A stretch of 64,000 bases of DNA from positions 6,147 to 70,146 of the forward strand of contig JAAZOM010000021.1 in assembly GCA_012797775.1 (NCBI GenBank), given 5' to 3'. This DNA comes from Candidatus Kuenenbacteria bacterium. GTDB lineage: Bacteria; Patescibacteriota; Patescibacteriia; UBA2196; GWA2-42-15. The position numbers were made by a program, and so were the translations under genes. The notes below the pieces were generated by a model. It searched no databases. It was not told where the DNA came from and saw only the letters and a list, made by a program, of their open reading frames with translations. Positions 1 to 64,000 of this stretch are shown one piece after another. Within the stretch, counting starts at the first letter, position 1. Each line of letters begins with the position of its first letter.

Positions 1-3000
1 ATTCACTTTGTCTGCCCCCGGAGATCCAAGACCAACTAATTTCGGTGGATGAGGCAGCACTGCCAGAACAGGAGGCTGGCGGGTCGGCCGAAGTGTAGGC
101 CGAGGCAGTGGCTGAGGCAGGACCAGTGCCACAAGAATTTGCGGCCACTACATAAATAGAATAGGAAGTATCTGAAGTGAGATTGGCACCTGATGCAGAA
201 ACTTGAGTCTGGGTATAGGTGGTACCGGAAGTGGTACCAATCAATTGACTAGAAGAATTATAAATACGATATTCGCTCGGGGCATCACCAGAAGAAGGGG
301 CGCTCCACTGCCAAGTGATTGAATTGGTGGTGTTGCTGGTGTGAACCAAATTGGTCGGTTGGCCGGGAGCAATAGTACAGGCGGGGGTGGAAATATTCAT
401 GGTGACTCTGACCGGATTGCCAGTGGAACCACAGGATACATTGTTTTCTAGGGTACAGTTGTCGACCTCATCTCTAACATGAATGCCATACCAATAGTCA
501 CCAGTGTCCGAGATCGTGGTATCATCTCTGCCAATAGTAGCGTTGTCTTCATTATAATCAGCCCAAATCTGGCTCCAGCCACAACCAGTCATGGTAGTAC
601 CATTACAATTAGTGGCATTGTAGTTGGCGCGCCAGAGTTGGATATTGTCAAAGCCGCCACAACCAACATCACTAGTGGTCCACTTGACAGTTGGTTTTTC
701 ACCACTAGAGGAAATAGTCGCGGTACCACCAGCGCTGGCGCCTTCAACAGTAAAAGTATTGATGGTGGGACGAGTTTTATCAACATTGAAATACCCATCA
801 GAACAGATAAGGGAGCTCCAATTGCCCAAATTGTCTTTGCCCCGAGCACAATATTTCCAAGCGCCGGTGGTCACCACTTCATTAATATTGGCAATGCAAG
901 GCGTGGAGCCGCTACAAACAAATGGGGAATTATTACTATCAGTGGTGCCGGGGTCACAGGTCGGGTTGGTACAATTATTCCAGCGGCCATAAGTCACACC
1001 GTCAGCATCATCAATGGTGATTTGTGGGGTTGGATCACTTTGGCTACAAGCCTGTGAGCCAGGATTGACAGTGATGGTTGTACCATTGGCTGGGCAGGCA
1101 GACGATGTGCCATTGACAGAACTACTATAAGTATAAGTATTACCAAGAGAATCACGAACTTTTATCTGATTGGCGTTGATCGTGTAGCTCGTGCCATCAT
1201 AAGTTTTGTAATTGGCAGCTTGCCAGGTAGCACCACCGTCAAAAGAATAAGCGCTAGCGGCTAAACCAGCACAACCGGTATCAGCGGCACCATTGACTGT
1301 AAAGGTAATTTTTTCACATTGGGGTGAGCTGGCGGTGACAGAAGTAATGCCTGGGACAGTAGCATCCACAGAGAGCGGGCCTTGAGCTGCACTATAGGTC
1401 GTAGCACAGGCATTGGAATTTCTAAAACAGACATAATCTGAGTGGGTGGTACTGACCGTGACTGATGAACCAGCGACATAACTATCGGAAGAATTACAAA
1501 CCGCATCAGCGCTATAGGCGTATTCGGGATTTGTGCCATTGGTCCAACTGGCAGTTATGGTATCAGAAGTAATGCAAGAGCCGCTGGCACCGTCGGTAAT
1601 GGTGGCTGCGGGCGTACCGGCAGTGGTGCCAAAATGCCAGACAGGTCCGGTAACAGAAGCGTCGCCATCAGAAGCGGAAACTTTCCAGCCGATAGTCACA
1701 CCGGGGTTGAAACCAGCACCAGTGTAGGAAGTATTATTAGTAGTCCCAATCACAGCAGTAGGATTGCAACCAACGCCCTGACAGCCATAAATAGTATAAG
1801 TGACCGTATCACCTACGTCTGGGTCTCCCCCACTCCAACTGATAGTGGTATTGGTGGCCACGCAAGTAGCGCCATCAGACGGTGAGGGGTTGCTCGGGGT
1901 ATTGGGCGCTTGATCTACGCGGAAAGTAAATGGACCATCGGAAGAAATCTTTTGGTTGGGACCATCAGAAGCAACCACGTTCCAGCGGCAGTAATCACCC
2001 AGAGTCAAGCCAGAAAGACTATAAGAGGTGCCGGAAACAGAGGTGTTTGGAGTGCCAGGTAAGGTGCAACCAGCTGTAGTAGAACAACAGTAATAGACAT
2101 TATAGGTAATGGCCTGGCCCTCGGGATCGCTCGAAGCACCCCAGGTCAGAGTCGGATTTTGAGAAACCATGGTGGAGTTATTGGCGGGAGAGACAAGATT
2201 GAAAGCGGTGGGTGACTGATTAGCAGTTAGGGTGTGCCAGACTGTGTCGCTCTGACAATTTAATAAGGAGTTCCCCCAAGGGTTGTCATTACTGAAACGA
2301 GCGGTGACTTGTATGCCGCGCTTGCTACCGGGACTTAAACTCGTGATAGTATAGCTGTTTGTTGATACTGTGGCATAATGATCAAAAGGCAAAATTGGAT
2401 CATCATTCCAAACTATAACCAAATAATCTGTTGCGCCGCTTGGGGCAGTCCAATTCCAGGTGATAGAAGTGCCAACTGCGTTTTGGCTGGGAGTTAAATT
2501 ATCAACAGTATCAATATAGTCTGCCCAGTCACCGGCTGGACCGGTTTTGGTGCTCTCGCCAACACCATTGTATGAACTTACCCAATAATAGTATTTGGTA
2601 CCAGAAACTGTATTGGTGTCGTTATATTGAGTGGTGCCAGCCCCAAGGGTGACTGGCAAGCGATCAGCCGAACTCGGTGCGCTGGTGTCGGTCCTGCGAT
2701 AAAGGTAAAAACCAGTTTCGTTGCTGGAGTTGTCAGCCCACTTAATATTCATGTTTTGGCTGCCCACATCACAAGAAGTAGAGACAACTTCAAGATTGCT
2801 CGGGGCAGTCGGAGCGACAGGGCAGGAAGAGACGCAAGTGCCGGTTGATTCATTATAGTAGCTGGCAGTACTCGGACAACAGGCAGCATTGGCGGTACCA
2901 GAACAGTTGGGAACAGATTTCTCGTTGGTGTCATCACCACAGCAGAAACCATTTTCGCCATTATCATAATCGCTGCAAACACTGTCAGGGCCCGCTGATT

Positions 3001-3454
3001 TACAATAATTACTATTATTAAACCAGGTCGATTTACAAAAAGTACCAGCATAATTTTCCATTCCTTCAAAGCTGCCATTAAAATCTTGATCATACCACTT
3101 AGAACCGTTACCAAGATCACCAGCCACCTCTTGGTCCGTAGATATATCAGATGTGTTTATTTGTTCACCATTATAATAACCAACATTGTTGTAACAGATA
3201 TTTAAGCCAAGCCACAAACATAAGCCCGGCGGACAAGGCAATGTTTGATAGGTGCAACACTCAAATTGATTGAAAGCCGTCCCATTATAACACAGGGCAC
3301 CCGCGGAAGCATAACATTTAGGCTCTGGCTCACCACAGGTATTGCAGCACCACCCCTTCTGGGCTGCTTTTGTCGATGCTGCTGGTAAAATAAAAAAAGC
3401 CGTTATAAAAAATAGGGTTATAATAAAAACCTTTGTAAAAGAAATGTTTTTCAT
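1..3454 (-). CDS. Large secreted surface protein with signal peptide, Cys-rich N-terminal region and multiple fibronectin type III-like repeats; C-terminus runs off the window start (partial)
   Basis: Manual minus-strand translation from the ATG at 3454-3452 gives MKNISFTKVFIITLFFITAFFILPAASTKAAQKGWCC.... The frame stays open at codons checked near 2760 (SQNMNIKWADNSSNETGFYLY) and at 1-60 (AASSTEISWSWGSPGGQSE), reaching position 1. It is absent from the ORF track only because no stop lies in the window. Recurrent W..(Y)YY..V.A.N..G.S Fn3-like blocks are present. The ORFs listed in 479-3120 are short antisense or off-frame. Confidence 0.75.
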   Translation of the reverse strand, partial: MKNISFTKVFIITLFFITAFFILPAASTKAAQKGWCCNTCGEPEPKCYASAGALCYNGTAFNQFECCTYQTLPCPPGLCLWLGLNICYNNVGYYNGEQINTSDISTDQEVAGDLGNGSKWYDQDFNGSFEGMENYAGTFCKSTWFNNSNYCKSAGPDSVCSDYDNGENGFCCGDDTNEKSVPNCSGTANAACCPSTASYYNESTGTCVSSCPVAPTAPSNLEVVSTSCDVGSQNMNIKWADNSSNETGFYLYRRTDTSAPSSADRLPVTLGAGTTQYNDTNTVSGTKYYYWVSSYNGVGESTKTGPAGDWADYIDTVDNLTPSQNAVGTSITWNWTAPSGATDYLVIVWNDDPILPFDHYATVSTNSYTITSLSPGSKRGIQVTARFSNDNPWGNSLLNCQSDTVWHTLTANQSPTAFNLVSPANNSTMVSQNPTLTWGASSDPEGQAITYNVYYCCSTTAGCTLPGTPNTSVSGTSYSLSGLTLGDYCRWNVVASDGPNQKISSDGPFTFRVDQAPNTPSNPSPSDGATCVATNTTISWSGGDPDVGDTVTYTIYGCQGVGCNPTAVIGTTNNTSYTGAGFNPGVTIGWKVSASDGDASVTGPVWHFGTTAGTPAATITDGASGSCITSDTITASWTNGTNPEYAYSADAVCNSSDSYVAGSSVTVSTTHSDYVCFRNSNACATTYSAAQGPLSVDATVPGITSVTASSPQCEKITFTVNGAADTGCAGLAASAYSFDGGATWQAANYKTYDGTSYTINANQIKVRDSLGNTYTYSSSVNGTSSACPANGTTITVNPGSQACSQSDPTPQITIDDADGVTYGRWNNCTNPTCDPGTTDSNNSPFVCSGSTPCIANINEVVTTGAWKYCARGKDNLGNWSSLICSDGYFNVDKTRPTINTFTVEGASAGGTATISSSGEKPTVKWTTSDVGCGGFDNIQLWRANYNATNCNGTTMTGCGWSQIWADYNEDNATIGRDDTTISDTGDYWYGIHVRDEVDNCTLENNVSCGSTGNPVRVTMNISTPACTIAPGQPTNLVHTSNTTNSITWQWSAPSSGDAPSEYRIYNSSSQLIGTTSGTTYTQTQVSASGANLTSDTSYSIYVVAANSCGTGPASATASAYTSADPPASCSGSAASSTEISWSWISGGRQSE

Positions 3455-3583
3455 AAATTATAAATATATGAATTATACTTACATTATAGCATAAATTTAA
3501 GAAAAATAAAAAGGCCGGCAAGTTGTTTTAATAACTCAACTTGTCGGCCTAGATTTCCTCCTGAAGAACAGGTAAGATGATCC

Positions 3584-4213
3584 CTACTTCATCAGCGTCA
3601 TTTTTTTTGTTGCAATGTAATCACCCGCTTGCATCCGGCAGAGATACACACCACTCGGAACATTGGTCGCGTTCCAGGTGATGGTGTGATTACCGGCATG
3701 TTGATCGGTATCGATCAACGTCTCGACCAGCTCTCCTCGCATGTTGTAGACCGCGAGGCTAACTCGGCACTTCTTGGCCAGGGTGTAGGTGATATTGGTT
3801 GAAGGGTTGAAGGGATTGGGATAGTTGGGAAACAGCAGATAACGAGCGGGCGGTATAAAGAACCAACCACCGGCAGTAGTGCAACTATTGCCAATGGTTA
3901 TTCCTATCCAGTAGTTGCCCGGACGCAAATCGTCAACAACCACTGCCCCAGTATCAAGGAAGCTAGTTCTAAAAATAACAGAGTCTCCGCCGCTAGTTTC
4001 AATGATACAAATGTTTATCGGGGTAGTGGGGGTGGTTAGGTCCCACGTCGCCTTTACCCCTTTGTCGAGAATTTGAAGAATAAGATTCTCCACCCGTCCG
4101 ATATAAATAGGTTGGGGTTTTTCTCGAGCGGCGCTCGATCCCCAGAACATCAGGGAGAACACTAGTGCGGCGAAAAAAAATCTTGCGGATTTCATGGTAG
4201 AAACCCTCCTCAT
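3584..4213 (-). CDS. Secreted protein (209 aa) with T9SS-type (Por secretion) C-terminal sorting domain
   Basis: N-terminal signal peptide. The C-terminus FPNYPNPFNPSTNITYTL...VSLAVYNMRGELVETL...GNHTITWNATNVPSGVYLCRMQAGDYIATKKMTLMK matches the TIGR04183-like CTD consensus. Confidence 0.7.
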   Translation of the reverse strand: MRRVSTMKSARFFFAALVFSLMFWGSSAAREKPQPIYIGRVENLILQILDKGVKATWDLTTPTTPINICIIETSGGDSVIFRTSFLDTGAVVVDDLRPGNYWIGITIGNSCTTAGGWFFIPPARYLLFPNYPNPFNPSTNITYTLAKKCRVSLAVYNMRGELVETLIDTDQHAGNHTITWNATNVPSGVYLCRMQAGDYIATKKMTLMK

Positions 4214-4645
4214 TTAATGAACAATATCGATTAAATTGTTAACTATTTGTTTTAGGAATTCTACTAAAATTACCAGTTTTTTGGTTTTTGTCAATAGCAA
4301 TATATACTGCTGGCAAAAAACAAAAAAACAGCCCTAAAAATTGGCTGTTTTATTGGTTTTAGCTGATTTTTGATTAACAAAAAATATGGGGCAAAGGTAA
4401 GCGGTTAATTTTTGCTCTATATTGATAAATTGCCCGGATTGGGGACTTGTGATAACCATAAGAAATTGAGTCTGTATTAAACTGAACCAGATTTGAACGG
4501 GTAATAGAATCCCGCATGTATAGGTTGCCTTGGGGGCCCACTCACGCGAGATCCTAGATCTACTCGTTATAAAAAGGCTCAGAATAATAAAACTTATTTC
4601 TTGGGGACAAAGATATTATACCAAAAAACAAGGAAAAGACAAATA

Positions 4646-4700
4646 AAAAAGGACCCAGCTCACAATAGCTTTGGAGCTAGGCCCTGTTGATTTGCCTCCT
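4646..4700 (-). terminator. Rho-independent terminator downstream of the M23-peptidase gene
   Basis: On the minus strand the RNA reads GGGCCUAGCUC-loop-GAGCUGGGUCC (11 bp including 2 G-U pairs) followed by UUUUUU. Confidence 0.55.
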
Positions 4701-4707
4701 TCTGGAG

Positions 4708-7700
4708 TTATTTAACATAAAGTATTTTTTTAATTTGTGTTTGGTGGCCAGCTGACAGGCGGCAGAAATAGGTCCCACTTGAGAGACTTTTCGGCTGCCA
4801 GAAAATGGAATACTGGCCAGCTGGCTTTTCAGTATCAATCAACCTACCCACTTCCCTACCCTGTAAGTCATAGATGATCAACACAACGTACACTGGCTCT
4901 GGCAAGTCATAGCTGATCGTGGTCCCGGGATTGAAAGGATTGGGATAAGGGGGGTGAAGGGTGAAGCTACTAACTTTGAGACTACTACTATCAATGGCTG
5001 TGATAATAGGGTTGGGGTCGCTTGGCGGCGAAGTGGGCAAGGTGGCTTCTTTGTCCAAGGACCAGAAAAGAGCATCGAGACAGCTGCCGTCTTCCCTGTT
5101 CCTAATAGTCAGAGTGTGTGTACCGGCAGTAAGATGAATAACCACCCGGCTCTGTTCCACCTGATAAGTAGTGCACAGCGGTCGCCATTGCCAAAGATTG
5201 TCTTTGTTCAAAAACCAGAGGTATTCTGCGCCAGCGTCAATCTGGAACCAGAGAGAATTGGAGACATCACTCGGGCCAAGAGTACGGCCAAAAAAATAGT
5301 AGTCGCCGGCAGTGCTCGTGGTCAGAGAAAAAACAACCGAACCAAGATTGTCTTTGGCGCTGTTATTTTCTGGCACATAAACATAGTAGCTGCCGCAAGC
5401 GTGTCCATCGCGACCCTTGATCATGGGAGGAAAGATGGTCCCGTTTTCTGCTTCCAGATAACCATTAACATTTTGATTACCACCCGGTGGTTCTTTTTTG
5501 GTAAGGGTGATAAGCATCTGTTTATCACCACCATTGGAGTGAATGGTAATATTGCCAGTGTGTGTGCCGTAACCAACCACAGAGTAGTCAACGGTAATGG
5601 TAATATCAGCAGTGCCTTTGCCGACGGTGGGCGCACAACTCAACCAGTTACTATCATCACTCACTTGCCACTCTAGGGTGCCAGTACCAGTATTACTAAT
5701 ACGAAAAGTGGCACTGGTTCTTGTTTCAAAACCAAAACCTTCTGGAGAGACAGAGAGTACTGGGATGGCCGAAGGCGGCGGATCTGGATCGGGCGGAGGA
5801 TTGACTACAGGCAGGCTATAGACAACTTCCAGATACGGCCTTTTATCTTGTTCTGACCATTCGGACATATAGGCGCGGAGACCGCAGGAATTGAGATCCC
5901 GGGTAGAGCCGTTTAGTCTGGGTTCTTTATCATTCAAATCCGAGCCGAGCCGGATGGCCAGTTTGGTATCACCTTGAGTATTGACGTTCGCCAGGCCAAG
6001 GGTGCTCAGTGTGAATTTGGTATAACCGGAATAAGTGACTCTGCTGATGGCGATATCAGCAAACGAGACTGTCCCGATGCGACTATAGTCAGCGGCTGAC
6101 AAGGAGGCCAGATCGGACTGCGAAGCGGCAACAATATGATAAGAATCATCGCTCAAACCATCTCTTTGGGCAAAGTAGATATTCAGGGCGACTGAGACGA
6201 TTTTGGCATCATCAGGCAGGTCGATGGTGTTAAAGCCGAGAAATCCTCGACAGATTTTCCACTTACCAGCCTCCCATTCAGTTCTACCAAAGCCGTCAGC
6301 GATTTGTTGAGCGTAGGGGGGATTGGAATAACCGATTGTCTGATTGTGGGCAGTCTCCCATTCAGCCCAATTGCTGGCAATATAGCCATCACCGGAAGCA
6401 GAATAATATTGCCGGGTGAGGCAATTGCCTTTATACATTTTAACCGTGATGGTATCTCGGCCGCCATTGGAATTCAGATAAATATACCCGGTATAATCGC
6501 CATCTGGCAGACCACTTCGATTGACATAGGCAGTATCAACACAATTGCTGTGGGGAGAGTGATAGCCGAGCTCGGTATATTTGACCGTCAGCCAAGGGGC
6601 GCTGGTAGAGACAGTACAATCCAACATCCCAGAACCAGCATCGCTAATCTCAAATACCTTTTTGACCTGATCAAAACTGAAATCAAGAATACCATTGGCT
6701 GGTCTAGACACGTGAAGAATGGAGATATTAGGAGTAGGATCTGGGTCGGGCGTTGGATCCGGATCAGGTGTGGGGTCAGGATCAGGCGTTGGATCAGGAT
6801 TCGGATTGGGATCAGGAGTAGGCGGATTATCCGGAGACCAGAGCTGGTCATTACCTTCCCAAACATAGTGAGCCAGAGATTGAACCATCTGTTTTTGATT
6901 GTTGACTATCTTGAAGATACAAAAGACATGATTACCAGCATCAACCAGCCATTCATATTGGCCATTCTTGGGAGTGGTAGTGGGGAAAGACACTATATTA
7001 TCATTACTGAAATATTCACCCAAATAAAACCCACTTGGCAAACTAGCGACTGGGTAGGAAAAAACACCAACCGGATAATTGGCCACCAGATTTAACCTGG
7101 CATTGTAAATAATGGTTTTTTGGGTGAGATCGGTTTTGATAAATTTCTGCAGGATAACACTGTCGCCAGACTGACCACAAGCGCTGCCATAATAGGTATA
7201 AGTGGTTTCATTGATATACGGCACACCCCATCTGGTATAACCACCGTTGGCGTAGATGAATTGCAGGATTTTATTGAAGACAACTTTGGTGCTACTGATC
7301 TGGGCATTCCAGACAAACTGGCACCAGATACTGCCCTTTAAAAAATCCTGGACATAGGCGCCATAGGATAGGTGGACATATTTGCCGCCACCATTGTCCC
7401 AAACTAGGCCAAAGGTACTCTCGCCACCGTTAGTGGAATAGAAACTGCGGAAGCTGGGGGTGATGGTCGGATCTTCTTGGTTGTTTGGAAAAAGGCCGAC
7501 AGGGTTGGGGGTTGAATGAGAGTTAACAAAATCAGAAGGGTTATAAAAATCATTGGTTGTTGCCGCCCTTCCTTCATAGAGATCTTTATAAGCTCCCTTC
7601 CTAATACCAAAATGAAGATGTGGTCCTCCAATTCCATTTTCATCATCCCATCCAACATAACCCACGGCTTCTCCCTTGTTAACAGCCCTAACACCAATTA

Positions 7701-8037
7701 GTGGATAACCCGCTCTTTCTGATAAGTGCCCATAAATTGAACAGACCTTTTCGTTATTCGGCAAAGTGTGTTCAATAACTATTACTTGTTCATATCCTTG
7801 GGCGTCTGTTTTAACAATCTTTACAAGGCCATTCGCGGTGGAATAAACTGGAGTGCCCGGATTTAATATAATATCTTCTCCTGTATGAACTCCCGTTCCA
7901 CCGTTAGGATCACCAAAGTAATAACCATTAACCTGGTAGTTACTCACTGGAAACTGGAAACTACTAGCGGCGTCTTGTCCTAATATAAAATTGGACGACA
8001 AAAAGACACCAACAATGAATAATAAAAATTTTTTCAT
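4708..8037 (-). CDS. M23 (LytM) family metallopeptidase-domain surface protein, 1109 aa, with Pro/Asp/Thr-rich linkers and a T9SS-type C-terminal sorting domain
   Basis: Signal peptide. M23 motifs are present (HTGEDI..., GYEQVIVIEH..., GPHLHFGI). It has a (PDPT)n linker. The C-terminus YPNPFNPGTTISYDL...IIYDLQGREVGRLID...SGTYFCRLSAGHQTQIKKILYVK is CTD-like. Confidence 0.8.
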   Translation of the reverse strand: MKKFLLFIVGVFLSSNFILGQDAASSFQFPVSNYQVNGYYFGDPNGGTGVHTGEDIILNPGTPVYSTANGLVKIVKTDAQGYEQVIVIEHTLPNNEKVCSIYGHLSERAGYPLIGVRAVNKGEAVGYVGWDDENGIGGPHLHFGIRKGAYKDLYEGRAATTNDFYNPSDFVNSHSTPNPVGLFPNNQEDPTITPSFRSFYSTNGGESTFGLVWDNGGGKYVHLSYGAYVQDFLKGSIWCQFVWNAQISSTKVVFNKILQFIYANGGYTRWGVPYINETTYTYYGSACGQSGDSVILQKFIKTDLTQKTIIYNARLNLVANYPVGVFSYPVASLPSGFYLGEYFSNDNIVSFPTTTPKNGQYEWLVDAGNHVFCIFKIVNNQKQMVQSLAHYVWEGNDQLWSPDNPPTPDPNPNPDPTPDPDPTPDPDPTPDPDPTPNISILHVSRPANGILDFSFDQVKKVFEISDAGSGMLDCTVSTSAPWLTVKYTELGYHSPHSNCVDTAYVNRSGLPDGDYTGYIYLNSNGGRDTITVKMYKGNCLTRQYYSASGDGYIASNWAEWETAHNQTIGYSNPPYAQQIADGFGRTEWEAGKWKICRGFLGFNTIDLPDDAKIVSVALNIYFAQRDGLSDDSYHIVAASQSDLASLSAADYSRIGTVSFADIAISRVTYSGYTKFTLSTLGLANVNTQGDTKLAIRLGSDLNDKEPRLNGSTRDLNSCGLRAYMSEWSEQDKRPYLEVVYSLPVVNPPPDPDPPPSAIPVLSVSPEGFGFETRTSATFRISNTGTGTLEWQVSDDSNWLSCAPTVGKGTADITITVDYSVVGYGTHTGNITIHSNGGDKQMLITLTKKEPPGGNQNVNGYLEAENGTIFPPMIKGRDGHACGSYYVYVPENNSAKDNLGSVVFSLTTSTAGDYYFFGRTLGPSDVSNSLWFQIDAGAEYLWFLNKDNLWQWRPLCTTYQVEQSRVVIHLTAGTHTLTIRNREDGSCLDALFWSLDKEATLPTSPPSDPNPIITAIDSSSLKVSSFTLHPPYPNPFNPGTTISYDLPEPVYVVLIIYDLQGREVGRLIDTEKPAGQYSIFWQPKSLSSGTYFCRLSAGHQTQIKKILYVK
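6736..6830. repeat. Imperfect tandem hexanucleotide repeat (GGATCA/GGGTCA-like) encoding the (PDPT)n linker of the M23 protein
   Basis: The DNA shows ggatcaggtgtggggtcaggatcaggcgttggatcaggattcggattgggatcagg. The protein shows PTPDPNPNPDPTPDPDPTPDPDPTPDPDPTPN. Confidence 0.6.
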
Positions 8038-8133
8038 TGCAGAACTCCTTTCCTGTCTTACTTCTGGTAATTTCTATTATTTAATTTATTCAATTTTTAA
8101 TGTGCTGTTTTATTTTAATTTGTATTTTAGTTT

Positions 8134-8766
8134 TTATTTAAATCTAATTGTTGATACAATCTTGTCAAATAAATTTATGGAATTATTATTCTCTACCTCA
8201 ATGTCTTTATTATCATTTTGATTACACAACTCCTCTAGATAAAAACTATATAAAATATTATTTTTGTAGAAAAGAGCATATCTCATATAACACCTAAAGG
8301 GGTCTTCGTTTTTCCTATTGTCTAGTGTGGCTAATGTAACATCATAATTATTAATCTTTGTTTCTTGATATGTTCCTGGCCATTTACCGCTATATCCCGC
8401 CCATTTATTATCAAGCCATTGCTTGGCACTTAATTGCTCTTCGGTCTTATAAACTCCAAATAAAAAATATTTTTTATTATATTTATTAAACTCTATATAT
8501 AACAAGGCCTTGTCATTAGGGTTATTTTCTTTTTTTGTTAAATCCTCCGGATACTTAAACTCAAACCCATACTCCTCATTTCTATAGATTTTCCAATCAC
8601 TTGTGTCAATCGCAACCGGAGTACTGGTTGTGGGCTGGTTATTGTCCCAGATAAAGTCCAACTTACTATCTAACCCAGCGACAATGGCGACAACCAAAAG
8701 AGCAAGGAGGGCGAGAGCCACCATGATGATGGGGGTGTATTTTTTGGGCAGGTGTTTTTTGAACAT
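8134..8766 (-). CDS. Hypothetical membrane-anchored protein
   Basis: Complete ORF with a single N-terminal TM helix and an extracytoplasmic domain carrying a W..YRNEEYGFEFKYPEDL motif. No family assigned. Confidence 0.5.
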   Translation of the reverse strand: MFKKHLPKKYTPIIMVALALLALLVVAIVAGLDSKLDFIWDNNQPTTSTPVAIDTSDWKIYRNEEYGFEFKYPEDLTKKENNPNDKALLYIEFNKYNKKYFLFGVYKTEEQLSAKQWLDNKWAGYSGKWPGTYQETKINNYDVTLATLDNRKNEDPFRCYMRYALFYKNNILYSFYLEELCNQNDNKDIEVENNNSINLFDKIVSTIRFK

Positions 8767-8990
8767 ATATTTTGTTTAGTTGGTTAATTTATATATTTAT
8801 TATACCTTGGGAAAACAAAAAACAACAGGTTATACTGCTGTTTTTTGAAGGCAAAAAAGACACTGCTCTGAAGCCCAGAGCCTGAATAATCAAGTCTTCA
8901 AACTGGGCTTTGTTCCGATGCATATAATCTAGCTTTCAAATCATCCTATAAAAAACCAAAAGGTGTCAAGATCGTCTGGGTTAGTTGTTT

Positions 8991-9650
8991 TTAGTGGTCT
9001 TTCTCCTTTCTAAAAACTAGGTAAGAATAAACAATCGTCCCAAAAACCATAAGAGCCAAAATGGCGATCATGGCCGGCCAAAAAAAGCTGGGGTAAAAAC
9101 CACAGACAGCCATGAGCACGCCACAAAACATAAAAATCCGGCTAGCAAAGTGATGTGTTTTTTGCCAGACGCTTTCCGAGCTCAAGGTCCAGGGGGTGCG
9201 GATACCCAAAAACCAATTTTGTTTGACATGGTTTAGGAAATAGCCAATGACCACAAACAAAACACCAATACCAATGGGAATAATGGTCCCAACGGGTATT
9301 TTATAACCAAGACCATTTAGACCAACAACAAAATAGATAAGAGATAAAAACACCACCAAGGCGCCTTTTATCACATGATAGGCGGTCCTGAAATTTTCAT
9401 AATTACCACGGCGCGGATCAAGTGACGGCAAGCCGATCATCAAAAGATATATAGCGAGATTTAACGCGGGGAAAAAGAAAGCGCTAAAGCCCCGACTGGA
9501 CCAGCCATCTACCTCACCGCTGATATTCCAGTGGGTAGCCACGCGCTCCGGAAAATGAGAATAAAAATAAACACTCAAAATCAGACCAACAACAATAAAA
9601 AATATGGGTACAATTTCGGTTTTGATGTTTGGAGCAAGGGGGTTTTTCAT
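8991..9650 (-). CDS. DUF1648 / SdpI-YhfL family integral membrane protein
   Basis: It has the motifs HWNISGEVDGW and NWFLGIRTPWTLSSESVW, which are characteristic of the SdpI/YhfL family, and multiple TM helices. Confidence 0.6.
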   Translation of the reverse strand: MKNPLAPNIKTEIVPIFFIVVGLILSVYFYSHFPERVATHWNISGEVDGWSSRGFSAFFFPALNLAIYLLMIGLPSLDPRRGNYENFRTAYHVIKGALVVFLSLIYFVVGLNGLGYKIPVGTIIPIGIGVLFVVIGYFLNHVKQNWFLGIRTPWTLSSESVWQKTHHFASRIFMFCGVLMAVCGFYPSFFWPAMIAILALMVFGTIVYSYLVFRKEKDH

Positions 9651-9679
9651 AAAAATAATGCTAATTTTTAGATATACAA

Positions 9680-10306
9680 TTATTGTTCATCATTCTCTTC
9701 TCTTAGAAAAAAGAAGAAGTTATTATTAGCCGGCTGGTTTAGCATTATATTTGCTAAAAAATCGACTAGCTGTCCTCTGTTCTTTTTTTCAAAACCATTT
9801 TCATTCATTGGATCAATTAAAATATAATTATCAGCATCTAGTTTCCAGATGCTTCTAGAGTGGTAGCCAAGACCTGTCGTGCACAATCCAGACTGATAGG
9901 TGTCTAAATATTCTAGAATACCGTTTTCTATATTATTTTCGACTTGCCCCCTGGTTAGATTATCCGTGCGAACAGTAACAATGTCCTCTTGCTTGGGCCT
10001 TGAGCCCAAAACAAGGGAAAATAGTCTGACTACGTCGGTATAGCTTAAGGGCTGGTCATCATTCAATATGTCTCCGGGGTCTTCTCCAGATTGTCTCCTC
10101 TTCTCTATAACTAAGTCTCTTAATTCGCGGGGCGACATGATTATCTTACCCTCATGCATAATGCTGTATGTATTTAAAAAATTAATTAGCACACAATCAC
10201 CTGGCCTTGTTTGGTGTATCATCTCTATTTCCATGTCTCCAATTATATGTTTGCGTATTCGGTTGAGGGGCGGGTAATAATCTTGTCCAAAATGCTCACT
10301 GCCCAT
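9680..10306 (-). CDS. Hypothetical protein
   Basis: Complete 208 aa ORF with a 16-nt gap to gatA. No confident family. Confidence 0.45.
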   Translation of the reverse strand: MGSEHFGQDYYPPLNRIRKHIIGDMEIEMIHQTRPGDCVLINFLNTYSIMHEGKIIMSPRELRDLVIEKRRQSGEDPGDILNDDQPLSYTDVVRLFSLVLGSRPKQEDIVTVRTDNLTRGQVENNIENGILEYLDTYQSGLCTTGLGYHSRSIWKLDADNYILIDPMNENGFEKKNRGQLVDFLANIMLNQPANNNFFFFLREENDEQ

Positions 10307-10322
10307 ATTGATGGCTAATTAA

Positions 10323-11762
10323 TTATTTTTGAGATTGTTCGAAGTGGTGGGCTAGCCGCAGGACTGTTTTTTCATCAAACCACTTGCCAATAATTTGGAG
10401 CCCAACTGGCAAGCCATCGGATAGACCAGTGGGAACAGAAATGGTGGGTACGCCGGCCAAGCTCATAGGGATGGTGAATAAGTCGGCCAAATACATTTGC
10501 AGTGGGTCGGCGCTCCTCTCCCCTAATTTAAAAGCAATAGTGGGTGAAGTCGGAGCAAGAATCAGGTCAACACTCTCAAAAGCTTTTTCAAAATCTTTTT
10601 TGATCAGAGCGCGTACAGCACAGGCTTTTTTGTAATAAGCATCATAATAGCCGTGAGATAAAGCAAAGGTACCAAGGATGATGCGACGCTTGGCCTCAGC
10701 GCCTAGACCGGCGCCTCTAGTTTTCAGATAGGTGTCCAATAAATCTTTGCCTGGCGTCGATAGTCCATATTTCACTCCGTCATAGCGCGCCAGATTGGAA
10801 GAAACCTCTGAGGGCATAATGAGATAATAGCAAGCCAGGGCATAATCGGGTGGTGTCAATTTAACAGGCACGACTTTGGAGCCGACCAATTCTTCTATTT
10901 TTTTGACAGCAGAAAGAATGACTTCTTTTACTTGTGGAGCAACGCCTTCGGTCTCAAAATATTCCTCTGGCAAGCCAATCCTAAGGCCAGCAGCCGGCTT
11001 TTTTATTTCTTCATAATAATTATCCAGGGGTTCATTGGCCGTGGTCGAATCATAATCGTCACGTCCGGCAATCGTTTGTAAAACCAAAGCGGCGTCGGCG
11101 ACTGTTTTGGTAAAATGGCTAATAGTATCCAAAGAAGAGGCCATGGCGATCACACCATAACGTGAAGTGCGTCCATAGGTAGGCTTTAAGCCAACAACGC
11201 CGCAAAAAGAAGCGGGCTGGCGGACAGAACCGCCGGTGTCTGTACCAAGAGCATAGACAACCTCATCTGCGGCCACGGCTGCAGCTGAACCACCAGAAGA
11301 TCCGCCGGGTACGCGCGTCTCATCGTGCGGATTTTGGGTGGGAAAGAAAGCTGAATTTTCAGTAGAAGCGCCCATGGCGAATTCGTCCAAATTGGTCTTG
11401 CCGACTAATACTGCTCCTGTTTTTTTTAGTCTTTCGGTGGTGGTGGATTCAAAGGGCGGAACATATTTTTCCAAAATTTTGGAACTGGCAGTAGTAAGCA
11501 AACCTTCGGTGCAAAAAATATCTTTGGCGGCATAAGGAATACCAGCCAAAGGATGCAATTCATCGCCGCGTGCAAGCGACTCGTCAATTTTTTCAGCAGT
11601 AGATAGTGCATGATCGGGGAAAATATTGACAAAAGCCTTGAGGCGATGGTCAATACTGCCAATCTGGTCAAGGCAATTTTTAACCAAATCAACAGAACTG
11701 AATTCCTTATTCTTCAGGCCAAGATGCGCTTGTTCGATTGTCAGTTTACTTAAATCACTCAT
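10323..11762 (-). CDS. gatA: Asp-tRNA(Asn)/Glu-tRNA(Gln) amidotransferase subunit A
   Basis: Amidase signature GGSSGGSAAAVAA...GTDTGGSVRQPASFCG and full-length similarity to GatA. The start overlaps the gatC stop by 4 bp. Confidence 0.95.
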   Translation of the reverse strand: MSDLSKLTIEQAHLGLKNKEFSSVDLVKNCLDQIGSIDHRLKAFVNIFPDHALSTAEKIDESLARGDELHPLAGIPYAAKDIFCTEGLLTTASSKILEKYVPPFESTTTERLKKTGAVLVGKTNLDEFAMGASTENSAFFPTQNPHDETRVPGGSSGGSAAAVAADEVVYALGTDTGGSVRQPASFCGVVGLKPTYGRTSRYGVIAMASSLDTISHFTKTVADAALVLQTIAGRDDYDSTTANEPLDNYYEEIKKPAAGLRIGLPEEYFETEGVAPQVKEVILSAVKKIEELVGSKVVPVKLTPPDYALACYYLIMPSEVSSNLARYDGVKYGLSTPGKDLLDTYLKTRGAGLGAEAKRRIILGTFALSHGYYDAYYKKACAVRALIKKDFEKAFESVDLILAPTSPTIAFKLGERSADPLQMYLADLFTIPMSLAGVPTISVPTGLSDGLPVGLQIIGKWFDEKTVLRLAHHFEQSQK

Positions 11763-12049
11763 AATATTTTTTTGACTCTGATGTGCCGACCGGTTTTATC
11801 AGGAGCATTATTAATAATCTTTTTATCTATATCCCCTGTCGGCTCTTTGGGATCGTCGTGGCGAAAAACATTGTGTAATTTAACAGTCTGGCCGGTTGGC
11901 TCGACGCCAGTGGTGTCCAATTCTTGTAATTTTCTAAAATAATCCAAAATGCCAGCCAACTGGGCGGTATAAAGCTCCTTTTCTTCGGCGGTTAATTCCA
12001 GCCGGGCTAGATTGGCTAGATGTTCAATTTGGTGGATGTCTAAGGACAT
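11759..12049 (-). CDS. gatC: Asp/Glu-tRNA amidotransferase subunit C
   Basis: 96 aa GatC-like sequence (IEHLANLARLELTAEE...) directly upstream of gatA and translationally coupled to it. Confidence 0.85.
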   Translation of the reverse strand: MSLDIHQIEHLANLARLELTAEEKELYTAQLAGILDYFRKLQELDTTGVEPTGQTVKLHNVFRHDDPKEPTGDIDKKIINNAPDKTGRHIRVKKIL

Positions 12050-12303
12050 AAAAAATAAAAATATAAGAATAAAGACAATTTGATTTTAGCATTTTTCAGC
12101 TTTTTGGCAAACTATTGACAGACTTTGGCCATATCTGTAAGATGAGGAAAATTGAAGAAGGGGGGAAGTTCTGAGCTCTGGGTAGGCTAAGGTTAATTCC
12201 TACCCTATCCAATAGAGCATGCGGAACTGCGCTTCTGAAAATGAAGTGTGCCGTGCCCCCCTTCTTCTTTAAATTTAACGCGGGGTGAAGTTTGTCCTGT
12301 GGG

Positions 12304-12376
12304 ACTCGCATAGCTCAATCGGCAGAGCGTGGGGCTCATAATCCCAGGGTTCTTGGTTCGAGTCCAAGGGCGAGTT
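12304..12376 (+). tRNA. tRNA-Met (anticodon CAT; initiator vs elongator vs Ile2 not resolved)
   Basis: Cloverleaf by eye: D-arm GCTC/GAGC, anticodon stem TGGGG/TCCCA with loop CTCATAA, T-arm CTTGG-TTCGAGT-CCAAG. No CCA is encoded. Confidence 0.8.
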
Positions 12377-12388
12377 CAAAGGAGGACT

Positions 12389-12469
12389 GCCACTATAGCT
12401 CAATGGTAGAGCGCTGTGCCTGTACACATGGCTCGGAGGTTTCCGGTTCAAGTCCGGGTAGTGGCACCA
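12389..12469 (+). tRNA. tRNA-like gene with canonical acceptor, D and T arms and an encoded CCA, but a non-canonical anticodon arm; identity unassigned
   Basis: Acceptor GCCACTA/TAGTGGC + A + CCA. D-arm TAGCTCAATGGTAGAGC. T-arm TCCGG-TTCAAGT-CCGGG. Between them are 23 nt instead of 17: a 7-bp stem with one U-U mismatch and a 9-nt loop TGTACACAT. Confidence 0.55.
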
Positions 12470-12475
12470 AATTAA

Positions 12476-12517
12476 AAAGCCCAATCTCTAAAATTAAATT
12501 AGATTGGGCTTTTTCTT
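12476..12517. terminator. Bidirectional rho-independent terminator between the tRNA pair (+) and ligA (-)
   Basis: AAGCCCAATCT-loop-AGATTGGGCTT flanked by T/A runs. Confidence 0.6.
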
Positions 12518-12528
12518 TTTGTCTAAAG

Positions 12529-14550
<2,022 letters not shown>

Positions 14551-14552
14551 TC

Positions 14553-14583
14553 AAAACCCCCTCTGTTTGAAAGAGGGGGTATA
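14553..14583 (-). terminator. Rho-independent terminator after the pilin-like gene
   Basis: CCCCCTCT-GTTTGAA-AGAGGGGG hairpin followed by a T-run on the minus strand. Confidence 0.6.
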
Positions 14584-14594
14584 AAAATTTGCGT

Positions 14595-15071
14595 CTAATA
14601 AATATTGTCCTTGGTGGCCCAGTGCAAACCCGGTTCCATGCCGCCTAATTTACCTTCAAAATAAAAATAAATAACATAGCTGTCGGCCGAATAAAGAGTA
14701 TAACCATAATCACACGGTGAGCTGGATGTATCCGTACAAGGGCTTTCGGTCTGGCTAACCATCTTGGGGTCCCGGGGCACAATCGGCATATAAAAAGGAG
14801 TTTCTGGCGGGCCAGCGGCCCAGCCACGGCCATCAAGAGTGGAACGCGAGGTAACACCAAGGGCTACGCCGTCGCCCGCGGGATAAGATTGCTTGTCCGT
14901 GCTATAAAGCTGGAGCGCTGAACGGAGCTGGTTGATATCAGACATTCTTTTTGTGTCGCGCGATTCTCTTTTGGCACGATCCAAAGAGATCATAGTGATA
15001 TTGGCCATCAGGGCAAAGATAGCAATAACCACTAGGAGCTCAATCAAAGTAAAACCTTTTTTATTTAACAT
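14595..15071 (-). CDS. Type IV pilin-like / pseudopilin (prepilin N-terminal methylation motif)
   Basis: KGFTLIELLVVIAIFALMA class III signal. The start was chosen at the internal MLNKKGF; the ORF track starts 12 codons earlier at 15107. Confidence 0.7.
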   Translation of the reverse strand: MLNKKGFTLIELLVVIAIFALMANITMISLDRAKRESRDTKRMSDINQLRSALQLYSTDKQSYPAGDGVALGVTSRSTLDGRGWAAGPPETPFYMPIVPRDPKMVSQTESPCTDTSSSPCDYGYTLYSADSYVIYFYFEGKLGGMEPGLHWATKDNIY

Positions 15072-15145
15072 ATAAATAATAAAGAGGTGTTGATAACTTC
15101 TTGACACTTATATTATAACACAAAAATGCTAAACAATAGAAGCGG

Positions 15146-16516
15146 TTATTTTCTCTTTAATAAAAACGTCAAAATCGGTGGGGTCAAAAGGGTGGTCAAA
15201 ATTACCATAATAACAATGGCAGAAAAAATCTGATCGGTGACCACGCCAAGGCTCTTGCCCATCATGGCGAAGATGAGCCCCACCTCACCCCTTGGCACCA
15301 TACCAAAACCCACAATTTTTTTATCCACCTTTCCGGCCACAAGCCCGGAAACTATTTTACCCACGAAAGCAGCCAGGGTAATACCCAGCGCGAGCAGTAA
15401 AATTGGTATGTTGAAAAGAGTGGAAAGGTCTACCTCAAAGCCGGTCATCACAAAAAATATCGGGACGAGGAAATAGGCCAGCGGCTCTATCAGGTCTTCG
15501 ATATGGCGGTGGGTGTGATGAGCCAAGAGTTCAGAGACTTTTTCTTTGAGGGGCGTGCCGGCTTTGGAAAAGGCCTCCTCAATATCCGAAACCGCCTGCG
15601 GGGCTTTGAATTTTTTGAAATGAACCGGGTCCAAAACAAGACCAGCAGCAAAAGCGCCGACAATCGGAGCCAGCCCTATTTTATAAGCCAGAAATGAGAA
15701 AATCAAACCAAAAGAAATAGCCATGGTAAATTTCATGCCGGTACCAGAGTGAATCTTGGAAAAAATACGGCCGAGCCAAGGCGCGATGAGCTGCCCCACA
15801 ATAATAGAGCCGGCTAAAAACAAAATAGCTTTGGCAGTAATCCAGGTGATAGCACCAAAACTAACAGCACCGACAGTTACAATAGCAGAAACCACAGCAA
15901 GAATAATAAGGCCTATAACATCATCTATAACAGCAGCACCCAAAACAATTTGGGCCTCAGATGTTTTTAGCTTGCCTAGATCCTTGAAGACTCTGGCAGT
16001 AATGCCGACGGAAGTAGCGGTCAGGGTCGCACCCAAAAACAAATAGGCATTGAAACTCAGGCCTGGTAAAAGCCAAGGACCAACCAAATAAGTACCGAGA
16101 ACAAATGGAACAATCACACCAACGGTGGCGACAATAAGAGCCCGTAAACCAACTTTTTTCATCTGGCTAATATTGGACTCAAGGCCAATTTGGAACAATA
16201 AGATAACAACTCCGAGCTCGGATAAAAATTTTATAATATAATCACTACGTAATGGCTCAAAAATATGAACGCCAACAAGGGCGAGATTGCCCAAAAGAAC
16301 ACCAATGACCAGTTCACCCAGAACTGCAGGCTGACCAAATCTTTCTACTAGTCCAGAAACTTTAGCCGCAATTAAAATAACTGCGATCCATAGAAAGGTG
16401 GGGGCGGGATTGATGTGGACCGAGGACTCCGATGAACCGGAAGCAAACGCGGCTGATCCGAAAACTAAAAATAACAAAAAAAAGAGCAAGATTTTGCTTT
16501 TTGATTTTAAGAACAT
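15146..16516 (-). CDS. Cation:proton antiporter (CPA1/CPA2 Na+/H+ exchanger family)
   Basis: About 12 TM helices and the motifs GELVIGVLLG and LFLGATLTATSVGITARVF, typical of Kef/NhaP-type exchangers. Confidence 0.8.
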   Translation of the reverse strand: MFLKSKSKILLFFLLFLVFGSAAFASGSSESSVHINPAPTFLWIAVILIAAKVSGLVERFGQPAVLGELVIGVLLGNLALVGVHIFEPLRSDYIIKFLSELGVVILLFQIGLESNISQMKKVGLRALIVATVGVIVPFVLGTYLVGPWLLPGLSFNAYLFLGATLTATSVGITARVFKDLGKLKTSEAQIVLGAAVIDDVIGLIILAVVSAIVTVGAVSFGAITWITAKAILFLAGSIIVGQLIAPWLGRIFSKIHSGTGMKFTMAISFGLIFSFLAYKIGLAPIVGAFAAGLVLDPVHFKKFKAPQAVSDIEEAFSKAGTPLKEKVSELLAHHTHRHIEDLIEPLAYFLVPIFFVMTGFEVDLSTLFNIPILLLALGITLAAFVGKIVSGLVAGKVDKKIVGFGMVPRGEVGLIFAMMGKSLGVVTDQIFSAIVIMVILTTLLTPPILTFLLKRK

Positions 16517-16650
16517 AGAAGTATTGCTTGTTTATCTTATTAATTAATAAAAACCTTTGCTTTATTTTAACATACCTGTCAAAAGTGACAAGATGGCTAA
16601 AATATGAAATAATAAAAACAGTTAACAATTAGATTTTTTAAATAAATTTT

Positions 16651-18060
16651 ATGAAAAAAAGGGCTTTTTTTTGTGTTTTAATTTTGGCTTTTTTGTTTTT
16701 GGCCGGAACGGTCCGGGCGGAGATAAAGTTTAGCAATGTTAATGTTTATGCTATAAAAAACGGTACGGCCAAAATCAGCTGGGACACTTTTGGCGAACCG
16801 ACCAAGGCTTTTGTTTATTATGGTACCAGCGCTGACAAACTCGACAAAACTATTGAATATGGGGTTTATGATTTTAGCCATGAAAGCACTATTTATGGAC
16901 TGGAAAAAGATATTACTTATTATTACAAAATAGTGGCAATAAACCAAGCAGGAGAAGCTAAAGAATTATTTTTACAGACATTCTCCACCAAAGACATGCC
17001 GGATACGATTGCGCCGGAATTTGTATCCACCAATGTCATCCAGACTACCAGGGACGCTGCGGCTATTTTTTGGGAAACAAACGAGGAAACAAGGGCGGAG
17101 ATAAAGTTTAGCCCCGATCTCAATAATCTTAATAGAGGCGCCGGCGATGGTGAATTTAAGAAGAGACACGATATTTTGATTCAAGACTTGGATGCTGACC
17201 AGAAATATTATTTTAAAATAATAGCCGAGGACCGGGGTGGGAACAAAATATCAGAGGTGGTTAGCGCCAGAACCGGCATTTATATTAGTAATAAAAACGA
17301 TTTGATAATAGACAATATAAAACCAATAGATTTTGACCCGACAATGATTTTTTCCAGAGAGGCAATGCTCAGCTGGAAAACCAATATGATCGCCAGATGC
17401 AAAATACGCTATGGTACCAAAACCAATGAACACAATAAAGAGTTGGAAGCGAACAACAAAGAACGACTTCTGGACCACGCTATTACTATCACCGGGCTAG
17501 AACCGTCAACGACATATTATTATAAACTGGAATGTTATGACAGTTTTTATGGTAAAAGAAAAGAAACAAAAGAATACACCTTTACGACATTGAACCCCAG
17601 TCTGGTAATCCCAAAGCCGCAGGTGCCACCAGAACCATACAAGGACACGGATGGTGATACGCTGTCTGATACTTATGAAAAAGAAATTGGCACCAACCCA
17701 AACAAAAAAGACACGGATGGTGACAGCTACAATGATGATGTGGAAATAAAATACGGTTATGACCCCCTGATCCCCGGCAGCACTAGATTGAGGATAGATT
17801 ATTATATGAAACCAAAATTCCTCATCAGCAAAGAGGCAATTAAAGAAAAAGAACTGAGAGCGCTAATAAAAATAAGGCTGGGTAATGTAAAAATAAGTAC
17901 AAAAAATTGGCGCACGCTTTTGAATGCTTATGTTTATGGCAACTACCCAGCAGAAGCGATTATCCGAGCGATTCAGCTAGGCGGCAGAACAGTACACCCG
18001 ACAATTGGTTGGGAGAGCTGGCAGAAGACCAGTCAATATAAAGAGTATATGAATAAATAA
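16651..18060 (+). CDS. Secreted protein with Fn3-like repeats and thrombospondin type-3-like Ca-binding repeats
   Basis: Signal peptide. Three EIKFS...ISW...YYYK Fn3-like units. DTDGDTLSDTYE and DTDGDSYNDDVE repeats. Confidence 0.6.
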   Translation: MKKRAFFCVLILAFLFLAGTVRAEIKFSNVNVYAIKNGTAKISWDTFGEPTKAFVYYGTSADKLDKTIEYGVYDFSHESTIYGLEKDITYYYKIVAINQAGEAKELFLQTFSTKDMPDTIAPEFVSTNVIQTTRDAAAIFWETNEETRAEIKFSPDLNNLNRGAGDGEFKKRHDILIQDLDADQKYYFKIIAEDRGGNKISEVVSARTGIYISNKNDLIIDNIKPIDFDPTMIFSREAMLSWKTNMIARCKIRYGTKTNEHNKELEANNKERLLDHAITITGLEPSTTYYYKLECYDSFYGKRKETKEYTFTTLNPSLVIPKPQVPPEPYKDTDGDTLSDTYEKEIGTNPNKKDTDGDSYNDDVEIKYGYDPLIPGSTRLRIDYYMKPKFLISKEAIKEKELRALIKIRLGNVKISTKNWRTLLNAYVYGNYPAEAIIRAIQLGGRTVHPTIGWESWQKTSQYKEYMNK

Positions 18061-18061
18061 T

Positions 18062-18805
18062 ATGACATTAATCATAATTTTATCTTCAACAATAATAATC
18101 AGCCTGATTTCTGTTTTGGGAATTTTTTTATTCTACAAAACTGGTTTATATAAAAAAATAATCGGACTGATCAGCCTGGCCGCTGGGGTGCTTTTGGCAG
18201 TGGTGTGGCTGGATATTATCCCAGAGACGCTAGAAGAGGGGCTCGCGCCAGCCACTTTGGGGGTAACCATCCTAATAACAATTTTGGTATTTTTTCTGGC
18301 AGAAACGATTTTCCGCTGGCACCACTGCCAACATGGTAATTGCGAGGGTGAAAACCACCATCATCTGGCTTGGTTCAATTTGTTTGGCGATGGACTACAC
18401 AATTTTGTAGACGGCATGGTCTTGGCATCGGCCTTTATGGTTGATATCCGGCTAGGCTTTCTGACAGCGGTGGCTATAATGGTGCATGAAATACCTCAGG
18501 AATTGTCAGATGCTGGAGTTTTGTCCTATGCCGGACTGTCTATGAAAAAAATTTATCTTTATAATTTATTTTTCGGGCTGACAGCGGTCATAGGAGCACT
18601 GACTGCCTATTTTCTGGCCGACAAGCTCTCAATAACGCCCGTACTCCTGGCTATAGCGGCTGGTAATTTTATTTATCTGGCCATGGCTGATCTCATACCA
18701 ATAATTCATCACGAAACCGATAGTAAAAAAATAACCAAACAGGCAGTGTGGTTTGTGGCGGGGATTGTTTTAGTTTATCTGATGGGTAAAATCATAGTAG
18801 AATAA
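18062..18805 (+). CDS. zupT: ZIP family metal (zinc) transporter, ZupT-like
   Basis: His-rich loop HHCQHGNCEGENHHH and the signature HEIPQELSDAGVL. 247 aa with about 8 TM helices. Confidence 0.8.
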   Translation: MTLIIILSSTIIISLISVLGIFLFYKTGLYKKIIGLISLAAGVLLAVVWLDIIPETLEEGLAPATLGVTILITILVFFLAETIFRWHHCQHGNCEGENHHHLAWFNLFGDGLHNFVDGMVLASAFMVDIRLGFLTAVAIMVHEIPQELSDAGVLSYAGLSMKKIYLYNLFFGLTAVIGALTAYFLADKLSITPVLLAIAAGNFIYLAMADLIPIIHHETDSKKITKQAVWFVAGIVLVYLMGKIIVE

Positions 18806-18823
18806 GATTGGAAAAAATTTAAA

Positions 18824-18856
18824 CAAAAAACAGGGGTAGCAATCCCCTGTTTTTCT
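18824..18856. terminator. Bidirectional terminator between convergent zupT (+) and the PspC-domain gene (-)
   Basis: ACAGGGG-TAGCAA-TCCCCTGT hairpin with flanking A/T runs. Confidence 0.6.
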
Positions 18857-18863
18857 AATAAAT

Positions 18864-19349
18864 TTATTCTTTGTCGCTTTTGAGAACTAAATAGAGGCCG
18901 AGCGCAATCACCAAAAGTGGCCAAATTATGCCCCAGCGTAACCAGGAAAAATAATAATAAAAATGCCAGGGAAAAAATTCTTTCAACAGAAAAAATAAAC
19001 CCGCCAAAAGAACTATTAGGCCAAAGAAGCGGTGCGAATTGCTAGGTGAGGGTTTTTCTTCTTTTTTAAATTCATTAGCGACTTCTCTTGCTTTTTCACC
19101 CAGCTCACCAGCAAATTGTTTTATCTCTTGGCTGGAAGTAAGTGTTGGGTTGGCGCTCGGGATAATAAGAACCAAAATTATATACAGAATTATTGAGCCA
19201 CCGCCCATCAGGGCGAAGACAACAAAAAGAGCGCGGACGATAATAGGATCAACATCGAAATATTCGCCCAAACCGCCACAAACGCCAAAGAGTACTTTAT
19301 CGCTACTGGAACGGTATAATTTTTTGGGTTGTGATGATTGTGTGTCCAT
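18864..19349 (-). CDS. PspC-domain membrane protein
   Basis: LYRSSSDKVLFGVCGGLGEYFDVDPIIVRALFV PspC signature plus TM helices. Confidence 0.7.
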   Translation of the reverse strand: MDTQSSQPKKLYRSSSDKVLFGVCGGLGEYFDVDPIIVRALFVVFALMGGGSIILYIILVLIIPSANPTLTSSQEIKQFAGELGEKAREVANEFKKEEKPSPSNSHRFFGLIVLLAGLFFLLKEFFPWHFYYYFSWLRWGIIWPLLVIALGLYLVLKSDKE

Positions 19350-19354
19350 AAAAA

Positions 19355-19882
19355 TTATTTAATGGTTAAAAGCTCAACTTCAAAAACAAGTGTGGCTTTG
19401 GGCGGGATCGGACCAACGCCAGCGTCACCATAGGCCAGATCAGAGGGAATAGTCAGCTTGCGTTTCTCCCCTACTTTCATGCCAATAACACCTTGATCCC
19501 AACCAGCAATGACAGCCCCAGCGCCAACCACAAATTCAAACGGTGTGCCACGATCAACGCTGGAATCAAACTTGGTGCCATCGGTCAACCAACCAGTATA
19601 ATGAACCACGGCCGTCTGGCCAGCCACAATCGGCTCGCCTTGGCCGGGAGTTAGGGTTTCAATTTGGAGTTCCATGGGGTTTTGGATTAATTGATTATTG
19701 GTATCGGGCTTGATGGCATTACCTTCCTTATTGGCACCAACGGTGGTATTGGTGTTTGTTTGATTGGAATTCACGGCGGCGGAGTTATCAAAATTTTTTG
19801 CCGGCAGGAAAATCCAGAGCAAAACAATGATGATAATAACGAGCACCAAAATAAAAACAGTGACGAGTTGGCTCTTTGACAT
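19355..19882 (-). CDS. FKBP-type peptidyl-prolyl cis-trans isomerase, membrane-anchored
   Basis: The C-terminal domain [16 protein letters not shown]...[20 protein letters not shown]...LVFEVELL matches the FKBP fold. N-terminal TM helix. Confidence 0.85.
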
Positions 19883-19891
19883 ATTTTTTTA

Positions 19892-20296
19892 TTATTGGTT
19901 AATTTTTTGGTTTAGCCCTCCTAACAGATAATTCTCCATAATTTCTTTGGCTGACATAGAGTGCGGTTTGTTTTTGTCTCCCTTGGTATTAAAAACCTCC
20001 GTGGCTTCTGTCCCGCAGGCAGCACTGATGGCCTCACTACCACCAGTGTGCCCGGCGATAGCCTCGGTAACATCATAAACTTCGTTATTTATAATTACCC
20101 AGCAATCAGAAGCATTGCTGTGGCGCGACACTTCTTCGACAGTGAGGGTAATTACGGCGCCCTGATTGGCAGCTGGCTGATTTGCATTCTCCCCTGAATA
20201 ATTTTGGCGATCATTTAGAACAAAGCCAGCCACCAAAACTGCCACCACCACAGCAAAGAAGACAAACAAACTAACAGAAACTATTTTTTTTGTCAT
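19892..20296 (-). CDS. Cytochrome b5-like heme-binding domain protein, membrane-anchored
   Basis: The motif W(V)IINNEVYDVTEAIAGHTGG fits the cyt-b5 heme-binding signature (an HPGG variant). It overlaps the upstream gene by 4 bp. Confidence 0.7.
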   Translation of the reverse strand: MTKKIVSVSLFVFFAVVVAVLVAGFVLNDRQNYSGENANQPAANQGAVITLTVEEVSRHSNASDCWVIINNEVYDVTEAIAGHTGGSEAISAACGTEATEVFNTKGDKNKPHSMSAKEIMENYLLGGLNQKINQ

Positions 20297-21654
20297 AAGC
20301 TAAATTCCTCTGTGTGAATGTGGTGTTTCTCCACATTCAGATTAATTAATTGTTTTTTGAGCGAGCGCATCATAGCCGGTGGACCACAGATAAAAATTTC
20401 CTTGCCCTCCAGCTCCTGACTTTTGTCTTTTATAATCTCGGCTGTCAGGCGGCCATCGATGGTGGAATTGTGAGGGAAAAACCTCAAATTTTTATTGACT
20501 AAAAAAATATTTTCAATTTCCTCTCTCCACAAGATGTCCTTTTCGCTAACGACCGACCAATAGAAATCAATTTTTGCATAAGCAGGAAGATTTCTCATCA
20601 GGCTGATAAAGGGTGTAACACCAATGCCACCAGCGAGCCAGATCTGTTTTTCCGCGGGGATAAAAAACCGCCCAAAGGGGCCTTCAATTTTTACGCTGGT
20701 GCCAACTTTTAATTTTTCGCCCAAAACAGCCGTAAAATCGCCAAGGGATTTGATGGCTATTTTTAATGTTTCATCGCCAGAGACGGAAGTAAAAGAAAAA
20801 GGGTGGGGCTGGCGGTCAAATCCTGTGATATCAAAACCAAAAAAAGCAAACTGGCCAGGCTTAAAAGAAATTTTCTCTCCTGAAGAACGCATGGCAACCT
20901 CAATAATATCATAACTCAATTTATTGACAGCACTGACGGTGTAATTATATTTTTTGACAAAAGCGCTAGGGAAGACTACTCGATAGATAATAGCAGCAAA
21001 GGCAATTAAACTAAGACCAATTAGATAAGCTCTAAGGCCGCTATGCCGAGAAACATCACTCGGGATAAAAAACATATGGGCAAAGCCAAAAATGTAAGCT
21101 AGGGCCAGAAACTTGTGGGAAATCTTCCAGAGGTGATATTTGAGCACCGAGTAGAAGGTAATAATCAGAAGGACAATCAGTAAACCAAGGGAGAGGCCGC
21201 CCAAAGTTTTGGCCAAATTATTAAAACTGGGGAGCAGGAAAAGAGCGGCACTGTGGCTCGAATAGGTGGCATATTTGGCCGCCAGCCAAAGCGGGTGAAA
21301 TAATAAAAGGACAAAAGCCAATCCGCCAAAAATATGGTGTTTAATATAAATCCTGTTTAGGCCATTAAAATATTGCTCTAAAAATTTTAATCTGGCAGAT
21401 AAGATAATAGCGGTGGCAAAAAGTGAAAATCCCAGAAGGGCAAATATTTGACCAAAACTAGTGAGAGTGGAGTTGAGATTAAGAAAACGAAAAGATATTG
21501 GCTCAACAAAAAACCAAAAGATGACGGGGATAATATTTATGATAATAAGCACGGTCCAGCCGAGAATAATTTTTGTTTTATTAGACATGAGGATTTTTGT
21601 ACCTTGAATTAAGGGTAATTTAATTATATTATCATCTCTTATTTTTGACAACAA
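20293..21654 (-). CDS. Ferric-reductase-like transmembrane domain + FAD-binding + NAD(P)-binding oxidoreductase (NOX/FRE-like)
   Basis: A bis-heme His pair spaced 13 residues apart lies in a TM helix (HHIF...LLFH). The FAD-binding motif is HPFSFTS. The NAD-binding motifs are GGIGVTPF and CGPPAMM. Confidence 0.8.
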   Translation of the reverse strand: MLSKIRDDNIIKLPLIQGTKILMSNKTKIILGWTVLIIINIIPVIFWFFVEPISFRFLNLNSTLTSFGQIFALLGFSLFATAIILSARLKFLEQYFNGLNRIYIKHHIFGGLAFVLLLFHPLWLAAKYATYSSHSAALFLLPSFNNLAKTLGGLSLGLLIVLLIITFYSVLKYHLWKISHKFLALAYIFGFAHMFFIPSDVSRHSGLRAYLIGLSLIAFAAIIYRVVFPSAFVKKYNYTVSAVNKLSYDIIEVAMRSSGEKISFKPGQFAFFGFDITGFDRQPHPFSFTSVSGDETLKIAIKSLGDFTAVLGEKLKVGTSVKIEGPFGRFFIPAEKQIWLAGGIGVTPFISLMRNLPAYAKIDFYWSVVSEKDILWREEIENIFLVNKNLRFFPHNSTIDGRLTAEIIKDKSQELEGKEIFICGPPAMMRSLKKQLINLNVEKHHIHTEEFSL

Positions 21655-21678
21655 AAACCACCAGGGGTGGTTATTTTG
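21652..21678 (-). terminator. Rho-independent terminator after the thioredoxin-CcdA gene
   Basis: ACCACC-AGGG-GTGGT hairpin between A/T runs. Confidence 0.5.
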
Positions 21679-21806
21679 TAGACTAATTATACCAAAAACA
21701 AAAAACTAACTAGAATAAGTAAGCGTATGGATGGGGTTATCTTTTGGAGATTAAATCATGTGGCTGTGGCAACAAACCCTACCAAAATAGGACCAGAGAC
21801 TGGCCC

Positions 21807-23030
21807 CTACCCAAACATCAACCATTGTGGCTTGAAAATTAAAAGCAGGCCAATCAAGAGCATGAGAAGCCCGCCGATTAGTTTTGAATATTTTGTATAT
21901 TTGGTGGTAATGCCGGTCATCTCCAAAGTAATCATGGCTACAAAGAAAATAAACAAATCATCCAGCATAAAGAAAAATATATAAAGCAAAATATAGAAAT
22001 AATACTGAGTTTTTGATAATTCTGTTAAAGCCAAGACTTGGGTGTAAACCGCAGGTAAGCCGGCAGAACAAACAAGCTCTGCTAAATTAACCAAAAGGGC
22101 TAGGGCGATAATGCCCCCGATGGCCAACCAAAGGCTATTTTGCCCAATAATGTTTTTAATTTTTTTAAATACTTTTTGGCGCTTTTCGTCGTCGGCCACC
22201 TTGCAACCACTGTCTTTATTTAATAAAAATTCTTTTAGGTTGTAAACGCCGCCGAAGAAGGCCAATGCTCCAATTATTACCCTCACCCAAGTGACAAAAC
22301 CTAAAAATAATATCAGATTCAGCCAAGCTGACATAAAAAGAAAATAAACTAGGGCGGAAGTAAAAATAAAAGCCACACCCAAAAGCCACATTCTTTTTCT
22401 ATTTTTCATGCCCAAAAGCAGACTAATCAAAAAAAGTAATGTCCACATAGCACAAGGATTGAATCCGTCCAGCGCACCCATGACAATGGTCAGCAGAGGT
22501 AAAGAGATATTTTCCAAGGCGACCTCGCCTAAAAGTGGTAATTTAATTTCTGCCGGGAGAATGGTCACCCCTCCTTTCTGCTGACATTCGCCTTCCTCCG
22601 GTTTGTCCAATAAAATATCTTCTTTGATCTCAATTTCTCTAACTATGTCCAGGCAAGGCAGGACGAGGGCCAAATCCACGGCTTGTTTAATAGACGCTCC
22701 GGTGGTGGATTCTTTATGCCAGCCGATAAAATACCTCTCTCCAATCAGAGTAAAGGGTACACCCTGAATATTAATATTCAATCTTCGCCCGATATCAGCT
22801 AAGAGTTCTATACTCTCATGGCTTGAGCCAATATCAAAAGAACGCAGCTCCAGTTGTGGGTTTTGTTTAACTAAATCTTCTAAAAATGGTTTTTCTGTAG
22901 CGCAATGCGGACAGCCTTGCTGCCAAAAGAAATAGATATTAACTTTTTTTCGTGTTTGAGCATTTACTTGCCCAAAAAGCAAAAAAATAAGAGCAAAAGA
23001 AATTAATATGAAAAACAATCTTTTTTTCAT
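21807..23030 (-). CDS. Thiol:disulfide interchange protein: thioredoxin-fold (CPHC) domain fused to a CcdA/DsbD-like membrane domain
   Basis: WQQGCPHCATEKPFL thioredoxin motif, a GFNPCAMW CcdA/DsbD motif, and multiple TM helices. Confidence 0.7.
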   Translation of the reverse strand: MKKRLFFILISFALIFLLFGQVNAQTRKKVNIYFFWQQGCPHCATEKPFLEDLVKQNPQLELRSFDIGSSHESIELLADIGRRLNINIQGVPFTLIGERYFIGWHKESTTGASIKQAVDLALVLPCLDIVREIEIKEDILLDKPEEGECQQKGGVTILPAEIKLPLLGEVALENISLPLLTIVMGALDGFNPCAMWTLLFLISLLLGMKNRKRMWLLGVAFIFTSALVYFLFMSAWLNLILFLGFVTWVRVIIGALAFFGGVYNLKEFLLNKDSGCKVADDEKRQKVFKKIKNIIGQNSLWLAIGGIIALALLVNLAELVCSAGLPAVYTQVLALTELSKTQYYFYILLYIFFFMLDDLFIFFVAMITLEMTGITTKYTKYSKLIGGLLMLLIGLLLIFKPQWLMFG

Positions 23031-23032
23031 AC

Positions 23033-23311
23033 TTATTTATTGCGATTTTGGTTGATAATTTCTAATAATTTTTCTTTTTTTACCTCACCGTTTAGGCGTA
23101 AAAATTCATCGCCATTATCATCCAAAAAAATAAAAGCGGGTAAAGTTTTATCAATATTATATTTTTCCACCATGTCCTTGTCCGCATCAAAATCATAATA
23201 CTCTGTTTTAAGCCAGGTATTTTCCGTTTCAATTTCCTTCCAGCGGGGTTTCATAACCAGACAACCGGCGCACCAAACAGCGCCAAATTTTAGAACTTTC
23301 ATATTGATCAA
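23033..23311 (-). CDS. Thioredoxin-family small protein (WCAGC active site)
   Basis: 92 aa with GAVWCAGCLVMKP. There is a 2-nt gap to the upstream gene. Confidence 0.7.
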   Translation of the reverse strand: MINMKVLKFGAVWCAGCLVMKPRWKEIETENTWLKTEYYDFDADKDMVEKYNIDKTLPAFIFLDDNGDEFLRLNGEVKKEKLLEIINQNRNK

Positions 23312-23313
23312 AA

Positions 23314-24429
23314 TTAATTATTAATTTTTTTATTTTTAATAAACTGGGCAGCCAACAATGTCGCTAAAGGCACGGCCAGAACTAAACCGATACTGCCGGT
23401 GATGGTTCTGACGATTTCCGTGGCGATCATCTCATTGTCCAACACCTGATTAAAGGTCAAAAAAGGCGGTTGTTTGACACTGAATAAAATAAGCAGGGGT
23501 AAGGAAGCGCCGGCATAAGCTAGAAATAAGGTATTGACCATGGAGCTCAAATGCGAAATGCCTACCCGCATAGCCTGTCTGTAAACTTGACTATTCGTTA
23601 ATTGGGGATTGGATGTTTTTAGTTCTTTGACTAACATTACTTGGGAAATAATCACGTCATCCAAAACACCCAAAGCGCCGATAATAATACCGGCCAAGAG
23701 CAGGCCTTTGATATTAATATTGCCTCCGGCGAGATCCATCAAAAAGACCGCTTCTTCACTGGCAAAGCCGGTCAGTTTGGCAATGGCCGAAAACCAAAAG
23801 GATAATAAGCCGGTAATAACTAGGGAAATTAGAATAGCAAAAATGGCAATGGTTGATGTTTTTTTAACGCCCTCGGTAATATAAACAGCGAGGATTAAAA
23901 TAAAAAATGAGCCGGCGATGCTGATCAAGAGCGGATCACTGCCGGCCAAAATTTTGGGAATAATGAATTTAAGAATAATCAAAAACGTCAGGCACAAAAC
24001 AACTAAAGCCCTTAGGCCCTTTAGCCTGCCGACAATTATCACTATTAAAGCGAATAAAAGCGCCAGCCAATAAATAGAGCTAGTCCGCGAATACCCAATC
24101 ACATAAAAAGTCTCCTCCCCAACCGGACCCAAACTGCGATTGACCAAAACCCGATCGCCAACTTGATATTCGCTGGCAGAAAGCATATCAAGTTCTGTAC
24201 CGTCAAAAATCAGGTCTTTATTTTCCCAAATTCCCTCAAGTCCTTGGAGCTTTAGTTTCTGTTGAATGGAGTTTGAGCCGTCTTCACGTGTGGAGGTTTT
24301 TTGTTCCAGAACCTCAACGACTCTAGCCTTAAACATTTGTTCGTTGGCAACATCAAAATCTTGGCCGAATGAGGACATCGGTAATAAAAACAAAACCAAA
24401 GAAATAAATGTTAAAAACTTTATTTTCAT
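23314..24429 (-). CDS. YibE/F family membrane protein
   Basis: An N-terminal extracytoplasmic domain is followed by a polytopic region with LAGGNINIKGLLLAGIIIGALGVLDDV, typical of YibE/F. Confidence 0.65.
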   Translation of the reverse strand: MKIKFLTFISLVLFLLPMSSFGQDFDVANEQMFKARVVEVLEQKTSTREDGSNSIQQKLKLQGLEGIWENKDLIFDGTELDMLSASEYQVGDRVLVNRSLGPVGEETFYVIGYSRTSSIYWLALLFALIVIIVGRLKGLRALVVLCLTFLIILKFIIPKILAGSDPLLISIAGSFFILILAVYITEGVKKTSTIAIFAILISLVITGLLSFWFSAIAKLTGFASEEAVFLMDLAGGNINIKGLLLAGIIIGALGVLDDVIISQVMLVKELKTSNPQLTNSQVYRQAMRVGISHLSSMVNTLFLAYAGASLPLLILFSVKQPPFLTFNQVLDNEMIATEIVRTITGSIGLVLAVPLATLLAAQFIKNKKINN

Positions 24430-24432
24430 TTT

Positions 24433-24711
24433 TTACTTTTTAATAATACTGATTGCTTTGCCGTTGATCAGGGCATCAGCAATTTTTTTATAAGCGGAAT
24501 ACAAAATCCTTTGGTAGGTGCTTTGGGAGGTATTCATTTTTTCTGCCGCTTCTTTTTGCTCCAAATCATTAATATGCCGCAGACGGTAAGCCTCCAGCTC
24601 TTCGGCTGATAATTCCACTAATTCTAATTGGCTTAGGGGCACGCCCTGGGGTTTGAAATAATTTATCCGGGGACTAAATCTTATTCTCCGGCACAGTCTG
24701 GGTCTTGGCAT
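24433..24711 (-). CDS. DUF134 (UPF0251) putative DNA-binding protein
   Basis: RFSPRINYFKPQGVPLS...LELSAEELEAYRLRHINDLEQKEAAEKMNTSQSTYQRIL matches the UPF0251 pattern (sigma-70 region-4-like HTH). Confidence 0.65.
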   Translation of the reverse strand: MPRPRLCRRIRFSPRINYFKPQGVPLSQLELVELSAEELEAYRLRHINDLEQKEAAEKMNTSQSTYQRILYSAYKKIADALINGKAISIIKK

Positions 24712-24808
24712 AAAGATTGATATTTTCTAATTTATATGATAAATTAATTCTGAAAGAAGGTCGTTCGGCCCCCTACCCTAGGCAGAGGGCCGGTTCTCAC
24801 GCCTTCTT

Positions 24809-25048
24809 TTATTTTTTTTGGCCCTTTAAAACAGTTATCTCTTCCTGAACAGCGGCTAATTCTTCCTCTAACAAGTTTTTCTCATCTTCTAAAGCGGCTA
24901 GTTCGTTTTTGGGTGAAATAAATCTACGACCATAACCATAGCCACCCCCAAAACCCCAGCCACGTCCCATCCCTCCGCCGCAAAGACCCATTCCCCGGCC
25001 GGTCAGAGGACCTTGACCCATCGGACCTGTTTTATTTAATCTAGGCAT
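24809..25048 (-). CDS. DUF5320-like small Gly-rich protein
   Basis: MPRLNKTGPMGQGPLTGRGMGLCGGG...GYGYGRR plus a C-terminal coiled coil. This family is often adjacent to DUF134. Confidence 0.55.
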   Translation of the reverse strand: MPRLNKTGPMGQGPLTGRGMGLCGGGMGRGWGFGGGYGYGRRFISPKNELAALEDEKNLLEEELAAVQEEITVLKGQKK

Positions 25049-25203
25049 ATATTTATAGTTTACTGATTAATTTTAGCAGATAGTCCGACCTTTATCCACT
25101 ATCCCTATTATGAATATACACCCATAACTATTTTGTGTCAAATAAAAACTAAAAAACACCTCATTGTGGAAATGTTTTTTAAACCAACTTCTATAAGCAC
25201 TTC

Positions 25204-25746
25204 TTAGGAAATTTCTAGTATAAACTGATCTTTAAAAACGCGCGTTGGATTGGCTCGCGTTTTTGACCCAGCTTCATTTTTAATCATCGTAGCTCCGCAC
25301 CGGCCGTCATATCTTTTATATATTTTTTTCATCATACCCTTTCTGGCAAAAACATCGTTGATACCCAAAAAATTAACCAATAAACCAGCGATCAGAAGTG
25401 AGACTAAGAGGCTGAGCACGATTGTTGAAAAATTTTTTTTGTAGGAAAAATCATATTTCTTGAGTAGGACTACGCCTAAGAGTACTCCAAAAACAGCCAA
25501 GACAAGCGCCCACCAAGGGAAACTAGCTATAATTTGATCATACTTATAGCCGCGCATATAGCCATTGGTCCTCAAAGAAAAAATAGCAAAGTTGACTAAA
25601 AAAATAGTTACTACCAAAATACTAACCAAACCAGCGGCTGAGGCCAGCGAGCCAAAAACAAAATACCACCTTGGCTTCATTTTTATTTCTCCGGATTTAA
25701 TCCTCTCCATTATTTTTTCTTTTAAATCTATTTCTTTGTTTGACAT
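25204..25746 (-). CDS. Membrane protein, putative anti-sigma factor partner of the ECF sigma factor
   Basis: Its start overlaps the sigma gene's end by 19 nt. It has two TM segments. There is no sequence-level family match, so the call rests on position only. Confidence 0.4.
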   Translation of the reverse strand: MSNKEIDLKEKIMERIKSGEIKMKPRWYFVFGSLASAAGLVSILVVTIFLVNFAIFSLRTNGYMRGYKYDQIIASFPWWALVLAVFGVLLGVVLLKKYDFSYKKNFSTIVLSLLVSLLIAGLLVNFLGINDVFARKGMMKKIYKRYDGRCGATMIKNEAGSKTRANPTRVFKDQFILEIS

Positions 25747-26273
25747 ATTTTTTTCATAAAAATTTTAGCTCGATTGATCCTGGTCCCAACTGTTCCCAAG
25801 GGGAGCCTCAAAATATCGGCTATTTCATTGTAGGATTTTTCCTCAAAGAAATATAAGGATAATGGTTCACTATATAAAATAGGTATTTCTTCTAGACAAC
25901 TTCTCACCTTTTTAATCATCTCCTGCCGATCAAAATCAAATTCCATATCATCTTCGCTCCCAATATCAAAGCCCTCCGGCATTTCAATCTGTTGCTTATT
26001 TTTTTTAATCTCATTGATCGCCTCATTGTGTATAATTCTATAAATCCAGGTCGAAAACTTCATCTCTGTTTTAAAACTCTTCAGGTTTATAAAAGCTTTA
26101 ATGAAAGAATTCTGGACAATATCAGCGGCCTTGTCACGGTCTTTGGATAAAGAATTGGCATATCGAAACAATTTTTCCTGATATCTCAAAACTATTTCGG
26201 AAAATAATTCCTGATTTTCTTTGATAATATATTCAACCAATTGTTCATCTGATAACTGCGCAAGGTTGTGCAT
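25728..26273 (-). CDS. ECF-type RNA polymerase sigma-70 family factor
   Basis: Region 2 is WIYRIIHNEAIN. Region 4 HTH is SYNEIADILRLPLGTVGTRINRA. Confidence 0.85.
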   Translation of the reverse strand: MHNLAQLSDEQLVEYIIKENQELFSEIVLRYQEKLFRYANSLSKDRDKAADIVQNSFIKAFINLKSFKTEMKFSTWIYRIIHNEAINEIKKNKQQIEMPEGFDIGSEDDMEFDFDRQEMIKKVRSCLEEIPILYSEPLSLYFFEEKSYNEIADILRLPLGTVGTRINRAKIFMKKICQTKK

Positions 26274-26353
26274 ATATAAATATTATCCTCTCCAAAAATA
26301 AAAAGCAACAAACGCCGGCTTGAGATTCCAAGCCGGGTTTGTTTTATTAATAA

Positions 26354-26752
26354 TTATCTTGAATAGCGCCCAGAACCCTGACCCTTGCCTTGGCCATAGC
26401 CAGACCCAGCTTTTTGTCCACCAGCCCTTAAGCCCAATTCTTGTCTTATTTTGTTGGCCTCCTCACGTTTTCCCTGCATAGCCAAATCGTGGGCTTCAGT
26501 AAATTTGGCAAAGTTTTCTTGGTTGACAACCTGGTTTACTCGCCCACCCTTGCCGGCCATCAATTCTTTCCAGGCGGAATAATCTCTGTTTTGAAAGGCA
26601 CTGGTCATCAAGACGTGTCTTTCTTCTGAATAATTTGGCCCTTTTTGAGTATAATCTCCCTGATAGGCCAAAACCTGACTCGCGCCCAGAGCCCCGAACA
26701 AGACCGCGAATCCGAGGAACGAAGGCATTAATATTTTTTTATTAATTTTCAT
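26354..26752 (-). CDS. Secreted hypothetical protein with Gly-rich C-terminus
   Basis: Signal peptide. Charged helical middle. C-terminal GSGYGQGKGQGSG. Confidence 0.5.
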   Translation of the reverse strand: MKINKKILMPSFLGFAVLFGALGASQVLAYQGDYTQKGPNYSEERHVLMTSAFQNRDYSAWKELMAGKGGRVNQVVNQENFAKFTEAHDLAMQGKREEANKIRQELGLRAGGQKAGSGYGQGKGQGSGRYSR

Positions 26753-26854
26753 ATATTTATATTATTTAGCTAATATATATTCTAATAATTAACGACCTTT
26801 CACTATTAATACAACTCAAAGGCGTCTTTTCTTTCATTTTTATATTTTATTCAT

Positions 26855-26900
26855 AAATTAAAAATCCACCAGCATAAAGTTGATGAGTTTTTTAATTCTC
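26855..26900. repeat. Direct repeat copy 1 (46 bp): AAATTAAAAATCCACCAGCATAAAGTTGATGAGTTTTTTAATTCTC
   Basis: Near-identical to 33876..33922; the only difference is one extra A in the A-run. Confidence 0.85.
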
Positions 26901-27077
26901 CCAACCTCGGTCTAGTACTACCAGATTGGGGTCTTTTGGGGGTTCTTTGGGCGACTTGTACTGTGGTAAACAACGGGAACGGGTCGAGGTCTTTATATTA
27001 AAATTTTAACACAAATGGGACAAATGGGACAGTATAAAAAAGAGTGTCTAATTTAATATAATTCAAACAATAAAAAA

Positions 27078-27658
27078 TCACTTCTTCTCGCTGGCTTTTA
27101 AAAACAGCGAGGCCGATATTATAAACAATGTGGCGAAAAATCCGCTAAGGACAAATACTCCGGGAACGCTGGGCGACCATGAGATAACGCTGGGGGGCCA
27201 AATAAAAAACGCAATCACAGGAACCAACATTTGAGCGAACGCTGTTATATACAACGCAATCGCCATTCCTTTCGGATTTAAGCGAGCGATAGAAACGCCG
27301 CTAACGCCAATTAACAAGACTCCGCCATACAACAGATTAGCTGGGTTGTCTTCATTTCCGATAATACCAACAGCCCCGTTTATCCAAATAAGAAGCAAAG
27401 CTGTCGCTATTGCCACGCCCACGCCTGCTTTATAGGAAATATATCGCTGGATCTTCTTGAAATCAATTCGTAAGCAATGCCCGAGCCAAATAAGAAAACA
27501 CCGACCATAATAAAATCGCCTAAGCTCCAATCCCAGCCACCGCCTTGACCTCCGTTAATAGTCGCGTTTGGGTTTATCAAAGTTAATACCAAAGGTATCA
27601 AAAGTATAAGTCCCGTTCCGATCGCAAAATAAATTATTCTTTTGTTTTTCTTCTCCAT
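27078..27658 (-). pseudogene. Membrane protein gene split by a frameshift (ORFs 27407..27658 and 27078..27530 overlap by 124 nt in different frames)
   Basis: The upstream 83-aa ORF and the downstream 150-aa ORF are both TM-helix rich. The first ~35 codons of the downstream ORF (MELRRFYYGRCFLIW...) look non-native, so one gene is probably disrupted near 27430-27470. Confidence 0.4.
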
Positions 27659-27858
27659 ATCTTTTTTCTAATTATCAATTTCCAAAAGCCGATTAAAGTT
27701 ATTAAAAGTCCGATCCCTTGAGCGCCGGGGCTGTCGTCATATCCGCCGAATATGATTATAGAAACGCCTAATATTAACACGGGCAAAAATAAAAGCATTC
27801 TTCGCCATTTATGATCTTTTTCCTCTTGGTCTGATTGTATTTTTATTTCGTTCTTCAT
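27634..27858 (-). CDS. Small membrane protein (74 aa)
   Basis: A single TM hairpin. It is tightly packed between neighbouring genes. Confidence 0.4.
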   Translation of the reverse strand: MKNEIKIQSDQEEKDHKWRRMLLFLPVLILGVSIIIFGGYDDSPGAQGIGLLITLIGFWKLIIRKKIWRRKTKE

Positions 27859-27862
27859 AAAT

Positions 27863-29224
27863 TTATTCAGTAGTCATTCTAATCTCACCACATTTATCTT
27901 TATACTCGTTTATAATATCAAAAATATCATCTATTACAGGTTCTTGGGCTGTTATTTCTCTACCATCTTTAAAAACAGCTGTTACTTCTAAAGCATGGGT
28001 TTGCATAATAGATGCTATTTCACAATTTGCAATAGCCTGTTTTATCAAATTCCAATTAGAAATATTAGTAAAAGCGTATTCTTCGGCTTTTGCAATTAAA
28101 TCTTCTACATCATGTTCTAATATTTTTTGCTGAACATCATCTGGAAATATTCTTTTAATATCTTTTGAATAATTAGACCCATCCCCTGGAGCTTCGTAAG
28201 AAAATTTATTCAAATCATAATATGATAATTCATTTGGATAATCTATTTTAGCCGGGCCAGACGAACCGCTTACTGTTTTTAATTCATTGTCTTCAATCAC
28301 ATATTCCCCACAATAAGCCCAAATGTATAATGGAAATAATTCTTGATCAGGTTTTAGGTTTTTAATCGTACAAAAACTATGACTGTCCTCCCTGTTTTTC
28401 CAGCTGAAATGTTTTTCAGTCAAAAGATAATTAGATATCGCTTTTTCAATTTTGTCATTGCTAAAATTATTTTCTATTAAATTTTTATCAATCTCATATC
28501 CGTAAGTCAGCCAAACTCTATCCTCTTCACCACCCAAACAACTTAAATGGATATCAGCTTGATGTTTGTCATTTTCCAGCCTAACTATAGTATTGCCCAT
28601 CGCCCCTCCCTGTATATCAGACGCAAACTCCAAAGTTAGTTCATTATTCTCGCCGTCTAATGACCGCAAAATTCCATACTTAAGATCATACTCAACTACC
28701 TTGAGCGGATCATGTCGCCAAGTCACCAAGCCTTCTTGATAAAGTGAGTGATAAACATTTAACAATTCACGACGTTCAGCCGGAGTTGATATTTTTTTTA
28801 CCAAATTATAGCTAGCCAGCTCTTCTATTTTAATTTGTGATATCTTATCGCCGAAATTATCAACCCTAATCGGAAAATAAATTAACAAAAATACTACAAG
28901 TATGGACAATATTACATTTTTAAATCCGATTCCCCCGGTTTTTTTATCATGCCGGTAATAGACCCATAAAAAAATTGATATTACCAAAAAGAAAAGCGTA
29001 AAATACAAAAGTGGGAAAAAGAAAAACCACGAATAATTATTTTCAAAATTTTCTAGAAAAATACTGCCAAAATTATTGTGAAATATGTTGCCAGACCGAC
29101 CGCCACCCATCCACAAATCAGGGATGGAAATAAAAGTTGAAAATAAAAGCAACGTTCCCCCAACCAGCGCTACACTAAAAAATCGGGACAAATATTCACT
29201 GATAATTACTAAAACATTTTTCAT
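27863..29224 (-). CDS. Hypothetical membrane-anchored protein (453 aa)
   Basis: N-terminal TM helices and a large extracytoplasmic domain. Low-GC codon usage. Confidence 0.5.
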   Translation of the reverse strand: MKNVLVIISEYLSRFFSVALVGGTLLLFSTFISIPDLWMGGGRSGNIFHNNFGSIFLENFENNYSWFFFFPLLYFTLFFLVISIFLWVYYRHDKKTGGIGFKNVILSILVVFLLIYFPIRVDNFGDKISQIKIEELASYNLVKKISTPAERRELLNVYHSLYQEGLVTWRHDPLKVVEYDLKYGILRSLDGENNELTLEFASDIQGGAMGNTIVRLENDKHQADIHLSCLGGEEDRVWLTYGYEIDKNLIENNFSNDKIEKAISNYLLTEKHFSWKNREDSHSFCTIKNLKPDQELFPLYIWAYCGEYVIEDNELKTVSGSSGPAKIDYPNELSYYDLNKFSYEAPGDGSNYSKDIKRIFPDDVQQKILEHDVEDLIAKAEEYAFTNISNWNLIKQAIANCEIASIMQTHALEVTAVFKDGREITAQEPVIDDIFDIINEYKDKCGEIRMTTE

Positions 29225-29247
29225 AAATATATTTTTAAAATTTATAA

Positions 29248-30678
29248 TTAATCATAATAATTCACGATGCCAGAATTTTTGCCTGACACAACTTCCATAT
29301 TGCCTGTAACATATACATTTAATCTGCTCGTATTTATCGCGTTAATTGTCGCTTGCTCCGTTGTAAATTTATCCATTTCAATCCAGCAATCACCTGAATT
29401 TATTATTAAATTTTTAGCTGAACCAGTCAGATTGATTATACCACCTTCAGCTTCTAATTTTAACGTATTAGCAACTTCTATATTACCTTTTATATTATTA
29501 AATCTATGAGTAAGTTTTATTTCCAAATTATTAATTTCCAAATCTTCTAATATAATATTAGCGGCTTCATTCTCTATTTTTTCAATATCGGGCATTGTTA
29601 TTTCTATTGTTAAACGCTTAGTGCCGGCTGCAAATGGTATTTTATCATTCTCCATCGTCCAAGTATTGGTATTATAATATGTCTCCAATTCCGATCTTTT
29701 GATATTTAAAGTATCGCCGACTTTGGCAAATTCTAATCCAATCTGGTCATACTCGCTGCCTATGACTTTAATATCAAAATATTCACCTTGCTTAATTATT
29801 ATGTCGTCAAACTTAACGTAGCGTGAAATATAAATACTATCAAAATCTTTAATATCAATACTGACTTCTTGCATTTTTTCTTTGAACTCAGTCTTTTTAT
29901 TTTGAAATTCAGTATTCAGGTGACAAGACTGCAAGATAAAAATTCCCAAACATAATATGAATAATAAAATTAATTTTAAAAATAATTTTAAATTAAAAAT
30001 ATTTTTCTTACTGGAAAACAGCATTAATCCCAATATTCCTACAAAAAACAATGGTATTGTAATAATGGCCAGCAAGGATAAAAGCGATAAATAATAGTTA
30101 AAAAATCCAACAACGTCTATTATCCTAAAATCAACCATTACGTGCTGAAGCCAAGAACATGAGGGATTAAAAAATAAAATCAAAAATATAATTACAGATG
30201 TCAATATTCCCAACGACCCCACGCCCAAAAATATTCCTCCAAATATTTTTCTCAAAGTTATGGTTATTTTTGAATTTGGATATTTCTTAAATTGCTCCGA
30301 TATGCCTCTGATAACCAAACCAATCAACCCGCCAGCCAGACTTAAAACAACAAAAGGGAAAAACATATCTAAAAACATATAGAAGTCAAAAGGTGGTTTG
30401 TACAAATACAAATGACGTGAATATTCAACAAAATAAGCGACCAAGACAATAGCTATATTGTTAACCAAAGTGCCAATAAAAAGAATCGGCAAAAATTCAT
30501 AACTTCTATTTTTATTTTGTAGCAATATAAACAAAATACCACTAACAAGTGGTATGAGTAGATATATAAGAATTACGGGGATGTAACCAAATACCATACC
30601 ATCCAAACTGCGTGGCGATAACATAATAAGCAAGTTGATAATTACAGTGCCAATAAAAATAAAGGATATTTTTTTCAT
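29248..30678 (-). CDS. Polytopic membrane protein with C-terminal beta-rich (DUF4097/adhesin-like) domain
   Basis: About 8 TM helices. The C-terminal repetitive region (NLEIKLTHRFNNIKGNIEVANTLKLEAEGGIINLTGSAKNLII) resembles DUF4097; the match is weak. Confidence 0.5.
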   Translation of the reverse strand: MKKISFIFIGTVIINLLIMLSPRSLDGMVFGYIPVILIYLLIPLVSGILFILLQNKNRSYEFLPILFIGTLVNNIAIVLVAYFVEYSRHLYLYKPPFDFYMFLDMFFPFVVLSLAGGLIGLVIRGISEQFKKYPNSKITITLRKIFGGIFLGVGSLGILTSVIIFLILFFNPSCSWLQHVMVDFRIIDVVGFFNYYLSLLSLLAIITIPLFFVGILGLMLFSSKKNIFNLKLFLKLILLFILCLGIFILQSCHLNTEFQNKKTEFKEKMQEVSIDIKDFDSIYISRYVKFDDIIIKQGEYFDIKVIGSEYDQIGLEFAKVGDTLNIKRSELETYYNTNTWTMENDKIPFAAGTKRLTIEITMPDIEKIENEAANIILEDLEINNLEIKLTHRFNNIKGNIEVANTLKLEAEGGIINLTGSAKNLIINSGDCWIEMDKFTTEQATINAINTSRLNVYVTGNMEVVSGKNSGIVNYYD

Positions 30679-30690
30679 AATATATTTAAA

Positions 30691-31572
30691 TTACCAATAA
30701 ATCACATTTTCATTATCTGACCAAAAAACATTTTCATATCTGTTTTTAGATAGCCTGTTGTTTTGTTTAATAATTTCGCCTTTTTCTGGGTCAAAAATAA
30801 ATAAAGTCCAATATTCGTTTACTGTATCATAATCAACTGATTTAATCTTTGCTTCAATCGCTATCCGACTACTATCAGGAGAAAAAACCACATGGTTAAA
30901 ATCAAGCAATTTCATTTCTTTAAAATGAGTAATAAAATACCCATCATTTATAAAAGATAAATTAATCAGTCTTAAGCTTAAGTTCTGATTGTTGCAACTG
31001 TGATCTATTTCCATAACAGGTGGATTTTTATCACACTCACTTTCTAGAAAAACAACCTTTCTACCATCTTGCGATTTAGCAACTAATTTACCTTTAGTCG
31101 GTAATTCTACAGTTTTTCTGGTTTTAAAATTTAAATAATAATTAGTAAATGGACCATTATATAATTTACTATCTTGAGGCCATTGCCAAGCCGAACCAAT
31201 TAAAGTGTCTTTTGTTAAAGGTGTAAGTATTGGATCTATATAATTAGTATAAAAACCCAAGGAATATTTAATCTCTCCATTTTTCGTGATTCTAGTCCGA
31301 CCAACACCAAAATCAGCATCTTCTCCTATATGATTAAAAGAAAACATACCTTCATATTTATCAATATTGAAAATAGACGGCTCATTTAAACTTAAAATTT
31401 GTCCTGATAAATTGTTGATTTCATTATCAATATCATCAAGCTTATTTTGAGTATGACAATTGAAATACGGGGGTTGTGTCAAACAAGCATCACCGCGTTT
31501 AAACCAATAAATAAAAATAGCAACTATTGCTAATATTATTAGCGCTAAAACAATACAAATTTTTCTTTTCAT
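30691..31572 (-). CDS. Hypothetical membrane-anchored protein (293 aa), possibly beta-propeller-like
   Basis: N-terminal TM helix. Motifs such as VVFSPDSSRIAIEA. Confidence 0.5.
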   Translation of the reverse strand: MKRKICIVLALIILAIVAIFIYWFKRGDACLTQPPYFNCHTQNKLDDIDNEINNLSGQILSLNEPSIFNIDKYEGMFSFNHIGEDADFGVGRTRITKNGEIKYSLGFYTNYIDPILTPLTKDTLIGSAWQWPQDSKLYNGPFTNYYLNFKTRKTVELPTKGKLVAKSQDGRKVVFLESECDKNPPVMEIDHSCNNQNLSLRLINLSFINDGYFITHFKEMKLLDFNHVVFSPDSSRIAIEAKIKSVDYDTVNEYWTLFIFDPEKGEIIKQNNRLSKNRYENVFWSDNENVIYW

Positions 31573-31694
31573 GTTGTTTATTATACCTTATTTAAGAAAA
31601 AAAAACACCTGTTAAAACAGGTGTTTTTAAAATTCATTGGCCCAGAAGGGATTACTTTCGGCTTTGGATGGTTAATAATGATTAATAGTTTTGC

Positions 31695-33197
31695 CTATTG
31701 AACCTGTCTTAAGCTACTACCATCCCATTCAATCACTGGTTCATCACCATATTTCGCCTTTATTTCTACTGAATGATTTTGCCAAGTTCCATATTCAATG
31801 GTCTTGTTTTTTGGCCCCTCAAAAGGAGCTATGGCAAAATAAACCGTTATTCTATAACTATCGGCTAGCATTTCCGCTGATTGACTATTCTTTTTTAGAT
31901 CAGATGGACGGAAACCATGTTTGAAGCTTTCTCCCTGACCATAGACTTTCCCCATTGTATAGATGCCGCCGACATCTCTATCCTCGGCCGGATTAGCCGC
32001 CAGATCATCCCAACAAGTTGGATTAAAACAAACATCCATCATATAAGATTCTCCGCTGACATTCACAATTTTAAAAATCTGATTAGAATTAATATCAGAA
32101 TTAGTTTTTGGAGTTTCCGTGCTAACTTCTTCTTTTAGAACTTCTGTTGGCTTTACTTCTTGCTTGATTTCTTCTTTAATTTCTTCTTCAATTTGTTTCA
32201 TTATTTCCTCAACTTTTTCTCCGCTTTTAACGATATTATTTTCTTTCATCCACTCAGGCACTTCCTCCTCAGTCAACCCAGCCACACTAGCTTTAGTTTC
32301 ACCCTTTTCATCAGTTTTAATGCTAATTCCCAATATTTTTTCGTCTTGAATGGCTGATCTGATTTGATCGGCAGCAAAATAGCCAGCACTAACTTTTTCC
32401 ATCGCCTTTGACATATTTCCCGGCAAATTGGCAATTGTCAAAATACTAGCTGCTGGTTCAGTCACTGCTCTCGCCTTATTTACCATTTCCGATACCTTAT
32501 TTTTATCTCCCAGAGCTATTCTGGCTTCATCATCCGCCACCTCCAAAACCAAATCCGCACCGCCTACCACTGTCGCTGTCGTTGCCAAAACCCCAGTAGC
32601 ACCTCCGGTCAGCACTACCCCTCCCACAAACACCGTCACCTTGGCTCCGTTTTTAATTCTCATTGAATTTTGTTCGCAAGTTTCAAAGACATCTCCTTCC
32701 TCCCCATAAGCCTCTCGGGTAATTTGATCTTGAGTTTGGTTCAAAATTAAGTGAGCCATTTTGACATCAACTCCCAGGTGTTTAGCCAGGGTTCTTACAG
32801 TTTTACCAGCTGGAGCACTTTCAATTACTTTTTGAATTTCAACTGAAGTATAAGCAGAAGCACCTTTTACTAAATTAAATGCTGTTTTTTTATTAGCCAT
32901 TTTGTCAGCTTCTTTTTCTAACTCCGCTACTTCGCCTTCCAGCGCTTTCCACCCATCAATAACAGCACTCATTTCAGTATTCCATTTATCATAATCTCCG
33001 TACTCTTTGGCTTTTTCTAAAACATTTTCAGTCCGATATCTAAGTAGAGTATATTCTTTTGAAACGGATAGGGTTTTTCTATAAACCGTCTGGTCTAAAG
33101 TTGGAGTTTTGTCTCCTTTTTTTAAGGCCAAAAAACCGACGACCATGACTATTATTACAGTAACAATTGCGATTGGCAAGATTTTTTTTATCGACAT
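31695..33197 (-). CDS. Hypothetical membrane-anchored protein (500 aa) with acidic EEIK repeat linker
   Basis: N-terminal TM helix, a Gly/Thr/Ala-rich segment and EEIKEEIKQEVKPTEV repeats. Confidence 0.5.
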   Translation of the reverse strand: MSIKKILPIAIVTVIIVMVVGFLALKKGDKTPTLDQTVYRKTLSVSKEYTLLRYRTENVLEKAKEYGDYDKWNTEMSAVIDGWKALEGEVAELEKEADKMANKKTAFNLVKGASAYTSVEIQKVIESAPAGKTVRTLAKHLGVDVKMAHLILNQTQDQITREAYGEEGDVFETCEQNSMRIKNGAKVTVFVGGVVLTGGATGVLATTATVVGGADLVLEVADDEARIALGDKNKVSEMVNKARAVTEPAASILTIANLPGNMSKAMEKVSAGYFAADQIRSAIQDEKILGISIKTDEKGETKASVAGLTEEEVPEWMKENNIVKSGEKVEEIMKQIEEEIKEEIKQEVKPTEVLKEEVSTETPKTNSDINSNQIFKIVNVSGESYMMDVCFNPTCWDDLAANPAEDRDVGGIYTMGKVYGQGESFKHGFRPSDLKKNSQSAEMLADSYRITVYFAIAPFEGPKNKTIEYGTWQNHSVEIKAKYGDEPVIEWDGSSLRQVQ

Positions 33198-33281
33198 AGG
33201 CTATTTTATTAAAAATTAATAAGACATATTTATCCCTATAAAAATAGAAAAGTTCTGACAAAAATAAATATTAATATTTAT

Positions 33282-33779
33282 TTAATCGACAATATAGTTT
33301 CTTTCAGCTTTGAAAGTTTCGATTAGGTTTTCTTGAAAATCTTTGATTAACACCGTTACCTCGACTCTAAGTTTACCCACTTTTTCAATAAATGTAGAAG
33401 TAAAAGCACATGTATTATCTCCACCAGCACTCAACACTGTCCGAACTGTCTGTTCTTTATAAAGCACTTCTTCATTGTTTTCGTTAAGGTAAAATCTCCA
33501 TTCACAAAAACCAAATTTTCCGTATTCATCCTCAAAATTATCAATCTTAGCCGACCACATTCGAGCTTGTCTGGCTTGGAACATTTCTTCCTTTGGGCTA
33601 ATGATTATTACCTTAATTGGTTTTTTCTCTTTTTCTTCAACAGGGGCAATTTCGGCACTTTTCTCGCTAATGTTTATTTCTTGTTTTGTCGTTTGTTTTG
33701 GTTGTTTTAATTTAATAAACACTGTTCCCGAAATTATTAAAATTAACAAGACAAGGATTATCCATCTATTATTTTTCAT
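33282..33779 (-). CDS. Hypothetical membrane-anchored protein (165 aa)
   Basis: N-terminal TM helix. It is the first gene of the minus-strand block that ends at 27078. Confidence 0.5.
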   Translation of the reverse strand: MKNNRWIILVLLILIISGTVFIKLKQPKQTTKQEINISEKSAEIAPVEEKEKKPIKVIIISPKEEMFQARQARMWSAKIDNFEDEYGKFGFCEWRFYLNENNEEVLYKEQTVRTVLSAGGDNTCAFTSTFIEKVGKLRVEVTVLIKDFQENLIETFKAERNYIVD

Positions 33780-33875
33780 TTTTTCATAATTTAATTATAA
33801 ATTTGGCTATTTTTTAATTGTTTTCCTAGCCCAATACATGTTTGCCCAGCGCCAATATTATTATGAGTTTACTTA

Positions 33876-33922
33876 AAAATTAAAAAATCCACCAGCATAA
33901 AGTTGATGAGTTTTTTAATTCT
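33876..33922. repeat. Direct repeat copy 2 (47 bp), overlapping the last 3 nt of tRNA-Asn
   Basis: Same sequence as 26855..26900 with one extra A. It ends with the CTC that is complementary to the tRNA 3' end. Confidence 0.85.
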
Positions 33923-33992
33923 CGGGGACAGGGATTCGAACCCTGGACCCATTGGTTAACAGCCAATTGCTCTACCGCTGAGCTATCCCCGA
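33920..33992 (-). tRNA. tRNA-Asn (anticodon GTT)
   Basis: Cloverleaf: acceptor TCGGGGA/TCCCCGA, D-arm GCTC-AGCGGTA-GAGC, anticodon stem ATTGG/CCAAT with loop CTGTTAA, T-arm CAGGG-TTCGAAT-CCCTG. No CCA is encoded. Confidence 0.9.
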
Positions 33993-34237
33993 ATAAAACC
34001 TTTTATAAATTGTCTGCCTCGATAACTTTTTAATTCTTTCTCCCTTTTTAATGCCTCTTCCCTGCTCGCAACATGCTCTAAGCAGATAGCAACCCATTCA
34101 CCATCAAACCTAGCGGTATATCCCTTGGAAAAAATTTTATTGTTATGCAAAGCTAAACGTTCTTCTAAATTTTTAGTCTGCCCTATATAAATTTTATTAT
34201 GTTTTTTATTATAAACACAATAAACTATAAATTCCAT
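33983..34237 (-). CDS. Small GIY-YIG nuclease family protein (YhbQ/Slx1-like URI domain)
   Basis: IVYCVYNKKHNKIYIGQTKNLEERLALHN carries the GIY...YIG...R...E...N motifs. The last 3 codons and the stop overlap the tRNA-Asn acceptor stem. Confidence 0.8.
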   Translation of the reverse strand: MEFIVYCVYNKKHNKIYIGQTKNLEERLALHNNKIFSKGYTARFDGEWVAICLEHVASREEALKREKELKSYRGRQFIKGFIRG

Positions 34238-34243
34238 ATAATT

Positions 34244-34284
34244 ATTGCTCTACCTCCGCCAGCTGGCGGAGAGCTATCCCCGAA
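34244..34284 (-). repeat. Partial duplicate of the tRNA-Asn 5' region (acceptor + D-arm + position 26-28) with a 16-bp perfect palindrome TCCGCCAGCTGGCGGA replacing D-loop nucleotides
   Basis: The minus strand reads TTCGGGGATAGCTC-[TCCGCCAGCTGGCGGA]-GGTAGAGCAAT, against the genuine TTCGGGGATAGCTCAGCGGTAGAGCAAT. It lies 6 nt upstream of the GIY-YIG ATG. Confidence 0.7.
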
Positions 34285-34297
34285 TGTGATTCAAAAT

Positions 34298-35629
34298 TTA
34301 ATAGTCTTTCAACTTTTTCATGTCCAAATGCTGTTGAATTTTCTCCAAAGCCTTGGTCTCAATCTGGCGAATACGTTCGCGGGTCACACCAAATTCTTGA
34401 CCGACTTCCTCTAGGGTGTGGGCGACACCATCAACTAGACCAAAACGCATTTCTAAAATTTTTCTCTCCCTGGGCGTTAATTCTTCAATAATACTTTTAA
34501 CATGTTCAGCCAAAAGCCGCAAGGAGGCGGCCTTTGATGGGCTCATAGTCTTGGTATCTTCAATAAAATCAGAAAGCTTGGCATCGTCGTCACCATCATC
34601 ACCGACCGAAGTTTCGAGAGAGACAGTATCTTGGGAAATCTGCATGATATGATTAATCTTTTCAATTTCTTCTCCCATTTCGGCGGCGATTTCCTCGGCT
34701 AGGGGCTCACGGCCAAGATCTTGGATCAGGCGGCGTTGAACCTGTTGAAATTTATTAATTGTTTCTACCATGTGGACGGGGATGCGGATAGTACGAGATT
34801 GGTCAGCAAGCGCCCGGGTGATAGCTTGACGGATCCACCAGGTAGCATAAGTAGAGAATTTATAACCCTTGCGATAATCAAATTTTTCTACGGCCCGGAA
34901 TAGACCGATATTGCCTTCTTGAATCAAATCTAATAAAGTCAGGCCGCCACGACCGACAAATTTTTTAGCAATAGAAACAACCAGACGCAGGTTGGATTGA
35001 ATCAGCTTCCTTTCCGCTTCTTTGTCCCCTTTTTCCTTGCGCTTGGCCAACTGCATCTCTTCTTCGGTATGGAGCAATGGCGCTTTGCCGATCTCGCGCA
35101 GATACATCTGAATAGAATCTGAGGAAATATCGGTGAGATCCACTTTTTTCTTGTCTGATTTGATACCGATTTCGTCCAAAATTTCCTTGCGGACTTTTTC
35201 TGTGGCCAAAAAACCAATCTCTTTTTCAATAATATTAACACTCAGGTGATCGAGACGATAAAGTACTTCTTCGGCCTGATCTAAATATTCCTCCATTTCC
35301 GGCAGGGCATAGAGAACTTCTGATTCAGTGACAAAACCGCGCAGCTTCCCCTTTTTTATAAGCGAATCTACTGCCTCTTGGGGAAATTCCACCTTAGGGC
35401 TCATTGCCTTGATTACTTTTTTTACTTTGGCTTTGGGACGAATAATCTTGCCTTTCTTTTTTGATTTGGGGTGGAAAAACTTCTTTTTCAATCTGGGCTT
35501 GAATATTTTTTTTGCTTTATCTTTTTTCTTCATTTTTGGGCTATAATTTTTTTTATTTTTTAACTTAAAATGGGAAGGATGATTTTTCCTCGTTTTTTTC
35601 TTTCTGCTGTTTTTTGGGGGGCGAGCCAT
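34298..35629 (-). CDS. rpoD: RNA polymerase primary sigma factor (sigma-70) with Lys-rich N-terminal extension
   Basis: Regions 2-4 are conserved ([54 protein letters not shown]). The first ~75 residues are K/R-rich. Confidence 0.9.
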
Positions 35630-35637
35630 AAAGAAAA

Positions 35638-37473
35638 TTAAAAATCCGTGTCTTTTAATTCAGCGGATAAAACATTAAATTGGCTTAAAAGTTCTTTGAT
35701 TTGAGAATTTACTTTTTCACGATCTGCCAGTGTCAACGACTCTGATAAAGAATTTTCCAGCTCGCGCATCTCTTTCTTGATGGTGTTCAGCCTGTCTTCG
35801 GCACAAATTTTTTTGAGATAACCCAGGTGCTGTTTGATTTCGTGAACAGCCTCAGCATAAGAGAGCTCACGCAATTCTTCTTTCTTTATTATCAGGCTAT
35901 TTGCGAGTGTTGTCAAACTCGGATTGCTTTTTGTGACATAATCGACGGGATCAGATGTCGGCGCATTGCCCGAAAGCTGCTTGGTTAAAAAAACAACCAA
36001 GAGGCGGTAAACTTCTTGCCAGTCAGGGCTAAGATAGTCGGGAGAAAGCTGCTCGCTAATATAAACAGCATAGTCTGGGTCAACCAGCATAAAAGACAAC
36101 AAACGAGTGGTGACGGCTGACTTTTTATCAATATTAATCTTTCTTTGGTTATTCTCAGCTGCTGGCTGGCTCATTTTTTGGCCGGATACTTTATTTTTTG
36201 CCTTGTCAATTGCGGAGCGAAGTGAACTCTCGGAAACGTTTAGCTTTTCAGATATTTTTTTGAGGTAGAAATCTTGTTCAATCTGGTTTTCCAATTTAAT
36301 AACAATATTTAAAAGGTTTTTTGCAGCCAATTTTTTACTCTCAATTTTTTCCGGATGATAATCAACTAAATAGAGGTTGAGAAAATACTCCATAGCTGGG
36401 ATCGCCTTGGTGACGAGCGACTGCCAAGCAGCTGGGTCTTTTTGGGCCAATTCATCTGGGTCTTTGGCAATATTTTTTGGGATAACAGCGACTTTGACAT
36501 TGGTCTCTTCCTGCCAGGCCAAAGTAATGGCTCTTTCAGCGGCTCTAATGCCGGCGGAATCAGCATCAAAAGAAAAAATAATATTGTTGGTATAACGTTG
36601 TAATATTTTCACCTGTTCGCGGGTAAAAGCGGTACCAGAAACAGCAACGACATTTTTGACTCCCCCCCGGACAGAGCCAATAACGTCCATATTGCCCTCG
36701 ACGATAACAACAAAATTTTTATCTTTAATATGTTGTTTCGCCTGATAGAGACCAAAAATAACTTCTGATTTATTATAAACGGCGGTTTGGGGAGTATTAA
36801 CATACTTGGCTTGCTCTTCAGCTTTCATGGCCCGGCCGGTAAAACCAACCGCGTTGCCATGATAGTCCAAGATGGGGAACATGATGCGATCGCGAAAACG
36901 ATCATAATATTCATAGCCGCCAGATTTGGGCACCACTAGGCCGCTTTGGATTATTTCTTCTCGTGTGAATTGCTTGTTTCGCAGGTGCTCCCCCAGGGCA
37001 TCCCAGCTATCTAGCGCATAACCCAGTTGCCAATCTTTTATTAATTGGTCATTTAGACCGCGAGCTTCCCGGAGATACTTTAGAGCTCTGGCGCCAGCAG
37101 AAGAATTTAATAATTGACCAGAAAACCAATCCGTCGCTATTTCATTCATGCTCAAAATGCGCGTTTTGAGATTGATGGTTTTGGGGTCCTGATATTGCAA
37201 GTGGACGCCGGCCTTATTGGCGAGAATCTTGAGGGCTTCTGGAAAATCAATATTTTCTATTTTTTTGATAAACTCGAACATGTCACCACCTTCATTACAG
37301 CCAAAACAATGCCACATCTGGCGCTCGCGGGAAACCATAAAAGACGGCGTTTTTTCCTGATGGAAAGGACAGTTCGCTTTGAAATTGACCCCAGCTTGTT
37401 TTAGGGGCAGATATTCCTGGATAATATCCACAATATCCAGCTTGGATTTTATTTCTTCAACGTTAGAGAGCAT
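35638..37473 (-). CDS. dnaG: DNA primase
   Basis: CHC2 zinc finger ([11 protein letters not shown]...HCFGC), a TOPRIM domain (VIVEGNMD...DAD) and a C-terminal helical domain. Confidence 0.9.
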
Positions 37474-37484
37474 CTAAGTAATTT

Positions 37485-38588
37485 TCAATTTTTAATTTTT
37501 AAATAACCCAACAATTCTTTTTGGCTAAAGCCCACCAATTCTGGTTCGAGCTCTAGTTCTATCCCGGTTTTGGCAAAAACTGTCTGGCGGACTTTTTTGA
37601 CTAGATTCATAATGTCATCAGCCGTGGCGGAATTATTCTTATTAATAATAATCAACGGCTGTTTCTCATAAATAAAGGCCTGGCCAGCGCTCTCCCCTTT
37701 CAGGCCGCAAATATCTAATATCCAGGCAGTGGGAATCTTGATAGCTTCAGCCATGGGAAATTTATTTTTTATCTCCTCAAGGTTGGTGACTGTATCGGAA
37801 TTAAAATTGGCGGAAATTTTTTCTTTGAGCTTTTGATATTCTTCGGTGGTAAGTAATAAATTCTTAAAAAATGACCCGGCAGAGCCCAAGACTTCGGGGT
37901 CTGGTAATTTATACTGACGGATGGTAGCAATGGCCTGACGGATGTCAGACAAATTTGGTTCAATAATATTTTTTTCAGCAAAATATTTGGCGACATCTGG
38001 GTAGTTGATATTGGACGTGCCGGTTTTTTTTAATTCCAAGACAGCGGAAAGAATGAGGTAGCGTTCAGTTTTTTGAAATAAACTGCTGCGATAACCAAAA
38101 TGGCAATCGTCTTTAAAAAATTCTTTGACCTCACTAATTTCGCGGTCGTAGATTTCTACCCGATTTACGACCGAGCTAATTTCCGCGCCATAAGCGCCGG
38201 CGTTTTGGACAATAATGCCACCAAGCGTGCCATAAATAAGAGATAGGTTTTCTAAACCCCACCAGCCATGCCGAACCACTCGAGCAACAACCTCGTCCCA
38301 ATTTTCGCCAGCCCCAATTTTTAAAAATACTTTATCATCATCTTCATGCAAAACCTCCCAGTATTTAATTTTTACTTGGATAACTAAACCGGGAAATCCG
38401 GCGTCACTAATAACCAAATTGCTGCCGCCGCCGAGAATAAAAACTGATAAAGTTTTCTCTTTGGCCCAGTCAATGGCGGACCGAAGATCCTCAATGTTTT
38501 TGGCTTCAATAAAAAAACGAGCCGGGCCACCAACATGCATGGTAGTCAGGTCTTTTAGGGACACATTTTCTTGAATATTTGGGCTCAT
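37485..38588 (-). CDS. murB: UDP-N-acetylenolpyruvoylglucosamine reductase with C-terminal extension
   Basis: FAD-binding PCMH domain (HVGGPARFF...LGGGSNL) and the MurB C-terminal domain. At 367 aa it is longer than typical MurB. Confidence 0.85.
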   Translation of the reverse strand: MSPNIQENVSLKDLTTMHVGGPARFFIEAKNIEDLRSAIDWAKEKTLSVFILGGGSNLVISDAGFPGLVIQVKIKYWEVLHEDDDKVFLKIGAGENWDEVVARVVRHGWWGLENLSLIYGTLGGIIVQNAGAYGAEISSVVNRVEIYDREISEVKEFFKDDCHFGYRSSLFQKTERYLILSAVLELKKTGTSNINYPDVAKYFAEKNIIEPNLSDIRQAIATIRQYKLPDPEVLGSAGSFFKNLLLTTEEYQKLKEKISANFNSDTVTNLEEIKNKFPMAEAIKIPTAWILDICGLKGESAGQAFIYEKQPLIIINKNNSATADDIMNLVKKVRQTVFAKTGIELELEPELVGFSQKELLGYLKIKN

Positions 38589-38640
38589 AGTAGATTAAGC
38601 TTACTACAATCTCATTTTAACGCAAATGTGGGTATAAAAG

Positions 38641-38905
38641 CAAAAACCCAGCCGACGGCTGGCGTTTCTAAAAATAATTCTATCCAGAACGGAGAGCGGG
38701 TCGGTCACAACTCTCGTCGGCTTCCGCCTCCTCGGCGCGACCCCGCCTCGTGGTGCGGCTCGCTCCTTGGCTCGCCACACATCACTCCGGCTTTAGAATC
38801 CCTCACGCGAGCCAAGCAGCTGGCTCGCTTCTCACCCGGTTTGATATCAGAGTGGATAAAGCCTAATAAGAAGCAATAAAAATATTTTGGCTGTTCTATT
38901 CAGAG
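38641..38905 (-). ncRNA. Candidate structured non-coding RNA (unassigned family) ending in a rho-independent terminator, immediately downstream of tRNA-Ser
   Basis: A ~260-nt, non-coding, ~58% GC block sits in a ~40% GC genome. On the minus strand it has a perfect 8-bp hairpin GCGAGCCA-GCTGCT-TGGCTCGC, repeated GTGAG and CGAGCC elements, and a 3' terminator GCCAGCCGUCGGCUGGG + UUUUUG at 38645-38668. The only ORF is a spurious plus-strand one. Confidence 0.3.
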
Positions 38906-38990
38906 CGGAGAGAGAGGGATTCGAACCCTCGGTGCCTTGCGACACACACGCTTTCCAAGCGTGCGCACTAGACCGCTATGCGATCTCTCC
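38906..38990 (-). tRNA. tRNA-Ser (anticodon GGA), class II with long variable arm
   Basis: Acceptor GGAGAGA/TCTCTCC + G. Anticodon stem CACGC/GCGTG with loop TTGGAAA. Variable arm of ~16 nt. T-arm GAGGG-TTCGAAT-CCCTC. Confidence 0.9.
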
Positions 38991-39111
38991 GCCCTGAATA
39001 GAGTTTATATAATTAAGTCCAGTTTAACTAATTTTCAACGTTTAGTCAAAGATACTACAAAATAATAAATTGTGATATAATATAAGCAGATGTTTTAATT
39101 AAATAAAAAAT

Positions 39112-39597
39112 ATGAACAACACAATACCCATACCAGGTGGCGAAAACAATGGCCACAAAAAGGTCACCGCCATAATAATCTTGTTGTTGATAATAGTGGT
39201 TATTGGCGGAGGCGCATATTTATTAAAGAAATCTATTTTGGGGCCAGAGGTTGCCCCACCGAGTAGCGACGGTTTCCCAAATGAATTTTATTCCTATCTC
39301 GGGACTATCCAGTCAATCGAAGACAATAAAATAGTAATGCTGGCGACAGCAGCCAAAAACTACCTCAAGGAAGATACTAGTATCACTATTTTTACTGATG
39401 AGGAAACAACATTCATAAGGCAAGACAAGAATTTTGATATAAATAATGTCAAGCCAGGAGAAACTGGGCAATTTTATAAAACCACCACAATCAAACTAAC
39501 TGATCTCAAAGTGGGCGAAGAGATAACGGCCATTGACTATAAAAATGTCAAAGATAAGATAGAATTTACGGCTAAAAGAATCGAGGCGGTAAAATAA
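39112..39597 (+). CDS. Hypothetical membrane-anchored protein (161 aa)
   Basis: N-terminal TM helix and a small extracytoplasmic domain. One of the few plus-strand genes. Confidence 0.5.
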   Translation: MNNTIPIPGGENNGHKKVTAIIILLLIIVVIGGGAYLLKKSILGPEVAPPSSDGFPNEFYSYLGTIQSIEDNKIVMLATAAKNYLKEDTSITIFTDEETTFIRQDKNFDINNVKPGETGQFYKTTTIKLTDLKVGEEITAIDYKNVKDKIEFTAKRIEAVK

Positions 39598-39652
39598 TTT
39601 TATTTTAAAATACCCCCGAGTAATGTCGGGGGTATTTGTTTTGATAGATAGA

Positions 39653-40570
39653 TTAATAAATTTTCCAATTTTTACGGTCAGAAATAATTATTCTTTCTTT
39701 TTGGTTGTTATAATATCCCTTGGCAGTAACCTCAATGCCGATTGGCATAAAAATATCACCGGCAATGCTCGGGTTTAATTCATAAATAACCGCGTTATTG
39801 GTTTCATCGTTGATAATACGTATGCGCGGAGCCAAAAATTGACTGCCGCTGATAATGTCAAGGTTCCGATGAGAAGAGGCGGGGAGGGTGCCAGGATCTG
39901 AGGGTATGTGTTTTGTATAAATTGGGGCATCTTGTTCTACCCCACCACCCTCATTTTTGTGCAAAACAATTATTCTACCTTCTTTTTGTGCTGGCCAGTC
40001 GATATCAATTGAATCTGGATAAAAAACTAGCCCAGTTGGCACACTAACTCCAAAATCAATCTCAAAAGAACGGCCCGGCTGTAATCTAACCTTTAGGGGG
40101 TTATTTTTGACAATGTCGGAATTTAGTGTCTCGGTATAGATACAATTTTTATTTCCGCCCTTACTAGAATCAGTAACATCGGCCACAGAACCATATGTAA
40201 AAACAGAGGTTATGTTGGAGTTGTCAAAACATATGACACTGCCTAATTTTTTTATGGGCTTTAGATAGCTTTTCCAAGAAATAATATTATTATCGAGAAA
40301 ACCACTAGCGGGGGTGCCTTCGGTACCGAGCTCGCTCCCATCACGCTCTTTTTCAATTTTATATATAGCTTTTTCCATGGCACTTTCAGCTGCGAAATAA
40401 GCACTCTCTGATTCACCTATGGCTCGGCTGGTCTTGCCAATCCTCAAGATGACATCCGCAACAATAAAAGTAATCATGAGTAAATTGGCCAGAATCAAAA
40501 CGGTTAAAACAAGGGCGATACCCCCTTGATTTGATAGTAATTTATTTAATATTGGTTTCTTATTATTCAT
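39653..40570 (-). CDS. PilX-like minor pilin / pilus assembly protein (PilX N-terminal domain)
   Basis: SNQGGIALVLTVLILANLLMITFIVA matches the PilX N-terminal pattern. The start was moved to the internal MNNKK so that it does not overlap the upstream gene. Confidence 0.5.
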   Translation of the reverse strand: MNNKKPILNKLLSNQGGIALVLTVLILANLLMITFIVADVILRIGKTSRAIGESESAYFAAESAMEKAIYKIEKERDGSELGTEGTPASGFLDNNIISWKSYLKPIKKLGSVICFDNSNITSVFTYGSVADVTDSSKGGNKNCIYTETLNSDIVKNNPLKVRLQPGRSFEIDFGVSVPTGLVFYPDSIDIDWPAQKEGRIIVLHKNEGGGVEQDAPIYTKHIPSDPGTLPASSHRNLDIISGSQFLAPRIRIINDETNNAVIYELNPSIAGDIFMPIGIEVTAKGYYNNQKERIIISDRKNWKIY

Positions 40571-40589
40571 AAATAAAAGATAAAAGATA

Positions 40590-41153
40590 TTAGAATCCGG
40601 CCAGTCTTTGGGGGATTGTCTGCTGAATTGAGAGGTGTCTTTCTTGGCCGGCACGAATATTTTTTAAGTCTAGAATAATCGTTACTTTGGGAAACTGGGT
40701 TGGGGCTACGTTGATATCAGCAAAAGGGTTAGAGGCAGGTGTGATATAAAATTTTAAATCAGAAACAGAGACATCGGCCGGTGGTATCGCAAAAAAATTA
40801 CCACTCAAACTACAGTTAGTAATACAAACTTTTATATTATTATCTTCAAACTTGAAAACAGTCTCATTGCCTCCGCTATCAAGAAGAGCGAGGGTGGTCA
40901 CACCTTCCTGGTTAATATTATTATTATAAAAACTATAATTTACTTTTCCACTTCTAATTTTTTTGGCTACTATTTCCATAATAAACTGGGCTTCTTTTTG
41001 AAGTTTGGAAATCTGGATGGTTCTCTGTTCTGCCTGTAGCGAATAATTATAAATCCCGAGGGTCATGGTAAATAAAACCACAAAAATACCAAGGGCGATA
41101 GTCATTTCTAGTAAAGTAAAACCTTTTTGTTTTTGGAGATGAGACAATATCAT
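40590..41153 (-). CDS. Minor pilin, PilW-like (prepilin-type N-terminal cleavage/methylation domain)
   Basis: QKGFTLLEMTIALGIFVVLF class III signal. Confidence 0.6.
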   Translation of the reverse strand: MILSHLQKQKGFTLLEMTIALGIFVVLFTMTLGIYNYSLQAEQRTIQISKLQKEAQFIMEIVAKKIRSGKVNYSFYNNNINQEGVTTLALLDSGGNETVFKFEDNNIKVCITNCSLSGNFFAIPPADVSVSDLKFYITPASNPFADINVAPTQFPKVTIILDLKNIRAGQERHLSIQQTIPQRLAGF

Positions 41154-41175
41154 AGATAAAAATAATTTTATGCCC

Positions 41176-41733
41176 TTAATCAGCCTGCCAATCGGTGAGT
41201 CGGGCTTCCAGGGAGAAAGTAGAAACCCGCCCCTTTACCTGCCAAGAGACGGTCGAAGTAATAACTTTTTCATAGGCACTATCAGACGGACTGATAGTGA
41301 CCGTTCTTTTAAAGACGGTTTCCTGGGCACTGGGTGAAAAGGTGTGTGAATAGCGACCATTACTGTCAAGATAAAGTTTGCAATTTTCACAGTTATCGAG
41401 GCTGGCATAATTTAGGGTATTGAAAGTGGAAAGAGTATTATTTGACTGGCTATCCACAAAATAACTCTCATTATCATAATCACCGCTAAATATATCAATT
41501 TTACTGGGCTCACTGTCGGCAATGGCGCTATTGTTGTTTCTAATAGAGCGAACTATCTCTATCCCCTCCCGGGCCAAATTGACAACGACTATTTCGTCTT
41601 CGGTCGACTGGATATATTTGAAAGAAGAGAGCATTAAGGTCAGACTGGCCAGGATGCCAATCATCAAAATACCAAGTGCAATAGTGGTCTCGAGCAGGGT
41701 CAATCCTTTTTTGTTTTGATATAAATAAAACAT
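41176..41733 (-). CDS. Minor pilin, PilV-like
   Basis: KKGLTLLETTIALGILMIGILAS class III signal. Confidence 0.6.
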   Translation of the reverse strand: MFYLYQNKKGLTLLETTIALGILMIGILASLTLMLSSFKYIQSTEDEIVVVNLAREGIEIVRSIRNNNSAIADSEPSKIDIFSGDYDNESYFVDSQSNNTLSTFNTLNYASLDNCENCKLYLDSNGRYSHTFSPSAQETVFKRTVTISPSDSAYEKVITSTVSWQVKGRVSTFSLEARLTDWQAD

Positions 41734-41739
41734 AAAAAC

Positions 41740-42324
41740 TTATTGAATGTTTATACGACCAGATTTGACATCCAGAGTAATGGTTTTGGTATAGTTGGTA
41801 TTTTTGAAGCCAATAGTGATCTGTGCTCCCGTGGCCGTATTGGAGCCATTGATATAAACAAGGCCCTGGGGTGGCACAAAGGCAATATCCAGAGAACTTG
41901 GGGGCGTACCACCAGTCGGAGTAATAGCAACCTGATTGATATAAACGTCATCGTCGAGCATGCCAAATGTCTGTACAAGAATATCATTTGTATCATTGGA
42001 ATTGTATATGTGATCTGCGCCAAGGCCATCAGCAAAAAGTAAATATGAACAGTTGGCTTGGCAAGTGGAAAGATGTAGGCCATAACCACCAGGTGGTCGA
42101 GAGCCACTGCTGGTAGTCAAGCCAATAAGGGAGTTGATGTTGGCTTGCCTCAAAATAGTACTCAATCTTTCTGCTTCGTTGTCCAAAGCGGCCTTTTGGC
42201 TAGAGCCACGGAAGTTGGCAATCACCAAAACAGAAATCATAGCAATAATACCAGCGGCGACTACTAATTCGGCGATCGTAAATCCTTTTGTATTTTTTAT
42301 TTTTTTTATCAAGACAATATCCAT
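41740..42324 (-). CDS. Minor pseudopilin, FimT/GspH-like
   Basis: TKGFTIAELVVAAGIIAMISVLV class III signal. The start was set at the internal MDIVLIKK. Confidence 0.6.
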   Translation of the reverse strand: MDIVLIKKIKNTKGFTIAELVVAAGIIAMISVLVIANFRGSSQKAALDNEAERLSTILRQANINSLIGLTTSSGSRPPGGYGLHLSTCQANCSYLLFADGLGADHIYNSNDTNDILVQTFGMLDDDVYINQVAITPTGGTPPSSLDIAFVPPQGLVYINGSNTATGAQITIGFKNTNYTKTITLDVKSGRINIQ

Positions 42325-42329
42325 AAATA

Positions 42330-43199
42330 TTAATAAAGAGTAAGGGAAAGATATTTTGTCAGAATCCACTGCCCACAAAGAAGGGTGATAAGGGCGCTCG
42401 GAGTCAAAAAGGTGCCGAAGGGAATAGCTGATTGCATGCTCTTTTTTTTACTAATTATGAGAAAAATACCGACTGCGGCTCCGGAAATATAAGCGAGGAA
42501 AAGACAAACCAAAGTGTGCGGCCAGCCCAAGAGAAACCCGATTAAAAAACCCAGACGAATATCTCCCCCACCAATCCACTTGCCTTTGGATAAAATAAAT
42601 TGGGCCAAGAAAAAACCACCACCGACCAGTCCGCCCAAAAAATAACCAGAAAAAAATGACCAAAAGCCCTGGGCAGTGGGGGCTGAAAAATAAATTAATA
42701 AATTAAATATTAAGGCAAGAAAAATGGCCGGCAAGGTGACAACATCAGGAATCAAATAATACCTTAGATCATAAATAAAAATAAAAAGAAAAACGGCTGC
42801 AAAAAAACAATAGCCAACAAAATATAAAATAGCAATAGAACCAAGAACAAAAGAAAAATAAATTTTTAAAGAAATAAGCACAAAAATAAGGCCGCAAGCG
42901 AACTCCACTAGGGGATATTGGAGGGAAATTGTCTGCCGGCAATGACGACAATGACCGCGAAGTAACAGGTAACTAATAATGGGCAAATTGTCGTACCAGA
43001 TAATCTGTTTTCTGCATTTTGGACAATGAGAGCGCTCAGTGACAAAAGGTTGCTTCGTATGCAGGCGATAAACCAAGCAATTAATAAAACTCCCTATGAT
43101 CAAACCAAATAAAAAAGAAAAAATAATAAACAAATAAAACATGATATTATTATAACACAAAACCCTTCTTGTGTTGAGAAGAAGGGTTTTGGGTGACAA
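42330..43199 (-). CDS. pilD: Prepilin peptidase (A24 family)
   Basis: N-terminal Zn-binding CxxC pairs (CPKCRKQI...CRHCRQ) and a polytopic DUF/peptidase A24 core. The true start may be the internal MFYLFIIF. Confidence 0.85.
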   Translation of the reverse strand: MSPKTLLLNTRRVLCYNNIMFYLFIIFSFLFGLIIGSFINCLVYRLHTKQPFVTERSHCPKCRKQIIWYDNLPIISYLLLRGHCRHCRQTISLQYPLVEFACGLIFVLISLKIYFSFVLGSIAILYFVGYCFFAAVFLFIFIYDLRYYLIPDVVTLPAIFLALIFNLLIYFSAPTAQGFWSFFSGYFLGGLVGGGFFLAQFILSKGKWIGGGDIRLGFLIGFLLGWPHTLVCLFLAYISGAAVGIFLIISKKKSMQSAIPFGTFLTPSALITLLCGQWILTKYLSLTLY

Positions 43200-43203
43200 G
43201 TAA

Positions 43204-43668
43204 TTACCTTATATAGTTGGGAACACCAGAGTGGACGCCCGAAGACAAACCGCCAGAGGGACTTTCTAAAGTAAAGGTAATAGTATAGGTAGAGCCATCA
43301 CTTGAATAAACATAATCAGACCCACCCGGAGAGGGGTTCGCTTGAATTTTTGCCATATAAGTACTACCGGAAACCGAGGAATTAAAACCGTTGGCAGAAC
43401 TAAGGCTAGTCCTGGGATCTACACCCAGTGCTCCATCTTGTACCACGCCACCAATGGTGCCAGAAGGATAACCGCCCAAGTCATTGAAATAAAGCTCAAG
43501 GGCGGTTTGGATATTGCGAACATCCCCCAACCTGCGGCTATCGCGTGATTTTATCCTGGCGTTGTTTAATGAAGTTACGGCCAAGGTAGCCAAAAGCCCA
43601 ATAATCGCTATGACCAGTAAAAGCTCAATTAAAGTAAACCCGGGTTGACTTTTTTGTTTGTAAAACAT
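43204..43668 (-). CDS. pilA: Type IV major pilin (paralog 1) with S/T/G-rich C-terminal half
   Basis: PGFTLIELLLVIAIIGLLATLAVTSLNNARIKSRDSRR is a classic T4a pilin N-terminus. The C-terminus is Ser/Gly-rich. Confidence 0.8.
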   Translation of the reverse strand: MFYKQKSQPGFTLIELLLVIAIIGLLATLAVTSLNNARIKSRDSRRLGDVRNIQTALELYFNDLGGYPSGTIGGVVQDGALGVDPRTSLSSANGFNSSVSGSTYMAKIQANPSPGGSDYVYSSDGSTYTITFTLESPSGGLSSGVHSGVPNYIR

Positions 43669-43747
43669 ATTTTAAAAATAGTTTCTATTGTATTATTATT
43701 TATTATAGCTTAAAATTATAATAATTAACAACAAAGAACGGTGGATA

Positions 43748-45385
43748 ATGGCAAAAGATAAATACTATAAAAATCTTAAATCTTTTCTTGTTTCGCACAA
43801 ATATCCTTTTTTATTGACTCTAATTATAATATTGGGGCTATTTTTGAGGTTGGTGAATATCGAGAAAGAACCATATTGGTGCGATGAACTTTTAAGTTTG
43901 GGAGTGGCAAAACACTATATTAACAATCTGGCAGAAATGTGGGATTATTTACGATTGGTAGATATACACCCACCGCTCTATTATTATTTGCTTAGTTTTT
44001 GGATAAAAATATTCGGCCACGGAGAAGCCGCCACAAGGGCAATGTCCCTTGTCTTTAGTTTGGGTGTTGTATGGTTAACTTATATAGCCGGAGTAGTTTT
44101 TTTAAAAAACAAAAAAATAGCTATCGTTGCCTCGTTTTTGGCGGCTATTTTGCCAATGCAGATAGAGTATGGCCAAGAGGCTAGACCTTATGCTATTTAT
44201 TGTTTCTTTGGTTTGGCCAGTATTATCCTGCTGGCCAAATATTTTGAAGCTGAAAAAAAGAATAAAAAAATTTTATTATCTTTCTTCTACGCAGCGACAA
44301 GCATAATTGGCCTTTATCTTCACTACTCGTTTCTGCTAATAATAATACCAACGGCCAGCTGGTGGTTGATAAAAGTAATAAAAGAAAAAAAGAGTAAGGA
44401 TTTTCTATGGTGGCTGGGGACTATGACAATAATTTTTCTAGGTTTTTACCCGTGGCTATCAGTATTTATTTTTAAAAGCTTTTTGTCCAATAATGTGATA
44501 ACTAATAGCCAGATACTGATGACCACGGCTAGGCCTTTTGATTTTATGGAAACCGCAATGAGCCAACTAATATGGACGAACAAAATGCCCCTATCCTCTC
44601 CAGTGGAGGTGTTTGCTGCTTTTGTTGTAAAAATTTTTGTATTAATACTTGTACTAATAATTATAACCAACGGAAAAGACCACTTTAAAAAAAATCGGTC
44701 GGCAATAAATTTTATAGGGTGGGTAATAGTCATAAGCAGCCTGCTTTTTCTTTTTATGCCCAGCTCCAATGCTTATACAACGCTCCTGGAAAGACACCTG
44801 ATAGTTGACTCTGTTCTCTTGGCTTTATTGCTGTCTTTTTTGATAGTCTTTGGGTTGCGAAAAAGCCGGTGGATATTGATAGCTTTGGGTTTGATAGTTG
44901 TAAGCTTATTCACTCTAAATATAAAAATATTGAGCGATGATTCACTTTTTGATATCAACAGCCGCTTTGGAATAGTGGCCAATTATATAAATGAGCAATA
45001 CAAGGATGGCGACCTGCTTTTGATCAATGATAGTATAGTTAGATCGGATATGAATTATTATTTGAGAAACGATATTCAGGGCTTTAAGACTATTTATCCA
45101 ACGATTATTGGCGAGAATGATCTTTTGGCAACAAGAGACACCTTGGGTTTTGTGGAAAGCGCTTTTCATTTATTAAAAGAAACTGGTATGGTGGAAAGTC
45201 GCTTAAATATAAAAATGAATTATCTGATAAAAAAATATAACCCAAAAAGGGTCTGGGTTGTTTGTGCTTCTGATGATGTCAAAGACTGGTTTCGGACGGA
45301 CGATTGGCGCATGGCATTTAAACCAATCGGCAAACTCTTCCCGGTAAGTTTATACGTCAAAATAGAACCAACAAAAAATAAATAA
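43748..45385 (+). CDS. GT-C fold membrane glycosyltransferase (PMT_2 / ArnT / GT39-GT83-like), 545 aa
   Basis: It has 11+ TM helices. An acidic motif sits in the first extracytoplasmic loop (EPYWCDELLSLG). The architecture is family-typical (RPYAIYCFFG...) and there is a C-terminal soluble domain. Confidence 0.75.
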   Translation: MAKDKYYKNLKSFLVSHKYPFLLTLIIILGLFLRLVNIEKEPYWCDELLSLGVAKHYINNLAEMWDYLRLVDIHPPLYYYLLSFWIKIFGHGEAATRAMSLVFSLGVVWLTYIAGVVFLKNKKIAIVASFLAAILPMQIEYGQEARPYAIYCFFGLASIILLAKYFEAEKKNKKILLSFFYAATSIIGLYLHYSFLLIIIPTASWWLIKVIKEKKSKDFLWWLGTMTIIFLGFYPWLSVFIFKSFLSNNVITNSQILMTTARPFDFMETAMSQLIWTNKMPLSSPVEVFAAFVVKIFVLILVLIIITNGKDHFKKNRSAINFIGWVIVISSLLFLFMPSSNAYTTLLERHLIVDSVLLALLLSFLIVFGLRKSRWILIALGLIVVSLFTLNIKILSDDSLFDINSRFGIVANYINEQYKDGDLLLINDSIVRSDMNYYLRNDIQGFKTIYPTIIGENDLLATRDTLGFVESAFHLLKETGMVESRLNIKMNYLIKKYNPKRVWVVCASDDVKDWFRTDDWRMAFKPIGKLFPVSLYVKIEPTKNK

Positions 45386-45389
45386 TATT

Positions 45390-46139
45390 ATGCCAAAAAT
45401 ACACCCGGGCAAAAGAGTAATAGCCGTTTTGCCAGCTTATAATGCCGAGAAAACCCTAAAAAAAACACTCGACGATATACCAAAAGATTGGGTAGATGAA
45501 ATAATATTGGTAGATGACGCCAGCGGAGACAAAACAGTTGAATTGGCCAGATTTTTGGGGATAAAAACATTCACTCATAATAAAAATTTGGGTTACGGAG
45601 GAAACCAAAAAACTTGTTATACAGAAGCCCTAAAACTGGGAGCCGATATCGCCATAATGATACACCCGGACCACCAATATGATCCGCGCTTGGTGCCAGA
45701 TTTACTTTTGCCACTTTTAAGAGAGGACGCAGATGCTGTTTTTGGATCAAGGATGATGAGACCGGGTGGAGCCAGAAATGGAGGCATGCCCAGCTGGAAA
45801 TACTGGGCCAATATTTTTTTAACTAAGTTGGAAAACCTGATACTTGGCCTTAGGTTGACCGAATATCATTCCGGTTTTCGCGCTTATTCAAAAAAAGCTC
45901 TAGAACAAATAAATTTTTTGGACAATTCGGATGATTTTGTTTTTGATACAGAGATAATTATACAACTTCGAATAAAAAAAATGCATATCCAAGAAGTGCC
46001 AATTAGTACTCGTTATTTTAAAGAAGCTTCGATGATAGGATTCAAGAGAAGCCTGATCTACGGCCTGAGTATTATAAAAAATTTGGGAGAATATATTTTA
46101 TTTAGGTTGGGCTGGAAAAAATACAAAAAATTTGGATAG
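45390..46139 (+). CDS. GT2 polyprenol-phosphate glycosyltransferase (DPM1 / GtrB / ArnC-like)
   Basis: AVLPAYNAEKTL...EIILVDDASGD...GYGGNQKTCY is the GT2 signature of dolichol/undecaprenol-phosphate sugar synthases. Confidence 0.85.
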   Translation: MPKIHPGKRVIAVLPAYNAEKTLKKTLDDIPKDWVDEIILVDDASGDKTVELARFLGIKTFTHNKNLGYGGNQKTCYTEALKLGADIAIMIHPDHQYDPRLVPDLLLPLLREDADAVFGSRMMRPGGARNGGMPSWKYWANIFLTKLENLILGLRLTEYHSGFRAYSKKALEQINFLDNSDDFVFDTEIIIQLRIKKMHIQEVPISTRYFKEASMIGFKRSLIYGLSIIKNLGEYILFRLGWKKYKKFG

Positions 46140-46163
46140 TTAATACAAATTACAGATGTTAAA

Positions 46164-46571
46164 ATGATATTTAAAAAGATAATTAACTATTTTCTCCAAA
46201 AAAAATTTATCCGCTTCGCTATTTCCGGAGGCATAGCCACGGTAGTGGATATCTCCCTGCTATATATACTAACAGAATGGTTGGGCATCTGGTATTTAAT
46301 ATCCTCCGTCTTTTCTTTTCTGGTGGGCTCAATTACTCATTTCTCAATTAGCCGCGCGTGGGTATTTGATGATAGGGGCAAAAAATACTGGCAACAATAT
46401 AAATCTTTTTTTGTTATACACTTGGTCGGGCTGGCGATAAATACGGCCGCACTTTATATTCTCGTAGAATATTTTGATGTTTATTATATAGCCGCCAAAA
46501 TTATTACGGTTATTTTTGGTGTAAGTTGGACATTTTGGGCTAACAAAAAATTAACTTTTGAAAAAACCTAA
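46164..46571 (+). CDS. GtrA-family small membrane protein (lipid-linked sugar flippase-like)
   Basis: 135 aa with 4 TM helices. FIRFAISGGIATVVDISLLYIL is GtrA-like. Confidence 0.8.
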   Translation: MIFKKIINYFLQKKFIRFAISGGIATVVDISLLYILTEWLGIWYLISSVFSFLVGSITHFSISRAWVFDDRGKKYWQQYKSFFVIHLVGLAINTAALYILVEYFDVYYIAAKIITVIFGVSWTFWANKKLTFEKT

Positions 46572-46602
46572 AAGAATAGTAACGAAAAATAAAATTTTAC
46601 AA

Positions 46603-46640
46603 CAAAAACGCCCCTCATGCGTAAGGGGCGTTTTATAAAA
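46603..46640. terminator. Bidirectional terminator between the GtrA-like gene (+) and the pilin gene (-)
   Basis: AACGCCCCT-CATGCGTA-AGGGGCGTT hairpin with flanking A/T runs. Confidence 0.6.
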
Positions 46641-46648
46641 ACCGAAAT

Positions 46649-47122
46649 TTACTGAATACCGTTGGGGGTGGCGGTTCTCGCGCCTGAGGCTAGACCACCA
46701 GTAGCTCCCTCAAGACTGAAAGTAATCATATAGCTTTGGGTGCTAGCAGCACAAGTGGTGGGCGCAGCTGAAGTGGCACTACAATAAGTGTAATCAGCAC
46801 CATTTGGTGTCGGATTGCTCGGGACTTGACCCATATAAACTGTGCCAGAGGTAGAACCAGTAGCAGTAAATCCACCGGCGCTAAGAGCTGCATAATTACT
46901 AGAACCAAGTGTCTGGCCTGTGCCAACGCTTGGATAGCCATTTTGATCAACAAAATATAATTCTAAAGCAGTCTGGATTTGTTTGATATCAGAAACACGT
47001 TTGGCGTCTCTGGATTTTTGACGAGCATTGTTTAGAGCCACGACAGAAAGAGTAGCTAGAAGACCAATAATGGCGATAACAACCAAGAGCTCAATCAAAG
47101 TAAAACCTTTTCTATTTTTCAT
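46649..47122 (-). CDS. pilA: Type IV major pilin (paralog 2) with S/T/A-rich C-terminal half
   Basis: RKGFTLIELLVVIAIIGLLATLSVVALNNARQKSRDAKR. The C-terminus is GSTSGTVYMGQVPSNPTPNGADYTYCSATSAAPTTCAASTQ. Confidence 0.8.
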   Translation of the reverse strand: MKNRKGFTLIELLVVIAIIGLLATLSVVALNNARQKSRDAKRVSDIKQIQTALELYFVDQNGYPSVGTGQTLGSSNYAALSAGGFTATGSTSGTVYMGQVPSNPTPNGADYTYCSATSAAPTTCAASTQSYMITFSLEGATGGLASGARTATPNGIQ

Positions 47123-47293
47123 AAATTTTTAACAAATTACTTATTTAATAAACCTAGCTAGATTTATTACAAAAAAAGATTTCGACCTTTGCTTTTGTAT
47201 TTTGTAACTAAATGCAAATAATTATTTATCCACAGTTTAATTATAACATCAAAACAAAAAAAGGACAAATATTTTGCTGAAATAAGCTATTTA

Positions 47294-48499
47294 CTAAAAG
47301 CCAGAAGACATATTATACATAGGCATAATGACAGCCGCGACCATGATACCGACCCCCACGCCCATAACTACCATAATCATAGGCTCTATAAGACTAATAA
47401 GGTTGGCGACCAAGGACTCGACCTCTCTAGCGTAGAAATCGGTCATTTTGCTCAAAACATCACTGATGCGGCCTGTTTTTTCGCCAACCGAAAGCATGTG
47501 GGCAATCATAGGCGGTATCTCCTTGCTCTTCAAAAATAACGTGGCAATAGGATTGCCGTCCTGGACATCTTTGGCTGTGCGGTCGATTAGGTCTTTGTAG
47601 TAAGCATTGCCCACAACATCACTGACAATATTCAAAGAGGTAGTAATGGGGACCCCGCCTTCCACTAAAGTTGCCATGCTGCGAGTAAAGCGCACGAGAT
47701 AAATACGCTGGAAAAGTGTGCCAAAAACTGGCAATTTCAACTTGAGATAGTCCCACTTGCGGCGAGGCCCGGGCTGACGAAGTAGATATCTCATGCCGAC
47801 AACGAAAATAACAGCAAAAATAATTATGGCCCACCAATAATTTACCAAGAAAGCACTGGTGCCGATCAAAAGTCTCGTGGCCAGCGGCAATTCGCCGCCA
47901 GTTTCCGATAATATAGCAGTAATTTTTGGTACAACGAAAACCATCATTATAATACCGACGCCGCCGAGGGCCGCCAAAATAAAGGCGGGATAAATCATTG
48001 AGCCCTTGATCTTACTCATAAGAGCATAATCTTTTTCTTGCTCATCAGCCAGATAGTTTAAAACTTTGTCCAAGCTGCCCGACGTCTCCCCGGATCGCAC
48101 CATGGCAATAAAAAATGGACTAAATATCTTTTTGTGGCGCTCCAGAGAGTTGGAAAGCCTTTCGCCGCCCTCTACATCATCGGCGATTTCGGAGATGGCA
48201 GACTTAAAAGCATTGTTTTCTGTCTGTTCTATCAAAATACGCAATGACTGCACAATGGGAAGAGTGGCTGTAGACATAACTGCTAATTGACGAGAAAACA
48301 TAACTAGATCTTTTATTTTTACTCTATTAAAAAATGGCAGACTGATATTGAGCGCTGTTTTTTTGGCTTGAGCTTCAAGAAAAATAATAGCAACCCCTTG
48401 TTCACTAAGGGTTGCCACGGCATCATTTTTGTTGATAGACTCGATAAGCCCCTCAACACTCTGTCCTTCTTTGTTTTTGCCTCTATATTTGAATATCAT
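47294..48499 (-). CDS. pilC: Type IV pilus assembly platform protein (GspF family)
   Basis: Two T2SSF repeats, 3 TM helices, 401 aa. Confidence 0.85.
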   Translation of the reverse strand: MIFKYRGKNKEGQSVEGLIESINKNDAVATLSEQGVAIIFLEAQAKKTALNISLPFFNRVKIKDLVMFSRQLAVMSTATLPIVQSLRILIEQTENNAFKSAISEIADDVEGGERLSNSLERHKKIFSPFFIAMVRSGETSGSLDKVLNYLADEQEKDYALMSKIKGSMIYPAFILAALGGVGIIMMVFVVPKITAILSETGGELPLATRLLIGTSAFLVNYWWAIIIFAVIFVVGMRYLLRQPGPRRKWDYLKLKLPVFGTLFQRIYLVRFTRSMATLVEGGVPITTSLNIVSDVVGNAYYKDLIDRTAKDVQDGNPIATLFLKSKEIPPMIAHMLSVGEKTGRISDVLSKMTDFYAREVESLVANLISLIEPMIMVVMGVGVGIMVAAVIMPMYNMSSGF

Positions 48500-48502
48500 A
48501 TA

Positions 48503-49591
48503 TTAATTGGCAACATGAAATTTTTGAGCCATGGCCTGAAAATCTATTTTATCAACAGCCGCCTTTAGGGCATCAGTATAACTAACTTCTCCGGTTTTTA
48601 CCAACTCCAAGAGTGTCTGGTCTAGGCTACGCATCCCCTCTTCTTTGGACATTTGGATGACGCTTGTCAGCTGAGCAAAGCGTCCTTCTCTGATTAGGGC
48701 GCGGGAAGCAGAGTTGGAAATAAGAATTTCCATAACGGTAATCTCACCACCGCCACGACGCGGCAAAAGCTGCTGGACCAAAACCCCCAACAAGATCTCA
48801 GCAAGAGTATCTTTTGTTTTTTCACTTTCACTTTCGGGCACCAGCTTCACGAGATTATCAACAGCATCGGCAACAGAATTGGACTCGGTAATAGCTATTA
48901 CTAAGCGGCCACTTTCTATAAAACTAAAAATATTATTTAAAATATCAGCACTTTCTATCTTGGAAAGAAAAACAATATCAACGTCGCTGTCTTTGGAAAA
49001 CTTGAGGGCGTCAAGATAGCTGCCGCTATCGCGGCCTATCTCCCGCTGTTCAATAATGCTCTTTTCAGAAGTAAGAATATACTCTACAGGCTGTTCAAGA
49101 GTCAAAATATATTTTGACTCTGTTTTGTTAATATTATTTAAAAGAGACAAGGCTGTTGATGTCCGCCCGGAACCGTGGTGTCCAGAGATGATTATCAGAC
49201 CGCTTTTGTTTTTGGTTAAGTCGGCAAATTCCCGACTAATACCCAAAAAATCTGGGTCATTGATGACAGTCGGGATATAAGTAAAAATCATTGACAGACT
49301 ATTTTTTTGATAAAAGATATGAATTTTGAAACGAATATCACCCTCAAATGTGTGGGTAATAATAATAGATTTTTTTTGTTCAAATTCAGCTACTTCCTCT
49401 TTCGATAAAATAATTTTGACCACATCCTCCAAAAATTCATTACCAACAATATCTTCACTATCAAGAAGAACAAGGCGTTGATCTGAACGGACAATGGGCT
49501 TGGAGCCAGGCTCTAAATGAAAACAAGAAGCACCACTTTTAACAACACTATTTATTATTTTGTTGAGTATAAGGCTGCTTTGAGTAGACAT
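48503..49591 (-). CDS. pilT: PilT-like retraction ATPase homolog with degenerate Walker A (GHHGSGRTS; Lys replaced by Arg) and non-canonical Walker B/Asp box
   Basis: PilT-like N-terminal domain and C-terminal His-box region. The CGG Arg codon was confirmed on the DNA at ~49172. The expected ...GEMRD... region reads DVDIVFLSKIESAD. Confidence 0.75.
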   Translation of the reverse strand: MSTQSSLILNKIINSVVKSGASCFHLEPGSKPIVRSDQRLVLLDSEDIVGNEFLEDVVKIILSKEEVAEFEQKKSIIITHTFEGDIRFKIHIFYQKNSLSMIFTYIPTVINDPDFLGISREFADLTKNKSGLIIISGHHGSGRTSTALSLLNNINKTESKYILTLEQPVEYILTSEKSIIEQREIGRDSGSYLDALKFSKDSDVDIVFLSKIESADILNNIFSFIESGRLVIAITESNSVADAVDNLVKLVPESESEKTKDTLAEILLGVLVQQLLPRRGGGEITVMEILISNSASRALIREGRFAQLTSVIQMSKEEGMRSLDQTLLELVKTGEVSYTDALKAAVDKIDFQAMAQKFHVAN

Positions 49592-49621
49592 ATTGGTTGG
49601 GACATTAGAATTATTTAAAGA

Positions 49622-51352
49622 TTATTCTTTGGTAACTGTTAATATTTCTTCAACGGTAGTTTTGCCTTCGAGGGCCTTGATAATACCATCCTGTTTGAGG
49701 GTCAACATGCCTTGTTGCACAAAAATTTCTTTGACTTTGTCAAGACTAGAACCTGAATAAATAATATTTTTTATCTCCTCGCTGATGTCCAAAACTTCAA
49801 CGATGGCGGTGCGTCCCTTGTAGCCCGTCTGGTCGCAACGAGAACAACCCTTGCCATGATAAATGGTTTTTAGGCTTTCTTCGTTTATGCCCTTTGGTAG
49901 ACTACCCTTGGGGATAGATTGAAAAATTTCTTTGGCTTGATCAACAAGGGTTTTGGGCATGGGTACTGGCTCTTTGCACTCCGCGCAGATACGCCGAACG
50001 AGCCTTTGGGCAATAATAACATTTAGGGTAGAGGCCAAAAGAAATGGTTCGACCTTCATGTCAATCAGACGGGGAATGGCGCCAAAAGCGTCATTGGTGT
50101 GAAGGGTGGACAAAACAGTGTGTCCAGTAAGGCTGGCATGGATGGCCAGTTCGGCTGTTTCGGCGTCGCGTATTTCGCCAACCATGATAATATCTGGATC
50201 TTGACGGAGAATGGAGCGCAAGCCAGAAGCAAAAGTAAATTTCACTTCTGGGTGAACCTGTGATTGGTTGACACCAGTCAAATAATATTCTACTGGGTCT
50301 TCAAGGGTAACAATGTTTACTTCTTCTTTGTTGAGGATCTGCAGGGCGGCATAAAGAGTGGTTGACTTACCGGAACCAGTAGGGCCAGTAACAAGAAACA
50401 TGCCATGCGGTTTAACAATGTTGTTGTACATCAATTCTAAATTTTTACCCTCAAAGCCCAAATCCTCCCAAGTGGAAACGCCGTGAGAAGTATCCAGAAT
50501 CCTCATTACCACCTTTTCTTGACTATATAGGGGAAGCGTAGATACACGGAAATCGATATTTTTGTTGTTGATATTGAGACGAATGCGGCCGTCCTGGGGA
50601 ATTCTGGTTTCGTCAATTTTTAGATTGGCCATGACTTTGATGCGTGAAACTATAGCGGCATGAACATATTTCGGCAAAAGAAGAGATGTTTGCAAAAGCC
50701 CGTCAATACGATAACGCACTCGTGTCTCTCCGGTTGTTGGCTCTATATGAACATCTGAAGCGCCAAGCTCTACGGCGTGTTTCAAAATAACAGAGACCAT
50801 CTTGGAAATGGGCGCTGATTTGATAACCTGATCCATTTTGTCTTCGCCAGGTTCTTCGGTCTCAAATTTATCTTCAGCAACTTTTAAAGCTTCACTGACT
50901 TCAGTTTTGAGGCTACCATATTGCTGCAAAGCTTTATTGAAGCTGCTCGGAGAGGTGATATAATATTCAATCTGCAACCCTTTGCCTCGAGCTACAAAAT
51001 CGGCAGCTTCTCTGGCTTTTATATTTAGGGCGTCAACAAGGGCAACTTTGAGCAAATCATTTTCTTTGGCGAAAACAACCATTTGATAGTTTTCTGCCAA
51101 GTCTCTAGGGAGAATAAAAAGTATGGCGCCAGGAATGCGCTCCTCCCCCAAAACTGTATAGGGTAAGTTAAAAATTGCCGCTTTAGCCTTGGTGATATCT
51201 TCTTCGGAAATATCTTTTGTCTTTTGGAGGGCTTGTTCTAGTTTTGGTAAATCTAACTCTAATTTTAGCTGGTTAATGTCAGCAGCTGTAATTTTGCCAT
51301 TAGATAAAAAATAATCAAGAATTTTATCCTTGAGATCCTCTGTTTTTTTCAT
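49622..51352 (-). CDS. pilB: Type IV pilus assembly ATPase (GspE family)
   Basis: N-terminal GSPII domain, Walker A GPTGSGKSTT, and the tetracysteine CAECKEP...CSRCDQTGYKGR. Confidence 0.9.
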   Translation of the reverse strand: MKKTEDLKDKILDYFLSNGKITAADINQLKLELDLPKLEQALQKTKDISEEDITKAKAAIFNLPYTVLGEERIPGAILFILPRDLAENYQMVVFAKENDLLKVALVDALNIKAREAADFVARGKGLQIEYYITSPSSFNKALQQYGSLKTEVSEALKVAEDKFETEEPGEDKMDQVIKSAPISKMVSVILKHAVELGASDVHIEPTTGETRVRYRIDGLLQTSLLLPKYVHAAIVSRIKVMANLKIDETRIPQDGRIRLNINNKNIDFRVSTLPLYSQEKVVMRILDTSHGVSTWEDLGFEGKNLELMYNNIVKPHGMFLVTGPTGSGKSTTLYAALQILNKEEVNIVTLEDPVEYYLTGVNQSQVHPEVKFTFASGLRSILRQDPDIIMVGEIRDAETAELAIHASLTGHTVLSTLHTNDAFGAIPRLIDMKVEPFLLASTLNVIIAQRLVRRICAECKEPVPMPKTLVDQAKEIFQSIPKGSLPKGINEESLKTIYHGKGCSRCDQTGYKGRTAIVEVLDISEEIKNIIYSGSSLDKVKEIFVQQGMLTLKQDGIIKALEGKTTVEEILTVTKE

Positions 51353-51361
51353 AAAATAAAA

Positions 51362-51682
51362 TTACTGAGCGAAATAAGGAGCAAAGGGATCGGCTTTGCC
51401 AACATTGCTAGGCACTATTGGCCAGTCACCTATTTTTTTTAACTTTGCGAAGAGACTATCTTCCAAAATGGCTGCCTCTTTTTGGGCGGGGTTAGCGTTG
51501 GCTCCGGTTTGAATAGTGGTGTTAATTAGGCTATTAACCTCACTATTATTATAAATATTGGCCACTGAATCATTTTTGGAATTATTAAAATAAATATAAA
51601 TATTTAGACCGGCCATCAAAGCTATGACCGCTAAATAGGTGATTAATTTCTTTTTTGATAATTGAGAGCGATTGGCCAACAT
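51362..51682 (-). CDS. Small membrane-anchored protein in the pilus operon (possible PilP-like component)
   Basis: 106 aa with an N-terminal TM helix. Assigned by position only. Confidence 0.4.
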   Translation of the reverse strand: MLANRSQLSKKKLITYLAVIALMAGLNIYIYFNNSKNDSVANIYNNSEVNSLINTTIQTGANANPAQKEAAILEDSLFAKLKKIGDWPIVPSNVGKADPFAPYFAQ

Positions 51683-51686
51683 AAAA

Positions 51687-52310
51687 CTATTTAAGATAAT
51701 AAGCAGTTAAAAATACGGATAGCGAGCCATCAGAAGGGGTAAAATTGAAAGAGTTGATGTCCATCAGTCTGATATTGTTTTCGATAAGGGCAAAAAGCTG
51801 TTTAACTTTATTGTAACTAATATTGGAAAGGCTAAAATTAATACTAAGGGATTTTAGTTGTCGAGTAACGTTTTTTTCTGCCTGAGCGCCCCCAGAACCC
51901 GAAGGAATTTTTTGCGGTTCAGGTTTTTTTTCTTCATTTAGTTGGATACTAATGCTCTCTACCTTGGCCTTAACTTGTTCTGACAGGCTCTCAAGGTTGA
52001 TATAAAGATTGGCTTCATCAGGACCAATGGGAATAATTTCGCCAACCTTTTGCTTGTCCTCAGAGCTTATGGCATCATAACTCATAATGATTTTTTTGTA
52101 TTTTTGGATCTGGGACATTTTCTGGTTGAATTCTGATTCTTTGGCCGAATAAAGAGTCTGATTTGCTTTATATTTGTTGTTCTCTGGGCTAATAAGAAAA
52201 AAATAACCCGGGAGTAATAAAATAAAAAAAAGTAAAAAGACTAAAACCCCAAAATGTTTTTTATAAAATGGTATATTCTTTTTTTGTTCTTCGGTGACGG
52301 TTGTTTCCAT
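51687..52310 (-). CDS. PilO-like pilus assembly protein
   Basis: N-terminal TM helix and a coiled coil. Assigned by position and architecture in the pilMNO block. Confidence 0.45.
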   Translation of the reverse strand: METTVTEEQKKNIPFYKKHFGVLVFLLFFILLLPGYFFLISPENNKYKANQTLYSAKESEFNQKMSQIQKYKKIIMSYDAISSEDKQKVGEIIPIGPDEANLYINLESLSEQVKAKVESISIQLNEEKKPEPQKIPSGSGGAQAEKNVTRQLKSLSINFSLSNISYNKVKQLFALIENNIRLMDINSFNFTPSDGSLSVFLTAYYLK

Positions 52311-52322
52311 ATCTTATTTTTA

Positions 52323-53357
52323 TTATTGCGGTTGAGTATTGTTGTCGGCATTACCCACCTTTTCAATCACAGAGTGGGGAACAATAAAACTTATACTAAA
52401 AGACACACCGGGATCACCTGGCTGTTCTGTTTTTTCAAAGGTCAGATTGGTCAATTTTACATCTTGGTAAATCGGGCTGGAATTTAAAACTACTAGCTCT
52501 TCTGCCATGGAGCGCAAGTTTAGAGCTTTGCCGCCGAGATCAACACCGCCGAGGTCAGTCACCGATAAACCCGTAAAATAAACGTTGCCAGCTGTATGAT
52601 TTTCCAGGGTGGGGAAAAACTGACTCCAGTAGACATGATTCTTGAAAACATTGTTCAGATTATTAAACTGCTGGGAAAGACTACCATAATCTTTTATCTC
52701 TGATTCAAATTCGGTTATTTTTTTATCTATCAATATGAGTTTTTCTTTAAGCAGATTTATATCCTCATTGTAGCGCTTATTTTTGCTCTCAAAATAGATA
52801 TAGGGAGAAAAAACAACTAACAAGCTGATAATAAAAATAAAAAAATAGCTCCAAATAATCTGGGTGTCGGTAAACCCCTTGGGGCTGCTGGGGAGTAAGT
52901 TCACAACCAATCCTGGCTCATCAGTATTTTTATTGGCAGACTTGACCTCATTGAAACCACCAATTTCTTTCTTGACCTGGACCACCTTGGTGGAAGGAAT
53001 AATTTTGGCGGGAGGAGAATAAGTGCTTACTGGAGAATGGGTCGGGGCAGCGGGTGTTGTTTTTGGGGGCTGAATTTTGACCTCATTCACGGCGACAACT
53101 GACGATTCTTTTGGGCTTTTTAATTTCTTCTTAAATAGACGACCAAAAAAAGACGGCTTGGGTGTCTTTGGCTTGCCAACAACATGCGAAGGTTGCGTGT
53201 TGGCTATAATTTTTTTGCCATCATCTTTTGCGGGCATATGAAGACCGGGGCTTACTGGGTCCTTTTTGGGACTGTGGTGCCTGGCTTGCTGTAATTCTCC
53301 GGGTAAAAAATTTATGCCCTCGTCTTTGTCGTTGTTATTTTTTGGGTGATCAAACAT
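52323..53357 (-). CDS. PilN-like pilus assembly protein with long Pro/Lys-rich disordered N-terminal region
   Basis: A TM helix at ~170 aa followed by coiled-coil and periplasmic domains. It sits directly downstream of pilM. Confidence 0.5.
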   Translation of the reverse strand: MFDHPKNNNDKDEGINFLPGELQQARHHSPKKDPVSPGLHMPAKDDGKKIIANTQPSHVVGKPKTPKPSFFGRLFKKKLKSPKESSVVAVNEVKIQPPKTTPAAPTHSPVSTYSPPAKIIPSTKVVQVKKEIGGFNEVKSANKNTDEPGLVVNLLPSSPKGFTDTQIIWSYFFIFIISLLVVFSPYIYFESKNKRYNEDINLLKEKLILIDKKITEFESEIKDYGSLSQQFNNLNNVFKNHVYWSQFFPTLENHTAGNVYFTGLSVTDLGGVDLGGKALNLRSMAEELVVLNSSPIYQDVKLTNLTFEKTEQPGDPGVSFSISFIVPHSVIEKVGNADNNTQPQ

Positions 53358-53363
53358 AAAAAA

Positions 53364-54563
53364 TTATATTTCTCTCATAGCCAGTCCAACAGCAACAGAG
53401 AACCGCGGACCGATTTCGGTCAAGACTGGTTTTAGCTCCAAGGGATAAACTATCTTATCCCAAGGGTCGCCGATAATAACTTTGATGTCTAAGATTTTGG
53501 AGAGAAAAGATGGCAATTCCGGCAAAAACGAACTGCCTCCGGTTAAAATTATTTTCTCTACCTTGTTCTGAGTTGGATTTTGCGCCAAATAAATATCCAG
53601 AGAATATTTTATCTCATTAATAATCGGATTGATGGCTGTTTTTATCGTATCCGGCAGACCGCCTGGGCCAAGCGAAGAAAAGCCAATATCTCTTTTAAAC
53701 TGTTCGGCCCGACCGAGATCCACGTTTAAACTAGACATTATTGATTTGGTTAGGGTGGTACCGCCGACGTCAATACTTCTGGTGAGGACTGGGATGCCAC
53801 TTTCTATAATGCAAATATTACTAGAAACAGCCCCAACATCAACGATCATAATAGAGGCTGGATCATTGCCGGCCAAAGAGCGCTCAAGAGCAAAGGATTC
53901 TGTTTCTAGGCTGACAAGCTCCAGCTCGGCAGCACGGAAAATCCGAATATATCTTTCTACTATTTTTTTGGGTGCGGCAGTTAGAAGAACTTTTGTGTTA
54001 TTTTTTAGTAGTTGATTGACTGGAGTGCTGCCCTTGACGGTTCCTTTGTGGCTAAAAATTTTGTCAAGGAAGGAGCCCTGCTTGGCATCACCCGCTTCGC
54101 CATTTGGAGAGACGGCATTCTCTTTATTGTTCGGGTTTGTGTTGTTAATCGGCGGAATAACACTCTTTTTGTCTGGCCGCACGGGGACGACCTTCCAGTC
54201 GAGGGTCATCTCTTCCATGGGAAGGGGAATAAATTTTTTGGCTTCCCACTGAATAGCTTTGGCTAGGTCTTTTTTGCTCATGGAAGGGAGATTGATAATC
54301 GAACTAAAAACAGAAAAGCTAGGCAGGGCGGCAACAACTTTTTTGCTGCTCATGCGACTTTTTTTGCAGATATCTTTGATAATGTTGACAATTTTATCCT
54401 CCATCTCTTTGGATGAGGAACGGATAATGTCAGTGGGCTGCTCTACATAACCATAGGTTAAAAGTAAGGCTCGACCCCCCTTGTCTTGTAGTTCCACAAT
54501 TTTAATGGCGGAAGTACCTAAATCAACGCCTAAATAGCTTCTCTTTGGACTAATTATATCCAT
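53364..54563 (-). CDS. pilM: Type IV pilus assembly protein PilM (actin-like ATPase fold)
   Basis: SYLGVDLGTSAIKIVEL...; the pattern DVGAVSSNICIIE...GGT is PilM/FtsA-like. There is a ~60 aa insertion. Confidence 0.8.
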   Translation of the reverse strand: MDIISPKRSYLGVDLGTSAIKIVELQDKGGRALLLTYGYVEQPTDIIRSSSKEMEDKIVNIIKDICKKSRMSSKKVVAALPSFSVFSSIINLPSMSKKDLAKAIQWEAKKFIPLPMEEMTLDWKVVPVRPDKKSVIPPINNTNPNNKENAVSPNGEAGDAKQGSFLDKIFSHKGTVKGSTPVNQLLKNNTKVLLTAAPKKIVERYIRIFRAAELELVSLETESFALERSLAGNDPASIMIVDVGAVSSNICIIESGIPVLTRSIDVGGTTLTKSIMSSLNVDLGRAEQFKRDIGFSSLGPGGLPDTIKTAINPIINEIKYSLDIYLAQNPTQNKVEKIILTGGSSFLPELPSFLSKILDIKVIIGDPWDKIVYPLELKPVLTEIGPRFSVAVGLAMREI

Positions 54564-54787
54564 AAATAAGTAATAACTAAAATTGAGCGATTGAACTCTG
54601 GTGTTTAATAAAAACTATCGCTTATGTCTGATTTTATTATAACACAAAAAATAATTTATTCCTACAAGGCCAAGTGGGATAAACAGACAATTTGTTGTAA
54701 TTGACTTAAATAACTAAAGGGATTAACATTATAATAAGTCGAGAGTAAATAAAATAATAATTAATTGGCTGGCAAAAAATAAAAATT

Positions 54788-55366
54788 TTGACTGCCAAAG
54801 AGAAAAAATATATGCAAATATTGTATATAATATTAGCCGTTTTGGTTGTCGCCTTGGTGTGGCTAGTCGGTGTCTATAACGGCCTGATTCGCCTGAAAAA
54901 TCGCACTGATGAGGCGGCTTCGGATATCGATGTCCAGCTCAAAAGAAGGCATGATCTTATCCCAAACCTAGTGGAAACGGTCAAGGGTTATGCCACACAC
55001 GAAAGAGAGGTGTTTGAAAAAGTGACTGAGGCTAGAGCTTCGGCTATGCAGGCCACTGGCATGGAAGCCAAGGCTAAGGCAGAAAATGCCCTGATGGATA
55101 CCATGAAAAGTTTATTTGCGGTAGCGGAAAATTATCCACAGCTTCGTGCTTCGGAAAATTTTGCCAAACTACAAGATGAACTCTCGGATACGGAGAATAA
55201 AATCCAAGCTTCCAGAAGATTTTATAATGGTAATGTACGCGACTTCAATACCAAGATCCAGGTGTTCCCGAATAATATGGTGGCTGGCATGTTGAAGTTC
55301 ACCAAATATGAATTTTTTGAAGTGGCTGATGCGAGTGAGAGAGAAAATGTGGAAGTAAAGTTTTAA
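54788..55366 (+). CDS. lemA: LemA family protein
   Basis: N-terminal TM helix and the LemA signature NGLIRLKNRTDEAASDIDVQLKRRHDLIPNLVETVKGYA. Confidence 0.85.
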   Translation: MTAKEKKYMQILYIILAVLVVALVWLVGVYNGLIRLKNRTDEAASDIDVQLKRRHDLIPNLVETVKGYATHEREVFEKVTEARASAMQATGMEAKAKAENALMDTMKSLFAVAENYPQLRASENFAKLQDELSDTENKIQASRRFYNGNVRDFNTKIQVFPNNMVAGMLKFTKYEFFEVADASERENVEVKF

Positions 55367-55436
55367 AAAACACAAAATTCAATTAACAAAACTCAAAAAA
55401 TGTTTTTTGTTAATTATTTTTTGATTTTTGTGATAT

Positions 55437-56330
55437 ATGTACCAACAAATTGACTCTAATAAAAGAAAGACATTGATTTTGATGACACTATTTTTGGCAT
55501 TTGTCATATTTTTGGGTTGGGTAATTGGAAAAATTTATCCGGATTATGGCTATGGGCCGCTGGTAATGGCCGTGGTAATTTCTTTGGTGATGACTTTGGT
55601 TAGTTATTTTGCGGGAGATAAAATCAGTCTGGCCACTGCCGGGGCCAAAGGGCCAATCACTGTGAGTGATAATCCCTATGTTTATAGATTGGTAGAGAAT
55701 CTATGCATCACGGCTGGCACACCGATGCCGAAAATTTATATTATCCAAGACCCGGGCATGAATGCTTTTGCCACAGGCCGTGACCCAGAGCATGCTTCTA
55801 TTGCTTTGACGAGTGGAATAATCGAGGGGCTAGAGAATGAAGAATTGGAGGGTGTAATCGCCCATGAATTGTCGCACATTAAAAATTATGACATCAGAAT
55901 AATGATGATCGTGGTGGTCTTGGTCGGAGCGATTTCTATTTTGAGCGACTACTTTCTAAGATCTAGATGGCGAAAGAGAGATTCTAACGAGAGTAATGGT
56001 AATGTGGGTGCGATTTTGATGGTAGTAGGAATAATCTTGATAGTCCTCTCCCCGATTATCGCTGAGTTGATAAAGTTGGCGATCTCTAGAAAAAGAGAAT
56101 TTTTGGCAGATGCTGATGGCGCACTTCTAACTAGATACCCGGAAGGATTGGCTAGGGCACTAGAAAAAATCACCAATAATTCTACGCCTCTGATCAAGGC
56201 CAATACGGCCACGGCCCACCTCTATATTGCCAGCCCGTTCGGAGCCAGGGCCACTAGTGGCTTTAAAAAACTTTTTTCCACTCATCCGCCAGTGGAAGAA
56301 AGAATCCGACAACTCAGGTCAATGGCTTAA
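55437..56330 (+). CDS. htpX: M48 family zinc metalloprotease (HtpX-like)
   Basis: HEXXH motif VIAHELSHIKNYD, TM helices, and the typical LemA-HtpX pairing. Confidence 0.85.
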   Translation: MYQQIDSNKRKTLILMTLFLAFVIFLGWVIGKIYPDYGYGPLVMAVVISLVMTLVSYFAGDKISLATAGAKGPITVSDNPYVYRLVENLCITAGTPMPKIYIIQDPGMNAFATGRDPEHASIALTSGIIEGLENEELEGVIAHELSHIKNYDIRIMMIVVVLVGAISILSDYFLRSRWRKRDSNESNGNVGAILMVVGIILIVLSPIIAELIKLAISRKREFLADADGALLTRYPEGLARALEKITNNSTPLIKANTATAHLYIASPFGARATSGFKKLFSTHPPVEERIRQLRSMA

Positions 56331-56407
56331 ACCTACGAATATACAAATCAGTTACAAATATACGAATATTTTATTCGTATATTTGTAATTAATTCGTAAT
56401 TTGTATT

Positions 56408-57352
56408 ATGGAATTGTTAAAAGAAATAACGGAAAAAGATCTAGGCATTAGTGAGGAAACGATCAGCGAGACAATCAAATACAAAGTCCGCCGGGCTGCT
56501 CGGGCGGTGGTTTTGGATCAGGAAAATAAGGTGGCAATAGTGTGGAACGGTAAAGAAAAACACCATAAAATTCCCGGGGGTAAAATAGAAGAGGGCGAAG
56601 ATATTCAAGAAGCGCTGCGGCGAGAAATAAAAGAAGAGGTTGGTTGCCAAGCGGAAATGATCGGGGAGGTGGGTTGCATTGTAGAATTCAAGAACAAATT
56701 TGAAGAATTGCATTTTTCTTATTGTTACTTGGCAAGAATAAAAGGCGAAAAAGGAGAACCGGAGTTTACTGAGCAAGAAAAAGAACATGGTTTCCAGCTT
56801 AAATGGGAGTCATTGGACGAGGCGATAAGTTTGTTCGGGAATGATCAGCCCGATGGCTATTGGGGTAAATTTATGTGGCGGCGAGATTTTGATTTTTTGC
56901 TGAAAGCCAAAGAACTATTAGATAATGAACAGAAAAATAAGCGACCATTGGTGGGTGTTGGAGTGATGATCCAGAATAAAAAAGGCGAAGTATTGATAGG
57001 ACTACGCAAGAGCCAACACGCTAATGGCGAGTGGAGCTTCCCGGGCGGGCATGTGGAATTCGGGGAAAGGATTGAAGAGACAGCAAGAAAAGAGGTCTTG
57101 GAGGAGACCGGACTAGAGATTGAAAAAATGGAATTGATTTCGGTGGCTGACCAGATGCGCTATATAGAAACAGAGGGCAAACATTATTTGAATATCGGAT
57201 TTAAGGGAGAGTATGAGGGTGGAGAACCAAAAGTATTGGAACCGGAAAAATGCGCCGAGTGGCGGTGGTTTTCACTCGACAATCTGCCGACTCCCCTGCT
57301 AGAAGGGACGGAGCTAGTGATAAAAAATTACTTAAAGGGGAAGATATATTAA
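56408..57352 (+). CDS. Tandem-domain NUDIX hydrolase
   Basis: Two NUDIX boxes: GGKIEEGEDIQEALRREIKEEVG and GGHVEFGERIEETARKEVLEETG. Confidence 0.8.
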   Translation: MELLKEITEKDLGISEETISETIKYKVRRAARAVVLDQENKVAIVWNGKEKHHKIPGGKIEEGEDIQEALRREIKEEVGCQAEMIGEVGCIVEFKNKFEELHFSYCYLARIKGEKGEPEFTEQEKEHGFQLKWESLDEAISLFGNDQPDGYWGKFMWRRDFDFLLKAKELLDNEQKNKRPLVGVGVMIQNKKGEVLIGLRKSQHANGEWSFPGGHVEFGERIEETARKEVLEETGLEIEKMELISVADQMRYIETEGKHYLNIGFKGEYEGGEPKVLEPEKCAEWRWFSLDNLPTPLLEGTELVIKNYLKGKIY

Positions 57353-57373
57353 TAATAAAAAATTAATAGAAAT

Positions 57374-57407
57374 AAAAAGGGAGCTACGCTTGTAGCTCCC
57401 TTGGTTC
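57374..57407. terminator. Bidirectional rho-independent terminator after NUDIX (+) and after the rSAM-cluster operon (-)
   Basis: GGGAGCTAC-GCTT-GTAGCTCCC hairpin flanked by A-run and T-run. Confidence 0.65.
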
Positions 57408-57424
57408 ATGGGACGATGCCGGTG

Positions 57425-57511
57425 TCACTTTTTTTTGACGACGGGATTTTTGCGCTTTACCGTCAGAGTCGTGACCTTGCGGGAGTCCAGAACCTTTTTA
57501 CATTTTGACAT
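57425..57511 (-). CDS. Candidate small ORF, 28 aa, Lys-rich (MSKCKKVLDSRKVTTLTVKRKNPVVKKK), with a strong Shine-Dalgarno
   Basis: Found manually; it is below the ORF-track size cutoff. GGAGGTGA sits 5 nt upstream of the ATG at 57511. It ends just before the terminator hairpin, 37 nt downstream of the YkgJ-like gene. Confidence 0.25.
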   Translation of the reverse strand: MSKCKKVLDSRKVTTLTVKRKNPVVKKK

Positions 57512-57548
57512 CTTACTCACCTCCTCATTGTCATTGTTGTTTTTTTGT

Positions 57549-58085
57549 TCACGCCGGATACCTTCCAAGCGGGAATAAAACTTGAGATCGATTTGGTCCG
57601 TATGGGTATTTACTTAGGTTTTCCACCGCCAACCAGGTATCCACGACTCTTTTTAGAAGATCCGGGTTCATTTTAGAAAAAAGTCGTTGGGCTTTTTGTT
57701 TGAAGGATTTATTTTGAACCGCAGACCAAGCACAATCAAGTTGTAATACCACATGGACTATACCCCCTTCGCACGAAAAATCCAAAGGGAAAAGTCTGCA
57801 GAATAGCGGTCTTTTCTCGTGGATAGAACAGAGCCCATTTTCTCTCCACGGGCAAGGGGGTTTATAGATCTCAACGTCTATTGGCCCCTCCAAGAAAGGG
57901 TTGATAAATTTACTCTCGTTGACCTGCAGAATTTCAACCCCTGCCTCATAAAGTGGCTCTTCTTCTTCTGGCATGAGCCAAATATAGCCGCGACAATCAT
58001 CGTGGGTGCATGACGAACAGGCTCGACTAATGCCACTCAATAAAACATCCAAGGCTGCATACAATTGATCAAGATTTGCTATCAT
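57549..58085 (-). CDS. YkgJ / UPF0153 family cysteine-cluster protein (putative Zn/Fe-chelating domain)
   Basis: CSSCTHDDC followed by CSIHEKRPLFCRLFP, which matches the family motif C.IY..RP..CR.FP. It overlaps the rSAM gene by 4 bp. Confidence 0.6.
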   Translation of the reverse strand: MIANLDQLYAALDVLLSGISRACSSCTHDDCRGYIWLMPEEEEPLYEAGVEILQVNESKFINPFLEGPIDVEIYKPPCPWRENGLCSIHEKRPLFCRLFPLDFSCEGGIVHVVLQLDCAWSAVQNKSFKQKAQRLFSKMNPDLLKRVVDTWLAVENLSKYPYGPNRSQVLFPLGRYPA

Positions 58086-59380
58086 GTCACCACCTCCCTT
58101 ACGGCTCCAATTTCTATCAGCTTGCTGACGAATGATCGGAACTCCGGCTCTTCAACTTCTTCAGAGAAGCGCCCCACCAAAATCTCCTCTGCACATTGCC
58201 CAGAAGAAATTAGGAATCGGATAATTTCCGTAGCGGTTTCATCGATACGAATCGCCTGATAGCGGGTTATAAGATAAGGAATACGGTGAAATGTATTCAA
58301 TATAGTATAATTATCCACCATCAGCCGCCGATATGGTTTTGGGAAGGTGATCGGTAATGCTCGACGTCGGATTTTTCTCAATGGGTTGGGTGGGCTGTTA
58401 AGGCCCCGGACAGCATAATCAACGCAAAATCCACACGCTTGACTGCAATCAACCTTACAACCGCAGAGGCATTCTGACAAAACCGGGCAAGACCGGCACG
58501 GTTCTGTGACCCAGGACAGATCCCGAAACTCTTGAAGCTCCTTGCTCTGCCATATCGCCTCAATGGGTTTTAACAGAACATTACCATAAACCTTTATTGA
58601 TTGATTGCAGACACGGACATCGCCGTCCGGATTGACGGCCGCAAAGGTTATCCCTGCTCCACAGTCAGAATGCATGTTCTCGGTGATCAGCCTCGGGTCT
58701 AGACAAAAAGGAATGGCAGTACCAAAGCCGACCGGCATGCCAAAATCATCACGCGCTTTAATCATCTGCCCTAAGGCAATCTGGAATTGCTCTAGTGAGG
58801 GCTTCAACACATTAGACATCTGGCTACCGAGACCGCCATCCTCATAGCGATCAACGAACACCGATTCCATGCCGAGCTGGCTGGCAAGCTTTATAACTTC
58901 GTACACCTGATCATAGTTCCATGCGGTCAAAACCGGTATACACCGAACATCAAAGCCATCTTGAATATATTGTCTAATATTCTCAATGGTTTTGTCGTAC
59001 CCGCCAGGAAAGCGGGTATGACGTTCGTGCGTGGTTTTGTTTCCGTGAATAGGAATACCAATACAGGCGAGACGACGCGAAAGGCCCTGTAAATAAATAA
59101 GCCCGTTCGTCACAATTGTTATGGAAGAACGCCGCGCCAGCAGGTTGATGTATTGATTCAGCTTTCCGACTCCTAATAATGATGGCTCTCCGCCAATCAA
59201 ATAGACGTGGGGAACCCAAGAGTCATAGATAGACTGGATGATTTTGTCCATCTTTGTCTCGTTAAAGGGTACCCCGCGGAGAGGGTTGTAACAAAAAACA
59301 CATCCCGGATCTGAAGTGCAGCGATAGGTCGTTTCTATATGCACCAGATCCGGAACAGGAGGAATTTGGATTTTGAACAT
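58082..59380 (-). CDS. Radical SAM protein with SPASM/twitch auxiliary-cluster domain and C-terminal RRE(PqqD)-like extension
   Basis: The N-terminal cluster motif is CTSDPGCVFC (Cx5Cx2C rather than Cx3Cx2C), followed by a Gly-rich SAM site (LIGGEPSL). The SPASM Cys cluster is CNQS...CRSCPVLSECLCGCKVDCSQACGFC. About 90 C-terminal residues show a beta-beta-beta-alpha-alpha pattern. Confidence 0.75.
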   Translation of the reverse strand: MFKIQIPPVPDLVHIETTYRCTSDPGCVFCYNPLRGVPFNETKMDKIIQSIYDSWVPHVYLIGGEPSLLGVGKLNQYINLLARRSSITIVTNGLIYLQGLSRRLACIGIPIHGNKTTHERHTRFPGGYDKTIENIRQYIQDGFDVRCIPVLTAWNYDQVYEVIKLASQLGMESVFVDRYEDGGLGSQMSNVLKPSLEQFQIALGQMIKARDDFGMPVGFGTAIPFCLDPRLITENMHSDCGAGITFAAVNPDGDVRVCNQSIKVYGNVLLKPIEAIWQSKELQEFRDLSWVTEPCRSCPVLSECLCGCKVDCSQACGFCVDYAVRGLNSPPNPLRKIRRRALPITFPKPYRRLMVDNYTILNTFHRIPYLITRYQAIRIDETATEIIRFLISSGQCAEEILVGRFSEEVEEPEFRSFVSKLIEIGAVREVVT

Positions 59381-59389
59381 GTCAACCTC

Positions 59390-59695
59390 TCAATGTTGTG
59401 TTTTCATCACCTCTATCATCGCCTCTGTAGAATCATTCGGGGTGGCGCGATTTCTCTTTTCCTTACCACATGTAAGGCAAAGGTGAGTGATTATATACTC
59501 GCCTGAACGACTCTCCACATAAACGGGCTTCATCAGGCCATGACACGGATTCTTTCTATCGCCAGGATTATTGTCGACATGCTGGCTGTAAAGACAGCTA
59601 GGGCAATGATTAGTATATCCATTGCCGGTTATCTCCGCTCCACAGTGTCCGCACGTAAAATTTTCCCGGCAACGCGTGAACTTCTTTGCTGACAA
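59390..59695 (-). CDS. RNHCP-domain (Zn-ribbon-like) small Cys-rich protein
   Basis: CRENFTCGHCG...YTNHCPSCLYSQHVD...NPCHGLMKP matches the RNHCP domain pattern. There is a 9-nt gap to the rSAM gene. Confidence 0.6.
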   Translation of the reverse strand: MSAKKFTRCRENFTCGHCGAEITGNGYTNHCPSCLYSQHVDNNPGDRKNPCHGLMKPVYVESRSGEYIITHLCLTCGKEKRNRATPNDSTEAMIEVMKTQH

Positions 59696-59910
59696 CTCTC
59701 TACCTCCATTAATTTTTTAAGGTACAATGCATGCAACTAAACATGCGTTATTTAGCAGATAATCATAAACTTATGACTATCAAAATATTTTTGCACATTA
59801 TCCAATATTTGTCAAGTTTTATACTATATACTCATTTTTAATGGAACATTAGAAAAACAAAAAAATACACACAAAAAAATAAAATATTTGGTGTTTTTTA
59901 CTCCAATCTT

Positions 59911-60678
59911 TTATTTTTTTCTCAATAAAACAATATTACTGGCTTTGGCTTTCCCTAGCTCTGCTATTCGATCTCGCTCAAACCAGCCCAAAAATTCAAA
60001 CGTACCATTCAGTCTAACCAACGATATCAATTCCTGGGGAAAGATCAATTTGAGCTCGTCTTGGTCTACAAACTCAGTTTTCTTCCCGTGATCATTTATA
60101 TTTAATTTGATTGTCTGCAAAATCGTCTGTTTCAATGTGTCCTTTACCCCAATCTGATAAGCAGTCATTACTGTTATTCCATCTTTTTTCATAGTCCAAG
60201 TTTGTGGTTTGTAAAATTCTTTATTATCCCAATCCAACGGCATGTTTTCTATGAGGTATAAACCACCTTTGTTGAGAGAGGCCGAAACGGAATTCAAGTG
60301 TTTTAGAAAATCATTATTATTTTTTAGATAAATGATAGAGCCCATCAAAATATAAGCAAAATCAGCCCTTTCTTTTAACTTAAAATTGGCCATGTCTTTT
60401 TGAACTTTTTTAATCTTAATTTTTCCCTGTTTTTCTTTTGCTCCCAAGTAACCCAGCATAGCAGCGCTTGAGTCAAGACCAACTGCCTTGTATCCCCTTC
60501 GAGCAAATTCCAACAATTGGCCAGCTGGGCCACAGGCAATATCTAATACTTTTTTTACTTTAATCTTGCTGTATTTTTTTATAAACTCTTCAAATAAATT
60601 TACCTGTTTTTTAATATCGCGGAAGTCAAAGGCAATATCATAATATAGGGGGTTGTTATAAATTTTACTCTCTGCCAT
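59911..60678 (-). CDS. Class I SAM-dependent methyltransferase
   Basis: Motif I VLDIACGPAGQ and motif post-I GLDSS. Confidence 0.8.
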   Translation of the reverse strand: MAESKIYNNPLYYDIAFDFRDIKKQVNLFEEFIKKYSKIKVKKVLDIACGPAGQLLEFARRGYKAVGLDSSAAMLGYLGAKEKQGKIKIKKVQKDMANFKLKERADFAYILMGSIIYLKNNNDFLKHLNSVSASLNKGGLYLIENMPLDWDNKEFYKPQTWTMKKDGITVMTAYQIGVKDTLKQTILQTIKLNINDHGKKTEFVDQDELKLIFPQELISLVRLNGTFEFLGWFERDRIAELGKAKASNIVLLRKK

Positions 60679-60865
60679 ATATTTTATTTTAAATTATATA
60701 AATTATATTAGCACAAAAACATAAATTATTATAACTAGCTTATAAATACCCGTATTGGCTCGACGCACATTGATTTGACATTAAATTCTTTTTATGTTAT
60801 ATACTTTGAATGCTAAACTCACGTTAAATTGCACATAAAATAAATATGAGACAAGGAGAAGTGTT

Positions 60866-61048
60866 ATGTCCAATCTTCCTTTTGATGTCGGTGACCGCGT
60901 CATTAATTTAACGGCCGAATTGCATGATTGGCCTGATAAGAAAGGGGTGGTTGCCAAGGTTGATGGCGGTCAATTTTTAGTCCGCTACGATGATAGCGGC
61001 AATGAGCGCTGGAAGCAATACATCAACCTACGCCTATCAAATGCATGA
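60866..61048 (+). CDS. Small hypothetical protein (60 aa)
   Basis: Complete ORF with a plausible RBS, between AT-rich promoter regions. Confidence 0.35.
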   Translation: MSNLPFDVGDRVINLTAELHDWPDKKGVVAKVDGGQFLVRYDDSGNERWKQYINLRLSNA

Positions 61049-61111
61049 TGTAAAAGGCTTTGACCCATATGCCATGGAGTAAGGGTCTTTTTCTTTTTAA
61101 AAAACGTGTTT

Positions 61112-61156
61112 CAAAAAACCGCCCAGACGGATGTCGGGGCGGTCTTTTATTTTGGT
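61112..61156. terminator. Bidirectional rho-independent terminator between convergent genes
   Basis: CCGCCCAGACGGATGTCGGGGCGG hairpin flanked by AAAAAA and TCTTTTATTTT. Confidence 0.65.
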
Positions 61157-61161
61157 TAGAT

Positions 61162-64000
61162 CTAGTTGCCGCTAGGGATTTTGGCTAGATCGGCGTTGGT
61201 AATGCCTAGAGACAGCTTGGGGAAAACGCTCATAGCATTGGCCCAAGTGATCTCCCAGCGCTGGCCGCTAAAATCCACATACCAGAGGCGACCACGGTCC
61301 TCGACTTGGAGTAAAAATCTACCTCTATTTTGATATGCCATAGTCCTATCAAAAGACAATTTGTCATTACCGCGATTGGCTGGGTTAGAAGCAACAAAGG
61401 GATTGTAACCATACTTCACTTCTGAATAATCGCTGAAGCCATCATCGTCACTATCAACATCAGAAGAAACAGATTCTAGGTTGATGGGGATTTTGTTCAA
61501 ATCATTATTAGTAATACCGGCTGCTAGAGATGGCAGGACCGACATCATATTGTCAAAGGTAACCTCGTATTTTTTATAATTTACTGGATAAATATAAAAG
61601 ATACGTCCACGATCTTCAGTCGCCAATAGCAGACGGCCGGCTAGTCTTTTGGCAAAATTCGGATCGGCTTTGGGCGCTGGCAAGGTAATCAAGCCAATCG
61701 CCGCTTGGCCGATAAGAGCAGTGTCATCTTCGGTAACCAAGCCATCGCGATTTACATCAGCTACATATTTTTGATAAAGATTTAGAGCGGCGACGCTAGT
61801 GCCTTTTACGTGACCAAGTACCAAAGCGGCATCATAGGTCTCGGCTAGACCATTACCATCAACATCGCCAAATCTGACTGGCAACTTGTCTACTTTACCC
61901 ATAGCATAATCAGATATCACCTCTACGTCGGTATTGTCTAAAACACTATTGCTGGTCACTTCAGCTACAGTCAATTGTGCTGTTGTAAGGGTGCTCTGCT
62001 TGGCCAAGTAGCGAGCCAAGAGTGCGGCATCATACATTTGGACTTGACCGTTGCCATCGAGGTCGCCAAGGAGCGAAGATTCATTTGTTTTTATATTGAA
62101 AGAATATATTTTACTTTCAACAGTTGTATTGTTGGCCGTGCAAACAACTTTATAAAAATAGTTGACGTTAGCTTGAAAACCAGAAATATTGTTTGTCCAA
62201 TAATAGTAAAAGGTTGGTCTATCGCTTGGCCTATTTTGCGCAGCCATTTGAGTCGATGAAAAATCTTTTAAGTCTGAACTGGTACTATACAAGACATCAC
62301 AATTGCTGGAAGAGCGATTCAAATACCAATTAAAAACTACAGAATTTGAACTCACAATATCAACTTTGACGTCAGTAATAATTGGATTAGTGTCATCAAT
62401 TATTGTAACTGTTTTTGTTAATACATTGTTGCCTTCATTTGATTCGTCAACAACATTGTTGTAGGTAGGGCTAAGACTATTCCTATCTACTTCAACCTTC
62501 ACATTGGAATAAACAGAGCTGGTGGCCAAACCCTCAAAAGAAGAAATTAATACAAGCGGATATATACACTGTCCGGCTTCAATGGGTTCAGTGCTACCGT
62601 TTATGGCTGTCTTTCCATTAACAGTAAATTCTGTCGATATCTGGGGATTAGATGATTTAGAGATCATACCACGGTTACAGACTTTAGCCCTTAATACATA
62701 GTCGAGACCACCAAAATTTCTGGCATATTCAATATCTTCAACTGTTAAATCTGGCTTGTTGGCTGACGGTACATAATTTGAATTGTACAGAACGGAGCTA
62801 CCCCCAAACGTCTTTACTAGAGCACCGTCTACCCAAGGGCCAAAAGATAATGAGACAGGGGTGGTGGATAAATCTGACCACATAAATTGGCCATAATCAC
62901 CCAAGGAAGTAAGCTTGACCATGCCGCCGTCTGCGTTGGTAACAGTCCCTTTGACAATGTAAGTCCTCATGCGACCAGCGGTAATAGTCTCTGGCGCCAA
63001 GAGCGCAAATTCAATTATTGATTCATTTCCTATGGTACCATTGCCTAATATTAATGATGGGTTGGTCTCTTCATATAAATAGGTGCCCGCTATACCTACG
63101 TTGCCGCCTGTCTCTAGTTTAAAACTAATCTTTTTCCAGGCGACATCACCAGCAGCGTCAGCAGCCACGGTAAACTTGTATAAAGTGGCCGTACCATTAT
63201 TTAAAACACTTGTTGGCAAACTCTGCGTCATAAACGTCGGGACGGTCTTTCTGACGGTCATGTTATTGCCATAGACGTCGTTGCCAGCGAAGGTGTTAAC
63301 CATGTTGGATGACTCACCAAGAGCAGAAAAGTTGTTGTCGCCATCAAAAATCAATCTTGGTTGATCACCGGAGTCAGCGCCGGCGCTGATGGTCGGAATT
63401 TCAGCTTTGACGGTCAATATGGCAGTAGAATCTTTGGGTACATACATATTCAAACCAGTGAAGTCAACGATGCCTCCGGAATTCAGATAACCTTCTTTGG
63501 TCACAGTATTGCCAGATTTGTCTTTATATTCCAAAATAACTTTATTGATGGAATCATAGTTACTCGGGTTGTCTTCCAAAATTCTAACTTTTGTTATGGT
63601 AAATGGTTCGCCAGAGGCGGTAAATTTGATGGCATTCATTTTGACGGTGGTGCCGGCAACAATGATAGCCGATGCTGGTTTGCCTCCGTCAGATGAAGTA
63701 ATGGAACCAGCAGCGAGGGTCATGGCCTGCATAGTCACATCGCCGGTGGTGACCGATACACCAGAGGTGGCTGTGCCCTGCAAATCAACTACAAGCGCAA
63801 AGCTATTGGTGCCACTACCCGCCTTAATATCTGCATAAACATCAATCACTTTTGACTCGCCAGCGGCTAGATTTAAGTTATAAGCCGTGAAAACATTTTC
63901 AGTGGTATTATTAGAGGCCAAGGTGACCTTGGTTGCACCGATCTGCGTGGAGCCAGTCATCAGTTTCATGTTCTGCATGGTGCCTGATGTGGCCTGAGAA
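61162..64000 (-). CDS. Large surface protein (more than 945 aa) with three dockerin-like Ca-binding repeats and two C-terminal ~50-aa repeats; N-terminus lies beyond the window end (partial)
   Basis: The frame is open from 63978 to 64000 upstream of the listed Met. Dockerin-like repeats are DLDGNGQVQMYDAALLARYLA, GDVDGNGLAETYDAALVLGHV and DVNRDGLVTEDDTALIGQA. The C-terminal repeats are ATEDRGRIFYIYP...GITNNDLNKIP and QVEDRGRLWYVDF...GITNADLAKIP. Confidence 0.7.
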   Translation of the reverse strand, partial: SQATSGTMQNMKLMTGSTQIGATKVTLASNNTTENVFTAYNLNLAAGESKVIDVYADIKAGSGTNSFALVVDLQGTATSGVSVTTGDVTMQAMTLAAGSITSSDGGKPASAIIVAGTTVKMNAIKFTASGEPFTITKVRILEDNPSNYDSINKVILEYKDKSGNTVTKEGYLNSGGIVDFTGLNMYVPKDSTAILTVKAEIPTISAGADSGDQPRLIFDGDNNFSALGESSNMVNTFAGNDVYGNNMTVRKTVPTFMTQSLPTSVLNNGTATLYKFTVAADAAGDVAWKKISFKLETGGNVGIAGTYLYEETNPSLILGNGTIGNESIIEFALLAPETITAGRMRTYIVKGTVTNADGGMVKLTSLGDYGQFMWSDLSTTPVSLSFGPWVDGALVKTFGGSSVLYNSNYVPSANKPDLTVEDIEYARNFGGLDYVLRAKVCNRGMISKSSNPQISTEFTVNGKTAINGSTEPIEAGQCIYPLVLISSFEGLATSSVYSNVKVEVDRNSLSPTYNNVVDESNEGNNVLTKTVTIIDDTNPIITDVKVDIVSSNSVVFNWYLNRSSSNCDVLYSTSSDLKDFSSTQMAAQNRPSDRPTFYYYWTNNISGFQANVNYFYKVVCTANNTTVESKIYSFNIKTNESSLLGDLDGNGQVQMYDAALLARYLAKQSTLTTAQLTVAEVTSNSVLDNTDVEVISDYAMGKVDKLPVRFGDVDGNGLAETYDAALVLGHVKGTSVAALNLYQKYVADVNRDGLVTEDDTALIGQAAIGLITLPAPKADPNFAKRLAGRLLLATEDRGRIFYIYPVNYKKYEVTFDNMMSVLPSLAAGITNNDLNKIPINLESVSSDVDSDDDGFSDYSEVKYGYNPFVASNPANRGNDKLSFDRTMAYQNRGRFLLQVEDRGRLWYVDFSGQRWEITWANAMSVFPKLSLGITNADLAKIPSGN

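Follow-up and report, generated by a model that had tools for sequence, protein, structure and literature searches.

Introduction

Genomic islands and prophages associated with tRNA genes carry P4-type or other tyrosine integrases and are bounded by attL and attR sites made from the 3′ segment of the tRNA, while integron-type arrays combine an IntI integrase and an attI site with an attC hairpin after each cassette. Flexible islands may also be swapped by homologous recombination in conserved flanks, as with the 'replacement' islands for surface structures and the O-antigen and capsule loci described in pangenome work. Rho-independent terminators of the bidirectional type consist of a stem-loop placed between an A-tract and a U-tract. 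The literature links Toastrack domains (DUF2807/DUF4097/DUF2154) with sigma factors and membrane stress signalling, and describes gene neighbourhoods that pair them with two-component systems or sigma factors (PMC11237479).

The locus described here lies in a window of 64,000 nucleotides, the whole stretch of DNA that was analysed, on a contig of Candidatus Kuenenbacteria (CPR). The original prediction had taken some 7 kb of this window for an island integrated site-specifically between two direct repeats, one of them at the 3′ end of tRNA-Asn. The genome of the window (W) was compared with MAG2613, L005, strain E and lineages B, C, D and F. We consider it probable that the repeat is a conserved terminator-like hairpin at two fixed positions and that the DNA between its copies is a flexible membrane-protein locus exchanged by homologous recombination.

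Results

A terminator-like hairpin present in two copies

The direct repeat AAATTAAAAA(A)TCCACCAGCATAAAGTTGATGAGTTTTTTAATTCTC was found, just as predicted, at 26855-26900 (46 nt) and 33876-33922 (47 nt) with a single-A difference in a run, the second copy reaching 3 nt (minus-strand GAG) into the end of tRNA-Asn(GTT), which ARAGORN placed at 33920..33993 on the minus strand (Rfam, 72.9 bits). Only these 3 nt of the tRNA are inside the repeat; the other 43-44 nt are a trailer hairpin. On the minus strand the next start codon is 103 nt from the first copy (at 26752) and 97 nt from the second (at 33779). With up to 3 mismatches allowed, the 23-nt core of the repeat matched at exactly two places in the window and at none in 100 shuffles. 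Scans of whole MAGs gave two copies in MAG 2613 and one in MAG 2609, and a Hamming scan of 425 kb of related loci found no further sequence within 10/35 mismatches of the hairpin. The original prediction had named an element upstream of many genes genome-wide as the outcome that would speak against an island; the two whole MAGs held only these copies, and a dispersed repeat (REP/MITE) or a genome-wide regulatory motif was rejected on copy number. The alternative that it had offered, a repeated promoter or UTR element, came closer to the evidence in that the repeat is a non-coding element before two starts. The two-copy layout with its 7023-nt spacing recurred in independent assemblies of different projects, including a 303-kb contig.

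The minus-strand RNA of the repeat folds into an A-tract, a stem-loop and a U-tract (hp), and on this strand the fold was better than that of shuffled sequences. The copy directly 3′ of tRNA-Asn (hp2, 33876..33922, minus strand), with its A-tract, 6-bp stem with G.U pairs, loop and U-tract, folded at -14.1 kcal/mol (z about -3.1 to -3.8 against shuffles), and the copy that forms both the 3′ end of the cassette and the 5′ edge of the sigma-factor module described below (hp1, 26855..26900, minus strand) folded at -10.2 kcal/mol. Because of its G.U pairs the hairpin is strand-specific. A perfect terminator-like palindrome (T, 31601..31628, minus strand; 12 pairs and a T-run) follows the 500-aa gene at the right edge of the cassette slot; it folded at -15.5 kcal/mol (z -4.9), was kept in W, E, B and L005, and has the A-tract/stem/U-tract design in common with the hairpin.

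Judged by architecture and position, directly after the tRNA gene (hp2) or after the last cassette gene (hp1) and before the next promoter region, the hairpin is most likely a factor-independent terminator or insulator acting on minus-strand transcripts, and the palindrome that ends the neighbouring 500-aa gene provides a local parallel. Unlike typical Rho-independent terminators, it has a weak, G.U-rich stem (6 bp including two G.U pairs, with few G-C pairs), and it was absent from the list returned by a simple consensus terminator scan. Nor are ordinary terminators usually kept at every one of ~47 positions, loop included, and it is uncommon for two terminators 7 kb apart to be identical. 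The unusually complete conservation of the hairpin and the near-identity of its copies suggest that gene conversion or a further sequence-specific constraint is at work.

Genes and composition between the copies

All ORFs between the copies are on the minus strand, with products of 165, 500, 293, 476, 453 and 74 aa and overlapping 83- and 150-aa ORFs which look like one frameshifted gene, and every product has one N-terminal hydrophobic segment or several such segments; the co-directional membrane-protein genes, one of them frameshifted, that had been predicted here were recovered. The 165-500 block (31695..33779, minus strand) consists of two genes for N-terminally anchored proteins, the 165-aa protein belonging to a family that is widespread in Patescibacteria. 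The W-type cassette (26901..31590, minus strand), which is the segment actually present or absent among relatives, comprises the 293-, 476-, 453-, 74- and 83/150-aa (frameshifted) genes and a 177-nt non-coding spacer (X, 26901..27077, minus strand) whose hairpin-proximal 90 nt are G+C-rich. In the 476-aa protein multiple TM segments are followed by a C-terminal DUF2807 (Toastrack) domain. On the far side of hp1 is a conserved three-gene module (25204..26752, minus strand) encoding a 132-aa secreted or anchored protein, an ECF-type sigma factor (181 aa) with Sigma70_r2/r4_2 domains and, in the anti-sigma position, a 180-aa protein with 3 TM segments. In lineage B the Toastrack orthologue comes directly after the anti-sigma-position gene of the ECF sigma pair. 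In function, the genes between the copies look like an envelope-sensing or surface set linked to the ECF sigma factor, with a presumed role in envelope stress. Type IV pilus genes are also located inside the window.

The GC content was 33.6% between the repeats versus 41.4% elsewhere in the window, and no other 7 kb of the 64 kb had a lower GC; in overall composition this DNA was the most deviant 7-kb stretch apart from the window's first kilobases. GC3 was 0.19-0.31 in five of the between-copy genes versus 0.43-0.45 in rpoD/dnaG, and composition was atypical by both measures. The predicted low GC stood, but the range of 27-30% put on it did not apply beyond 29-31 kb; the 83/150-aa ORFs had normal GC (41-45%) and the 500-aa gene 39%.

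Spacer X had no Rfam match and its fold was not above shuffles (z -0.7); with tRNA-Asn alignment of its 26901-26990 portion also at shuffle level, an RNA gene or decayed tRNA, which would have made each copy the trailer of an RNA gene, was rejected. X was not similar to the corresponding stretch of either B or C, and when the sequence preceding the module in these two lineages was aligned locally to tRNA-Asn, the result was no better than with shuffles. Inspection by eye of the conserved block before the 132-aa gene gave no assignable ECF-type promoter.

Conservation of the hairpin and gene order among relatives

Five lineage groups (W, MAG2613, L005, E and B) have hp2 behind tRNA-Asn, 100% identical in all of them, while the DNA neighbouring it is only 81-87% identical between lineages. 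Between B and W there were 0/44 differences in hp2 and 13/96 in the adjacent spacer (p=0.006). Strain E also has hp1, altered by one loop substitution, and keeps it though 4.7 kb of the "island" is absent; between E and W there were 2/47 differences in hp1 and 58/256 in its flank (p=0.0013). In lineage C a hairpin variant with 7/35 changes and a preserved stem precedes the sigma module at an unrelated locus, where it lies ~60 nt further from the module and has CCCCG in front of it, as found at the 3′ end of the tRNA. One stem pair is CG in W, UG in E and UA in C. Lineage B has one intact hairpin copy only, and its module has a different strong terminator instead of hp1. Since both copies are conserved above their surroundings, they behave as functional elements and not as passive scars, and on the sequence evidence the hairpin is one with two fixed positions in the Kuenenbacteria clade, 3′ of tRNA-Asn and 5′ of the promoter region of the sigma module.

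The module of the 132-aa, sigma and anti-sigma-position genes recurs in B, C and E, and in B and C homology to W stops at 26864/26865. The order in lineage B is tRNA-hp-165-496-T-51-241-[134-sigma-163]-[DUF2807-247] and that in strain E is tRNA-hp-165-500-T-108 nt-hp-134-sigma, while a [165-500] pair is found after a NUDIX gene in lineage D and a [DUF2807-453] pair among polysaccharide genes in lineage F. The 165-500 block adjoins tRNA-Asn in W, MAG2613, L005, E and B, and the cassette slot from T to hp1 or the module measures 4.7 kb in W, 1.4 kb in B (51- and 241-aa genes) and 108 nt in E. The W-, B- and E-type contents thus all occupy the same site between tRNA-Asn/[165-500] and the sigma module with differing genes, and the sole presence/absence polymorphism found was 26901-31590, inside the repeats, both of which are kept by E without it. 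As these gene orders indicate, the repeat-bounded DNA is a flexible locus of independently shuffled blocks and not one inserted unit. The idea that the 165-aa gene is a core gene, syntenic with tRNA-Asn in distant relatives, was rejected as its contexts there were varied.

A shared tract and its crossovers

A near-identical tract at 26468..33951 is shared by W, MAG2613 and L005 at ~99-100% identity, with ~36 scattered SNPs and two private divergent patches of ~200 bp (28800-29000 and 31780-32010), while the flanking rpoD, dnaG and YibE genes of these three are only ~70-76% identical. Because of this disparity the segment between the repeats has clearly moved horizontally. The tract overruns hp1 by ~400 bp into the 132-aa gene, and its other end is inside the tRNA, where the three substitutions parting W from MAG2613 and L005 (33952, 33966 and 33977) are all in the 5′ two-thirds. 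For the conspecific strains E and MAG2613, identity was 100% left of ~26500, 75-90% at 26500-26900 and ~100% from ~32010 to the tRNA, a swap with crossovers at ~26500 in the 132-aa gene and at ~32010 in the 500-aa gene. Recombination endpoints in flanking homologous sequence and a mosaic identity profile are features of flexible islands, and these profiles indicate that alleles of the locus are exchanged by homologous recombination between strains and between ~25%-divergent lineages.

Searches for integration functions and empty sites

The predicted lack of an integrase or excisionase was borne out by domain searches. No integrase, excisionase or other recombinase was found with Pfam in ten island and near-flank ORFs and 20 further window ORFs, no recombinase was found in any island ORF with Pfam, PHROGs and NCBIfam, and the syntenic 20-kb locus L005 showed none in its precomputed Pfam annotation. 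Relatives with a single repeat copy at tRNA-Asn had been proposed as a check, and no such empty site (tRNA-hairpin-132) was present in any collection scanned. The exact 23-mer returned occupied loci only from 185,579 species genomes and a metagenome collection, absence there being no proof, and eleven context look-ups contained no tRNA-hp-132 junction. Around the exact 165-aa protein or 132-aa homologues there was neither an empty site nor a circular junction; strain E turned up instead.

A phage, plasmid or virus origin was rejected (no DNA match in phage and plasmid collections, no PHROG match, no relative of the hairpin or the 293-aa protein in IMG/VR). An integron-type cassette array was also rejected, there being no integrase and the blocks being multi-gene with their own terminators of differing sequence.

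Discussion

The island claim stood in part: the DNA is accessory, compositionally deviant, located beside tRNA-Asn and horizontally moved. In these respects, and in its direct repeats with one touching the tRNA 3′ end, the locus resembles tRNA-associated integrative islands, from which it differs in having no integrase, no empty site, a repeat that is almost wholly trailer with 3 nt of tRNA, and transfer and indel endpoints off the repeats. The part of the claim that failed is that of a site-specifically integrated element with the copies as its att sites, and all the comparative tests spoke against it. The copies do not delimit the shared tract (26468-33951), the only indel found (26901-31590) is within them and leaves both in place in E, the swap crossovers are in the 500-aa and 132-aa genes, the first two 'island' genes occur in lineage B with a single intact copy, and conservation of both copies far exceeds that of the DNA around them.

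In the reading that we prefer, the hairpin would serve in termination or insulation of minus-strand transcripts after tRNA-Asn and before the promoter region of the sigma module, and the locus between the hairpins would consist of the 165-500 block with its own terminator and then a cassette slot up to hp1. New alleles would probably arrive by DNA uptake followed by RecA-type recombination, with crossovers in conserved flanks formed by the tRNA and by the 500-aa and 132-aa genes, and the gene set may have an envelope-sensing or surface role tied to the ECF sigma factor. Such a locus resembles the replacement islands in its fixed site between tRNA-Asn/rpoD and the sigma module with strain-varying gene sets, its envelope or surface cargo of atypical composition, its crossovers in flanking homologous genes, and its near-identical alleles in divergent backgrounds. 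It is unlike them in its CPR/Patescibacteria host, in a cargo of uncharacterised anchored proteins and a Toastrack protein in place of glycosyltransferases, and in having a copy of one conserved hairpin at each end. The 476-aa protein, with TM segments and a C-terminal DUF2807, and its B orthologue next to a sigma pair are in keeping with the described Toastrack neighbourhoods (PMC11237479), but no PspA, PspC or LiaF partners were detected here, and the window gene is parted from the sigma module by hp1, its functional link to the module being a presumed one.

We regard it as possible but unlikely that the copies are attL and attR of an old integrase-mediated or homology-mediated Campbell-type insertion into the tRNA-Asn trailer, by an element with at least the 165-500 block whose integrase was later lost and whose content was reshuffled. 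It is favoured by direct repeats that enclose low-GC accessory DNA beside the 3′ end of a tRNA, by repeats in strain E that bracket just the 165-500 block, and by the occurrence of this block elsewhere in lineage D, which shows that the block can move. The hp1 alleles of both W and E start with the tRNA-terminal GAG, which would fit a duplication beginning at the tRNA 3′ end, and the CCCCG before the copy in lineage C matches the same tRNA end. Against this, no integrase was found in the island, the window or the syntenic relatives, the tRNA duplication is 3 nt only, no empty site emerged from the genome or metagenome scans, and no gain, loss or transfer was observed with endpoints at the repeats; moreover, B has the genes with one intact copy only, both copies are constrained and not decaying, and there is no tRNA relic in X or upstream of the lineage C copy. 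The exact point of divergence between W and E, the GAG boundary of hp1, raises the further thought that the hairpin is a sequence-specific site for a trans-encoded factor which directs the insertion or exchange of cassettes to the 5′ edge of this site, whose identity at its two positions would be kept by selection or gene conversion. We hold this to be very improbable; if true, it would mean an integrase-independent or so far unrecognised CPR cassette platform anchored to tRNA-Asn and the ECF sigma module.

The hairpin could also be a sequence-specific cis-regulatory element (a protein- or RNA-binding site, or a leader or attenuator) that co-regulates the 165-500 and 132-sigma-anti-sigma operons and is held identical by sequence selection. 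Both copies are indeed 97-103 nt upstream of a start codon, all 44-47 positions including the loop are conserved where flanks differ by 13-25%, and lineage C retains the link to the sigma module at a different locus. This explanation nonetheless seems quite improbable, as the 7/35 changes in lineage C preserve the stem, which fits constraint on structure over constraint on sequence, the element is ~60 nt further from the module there, the B module has a different strong terminator and no intact copy, and neither a candidate binding protein nor a matching RNA family was found. Finally, all sequences are metagenome-derived and Logan contigs break exactly at the hairpin edges, as might be expected if the near-identical tract or the second copy were a chimeric assembly join at shared k-mers. 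We judged such a chimera extremely unlikely since independent assemblies agree: the same two-copy, 7023-nt layout is found in several of them, including the 303-kb contig, the tract exists in three versions with their own SNPs and private divergent patches, and strain E was independently assembled from five sequencing runs.

No novel type of mobile element comes to light here. The classical footprint of low GC and direct repeats beside a tRNA can mislead, and a conserved hairpin beside a locus exchanged by homologous recombination is, in our view, the probable source of that footprint in this case. The locus provides a well-resolved example of recent gene flow in uncultivated CPR, a 7.5-kb envelope-protein tract in three Kuenenbacteria lineages that are ~25% apart in housekeeping genes, together with a within-species cassette swap with mappable crossovers. 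These observations bear on the diversification of surface and stress-sensing proteins in such small-genome organisms, which are probably surface-attached.

Repeat copies and the genes between them

The repeat occupies 26855-26900 (copy 1) and 33876-33922 (copy 2), and its 46/47 nt were the same in both copies except for one A in a run. With up to three mismatches allowed, the 23-nt core was found at exactly two sites in the 64-kb window and at none in shuffled sequences. Because tRNA-Asn(GTT) spans 33920-33993 on the minus strand, copy 2 contains the last three bases of the tRNA, as originally predicted. Copy 2 lies directly behind the tRNA; copy 1 follows the last gene of the cassette region and a 177-nt non-coding spacer (26901-27077). 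About 100 nt separate each copy from the next start codon, again in agreement with the prediction.

Every open reading frame (ORF) between the copies lies on the minus strand and encodes one or several hydrophobic segments, including one at the N-terminus where single. The products are of 165, 500, 293, 476, 453 and 74 aa, together with an overlapping 83/150-aa pair which reads as a single frameshifted gene. DUF2807 in the 476-aa protein was the sole Pfam match over the curated cut-off among these ORFs. The low GC content was borne out, at 33.6% between the copies vs 41.4% elsewhere, making this the lowest 7-kb stretch in the window; GC3 was 0.19-0.31 for five genes vs 0.43-0.45 for rpoD/dnaG. 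Composition was heterogeneous, the 83/150-aa ORFs being normal. Members of the 165-aa family occur widely across Patescibacteria, as does the N-terminal half of the 453-aa protein. Residues 1-210 of the 453-aa protein (27863-29224, minus strand) form an N-terminal membrane domain 50%-80% identical across many Patescibacteria groups and fused to differing C-termini (PF10988/DUF2807, PF03009, PF03073, PF20122, PF09864, PF07603 and many without a Pfam match), an arrangement suggestive of a constant anchor joined to exchangeable heads.

Hairpin structure and conservation

On the minus, transcribed strand the repeat unit reads GAGAAUUAAAAAACUCAUCAACUUUAUGCUGGUGGAUUUUUUAAUU, which is laid out as an A-tract, a 6-bp stem with G.U pairs, a loop and a U-tract; on the opposite strand the G.U pairs become mismatches. 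Folding energies were -14.1 kcal/mol for copy 2 and -10.2 kcal/mol for copy 1, both better than shuffles. A palindrome at 31601-31628, behind the 500-aa gene, has the same A-tract/stem/U-tract design, and by this likeness the repeat unit looks like the type of intrinsic terminator predicted for this genome, with a weak stem. A consensus terminator scan did not list the hairpin.

The exact 23-mer was present in two of 185,579 species-representative genomes, the MAGs AMR_MDS_2613 (two copies, 7023 nt apart as in the window) and AMR_MDS_2609 (one copy; lineage B below). A metagenome scan with the same 23-mer returned the same contigs and one JGI contig of the AMR_MDS_2609 lineage. Context look-ups supplied further relatives, namely L005 (a 303-kb contig), lineages C, D and F, and strain E, which was found via the exact 165-aa protein and assembled from five runs. 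Six Logan contigs (L001, L006, L007, L010, L039 and L045) stop at the tRNA-side edge of the hairpin (33922) or 10-12 nt within it (33912, 26889), as expected since the 46-nt repeat exceeds the k-mer of the assembler, and short-read assemblies therefore fragment the locus.

Copy 2 did not differ between lineage B and the window (0/44 positions; adjoining spacer 13/96, p=0.006), and copy 1 of strain E differed from that of the window at 2/47 positions (flank 58/256, p=0.0013). One stem pair is CG, UG or UA across the window, strain E and lineage C, with the inner stem retained. As judged from these alignments both hairpins are constrained, and this conservation above their neighbours makes them unlike passive att scars. 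Complete conservation, with near-identical copies in two diverged alleles, exceeds the needs of a plain terminator; the excess may stem from gene conversion or from a partner that recognises the sequence.

A near-identical tract and a mosaic locus

The window lineage, AMR_MDS_2613 and L005 share only ~74%-76% identity in rpoD and ~70%-73% in the left-hand genes; 26468-33951 is nearly unchanged among them, the differences there amounting to ~36 SNPs and two private patches of divergence, each of 200 bp. The tract extends ~400 bp beyond copy 1 into the gene for a 132-aa protein, an identical copy of which is encoded by a 72-kb Candidatus Kuenenbacteria contig. Its other end lies inside tRNA-Asn, where the three substitutions distinguishing the window all fall in the 5' two-thirds. 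Another 1.2 kb, covering the ECF sigma factor gene and the membrane protein gene in anti-sigma position (with the 132-aa gene, a sigma module at 25204-26752, minus strand), is 85%-95% identical, above background. The frameshift at 27400-27440 (minus strand), which splits the polytopic 83/150-aa gene, is the same in 3/3 tract-carrying lineages with no indels, so that it came with the tract and did not arise as a local sequencing error. Both patches, of ~200 bp and ~80% identity each, resemble short tracts of recombination or gene conversion; that at 28800-29000 in the 453-aa gene is private to AMR_MDS_2613 and that at 31780-32010 in the 500-aa gene is common to L005 and strain E.

Gene content in the other relatives, with genes named by product length in aa, shows the island to be a mosaic. 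Lineage B has the order tRNA-Asn, hairpin, 165, 496, palindrome, 51, 241, [134-sigma-163], [DUF2807 489-247], DUF3160 and onwards; its single intact hairpin is beside the tRNA, and orthologues of the 476- and 453-aa genes of the window lie beyond the sigma module, on the opposite side. Lineage C carries a [134-sigma-164] module at an unrelated locus, where homology to the window again stops at 26864 and a similar hairpin (7/35 changes) lies ~60 nt upstream. Lineage D has a NUDIX gene followed by [165-500], and lineage F has [DUF2807-453] among polysaccharide genes. Strain E (tRNA-Asn, copy 2, 165, 500, palindrome, 108 nt, copy 1, 134, sigma and onwards) retains both hairpins without 26901-31590.

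The conspecific strains E and AMR_MDS_2613 are 100% identical left of ~26500 and ~100% identical from ~32010 past the tRNA, but only 75%-90% identical across ~26500-26900. The cassette difference is therefore an allelic replacement and not a hairpin event, with crossovers that the alignment places in two genes, that for the 132-aa protein and, at its 3' end, that for the 500-aa protein.

Assessment of the integrated-island reading

The original prediction was of an island integrated at the tRNA and bounded by the repeats. That an accessory locus at the tRNA has moved horizontally was upheld. The repeats fail as bounds of an element, given that the transferred tract runs from 26468 to 33951 and that the strain E/AMR_MDS_2613 crossovers fall in the 500-aa and 132-aa genes. 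The predicted absence of an integrase or excisionase held, with no recombinase domain in the island ORFs or in 20 further ORFs of the window. GAG, the terminal bases of the tRNA, opens both copy 1 alleles, and CCCCG stands ahead of the lineage C hairpin; these leave some room for [165-500] having entered the trailer of the tRNA long ago, through an integrase or through homology. We consider such an insertion unlikely; no empty site was found in the 185,579 species genomes, the metagenome scan or the context look-ups, no circular junction in contexts of the exact 165-aa protein and of 132-aa homologues, and no phage, plasmid or viral relative in collections of each.

Other features of the neighbourhood

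An 84-aa stand-alone GIY-YIG nuclease ORF (33983-34237, minus strand), which shares its final 11 nt with the 5' end of tRNA-Asn, is specific to the window lineage; at this position L005 carries an FKBP gene, and AMR_MDS_2613, lineage B and strain E only a short spacer. At locus L033 a 165-aa homologue is directly adjoined by a further small GIY-YIG gene and a gene of the rve family. Possibly the ORF encodes a selfish nuclease and marks sites prone to recombination. Upstream of the 132-aa gene (26753-26850, minus strand, and equivalents in L011, L025 and L038), the blocks AAATGAAAGAAAA and TGTAT(T/A)AAT(A/G)GTGAAAGGTCG are near-invariant in the window, lineages B and C and strain E, while their surroundings diverge 10%-25%; they are candidate promoter or operator sequences for the sigma module. 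At 24429-24433 the window lacks the AhpC-type peroxiredoxin and ParA-like genes found between DUF134 and YibE_F in L005 (12352-13848), another indel in the same neighbourhood. A type IV pilus set (prepilin peptidase, T2SSF, T2SSE, PilN and PilM) lies at 42330-54563. ARAGORN called an 81-nt tRNA-Cys, anticodon ACA, at 12389-12469 (plus strand), adjoining tRNA-Met (Rfam tRNA, 52 bits); inspected by eye, its anticodon stem was weak and the call looked doubtful, and the insert between anticodon arm and T-arm resembles a long variable arm.

Proposed model

We favour a model in which a conserved hairpin, serving as terminator/insulator and fixed at two positions, would frame a flexible locus of envelope-protein blocks, whose alleles may be swapped by homologous recombination; the type IV pilus components in the window would be compatible with DNA uptake. 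In function, the cargo is probably linked to the ECF sigma module, since in lineage B a multi-TM Toastrack protein immediately follows the anti-sigma-position gene and Toastrack proteins have been tied to sigma factors and to the signalling of membrane stress (PMC11237479). Flexible loci of this kind are already known; what is new is an example in an under-studied phylum, and its significance is modest.

Follow-up and report, generated by a model that had tools for sequence, protein, structure and literature searches.

How does a small nuclease gene come to lie between a complete tRNA-Asn gene and a broken copy of the same gene, and what is the role of the palindrome that interrupts the broken copy? 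This question is raised by a locus in the window, by which we mean the whole 64-kb stretch of DNA that was analysed. Read along the minus strand, the locus is made up of rpoD, nucleotides 1-13 of tRNA-Asn, the palindrome TCCGCCAGCTGGCGGA, nucleotides 18-28 of the tRNA, 6 nt, an open reading frame (ORF) for a GIY-YIG protein, and an intact tRNA-Asn. The order of partial copy, ORF, and intact tRNA had been proposed in an earlier note on this DNA, and each of these elements is found at its position.

The upstream neighbour rpoD (sigma-70; 34298..35629, minus strand, from the ORF list) provides context only. Its stop codon (34298-34300) is separated by a 12-nt minus-strand spacer from a pseudo-5'-tRNA in two parts. 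Part A (ATTCGGGGATAGCTC; 34271..34285, minus strand) corresponds to tRNA-Asn nucleotides 1-13 plus the 2 preceding nucleotides; spanning positions -2 to 13, it contains the 5' strand of the acceptor stem, U8, A9, and the 5' strand of the D-stem. Next comes the perfect 16-nt palindrome, hereafter pal1 (34255..34270), which takes the place of D-loop nucleotides 14-16 (AGC), three nucleotides as the earlier note had it. With one flanking base on each side (C and G; 34254-34271), pal1 forms an 18-bp perfect palindrome, CTCCGCCAGCTGGCGGAG. Part B (GGTAGAGCAAT; 34244..34254, minus strand) is an exact copy of tRNA-Asn nucleotides 18-28. The 6-nt linker AATTAT (34238..34243, minus strand) then precedes the ATG (34237) of an 84-aa GIY-YIG nuclease gene of the family called here GIY1 (33983..34237, minus strand), at the distance previously proposed. 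Finally, the intact tRNA-Asn (GTT) occupies 33921..33992 of the minus strand; it is called by ARAGORN at 33993-33920 and matched at full length by Rfam at 33992-33921 (72.9 bits). Apart from the tRNA, an Rfam search of 33000-35000 gave only sub-threshold noise.

The ORF depends on the tRNA for its stop codon. Its 3' end reads ATT CGG GGA TAG, where TAG is U8-A9-G10 of the downstream copy, a complete tRNA. Ten nucleotides (33983-33992) are common to both genes, the first 10 of the tRNA also coding for the end of the ORF. The overlap noted earlier is therefore real, but it was said to hold the last three codons and the stop within the acceptor stem, and of the third-last codon, ATT, just the final base belongs to the tRNA. 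The exact part A 15-mer and part B 11-mer are each present twice in the window, once at the intact tRNA and once within the partial copy, for a chance expectation of about 1e-4 occurrences of an exact 15-mer in 128 kb (both strands). The inserted block consists of pal1, tRNA nucleotides 18-28, the linker, the ORF, and tRNA nucleotides 1-17, and it lies within the tRNA gene's D-loop; hence, tRNA nucleotides 1 to about 28 are duplicated. Because pal1 replaces nucleotides 14-16, the upstream tRNA copy is dead. No second GIY-YIG gene was found in the 64-kb window, and pal1 is present there in a single copy, even with 3 mismatches permitted. Elsewhere in the window, GGTAGA-like strings at 39931-39979 are ordinary sequence, without relation to a tRNA.

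Was the block gained at this place? The order dnaG-rpoD-tRNA-Asn is common to relatives, whose rpoD homologues are 84-90% identical (BLASTP) and carry sigma-70 Pfam domains. On three contigs of close relatives with the same synteny (L138-L140; RpoD identity 84-88% by BLASTP and 84% by tblastn), rpoD is followed by about 170 nt and an intact tRNA-Asn, and the ORF, the partial copy, and pal1 are all missing. This bears out the earlier idea of an insertion into or next to tRNA-Asn with duplication of part of the tRNA, and we infer a mechanism of insertion with target duplication. The absence of the cassette from the three contigs may reflect gain or loss alike.

The same arrangement recurs across Patescibacteria. 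Homologues of the ORF lie beside tRNA-Asn in all 80 sampled genomes of this group (80/80 loci). ARAGORN calls tRNA-Asn at 69 of the 80 loci, and the stop codon of the ORF falls within the tRNA at about 60. Where no tRNA is called, either tRNA-Asn is interrupted after anticodon nucleotide 35 (three of these interruptions are confirmed group I introns), or a further partial copy is present, or the contig ends or meets a run of N. Almost all ORF copies (81/84) lead directly into a tRNA-type 5' end. Partial tRNA copies and the same palindrome at homologous loci were what the earlier note had proposed to search for. An upstream partial copy is found at 66 of the 70 scorable loci, vs. 9 control hits in a 3x longer region, and an identical pal1 lies at most 130 nt upstream of 76 of the 85 homologous ORFs, so that this check speaks for the earlier note. 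Chance similarity as the source of the partial copy is ruled out by this recurrence and by the 15-mer and 11-mer matches occurring only at the tRNA. In 44 of about 51 canonical loci, the tRNA nucleotides of part A agree fully (13/13) with the local tRNA, despite 20 acceptor variants among the tRNAs, and the end of part B varies among other loci between nucleotides 25 and 38. At three loci (L006, L066, and L071), the acceptor sequence of the upstream copy is valid but differs, as transfer between lineages would lead one to expect. Four loci (L011, L048, L075, and L032) carry tandem arrays of the unit formed by part A, the palindrome, part B, and the ORF, and decayed copies of the cassette also occur. 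Among 185,579 species genomes, at least 318 stretches were found, a lower bound since the scan was limited by its search patterns. At other loci, -10-like boxes can be seen by eye upstream of part A.

By profile, catalytic residues, and fold, the 84-aa protein belongs to the GIY-YIG nuclease superfamily (PF01541). The Pfam profile matches residues 3-71 (E-value 1.2e-15, 58 bits for a cut-off of 22.6). Across 32 homologues, four residues (Y6, Y17, R27, and E66) never vary and H31 is retained in 90% or more, and the catalytic residues align with the N-terminal motifs of I-TevI. The AlphaFold2 model (mean pLDDT 94.1) is one compact domain, and its top fold matches are all GIY-YIG domains, the best being UPF0213 BH0048 (1zg2, E-value 1.6e-4) and Slx1 (TM 0.6-0.69), with I-TevI only 23rd in the ranking. 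Sequence similarity to Slx1/UPF0213 proteins is marginal (E-values 0.07-0.3). The protein is a bare catalytic domain with a predicted Slx1/UPF0213-like fold and without a DNA-binding domain. The GIY1 relatives are nearly all 60-140 aa long, their ORFs are only about 60% identical to each other, and a tblastn search with the 84-aa protein against plasmids gave no match. A hairpin substrate would be in keeping with Slx1, a structure-specific nuclease that acts on branched DNA. The Slx1/UPF0213 (YhbQ-type) proteins are the best structural matches to the minimal GIY-YIG protein of the cassette, but no tRNA- or palindrome-linked genomic context is reported for them. A 2006 phylogenomic survey described standalone prokaryotic Slx1-like domains as a minimal form of the fold (PMC1564403).

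A GIY-YIG gene lodged in a conserved gene calls to mind classical double-strand homing, in which the duplex D-loop of an empty tRNA-Asn gene would be cut and repair would copy the cassette in, pal1 being merely immunising and not bound by the nuclease. T4 SegB is a free-standing GIY-YIG homing endonuclease acting in the phage tRNA gene region. The cassette has in common with I-TevI and SegB the GIY-YIG core with its Tyr/Tyr/Arg/His/Glu residues, site specificity, and presence or absence at a conserved gene, the host gene staying functional in both cases. Homing is also favoured by the strictness of the site together with the presence/absence polymorphism, by the fixed position of the palindrome in each nuclease family (nucleotides 14-16 for GIY1; between 21 and 22 for the sister family GIY2, presented below), and by the replacement of always exactly 3 nt, which fits a staggered cut. 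However, we regard it as unlikely. The 84-aa protein has no C-terminal DNA-binding domain, and its predicted fold is nearer to Slx1/UPF0213 than to I-TevI; a bare catalytic domain of this kind is not a classical homing endonuclease. The cassette has no intron, keeps its host gene through a 5' duplication and not through splicing, and includes a constant palindrome in its unit. The upstream tRNA copy is disrupted by pal1, yet the downstream tRNA is complete, D-loop included, and would stay cleavable; with such an intact putative target in place, immunity by simple disruption of the target would not hold. Moreover, a mere spacer is not expected to remain one and the same 16-mer across ORFs that are about 60% identical, or to differ by family, and pal1, flanked by direct repeats, is also found at places remote from tRNA genes.

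The layout is repeated in the GIY2 family, about 31% identical to GIY1, at tRNA-Asn as well as tRNA-Phe, and GIY2 genes at tRNA-Arg show related layouts. The GIY2 members in the CPR carry another palindrome, pal2 (CCTGCC..GGCAGG), located between A21 and G22, at tRNA-Asn as well as at tRNA-Phe. At one Bacteroidia tRNA-Arg locus, the ORF is flanked by a long version of this palindrome. pal1 accompanies 76/85 GIY1 ORFs and 0/8 GIY2 ORFs, and pal2 accompanies 1/85 and 5/8, respectively; as far as sequence can tell, each nuclease family is paired with its own palindrome, GIY1 with pal1 and GIY2 with pal2. The duplicated piece in GIY2 loci matches the local tRNA, whether Asn, Phe, or Arg, which extends the case for target duplication. 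One Bacteroidia locus (L266) is reversed: the ORF comes after the intact tRNA and before the copy that bears the palindrome.

pal1 is not private to the cassette but is a dispersed 16-nt insertion element. It is scattered through low-GC metagenome DNA, on at least 120 contigs, and the canonical cassette context is absent from all those listed. Its behaviour is that of an insertion: it is nested in 8 loci and sits at alternative positions in 6, and 34 of 109 dispersed copies are flanked by direct repeats of 2-11 nt, vs. 10.4 in controls. These repeats often measure 2-5 nt. The flanks of the 80 loci (about 400 kb) hold 7 extra copies, vs. about 0.3 expected. Partial copies of other tRNAs carry pal1 without a GIY-YIG gene nearby (Met at L164, Ile at L255), and so do partial copies of tRNA-Asn (L223 and L196). 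In 1.2 Mb of pal1-bearing viral and metagenome contigs, only 2 GIY-like ORFs were found, both weak hits. Two further ideas on these copies were rejected. As for pal1 being a removable insert in intact tRNAs, its deletion or a 1-4-nt replacement restored no ARAGORN tRNA among 124 metagenome copies. The idea that pal1 usually caps longer hairpins was dropped because in only about 9% of copies does complementarity continue outward for 3 bp or more, and the signal of flanking direct repeats was preferred.

Such dispersal could mean that pal1 has no functional link to the nuclease and is a selfish mini-palindrome in its own right, comparable to REPs or the GC clusters of mitochondria, piling up in a dispensable pseudo-tRNA. 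The abundance of pal1 outside the cassette, its presence in partial tRNA copies away from any GIY-YIG gene, and the nested or otherwise placed copies, which indicate repeated insertion, are all in line with this view. It is nonetheless very improbable, since almost every cassette has pal1, at the same position (76/85), and since GIY2 has another palindrome, fixed at another position, at two tRNAs in the CPR, with a long version at one Bacteroidia locus; the functional nuclease-hairpin pairs of the Ssn family, considered below, also argue against it. Yeast mitochondria carry mobile GC clusters. The cassette resembles these and the REP/RAYT systems in its short GC-rich palindromes in an AT-rich genome, its nested or tandem copies, its short flanking duplications, and its single-copy nuclease gene beside one copy of the palindrome. 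It differs from REP/RAYT in that the enzyme is of the GIY-YIG and not of the HUH/Y1 transposase type, that pal1 has 16 nt, and that the gene is tied to a tRNA.

Among known systems, the nearest is the Ssn family (cd10448) of single-domain, site-specific GIY-YIG ssDNA nucleases, which are associated with hairpin repeats called NTS or SRM (Chenal et al., 2025, Nat Commun; PMC11893778). Ssn nucleases have about 94 aa and bind their hairpin repeat as ssDNA, and the repeat flanks the gene itself and is dispersed in the genome (PMC11893778). In both systems, the enzyme is a single GIY-YIG domain of about 85-95 aa without a DNA-binding domain, a GC-rich hairpin-forming repeat adjoins the gene and is dispersed elsewhere, and distinct nuclease lineages have distinct hairpins. 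In contrast, tRNA is absent from the Ssn paper (0 occurrences, PMC11893778), whereas the cassette gene is tied to one tRNA, into which it reads, and has ahead of it a duplicated 5' fragment of this tRNA that hosts the hairpin. The hairpin of the cassette is found on the 5' side only, the 3' side being the tRNA, and the best fold matches of its protein are UPF0213 and Slx1. Furthermore, pal1 is shorter (16 nt), its symmetry is perfect, and it is without the oriented GTCAT-type flank that the SRM has. Compared by eye, it does not fit the SRM motif HGTCWY..YYVSBRH..WNVSBRG..RNCYNB: its flanks, TAGCTC and GGTAGAGC, have no GTC box on either strand, and its arm TCCGCCA is one position off YYVSBRH. 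The Ssn precedent, together with the separate palindrome of each family, lends indirect support to the earlier suggestion that the palindrome is a putative recognition site.

Domestication has to be weighed as well. SsnA does not act on RNA, and in Neisseria it is thought to be domesticated and to modulate transformation (PMC11893778). By analogy, the GIY-YIG gene and tRNA-Asn could form a host-serving, non-mobile operon, with a domesticated nuclease that would, for example, restrict incoming ssDNA like SsnA or process hairpins, the segment from part A to part B acting as a 5'-UTR, an operator, or an RNA hairpin by which the transcript would be stabilised or regulated. The protein is indeed well conserved with its catalytic residues intact, and the leader folds as D-stem plus palindrome hairpin (-19.8 kcal/mol, z = -2.3), where by our own reading 4 of 6 single-base arm variants would still allow G-U pairing in the sense strand. 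Natural competence is attributed to Patescibacteria, and the example of Neisseria points the same way. Taken for all such roles together, this explanation is quite unlikely. The distribution is patchy, with the cassette missing from the three close-relative contigs and at least 318 stretches among the species genomes scanned; tandem arrays and decayed copies occur, and the sister family is located at different tRNAs. Besides, it is the sequence of pal1 and not its pairing alone that is conserved, with only 2 compensatory variants (L064 and L065), and the inactivity of SsnA on RNA does not favour a role in RNA.

On balance, the cassette is probably a selfish nuclease with its own hairpin palindrome, possibly partly domesticated, lodged within the 5' part of tRNA-Asn. 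The ORF would be carried on the tRNA-Asn transcript as part of its 5' leader, and cleavage by RNase P would remove the stop codon of the ORF and so keep expression low. Because of the family-specific pairing of nucleases with palindromes and the Ssn precedent, the nuclease may be expected to bind pal1 folded as an ssDNA hairpin, during replication or DNA uptake, and to cut beside it, in the tRNA-derived flank. The break would then trigger recombination through the tRNA-derived repeats, by which the cassette would be copied into empty tRNA-Asn genes with the conserved tRNA as homology arm; such recombination would also yield tandem arrays and precise losses. Solo copies of pal1 at other places would be non-autonomous derivatives on which the nuclease acts in trans.

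Several observations count against this selfish-cassette explanation. The D-loop of the intact tRNA is uninterrupted, so that self-cleavage is unexplained if the D-loop is the target. The misfit of pal1 to the Ssn-related motif, the single pal1 in 64 kb, and the reversed L266 locus are also at odds with it. Finally, pal1 swaps out 3 nt in the cassette, whereas dispersed copies tend to have flanking duplications, and a scan of 33800-34450 found no promoter or terminator consensus around the cassette.

A bolder proposal, which we hold to be doubtful, is that pal1 and pal2 are non-autonomous mobile hairpins of 16-20 nt inserted in trans by a tRNA-embedded, single-domain GIY-YIG nuclease that serves as a minimal hairpin "transposase", and would form an unrecognised class of mobile elements. 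A staggered break of about 3 nt would, if filled in, give short duplications and, if trimmed, give the 3-nt replacement of the tRNA copies. If this is true, a system of nuclease and mini-palindrome remodels tRNA genes, with pseudo-5'-halves and arrays, across Patescibacteria and Bacteroidota.

A literature search on GIY-YIG proteins with tRNA-Asn, Patescibacteria, Bacteroidetes, and palindromes, and on the 16-mer itself, found the arrangement described nowhere, and the cassette looks like a selfish element without earlier description. Hairpin-specific single-domain GIY-YIG nucleases were characterised only in 2025, and the cassette would extend a system of the Ssn kind to Patescibacteria and Bacteroidota. 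Its strategy was likewise found described nowhere: the nuclease gene is hidden in the leader of a single-copy essential tRNA, from which it would borrow a stop-like triplet and transcription, the tRNA being kept alive through the 5' duplication. Such an element would account for the pseudo-tRNA fragments and palindromes that recur near the tRNA genes of these genomes, for assembly breaks at tRNA-Asn, and for many unannotated "GIY-YIG nuclease family" mini-ORFs. GIY1/pal1 and GIY2/pal2 would be natural enzyme/site pairs and candidate sequence-specific ssDNA tools, and the cassette makes concrete the question of how a constant 16-mer gets inserted into DNA.

A last comparison concerns genomic islands. 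Integrase-borne islands and prophages insert at tRNA genes; they extend over kilobases, encode a tyrosine integrase, and duplicate the 3' end of the tRNA gene. Insertion in a tRNA gene, partial duplication, and survival of the tRNA are common to both, but the cassette duplicates the 5' end, measures about 300 bp, and has no recombinase. An island integrated at the 3' end of this tRNA was considered and rejected, since the window holds no tRNA 3' repeat and the 7 downstream ORFs no recombinase domain. The link to a low-GC island drawn in the earlier note was not found: with neither 3' repeat nor integrase, the DNA downstream of the window's tRNA-Asn is merely non-syntenic with the relatives and without homology to them. 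The region downstream of tRNA-Asn is variable.

On the minus strand of the window, rpoD ends at 34298 and is followed, after a 12-nt spacer, by two pieces of tRNA sequence separated by a palindrome. Part A (ATTCGGGGATAGCTC, 34285-34271) is an exact copy of tRNA nt -2 to 13, the 16-nt palindrome pal1 (TCCGCCAGCTGGCGGA) occupies 34270-34255, and part B (GGTAGAGCAAT, 34254-34244) is an exact copy of tRNA nt 18-28. Within this partial copy, pal1 takes the place of the three D-loop bases AGC and forms, with one base on either side, a perfect 18-bp palindrome. The linker AATTAT leads to the ATG of an 84-codon GIY-YIG ORF (34237-33983; PF01541, E 1.2e-15). Directly 3' of the ORF and overlapping its end lies tRNA-Asn(GTT) (33993-33920 with ARAGORN; 33992-33921 with Rfam, 72.9 bits, full length). 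The final codons, ATT CGG GGA TAG, read into this tRNA, and the stop codon is borrowed from its U8-A9-G10. Exact string searches found no copy of parts A and B in the window other than the intact tRNA, and pal1 is single-copy in these 64 kb with three mismatches allowed. On re-examination of coordinates, ORF, tRNA calls and flank copies, the earlier note had described the locus correctly in every material point. Elsewhere in the window, at 12389-12469 (+) and directly after a tRNA-Met, ARAGORN calls an 81-nt "tRNA-Cys (aca)" (Rfam tRNA at 12389-12466); its length and the unusual anticodon suggest that ARAGORN mis-assigned a tRNA with a long variable arm.

A Candidatus Kuenenbacteria MAG has a "GIY-YIG nuclease family protein" identical to that of the window. 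Hundreds of relatives of ~83 aa are 57-71% identical to it, and those with a named source all belong to Patescibacteria or unclassified bacteria. Many end in IPL, IPR, IPG or SPVAQW, which are tRNA 5' ends in translation. Scanning a single genome for each species gave 318 stretches encoding a homologue, of which 80 were fetched for locus analysis. In 69 of the 80, ARAGORN finds a tRNA at or just past the ORF end, tRNA-Asn(GTT) every time. The stop codon lies within the tRNA in about 60 loci: 37 stop at nt 8-10, 15 use the TAA of the anticodon loop and 8 the TAG of GGTAGAGC. In the remaining 11, the ORF likewise runs on into tRNA-Asn-type 5' sequence; most have a tRNA-Asn broken after anticodon position 35, and the others continue with another palindrome-bearing partial copy (L054), an N-run (L048) or the contig end (L068). 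Among ORF copies of this first family (GIY1), direct run-on into a tRNA-type 5' end is found in 81 of 84. Ten of the 80 contigs (among them L006, L013, L015, L031, L065, L067 and L068) end 41-148 nt past the nuclease ORF, seven of the ten at about the tRNA 3' end, and these ends may reflect strain-level heterogeneity between insert and empty site, or repeats that break the assembly.

The upstream partial copy recurs as well. In the 200 nt before the ORF, 66 of 70 scorable loci share exact stretches of 9 nt or more with the local tRNA, and a control region three times longer gave matches in 9 loci. Typically, nt 1-13 are followed, 29 nt further on, by nt 17/18 onward, with the window's 16-mer between the two pieces. 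pal1 lies at most 130 nt upstream of the ORF in 76 of 85 GIY1 ORF copies. Hence, other tRNA-adjacent GIY-YIG genes with a partial copy and the same palindrome, which the earlier note proposed to look for, do exist. Variation in pal1 is confined to the central four bases (AGCT 50, AGCC 7, AACT 4, GGCT 4, AGTT 3, GGTT 1), apart from compensatory arm changes in L064 and L065. Part A matches the acceptor of the host tRNA at 13 of 13 positions in 44 of ~51 canonically placed copies, and these tRNAs carry 20 different acceptor strands; at three loci (L006, L066, L071) the upstream copy has a different yet tRNA-like acceptor. The right-hand end of part B falls anywhere from nt 25 to nt 38, and in at least 18 loci this piece includes 4-12 nt of the lineage-specific anticodon stem. 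Exactly three bases are always replaced by pal1, also where four D-loop bases precede G18 (L020, L029, L039, L060) and where the palindrome is off-position (AGC nt 9-11 in L014, L038 and L068; GGT nt 5-7 in L031 and L052; AAT nt 26-28 in L023). Eight loci show a palindrome within the palindrome, e.g. TCCGCC TCCGCC AGT TGGCGGA TGGCGGA. The cassette is site-specific and duplicates tRNA nt 1 to ~28 while the intact tRNA is kept; it has also formed tandem arrays, as several loci have [A-pal-B-ORF] units in tandem (L011, L048, L075, L032) or what remains of such units.

In L032, a second 84-aa ORF upstream of the GIY1 ORF, ~31% identical to it, ends ...IIPR* on a tRNA-like 5' end and is preceded by a partial tRNA copy with a different palindrome (2590-2950). 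This sister family, GIY2, has 331 homologues at E <= 1e-5, in Patescibacteria and Bacteroidota. Its palindrome, pal2 (CCTGCCTGCCGG(T/C)AGGCAGG), is inserted between A21 and G22 of the partial copy at five independent Patescibacteria loci, where the local tRNA is Asn (L032, L262, L264) or Phe (L263, L268) and is matched by the flanking pieces each time; the sites lie at ~1430-1500 in L262, L263, L264 and L268. In a Bacteroidia MAG with tRNA-Arg (L266, 1330-1400 and 1760-1810), the pal2 arms surround a 21-nt centre in both a partial and a full-length copy. Flavobacteriales loci L267 and L271 have other GC-rich hairpins within partial tRNA-Arg copies, and one Bacteroidia locus has its intact tRNA upstream of the ORF. 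pal1 accompanies 76 of 85 GIY1 ORFs vs. none of 8 GIY2 ORFs, and pal2 1 of 85 vs. 5 of 8. Because two nuclease lineages each have their own palindrome and D-loop insertion point whatever the tRNA, these data argue that protein and palindrome belong together. The proposal that the palindrome is functionally relevant keeps its core, as far as such family-specific pairing can indicate function. The arrangement is real and far wider than a reading of the single window implied, being family-wide across Patescibacteria loci, with a sister family that reaches Bacteroidota.

Relatives identified through RpoD (84-90% identical with BLASTP, ~84% with tblastn) share the gene order murB-maf-dnaG-rpoD. Three of their contigs (L138-L140) have an AT-rich spacer of ~170 nt between rpoD and an intact tRNA-Asn, with no ORF, partial copy or palindrome at the junction. 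These empty sites, together with the partial copies in 66 of 70 loci, uphold the core of the earlier reading, a mobile GIY-YIG cassette that sits at a tRNA and has duplicated its target. In L136 (5290-5465) and L137, which belong to the closest relatives of the window's organism, a tandem pair of degenerate ~100-nt pseudo-tRNA-Asn units (ATTCGGGGATAGCC CACGG...CTGTAAACCAGTGGGTTCATTCC), without palindrome or ORF, lies between rpoD and a tRNA-Asn that an intron splits. This intron (from ~5500 in L136), like a similar one in L141 (from ~1880), carries a 107-aa HNH-type ORF with a CANCH motif, and the insert scores below the Rfam threshold. Cassette and intron can share one tRNA gene, as Rfam group I introns interrupt tRNA-Asn in L014 (3261-3511), L028 (3293-3568) and L036 (3632-3876). 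Thus, the cassette shows presence/absence polymorphism at a conserved locus, and in this lineage the tRNA-Asn gene is a hotspot of selfish DNA. A tRNA-Asn split after anticodon position 35 (CTGT|...) was seen in many Patescibacteria.

Downstream of tRNA-Asn, the window (26350-33900) is a variable region of seven same-strand ORFs with 29-40% G+C, in which Pfam found only one DUF2807 adhesin-like domain. The link once drawn between the cassette and a low-GC island is not supported, because the genes 3' of tRNA-Asn are unrelated to those of the relatives, the window has no att-like repeat of the tRNA 3' end, and downstream of the tRNA there is no recognisable recombinase or integrase.

pal1 also behaves as a dispersed, insertion-like element. 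Seven copies lie more than 150 nt from the gene in 420 kb of fetched flanks vs. ~0.3 expected. Exact copies occur in at least 120 metagenome contigs; nearly all the listed matches come from contigs with 30-48% G+C, and the canonical cassette context is seen in none of the listed contigs. In four metagenome contigs, pal1 sits in a partial tRNA copy just upstream of the intact tRNA, with no GIY-YIG ORF between them: tRNA-Met in L164 (~70), tRNA-Ile in L255 (~807) and tRNA-Asn in L223 (~1081) and L196 (~12537). The distance between copy and tRNA is 3 nt in L196 and ~40-50 nt in the others, and these may be decayed cassettes or independent hits of the palindrome. Direct repeats of 2-11 nt flank 34 of the 109 distinct low-GC pal1 copies among the listed matches, about three times more than in a re-pairing control (10.4); repeats of at least 3 nt flank 16 vs. 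3.8 (examples at L253 6050, L156 1154, L221 4650 and L261 4421). This excess is a signature of insertion with short target duplication and suggests transposition-like insertion of the 16-mer. pal1 tips a longer hairpin in just ~9% of copies. In low-GC IMG/VR contigs (L083/L109/L112, L086, L092, L127/L135), none of which has a gene for the nuclease, it forms the tip of longer inverted repeats. The 55 copies in viral contigs lie mostly in high-GC coding sequence, where they are probably due to chance. Two GIY-like ORFs were found in 1.2 Mb of pal1-bearing contigs, a number that fits a single nuclease gene in each genome but proves nothing. In L217 (2184-2241), pal1 occurs twice, in frame, in a repetitive coding stretch (...NPPAGGEEPK...), so genes can tolerate it.

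As for the protein, Y6, Y17, R27 and E66 are invariant and H31 nearly so among GIY1 homologues, and all five line up with catalytic motifs in I-TevI. With a mean pLDDT of 94.1, the AlphaFold2 model is confident. The nearest solved structures with Foldseek are UPF0213 BH0048 (E 1.6e-4), several Slx1 nuclease domains (TM 0.6-0.69) and At-HIGLE, with I-TevI only 23rd. When 1.84 billion cluster representatives were searched with a profile, 568 matched at E <= 1e-10 and 7266 at E <= 1e-3; among the matches listed, almost all are 60-140 aa long. Because of these fold matches, the rank of I-TevI and the size of the relatives, the protein is a bare catalytic domain of the minimal Slx1/UPF0213-like type rather than a modular homing endonuclease, and a homing-endonuclease framing does not hold.

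In full-text literature searches, no description was found of this 16-mer or of a GIY-YIG gene lodged in tRNA-Asn, nor any account of GIY-YIG genes linked to tRNAs in Patescibacteria or Bacteroidota. Among known systems, the Ssn family comes closest: its members, single-domain GIY-YIG proteins (~94 aa, cd10448), bind a hairpin repeat (NTS/SRM) as ssDNA only and cut just upstream of it, and the cognate repeat flanks ssn genes and can reach hundreds of copies (PMC11893778). However, tRNA is not mentioned for Ssn (PMC11893778), whereas here the nuclease gene sits in tRNA-Asn, and pal1, compared by eye, does not fit the degenerate SRM motif. By description, the cassette would thus resemble an Ssn-like nuclease/hairpin pair with a homing-like residence in a tRNA gene. 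The ORF would be expressed within the 5' leader of the tRNA, and cleavage by RNase P would leave a non-stop mRNA and limit expression. By analogy with Ssn, the nuclease may recognise its own palindrome as a DNA hairpin and cut the tRNA-derived flank. Breaks could then recombine via the tRNA-derived repeats, spreading the cassette into empty tRNA genes, for which the conserved tRNA would supply the homology, and producing arrays and precise losses; solo palindromes would be non-autonomous derivatives. A staggered break of ~3 nt, either filled in or trimmed, would reconcile the flanking duplications of dispersed copies with the 3-nt replacement in tRNA fragments. A 2006 survey of the superfamily described standalone prokaryotic Slx1-like domains as its minimal form, and a fusion with a TrmH-type methyltransferase domain for tRNA G18, in the D-loop (PMC1564403); this fusion is suggestive, no more.

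Follow-up and report, generated by a model that had tools for sequence, protein, structure and literature searches.

The three-gene cassette that lies between two pilin genes of a type IV pilus (T4P) locus in Candidatus Kuenenbacteria is, we think with somewhat better than even probability, a glycosylation system that works outside the cytoplasm with a lipid-phosphate-monosaccharide as donor and was recruited into the pilus operon, with the flanking pilins as its likeliest acceptors. It is a good candidate for a pilus-glycosylating system, here predicted, of the ultra-small CPR bacteria. The original prediction had read the cassette as pilus-specific; comparative genomics supports the link to the pilus, while the acceptor is named from the gene neighbourhood only.

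The cassette is surrounded by a complete T4P locus with PilM, PilN, PilB, PilT, PilC, PilD, three minor pilins and a PilX-like protein (Table 1). The window, by which we mean the whole 64-kb stretch of DNA that was analysed, has all five of the open reading frames described earlier in place, with the same coordinates and strands. All genes around the cassette run on the minus strand, so the description of an opposite-strand cassette within a single-strand pilus operon holds, and the host, which had been called CPR-like, is a CPR bacterium: a database protein identical to pilin2 is labelled Candidatus Kuenenbacteria. The assembly genes upstream of pilin2 have matches to T2SSF (1.5e-59), T2SSE (3.5e-13 and 8.2e-133), PilN (2.3e-5) and PilM_2 (1.5e-47). 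Pilin1 is the first gene of a pilin1-PilD-minor-pilin block.

Table 1. Features of the pilus locus and the inserted cassette, in window coordinates
Feature	Position	Strand	Size	Remarks
Three minor pilins and PilX-like protein	39653..42378	-		N_methyl matches, weak PilX_N match
PilD prepilin peptidase	42330..43199	-		A24_N_bact 1.3e-31, Peptidase_A24 3.1e-14 (Pfam)
Pilin1	43204-43668	-	154 aa	Paralogous prepilin, no Cys
AT-rich divergent intergenic region	43669..43747		79 bp	Between pilin1 and GT-C
GT-C	43748-45385	+	545 aa	PMT_2 type
GT2	45390-46139	+	249 aa	Without membrane helix
GtrA-family small membrane protein	46164-46571	+	135 aa	GtrA_DPMS_TM
GC-rich hairpin	46610..46629			GCCCCT-catgcgta-AGGGGC, between convergent GtrA and pilin2
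Pilin2	46649-47122	-	157 aa	Prepilin
PilC, PilT, PilB, PilO-like ORF, PilN, PilM	47294..54563	-		Assembly machinery upstream of pilin2

The GT-C protein matches PMT_2 (Pfam, 4.8e-9, 37.1 bits with the cutoff at 26.1), as had been proposed together with an acidic motif in loop 1. The motif is D46-E47, which is the sole acidic pair within the first 110 residues and is at least 90% conserved across 31 orthologues. The structure model shows about 11 TM helices, and its C-terminal part forms an extracytoplasmic alpha/beta domain that is particular to this GT-C family (only about 55-65 clusters at 50% identity). Solved PMT sequences gave no phmmer or profile match to the protein. Its model matches the folds of Pmt4, ArnT, STT3 and ALG12 about equally, and therefore the fold does not identify the acceptor. 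We regard the protein as a candidate transferase that moves a sugar from a lipid carrier to an acceptor. One relative, 49% identical, is itself named Candidatus Kuenenbacteria.

The GT2 protein matches Glycos_transf_2 (Pfam, 1.2e-21), and its only solved relative is the archaeal dolichol-P-mannose synthase of P. furiosus (5mlz, E 1.3e-6), which agrees with the DPM1-like assignment. Its best NCBIfam matches (AglJ, PpgS and dolichyl-P-hexose transferase) all fall far under the cutoff. From its sequence it is a candidate polyprenyl-phosphate-hexose synthase. Synthases of the GtrB type have C-terminal membrane helices, whereas hydropathy found no TM segment in this GT2. The third protein, expected to be GtrA-like with 4 TM segments, matches GtrA_DPMS_TM over its full length (Pfam, 2.3e-28, residues 17-132) and has 3-4 hydrophobic segments by hydropathy; it is a candidate flippase for the lipid-linked sugar or a membrane partner of GT2. 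The idea of a tripartite module survives in part. GT2 adjoins GT-C in about 15 of 23 family loci and its divergence tracks that of GT-C (Mantel r 0.70, p 0.0002); these two form the conserved unit, but GtrA stands beside GT-C in three loci only (the window, L001 and L123) and is dispensable or replaced in most relatives.

Both pilins carry the predicted GFTLIELL N-terminus and N_methyl (Pfam; pilin1 4.7e-8, pilin2 6.7e-10, the latter also with a weak T2SSG match), and as paralogues they are 57% identical. Pilin2, probably the major pilin, has over 7,400 relatives at E<=1e-10, and pilin1 has orthologues in the equivalent place of L001 and L002. Ser and Thr make up 28-30% of the globular part and Gly, Ala, Ser and Thr together 49-60%, against a Ser+Thr mean of 13.6% in the other proteins of the locus. 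The Ser/Thr/Gly/Ala richness that had been emphasised for the C-terminal halves is therefore real on counting but not diagnostic, because type IV pilins as a class often have this composition. In the AF2 model of pilin2 (pLDDT 90.7), residues 9-60 form alpha1 and a beta sheet comes after it; as modelled, the Ser/Thr-rich half is a well-folded beta domain typical of pilins and not a disordered glycosylation tract. The conserved threonines of pilin2 are 94, 105, 141, 150 and 152. More speculatively, glycosylation could fall on Thr105, in an invariant loop V-P-S-N-P-T-P-x-G, and on Thr150/152 in the last strand.

The pilus link comes from the synteny of the GT-C family, which had been named as a check on the idea and came out divided. 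GT-C adjoins the major pilins in a T4P operon in 12 of the 23 loci, which come from five lineages or more and show seven arrangements: pilins-GTC-GT2-PilD (L006, L015, L018), pilins-Wzy_C-GTC-GT2-PilD (L003, L019), pilins-PilD-GTCx3-GT2 (L008), GTC-GT2-pilins-PilD (L012), pilin-GTC-PilD (L016), an inverted cassette between two pilins (the window, L001, L002) and an inverted cassette between pilin and PilD (L123). In relatives pilD is often abutted by the GT-C/GT2 pair, with ORFs that touch it or overlap it by 0-4 nt, on the same strand in several lineages. Given this variety of arrangements and the frequent abutting of pilD, the linkage to the pilus has outlasted repeated rearrangement. In the other 11 loci GT-C is remote from pilus genes, at unrelated places beside Fur/peroxiredoxin/GlmS, PheT, ABC transporters or C25 peptidases, and apart from the major pilins no neighbourhood recurs among the 23 loci. 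A neighbour-joining tree puts pilus-linked members on most of the deep branches, and the non-linked ones form two derived clades. Only two of nine independently sampled loci with pilin2-type pilins (close homologues of pilin2) hold any GT-C, and none of eight complete T4P loci in CPR lineages further removed does. From the 11 loci elsewhere and the two of nine, it follows that the module is patchy and not a fixed pilus component; it is clearly dispensable for pilus function.

Other genes at the pilin-pilD position also bear on this. Unrelated glycosyl-transfer enzymes are found there in loci with the same pilin subfamily, namely a YfhO-type GT-C (L035, 5.3e-24), a Wzy_C+TPR protein with the pilins immediately to one side and GT-C/GT2 to the other (L003, 9.4e-23; L019, 4.3e-24) and a TMEM260_N-type GT-C (L114, L118), which in L114 is only 27% identical to the window GT-C over 117 residues. 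TMEM260 is a protein-specific O-mannosyltransferase (PMC10214176). A histidine kinase, an unrelated gene, sits at the junction in L120, so insertions are tolerated there.

In the mechanism we propose, GT2 at the cytoplasmic face would take a hexose or N-acetylhexosamine off a nucleotide sugar and load it onto polyprenyl phosphate, as its family resemblance suggests. The GtrA protein would then flip this lipid-bound sugar across to the outer leaflet, or may anchor and stimulate the helix-free GT2. The 11-helix GT-C, with D46-E47 and other invariant residues outside, would pass the sugar to Ser/Thr of pilins that are still held in the membrane, their globular domain exposed on the outer side, at a stage that precedes both processing by PilD and assembly. 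The two pilins are the most likely candidate acceptors, and it is the gene neighbourhood alone that points to them.

Judged from its genes, the cassette plausibly belongs, as a variant, with the pilin-adjacent glycosylation systems already known (TfpW, TfpO). TfpW, which arabinosylates P. aeruginosa group IV pilin, is a GT-C encoded beside pilA, and glycosylation there needs a GtrA-like protein (PsPA7_6247; bioRxiv 10.1101/2020.04.19.049825). The two systems share the GT-C gene next to the major pilin gene, an acidic motif in periplasmic loop 1 (DE here, DDx in TfpW) and, by prediction for the cassette, a GtrA-like participant and a polyprenyl-phosphate-linked monosaccharide donor of cytoplasmic origin. 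The earlier comparison with TfpW stands for this placement but not for descent: homology was rejected, as the YX6PFX7P proline motif is absent and the GT-C family is a different one. The window GT-C also lacks the C-terminal TPR domain (Pfam gives PMT_2 only, the model an alpha/beta domain), the donor would come from a one-step GT2 synthase instead of DprE1/DprE2-type D-Araf genes, and the host is a monoderm-like CPR bacterium instead of a proteobacterium. TfpO/PilO and PglL (Wzy_C) likewise modify pilins and are often encoded directly beside pilA, and Wzy_C+TPR homologues occur in L003 and L019, but these enzymes have another fold, transfer en bloc from a diphosphate-linked glycan and are absent from the window.

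Streptococci, also monoderm, offer a parallel, in that GT2 makes Und-P-sugar and a GT-C transfers to Ser/Thr of membrane-anchored extracytoplasmic proteins (GtrB with the YfhO-type PgtC2, which O-glucosylate membrane proteins, and Pgf; PMC12041528). The window GT2 weakly matches PgfS (NCBIfam), and L035 has a YfhO-type GT-C in the pilin-adjacent place; however, the window enzyme is of PMT_2 type, its proposed acceptors are fully folded pilins and not disordered Ser/Thr-rich tails, and the streptococcal genes do not adjoin those of their substrates. Compared with actinobacterial O-mannosylation by Ppm1 and Pmt (GT39), the GT-C is only marginally similar to characterised PMTs, has its own C-terminal domain and sits in a pilus operon. 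Gtr (GtrA/GtrB/GtrC) and CsbB/GtcA/YfhO have the same combination of GT2 synthase, GtrA and outside-acting GT-C (PMC8035078, PMC11127046), but their acceptors are polysaccharides, the window GT-C is unrelated to GtrC or YfhO and most of its relatives lack GtrA. ArnC/ArnT lipid A modification differs in that no ArnT model match was obtained and the Ara4N biosynthesis genes are absent; lipid A synthesis is reported to be missing from CPR genomes (PMC5220378).

Other readings have to be weighed against pilin glycosylation. GT-C and GT2 could O-glycosylate surface proteins in general, perhaps pilins among them, with the operon position serving co-expression with abundant surface proteins and not a dedicated specificity. 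About half of the GT-C family is encoded away from pili, the GT-C/GT2 pair of L125 precedes two lipoprotein-like C25 peptidases, and the monoderm analogues studied best, streptococcal GtrB/PgtC2, actinobacterial Pmt and C. bescii GT39, which glycosylates cellulases encoded near its gene, each have several substrates (PMC12041528, PMC8698208, PMC6151902). We nevertheless consider this unlikely, since the major pilin genes are the only neighbourhood that recurs, kept through many rearrangements, and the non-pilus neighbourhoods have nothing in common. Rather less probable again is a non-protein acceptor (a wall glycopolymer, a teichoic-acid-like polymer or a membrane glycolipid) with the cassette as a passenger; the models named for it are CsbB/GtcA/YfhO, ArnC/ArnT and mycobacterial PpgS/Rv3779. 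Of the global superpositions, that on ArnT scored best (TM 0.61), the L120 junction accepts an unrelated gene, and there are weak NCBIfam matches, GT2 to PpgS and GT-C, as its best, to the MT1671-type mannosyltransferase of M. tuberculosis (45 bits, cutoff 900), whose known acceptor is lipoarabinomannan and not protein. Glycans are also the commonest targets of three-component systems (PMC11127046, PMC8035078). Yet models of ArnT, YfhO or teichoic-acid type found no match in any member of the family, the module has no genes for wall-polymer biosynthesis at its side, either in the window or among relatives, and passenger status is hard to square with repeated, arrangement-independent pilin adjacency across lineages.

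It is improbable that the GT-C only adds a branch sugar, GtrABC-like, to a pilin first glycosylated by another enzyme such as a Wzy_C/PglL-like O-oligosaccharyltransferase. The Wzy_C+TPR genes of L003 and L019 would suit such a role and stepwise additions would fit the tandem GT-C paralogues (three in L008, two each in L001 and L123), but the 64-kb window holds no Wzy_C or other glycan-assembly gene and most pilus-linked loci have GT-C and GT2 alone. Least probable is the chance landing of a mobile two- or three-gene unit at a permissive site between duplicated pilins. The opposite strand, the apparent promoter-like and terminator-like signals of its own and the many other genomic places of the family would allow it. 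Against this, the cassette has the GC content of its flanks (0.37-0.40), searches around it found neither flanking repeats nor mobility genes, and in several lineages the genes are co-directional with pilD and abut it. The pilus locus is about 15 kb and a typical CPR genome about 1 Mb (an estimate), and chance would therefore yield far fewer than the 12 of 23 loci, from at least five lineages, that adjoin pilins.

As to the intergenic signals, promoter-like hexamers lie on both strands between pilin1 and GT-C (43731-43702, minus; 43671-43699, plus), where the count of such sites is not above shuffle expectation, and another promoter-like site is upstream of pilin2 (47268-47240). The hairpin directly follows the pilin2 stop codon. 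An A-run borders it at one end and a T-run at the opposite end, and it resembles a bidirectional terminator, as read by consensus match only from the sequence and a minus-strand terminator scan.

The association of the GT-C gene with pilin genes is non-random and has been maintained in evolution. We collected 22 further loci of the GT-C family and mapped their genes by searching them with the proteins of the window, and in 12 of the 23 loci, the window included, the GT-C gene sits beside major pilins within the type IV pilus (T4P) operon. Typical CPR genome sizes suggest a genome of about 1 Mb, of which a pilus locus would take up about 15 kb, so chance would give far fewer linked loci than these 12, which come from at least five lineages. 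The linked genes come in seven arrangements (L numbers denote comparison loci from other genomes): pilins-GTC-GT2-PilD in L006, L015 and L018; pilins-Wzy_C-GTC-GT2-PilD in L003 and L019; pilins-PilD-three GTCs-GT2-minor pilins in L008; GTC-GT2-pilins-PilD in L012; pilin-GTC-PilD in L016; an inverted cassette between two pilins in the window, L001 and L002; and an inverted cassette between pilin and PilD in L123. Where the genes are co-directional, the ORFs abut or overlap pilD or one another by 0-4 nt. On a neighbor-joining tree the pilus-linked GT-Cs occupy most of the deep branches, and the 11 non-linked ones are found mainly in two derived clades.

These 11 loci speak against the link. Their neighborhoods share nothing with one another (Fur-like/peroxiredoxin/GlmS, PheT, ABC transporters, C25 peptidases), and no recurrent alternative Ser/Thr-rich substrate was found among the neighbors of the non-pilus GT-C/GT2 pairs. 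A recurring trio of ORFs (about 160, 174 and 172 aa) that precedes the non-pilus GT-Cs was considered as possible pilins and rejected, since inspection by eye suggested a Fur-like regulator, a peroxiredoxin and a membrane protein. Linkage to the pilus genes holds for about half of the family, and GtrA is found beside GT-C in only three of the 23 loci (the window, L001 and L123).

In the window itself the five ORFs lie exactly where the original prediction had placed them, on the strands it gave, and PMT_2, Glycos_transf_2 and GtrA_DPMS_TM were each found on the protein expected to carry them. The flanking pilus genes, which are PilM, PilN, a PilO-like ORF, PilB, PilT and PilC upstream of the cassette and PilD, three minor pilins and a PilX-like protein downstream, are all on the minus strand, so that the cassette is indeed the sole opposite-strand element of a complete T4P locus. 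Its GC content of 0.37-0.40 is like that of the flanks, and no mobility genes or flanking repeats were found around it; the idea of an inversion or mobility signature was dropped when the repeat search gave only AT-rich chance matches. A promoter-like site lies upstream of pilin2; like the hairpin and the hexamers listed in the table, it is a consensus match. The number of such sites is not above shuffle expectation, thus statements about transcription units should be considered tentative. As a side observation, in the related pilus loci L114-L118, L119 and L122 PilB and PilT are separated by a small response-regulator gene, which is absent there in the window.

Location of the cassette, the pilins and other features in the window and in comparison loci
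Feature	Position	Strand	Description
pilin1	43204-43668	-	154 aa; Pfam N_methyl
pilin1/GT-C gap			79 bp; promoter-like hexamers on both strands (consensus matches)
GT-C	43748-45385	+	545 aa, polytopic; Pfam PMT_2 37.1 bits (cutoff 26.1)
GT2	45390-46139	+	249 aa; Pfam Glycos_transf_2 1.2e-21
GtrA	46164-46571	+	135 aa; Pfam GtrA_DPMS_TM 2.3e-28, residues 17-132, full length
GC-rich hairpin	46610-46629		A- and T-runs on either side; parts pilin2 from the convergent GtrA gene
pilin2	46649-47122	-	157 aa; Pfam N_methyl
PilB and PilT, adjoining	49591/49622	-	
Por_Secre_tail proteins	3584-4213, 4708-8037	-	C-terminal sorting domain, type IX secretion-associated
NAD-dependent DNA ligase and GatA	10323-14538		about 25 kb away from the pilus locus end
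tRNA	12389-12469	+	81 nt; ARAGORN call tRNA-Cys, anticodon ACA; 12 nt after a normal tRNA-Met
Low-GC block	27863-33197	-	GC 0.31 against about 0.40 elsewhere; strongly negative GC skew; four large ORFs (453, 476, 293 and 500 aa)
Radical SAM/SPASM pair	57549-59380	-	432-aa radical SAM/SPASM protein, then CxxCxxCC zinc/iron-chelating protein
L001, second GT-C	12892-14505		divergent; between GtrA and pilin
L123, second GT-C	10082-11734		divergent; between GtrA and pilin
L008, GT-C paralogues	8427-13169		three in tandem
L003, 499-aa protein	6496-7995		secreted-looking; between PilD and minor pilins
L015, GT2 beside GT-C	11503-12235		broken into overlapping ORFs of 72 and 204 aa
L037, DPM1-like GT2	6914-8182		Glycos_transf_2 5.8e-28; directly upstream of an orphan pilin gene

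Hydropathy and the structure model give the GT-C protein about 11 membrane helices with the N-terminus inside and a C-terminal alpha/beta domain (about residues 396-545) outside, and the topology puts its K/R-rich loops on the inside. The polytopic fold and conserved N-terminal helix module are those of the class A GT-C superfamily (STT3, PMT, ArnT type). The acidic motif expected in loop 1 was found as D46-E47. It immediately follows TM1, is conserved to at least 90% across 31 orthologues, lies outside by topology and is the putative catalytic motif of this first extracytoplasmic loop. It belongs to a set of invariant outside residues with R146-P147-Y148, H192-Y193-S194, W276, S340 and Y343.

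Pfam PMT_2 matches 30 of the 31 members and PMT matches 16, and these models cover enzymes that do not act on proteins as well. The NCBIfam matches are weak only (MT1671-type mannosyltransferase, Agl23, archaeal STT3) and none of the 31 members matches the ArnT, YfhO or teichoic-acid models, so the better fit to lipid A or wall-polymer families that the original prediction had named as evidence against it was not found. There are no arn genes within the 64-kb window, and the resemblance to ArnT is structural, at the fold level only. Pfam finds no MIR domain, and the outside loop 242-287 has just 46 residues; bacterial Pmt enzymes are not known to have MIR either, thus its lack excludes the eukaryotic PMT type only. 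Searching solved structures with the single sequence and with the 31-sequence profile gave no match, and the enzyme was placed by fold comparison alone. Contrary to our expectation, GT-C enzymes that act on proteins and those that act on lipids were not told apart by the fold ranking. The family is sharply bounded, with 31 homologues at E<=1e-68 and the next match at 1e-20. The superfamily numbers 33,399 matches at E<=1e-10; in it, full-length matches that include the C-terminal domain form about 55-65 clusters (50% identity). A GT-C 49% identical to the window's and an identical pilin2 both come from sources that give Candidatus Kuenenbacteria as the organism.

The GT-C gene is also multiplied in some pilus loci, in tandem in L008 and as a second copy in L001 and L123 that the window does not have. 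Three family loci (L004, L013 and L014) come from MAGs titled 'uncultured Gammaproteobacteria', and GC is 0.52-0.65 in L004, L007, L012, L014 and L125 against 0.32-0.49 in the other tabulated loci. Either these are mis-binned or the family reaches beyond typical CPR genomes.

The GT2 is a GT-A domain nearest to lipid-phosphate sugar synthases, which makes it a candidate polyprenyl-phosphate glycosyltransferase. The one solved structure related to it by sequence is that of P. furiosus dolichol-phosphate-mannose synthase (E 1.3e-6), and its top three NCBIfam matches (AglJ, PpgS and dolichyl-phosphate hexose transferase; 1e-20 to 1e-15, below the equivalog cutoffs) are all makers of lipid-phosphate monosaccharides. 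Hydropathy gives it no TM segment, neither the C-terminal helices of the GtrB/ArnC type nor a fused GtrA-like 4-TM domain. The GtrA protein, with 3-4 TM helices by hydropathy and its full-length model match, belongs to its family as a small member and has no solved relative by sequence search. Since the Pfam GtrA_DPMS_TM model is named after homology to the membrane domain of archaeal DPMS, and GtrA is here a separate neighboring gene, GT2 and GtrA may together represent a single enzyme that has been split; the alternative is that GtrA serves as the flippase. GT2 accompanies GT-C in about 15 of the 23 loci, and their divergence is correlated (Mantel r 0.70, p 0.0002), a signal that shared species history would yield as well; both are consistent with a two-gene module of GT-C and GT2. 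The split GT2 of L015 is a pseudogene with a frameshift, unless the assembly is in error there, and the DPM1-like GT2 of L037 is outside any pilus operon with no GT-C nearby.

The link looks less firm when approached from the pilins. More distant CPR lineages supplied about eight complete T4P loci, and none of these has a GT-C between the pilins and PilD. Among nine loci found via close pilin2 homologues (59-77% identity) and picked independently of GT-C, two (L114 and L118) have a GT-C at the pilin-PilD position; these enzymes are of the TMEM260_N type, 27% identical to the window's GT-C over 117 residues, and neither has an adjacent GT2. In L035, with a pilin 61% identical, a YfhO-family GT-C directly follows the pilin (5.3e-24), and in L003 and L019 the pilins and the GT-C are separated by a Wzy_C protein that resembles O-antigen ligases and carries TPR repeats. 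Thus four unrelated kinds of outward-facing glycosyl-transfer enzyme occur beside pilins of the pilin2 subfamily, and most loci have none. We read this variety as independent support for pilin glycosylation. The junction also tolerates unrelated insertions, since in L120 it is occupied by a histidine kinase. A perfect correlation of the pilin tail LEG..GGL.SG.HTA..GIQ with GT-C presence was rejected as a probable artefact of how the loci were collected, because seven of the nine independently sampled loci, whose pilins are 59-77% identical to pilin2 over the full length, are without GT-C. One reading, to which we give somewhat less than an even chance, is that in one large Patescibacteria group the pilin-pilD junction is a hot spot, where at least four unrelated kinds of outward-facing glycosyl-transfer enzyme were recruited independently of one another (the PMT_2-type GT-C with its own GT2 donor synthase, the TMEM260-type and YfhO-type GT-Cs and the Wzy_C ligase-like protein). 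If so, pilus glycosylation would be a fast-diversifying trait in these episymbionts, perhaps selected by phage or host recognition, and among PMT-type O-glycosyltransferases the window's enzyme would be the first with a type IV pilin as its dedicated substrate. Separately, the 499-aa protein of L003 contains an Ig domain of the Rha78A-like kind and weakly matches a PKD-like model, at a score under the Pfam cutoff; it may be a pilus-associated carbohydrate-binding adhesin.

The pilins have the class III signal peptide (G/FTLIE), long N-terminal helix, globular beta domain and adjoining PilD of type IV pilins. The Ser/Thr-rich C-terminal half to which the original prediction appealed is real as a composition (Ser, Thr, Gly and Ala), but is a general property of pilins, and in the pilin2 model (pLDDT 90.7) a helix at 9-60 is followed by a beta sheet and there is no disordered region. 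Among solved folds the nearest, though by weak scores, are gonococcal pilin, PAK pilin and EpsG. Beyond the helix, the Ser/Thr columns conserved in 46 homologues are T94, T105, T141, T150 and T152, with T105 in a nearly invariant loop V-P-S-N-P-T-P-x-G. As a matter of speculation, T105 and the threonines of the last strand are candidate glycosylation sites.

The best-supported reading is a glycosylation system of three components and three steps. By family resemblance, GT2 would load a sugar on polyprenyl phosphate, and GtrA would flip the lipid-linked sugar or aid GT2. GT-C would then move the sugar, at the outer face, to membrane-resident pilin before assembly, where the gene neighborhood points to pilin as the acceptor. 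For the proposed pilus-specific role, the identity of the module and its maintained link to pilin genes are observed, whereas the pilin acceptor, the sugar and the role of GtrA are what we infer from them.

The closest known system in logic is TfpW, the pilin arabinosyltransferase of P. aeruginosa group IV, a GT-C beside pilA that takes a monosaccharide from a lipid-phosphate donor and, in reconstitution, needs a GtrA-like protein; it has a proline-rich YX6PFX7P motif in periplasmic loop 4 and DDx in loop 1 (bioRxiv 10.1101/2020.04.19.049825). The window's GT-C gene likewise adjoins a major pilin gene. However, a regular expression finds no YX6PFX7P in its product, loop 1 has DE in place of DDx, and Pfam finds nothing like the C-terminal TPR domain of TfpW, the model showing an alpha/beta domain at residues 400-545 instead; it is therefore not a member of the TfpW family. 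By enzyme family the nearest are the bacterial PMT-type enzymes, and in cell-envelope setting the streptococcal GtrB/PgtC2 system (PMC12041528) and a C. bescii GT39 enzyme encoded near its own substrates (PMC6151902). Full-text literature searches gave no paper tying a GT-C or GT2 gene to CPR pilus loci. In the main experimental study of a CPR pilus, in Saccharibacteria, O-glycosylation sites were predicted by software, no enzyme was named and identification of the machinery was called for (PMC11623550 / PMC12206443).

For attachment to host cells, CPR/Patescibacteria are known to rely on a single conserved surface machine, the type IV pilus. With a defined set of candidate genes and a small pilin modeled as a folded domain, the reading can be tested by heterologous co-expression without culturing. 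If confirmed, a PMT-type route dependent on a monosaccharide-lipid would join the two known pilin-adjacent routes (TfpO/PglL and TfpW), and the compact three-gene system could be of use in glycoengineering.

Several other features of the window are worth recording. The low-GC block was checked as a possible glycan island and contains no glycan genes; its sole Pfam match is a DUF2807 adhesin-head domain, and it may be an acquired surface-protein island. Relatives (L114-L118, L121 and L122) have NAD-dependent DNA ligase, GatC and GatA directly after the minor pilins, and given the displacement of ligase and GatA in the window a block at about 14.6-39.6 kb, which includes the low-GC region, RpoD, DnaG and MurB, seems inserted or rearranged. 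Por_Secre_tail proteins are unexpected in a CPR genome, which should be without an outer membrane; one of the two has 1109 aa with M23 peptidase and BACON domains, and similar matches occur in L119 and L123. The radical SAM/SPASM protein and its CxxCxxCC neighbor resemble a peptide-maturation pair. In the 81-nt tRNA (Rfam alignment 52.2 bits) the anticodon arm has 12 nt against 6 in the model, and both the expanded anticodon loop and A34 are unusual.
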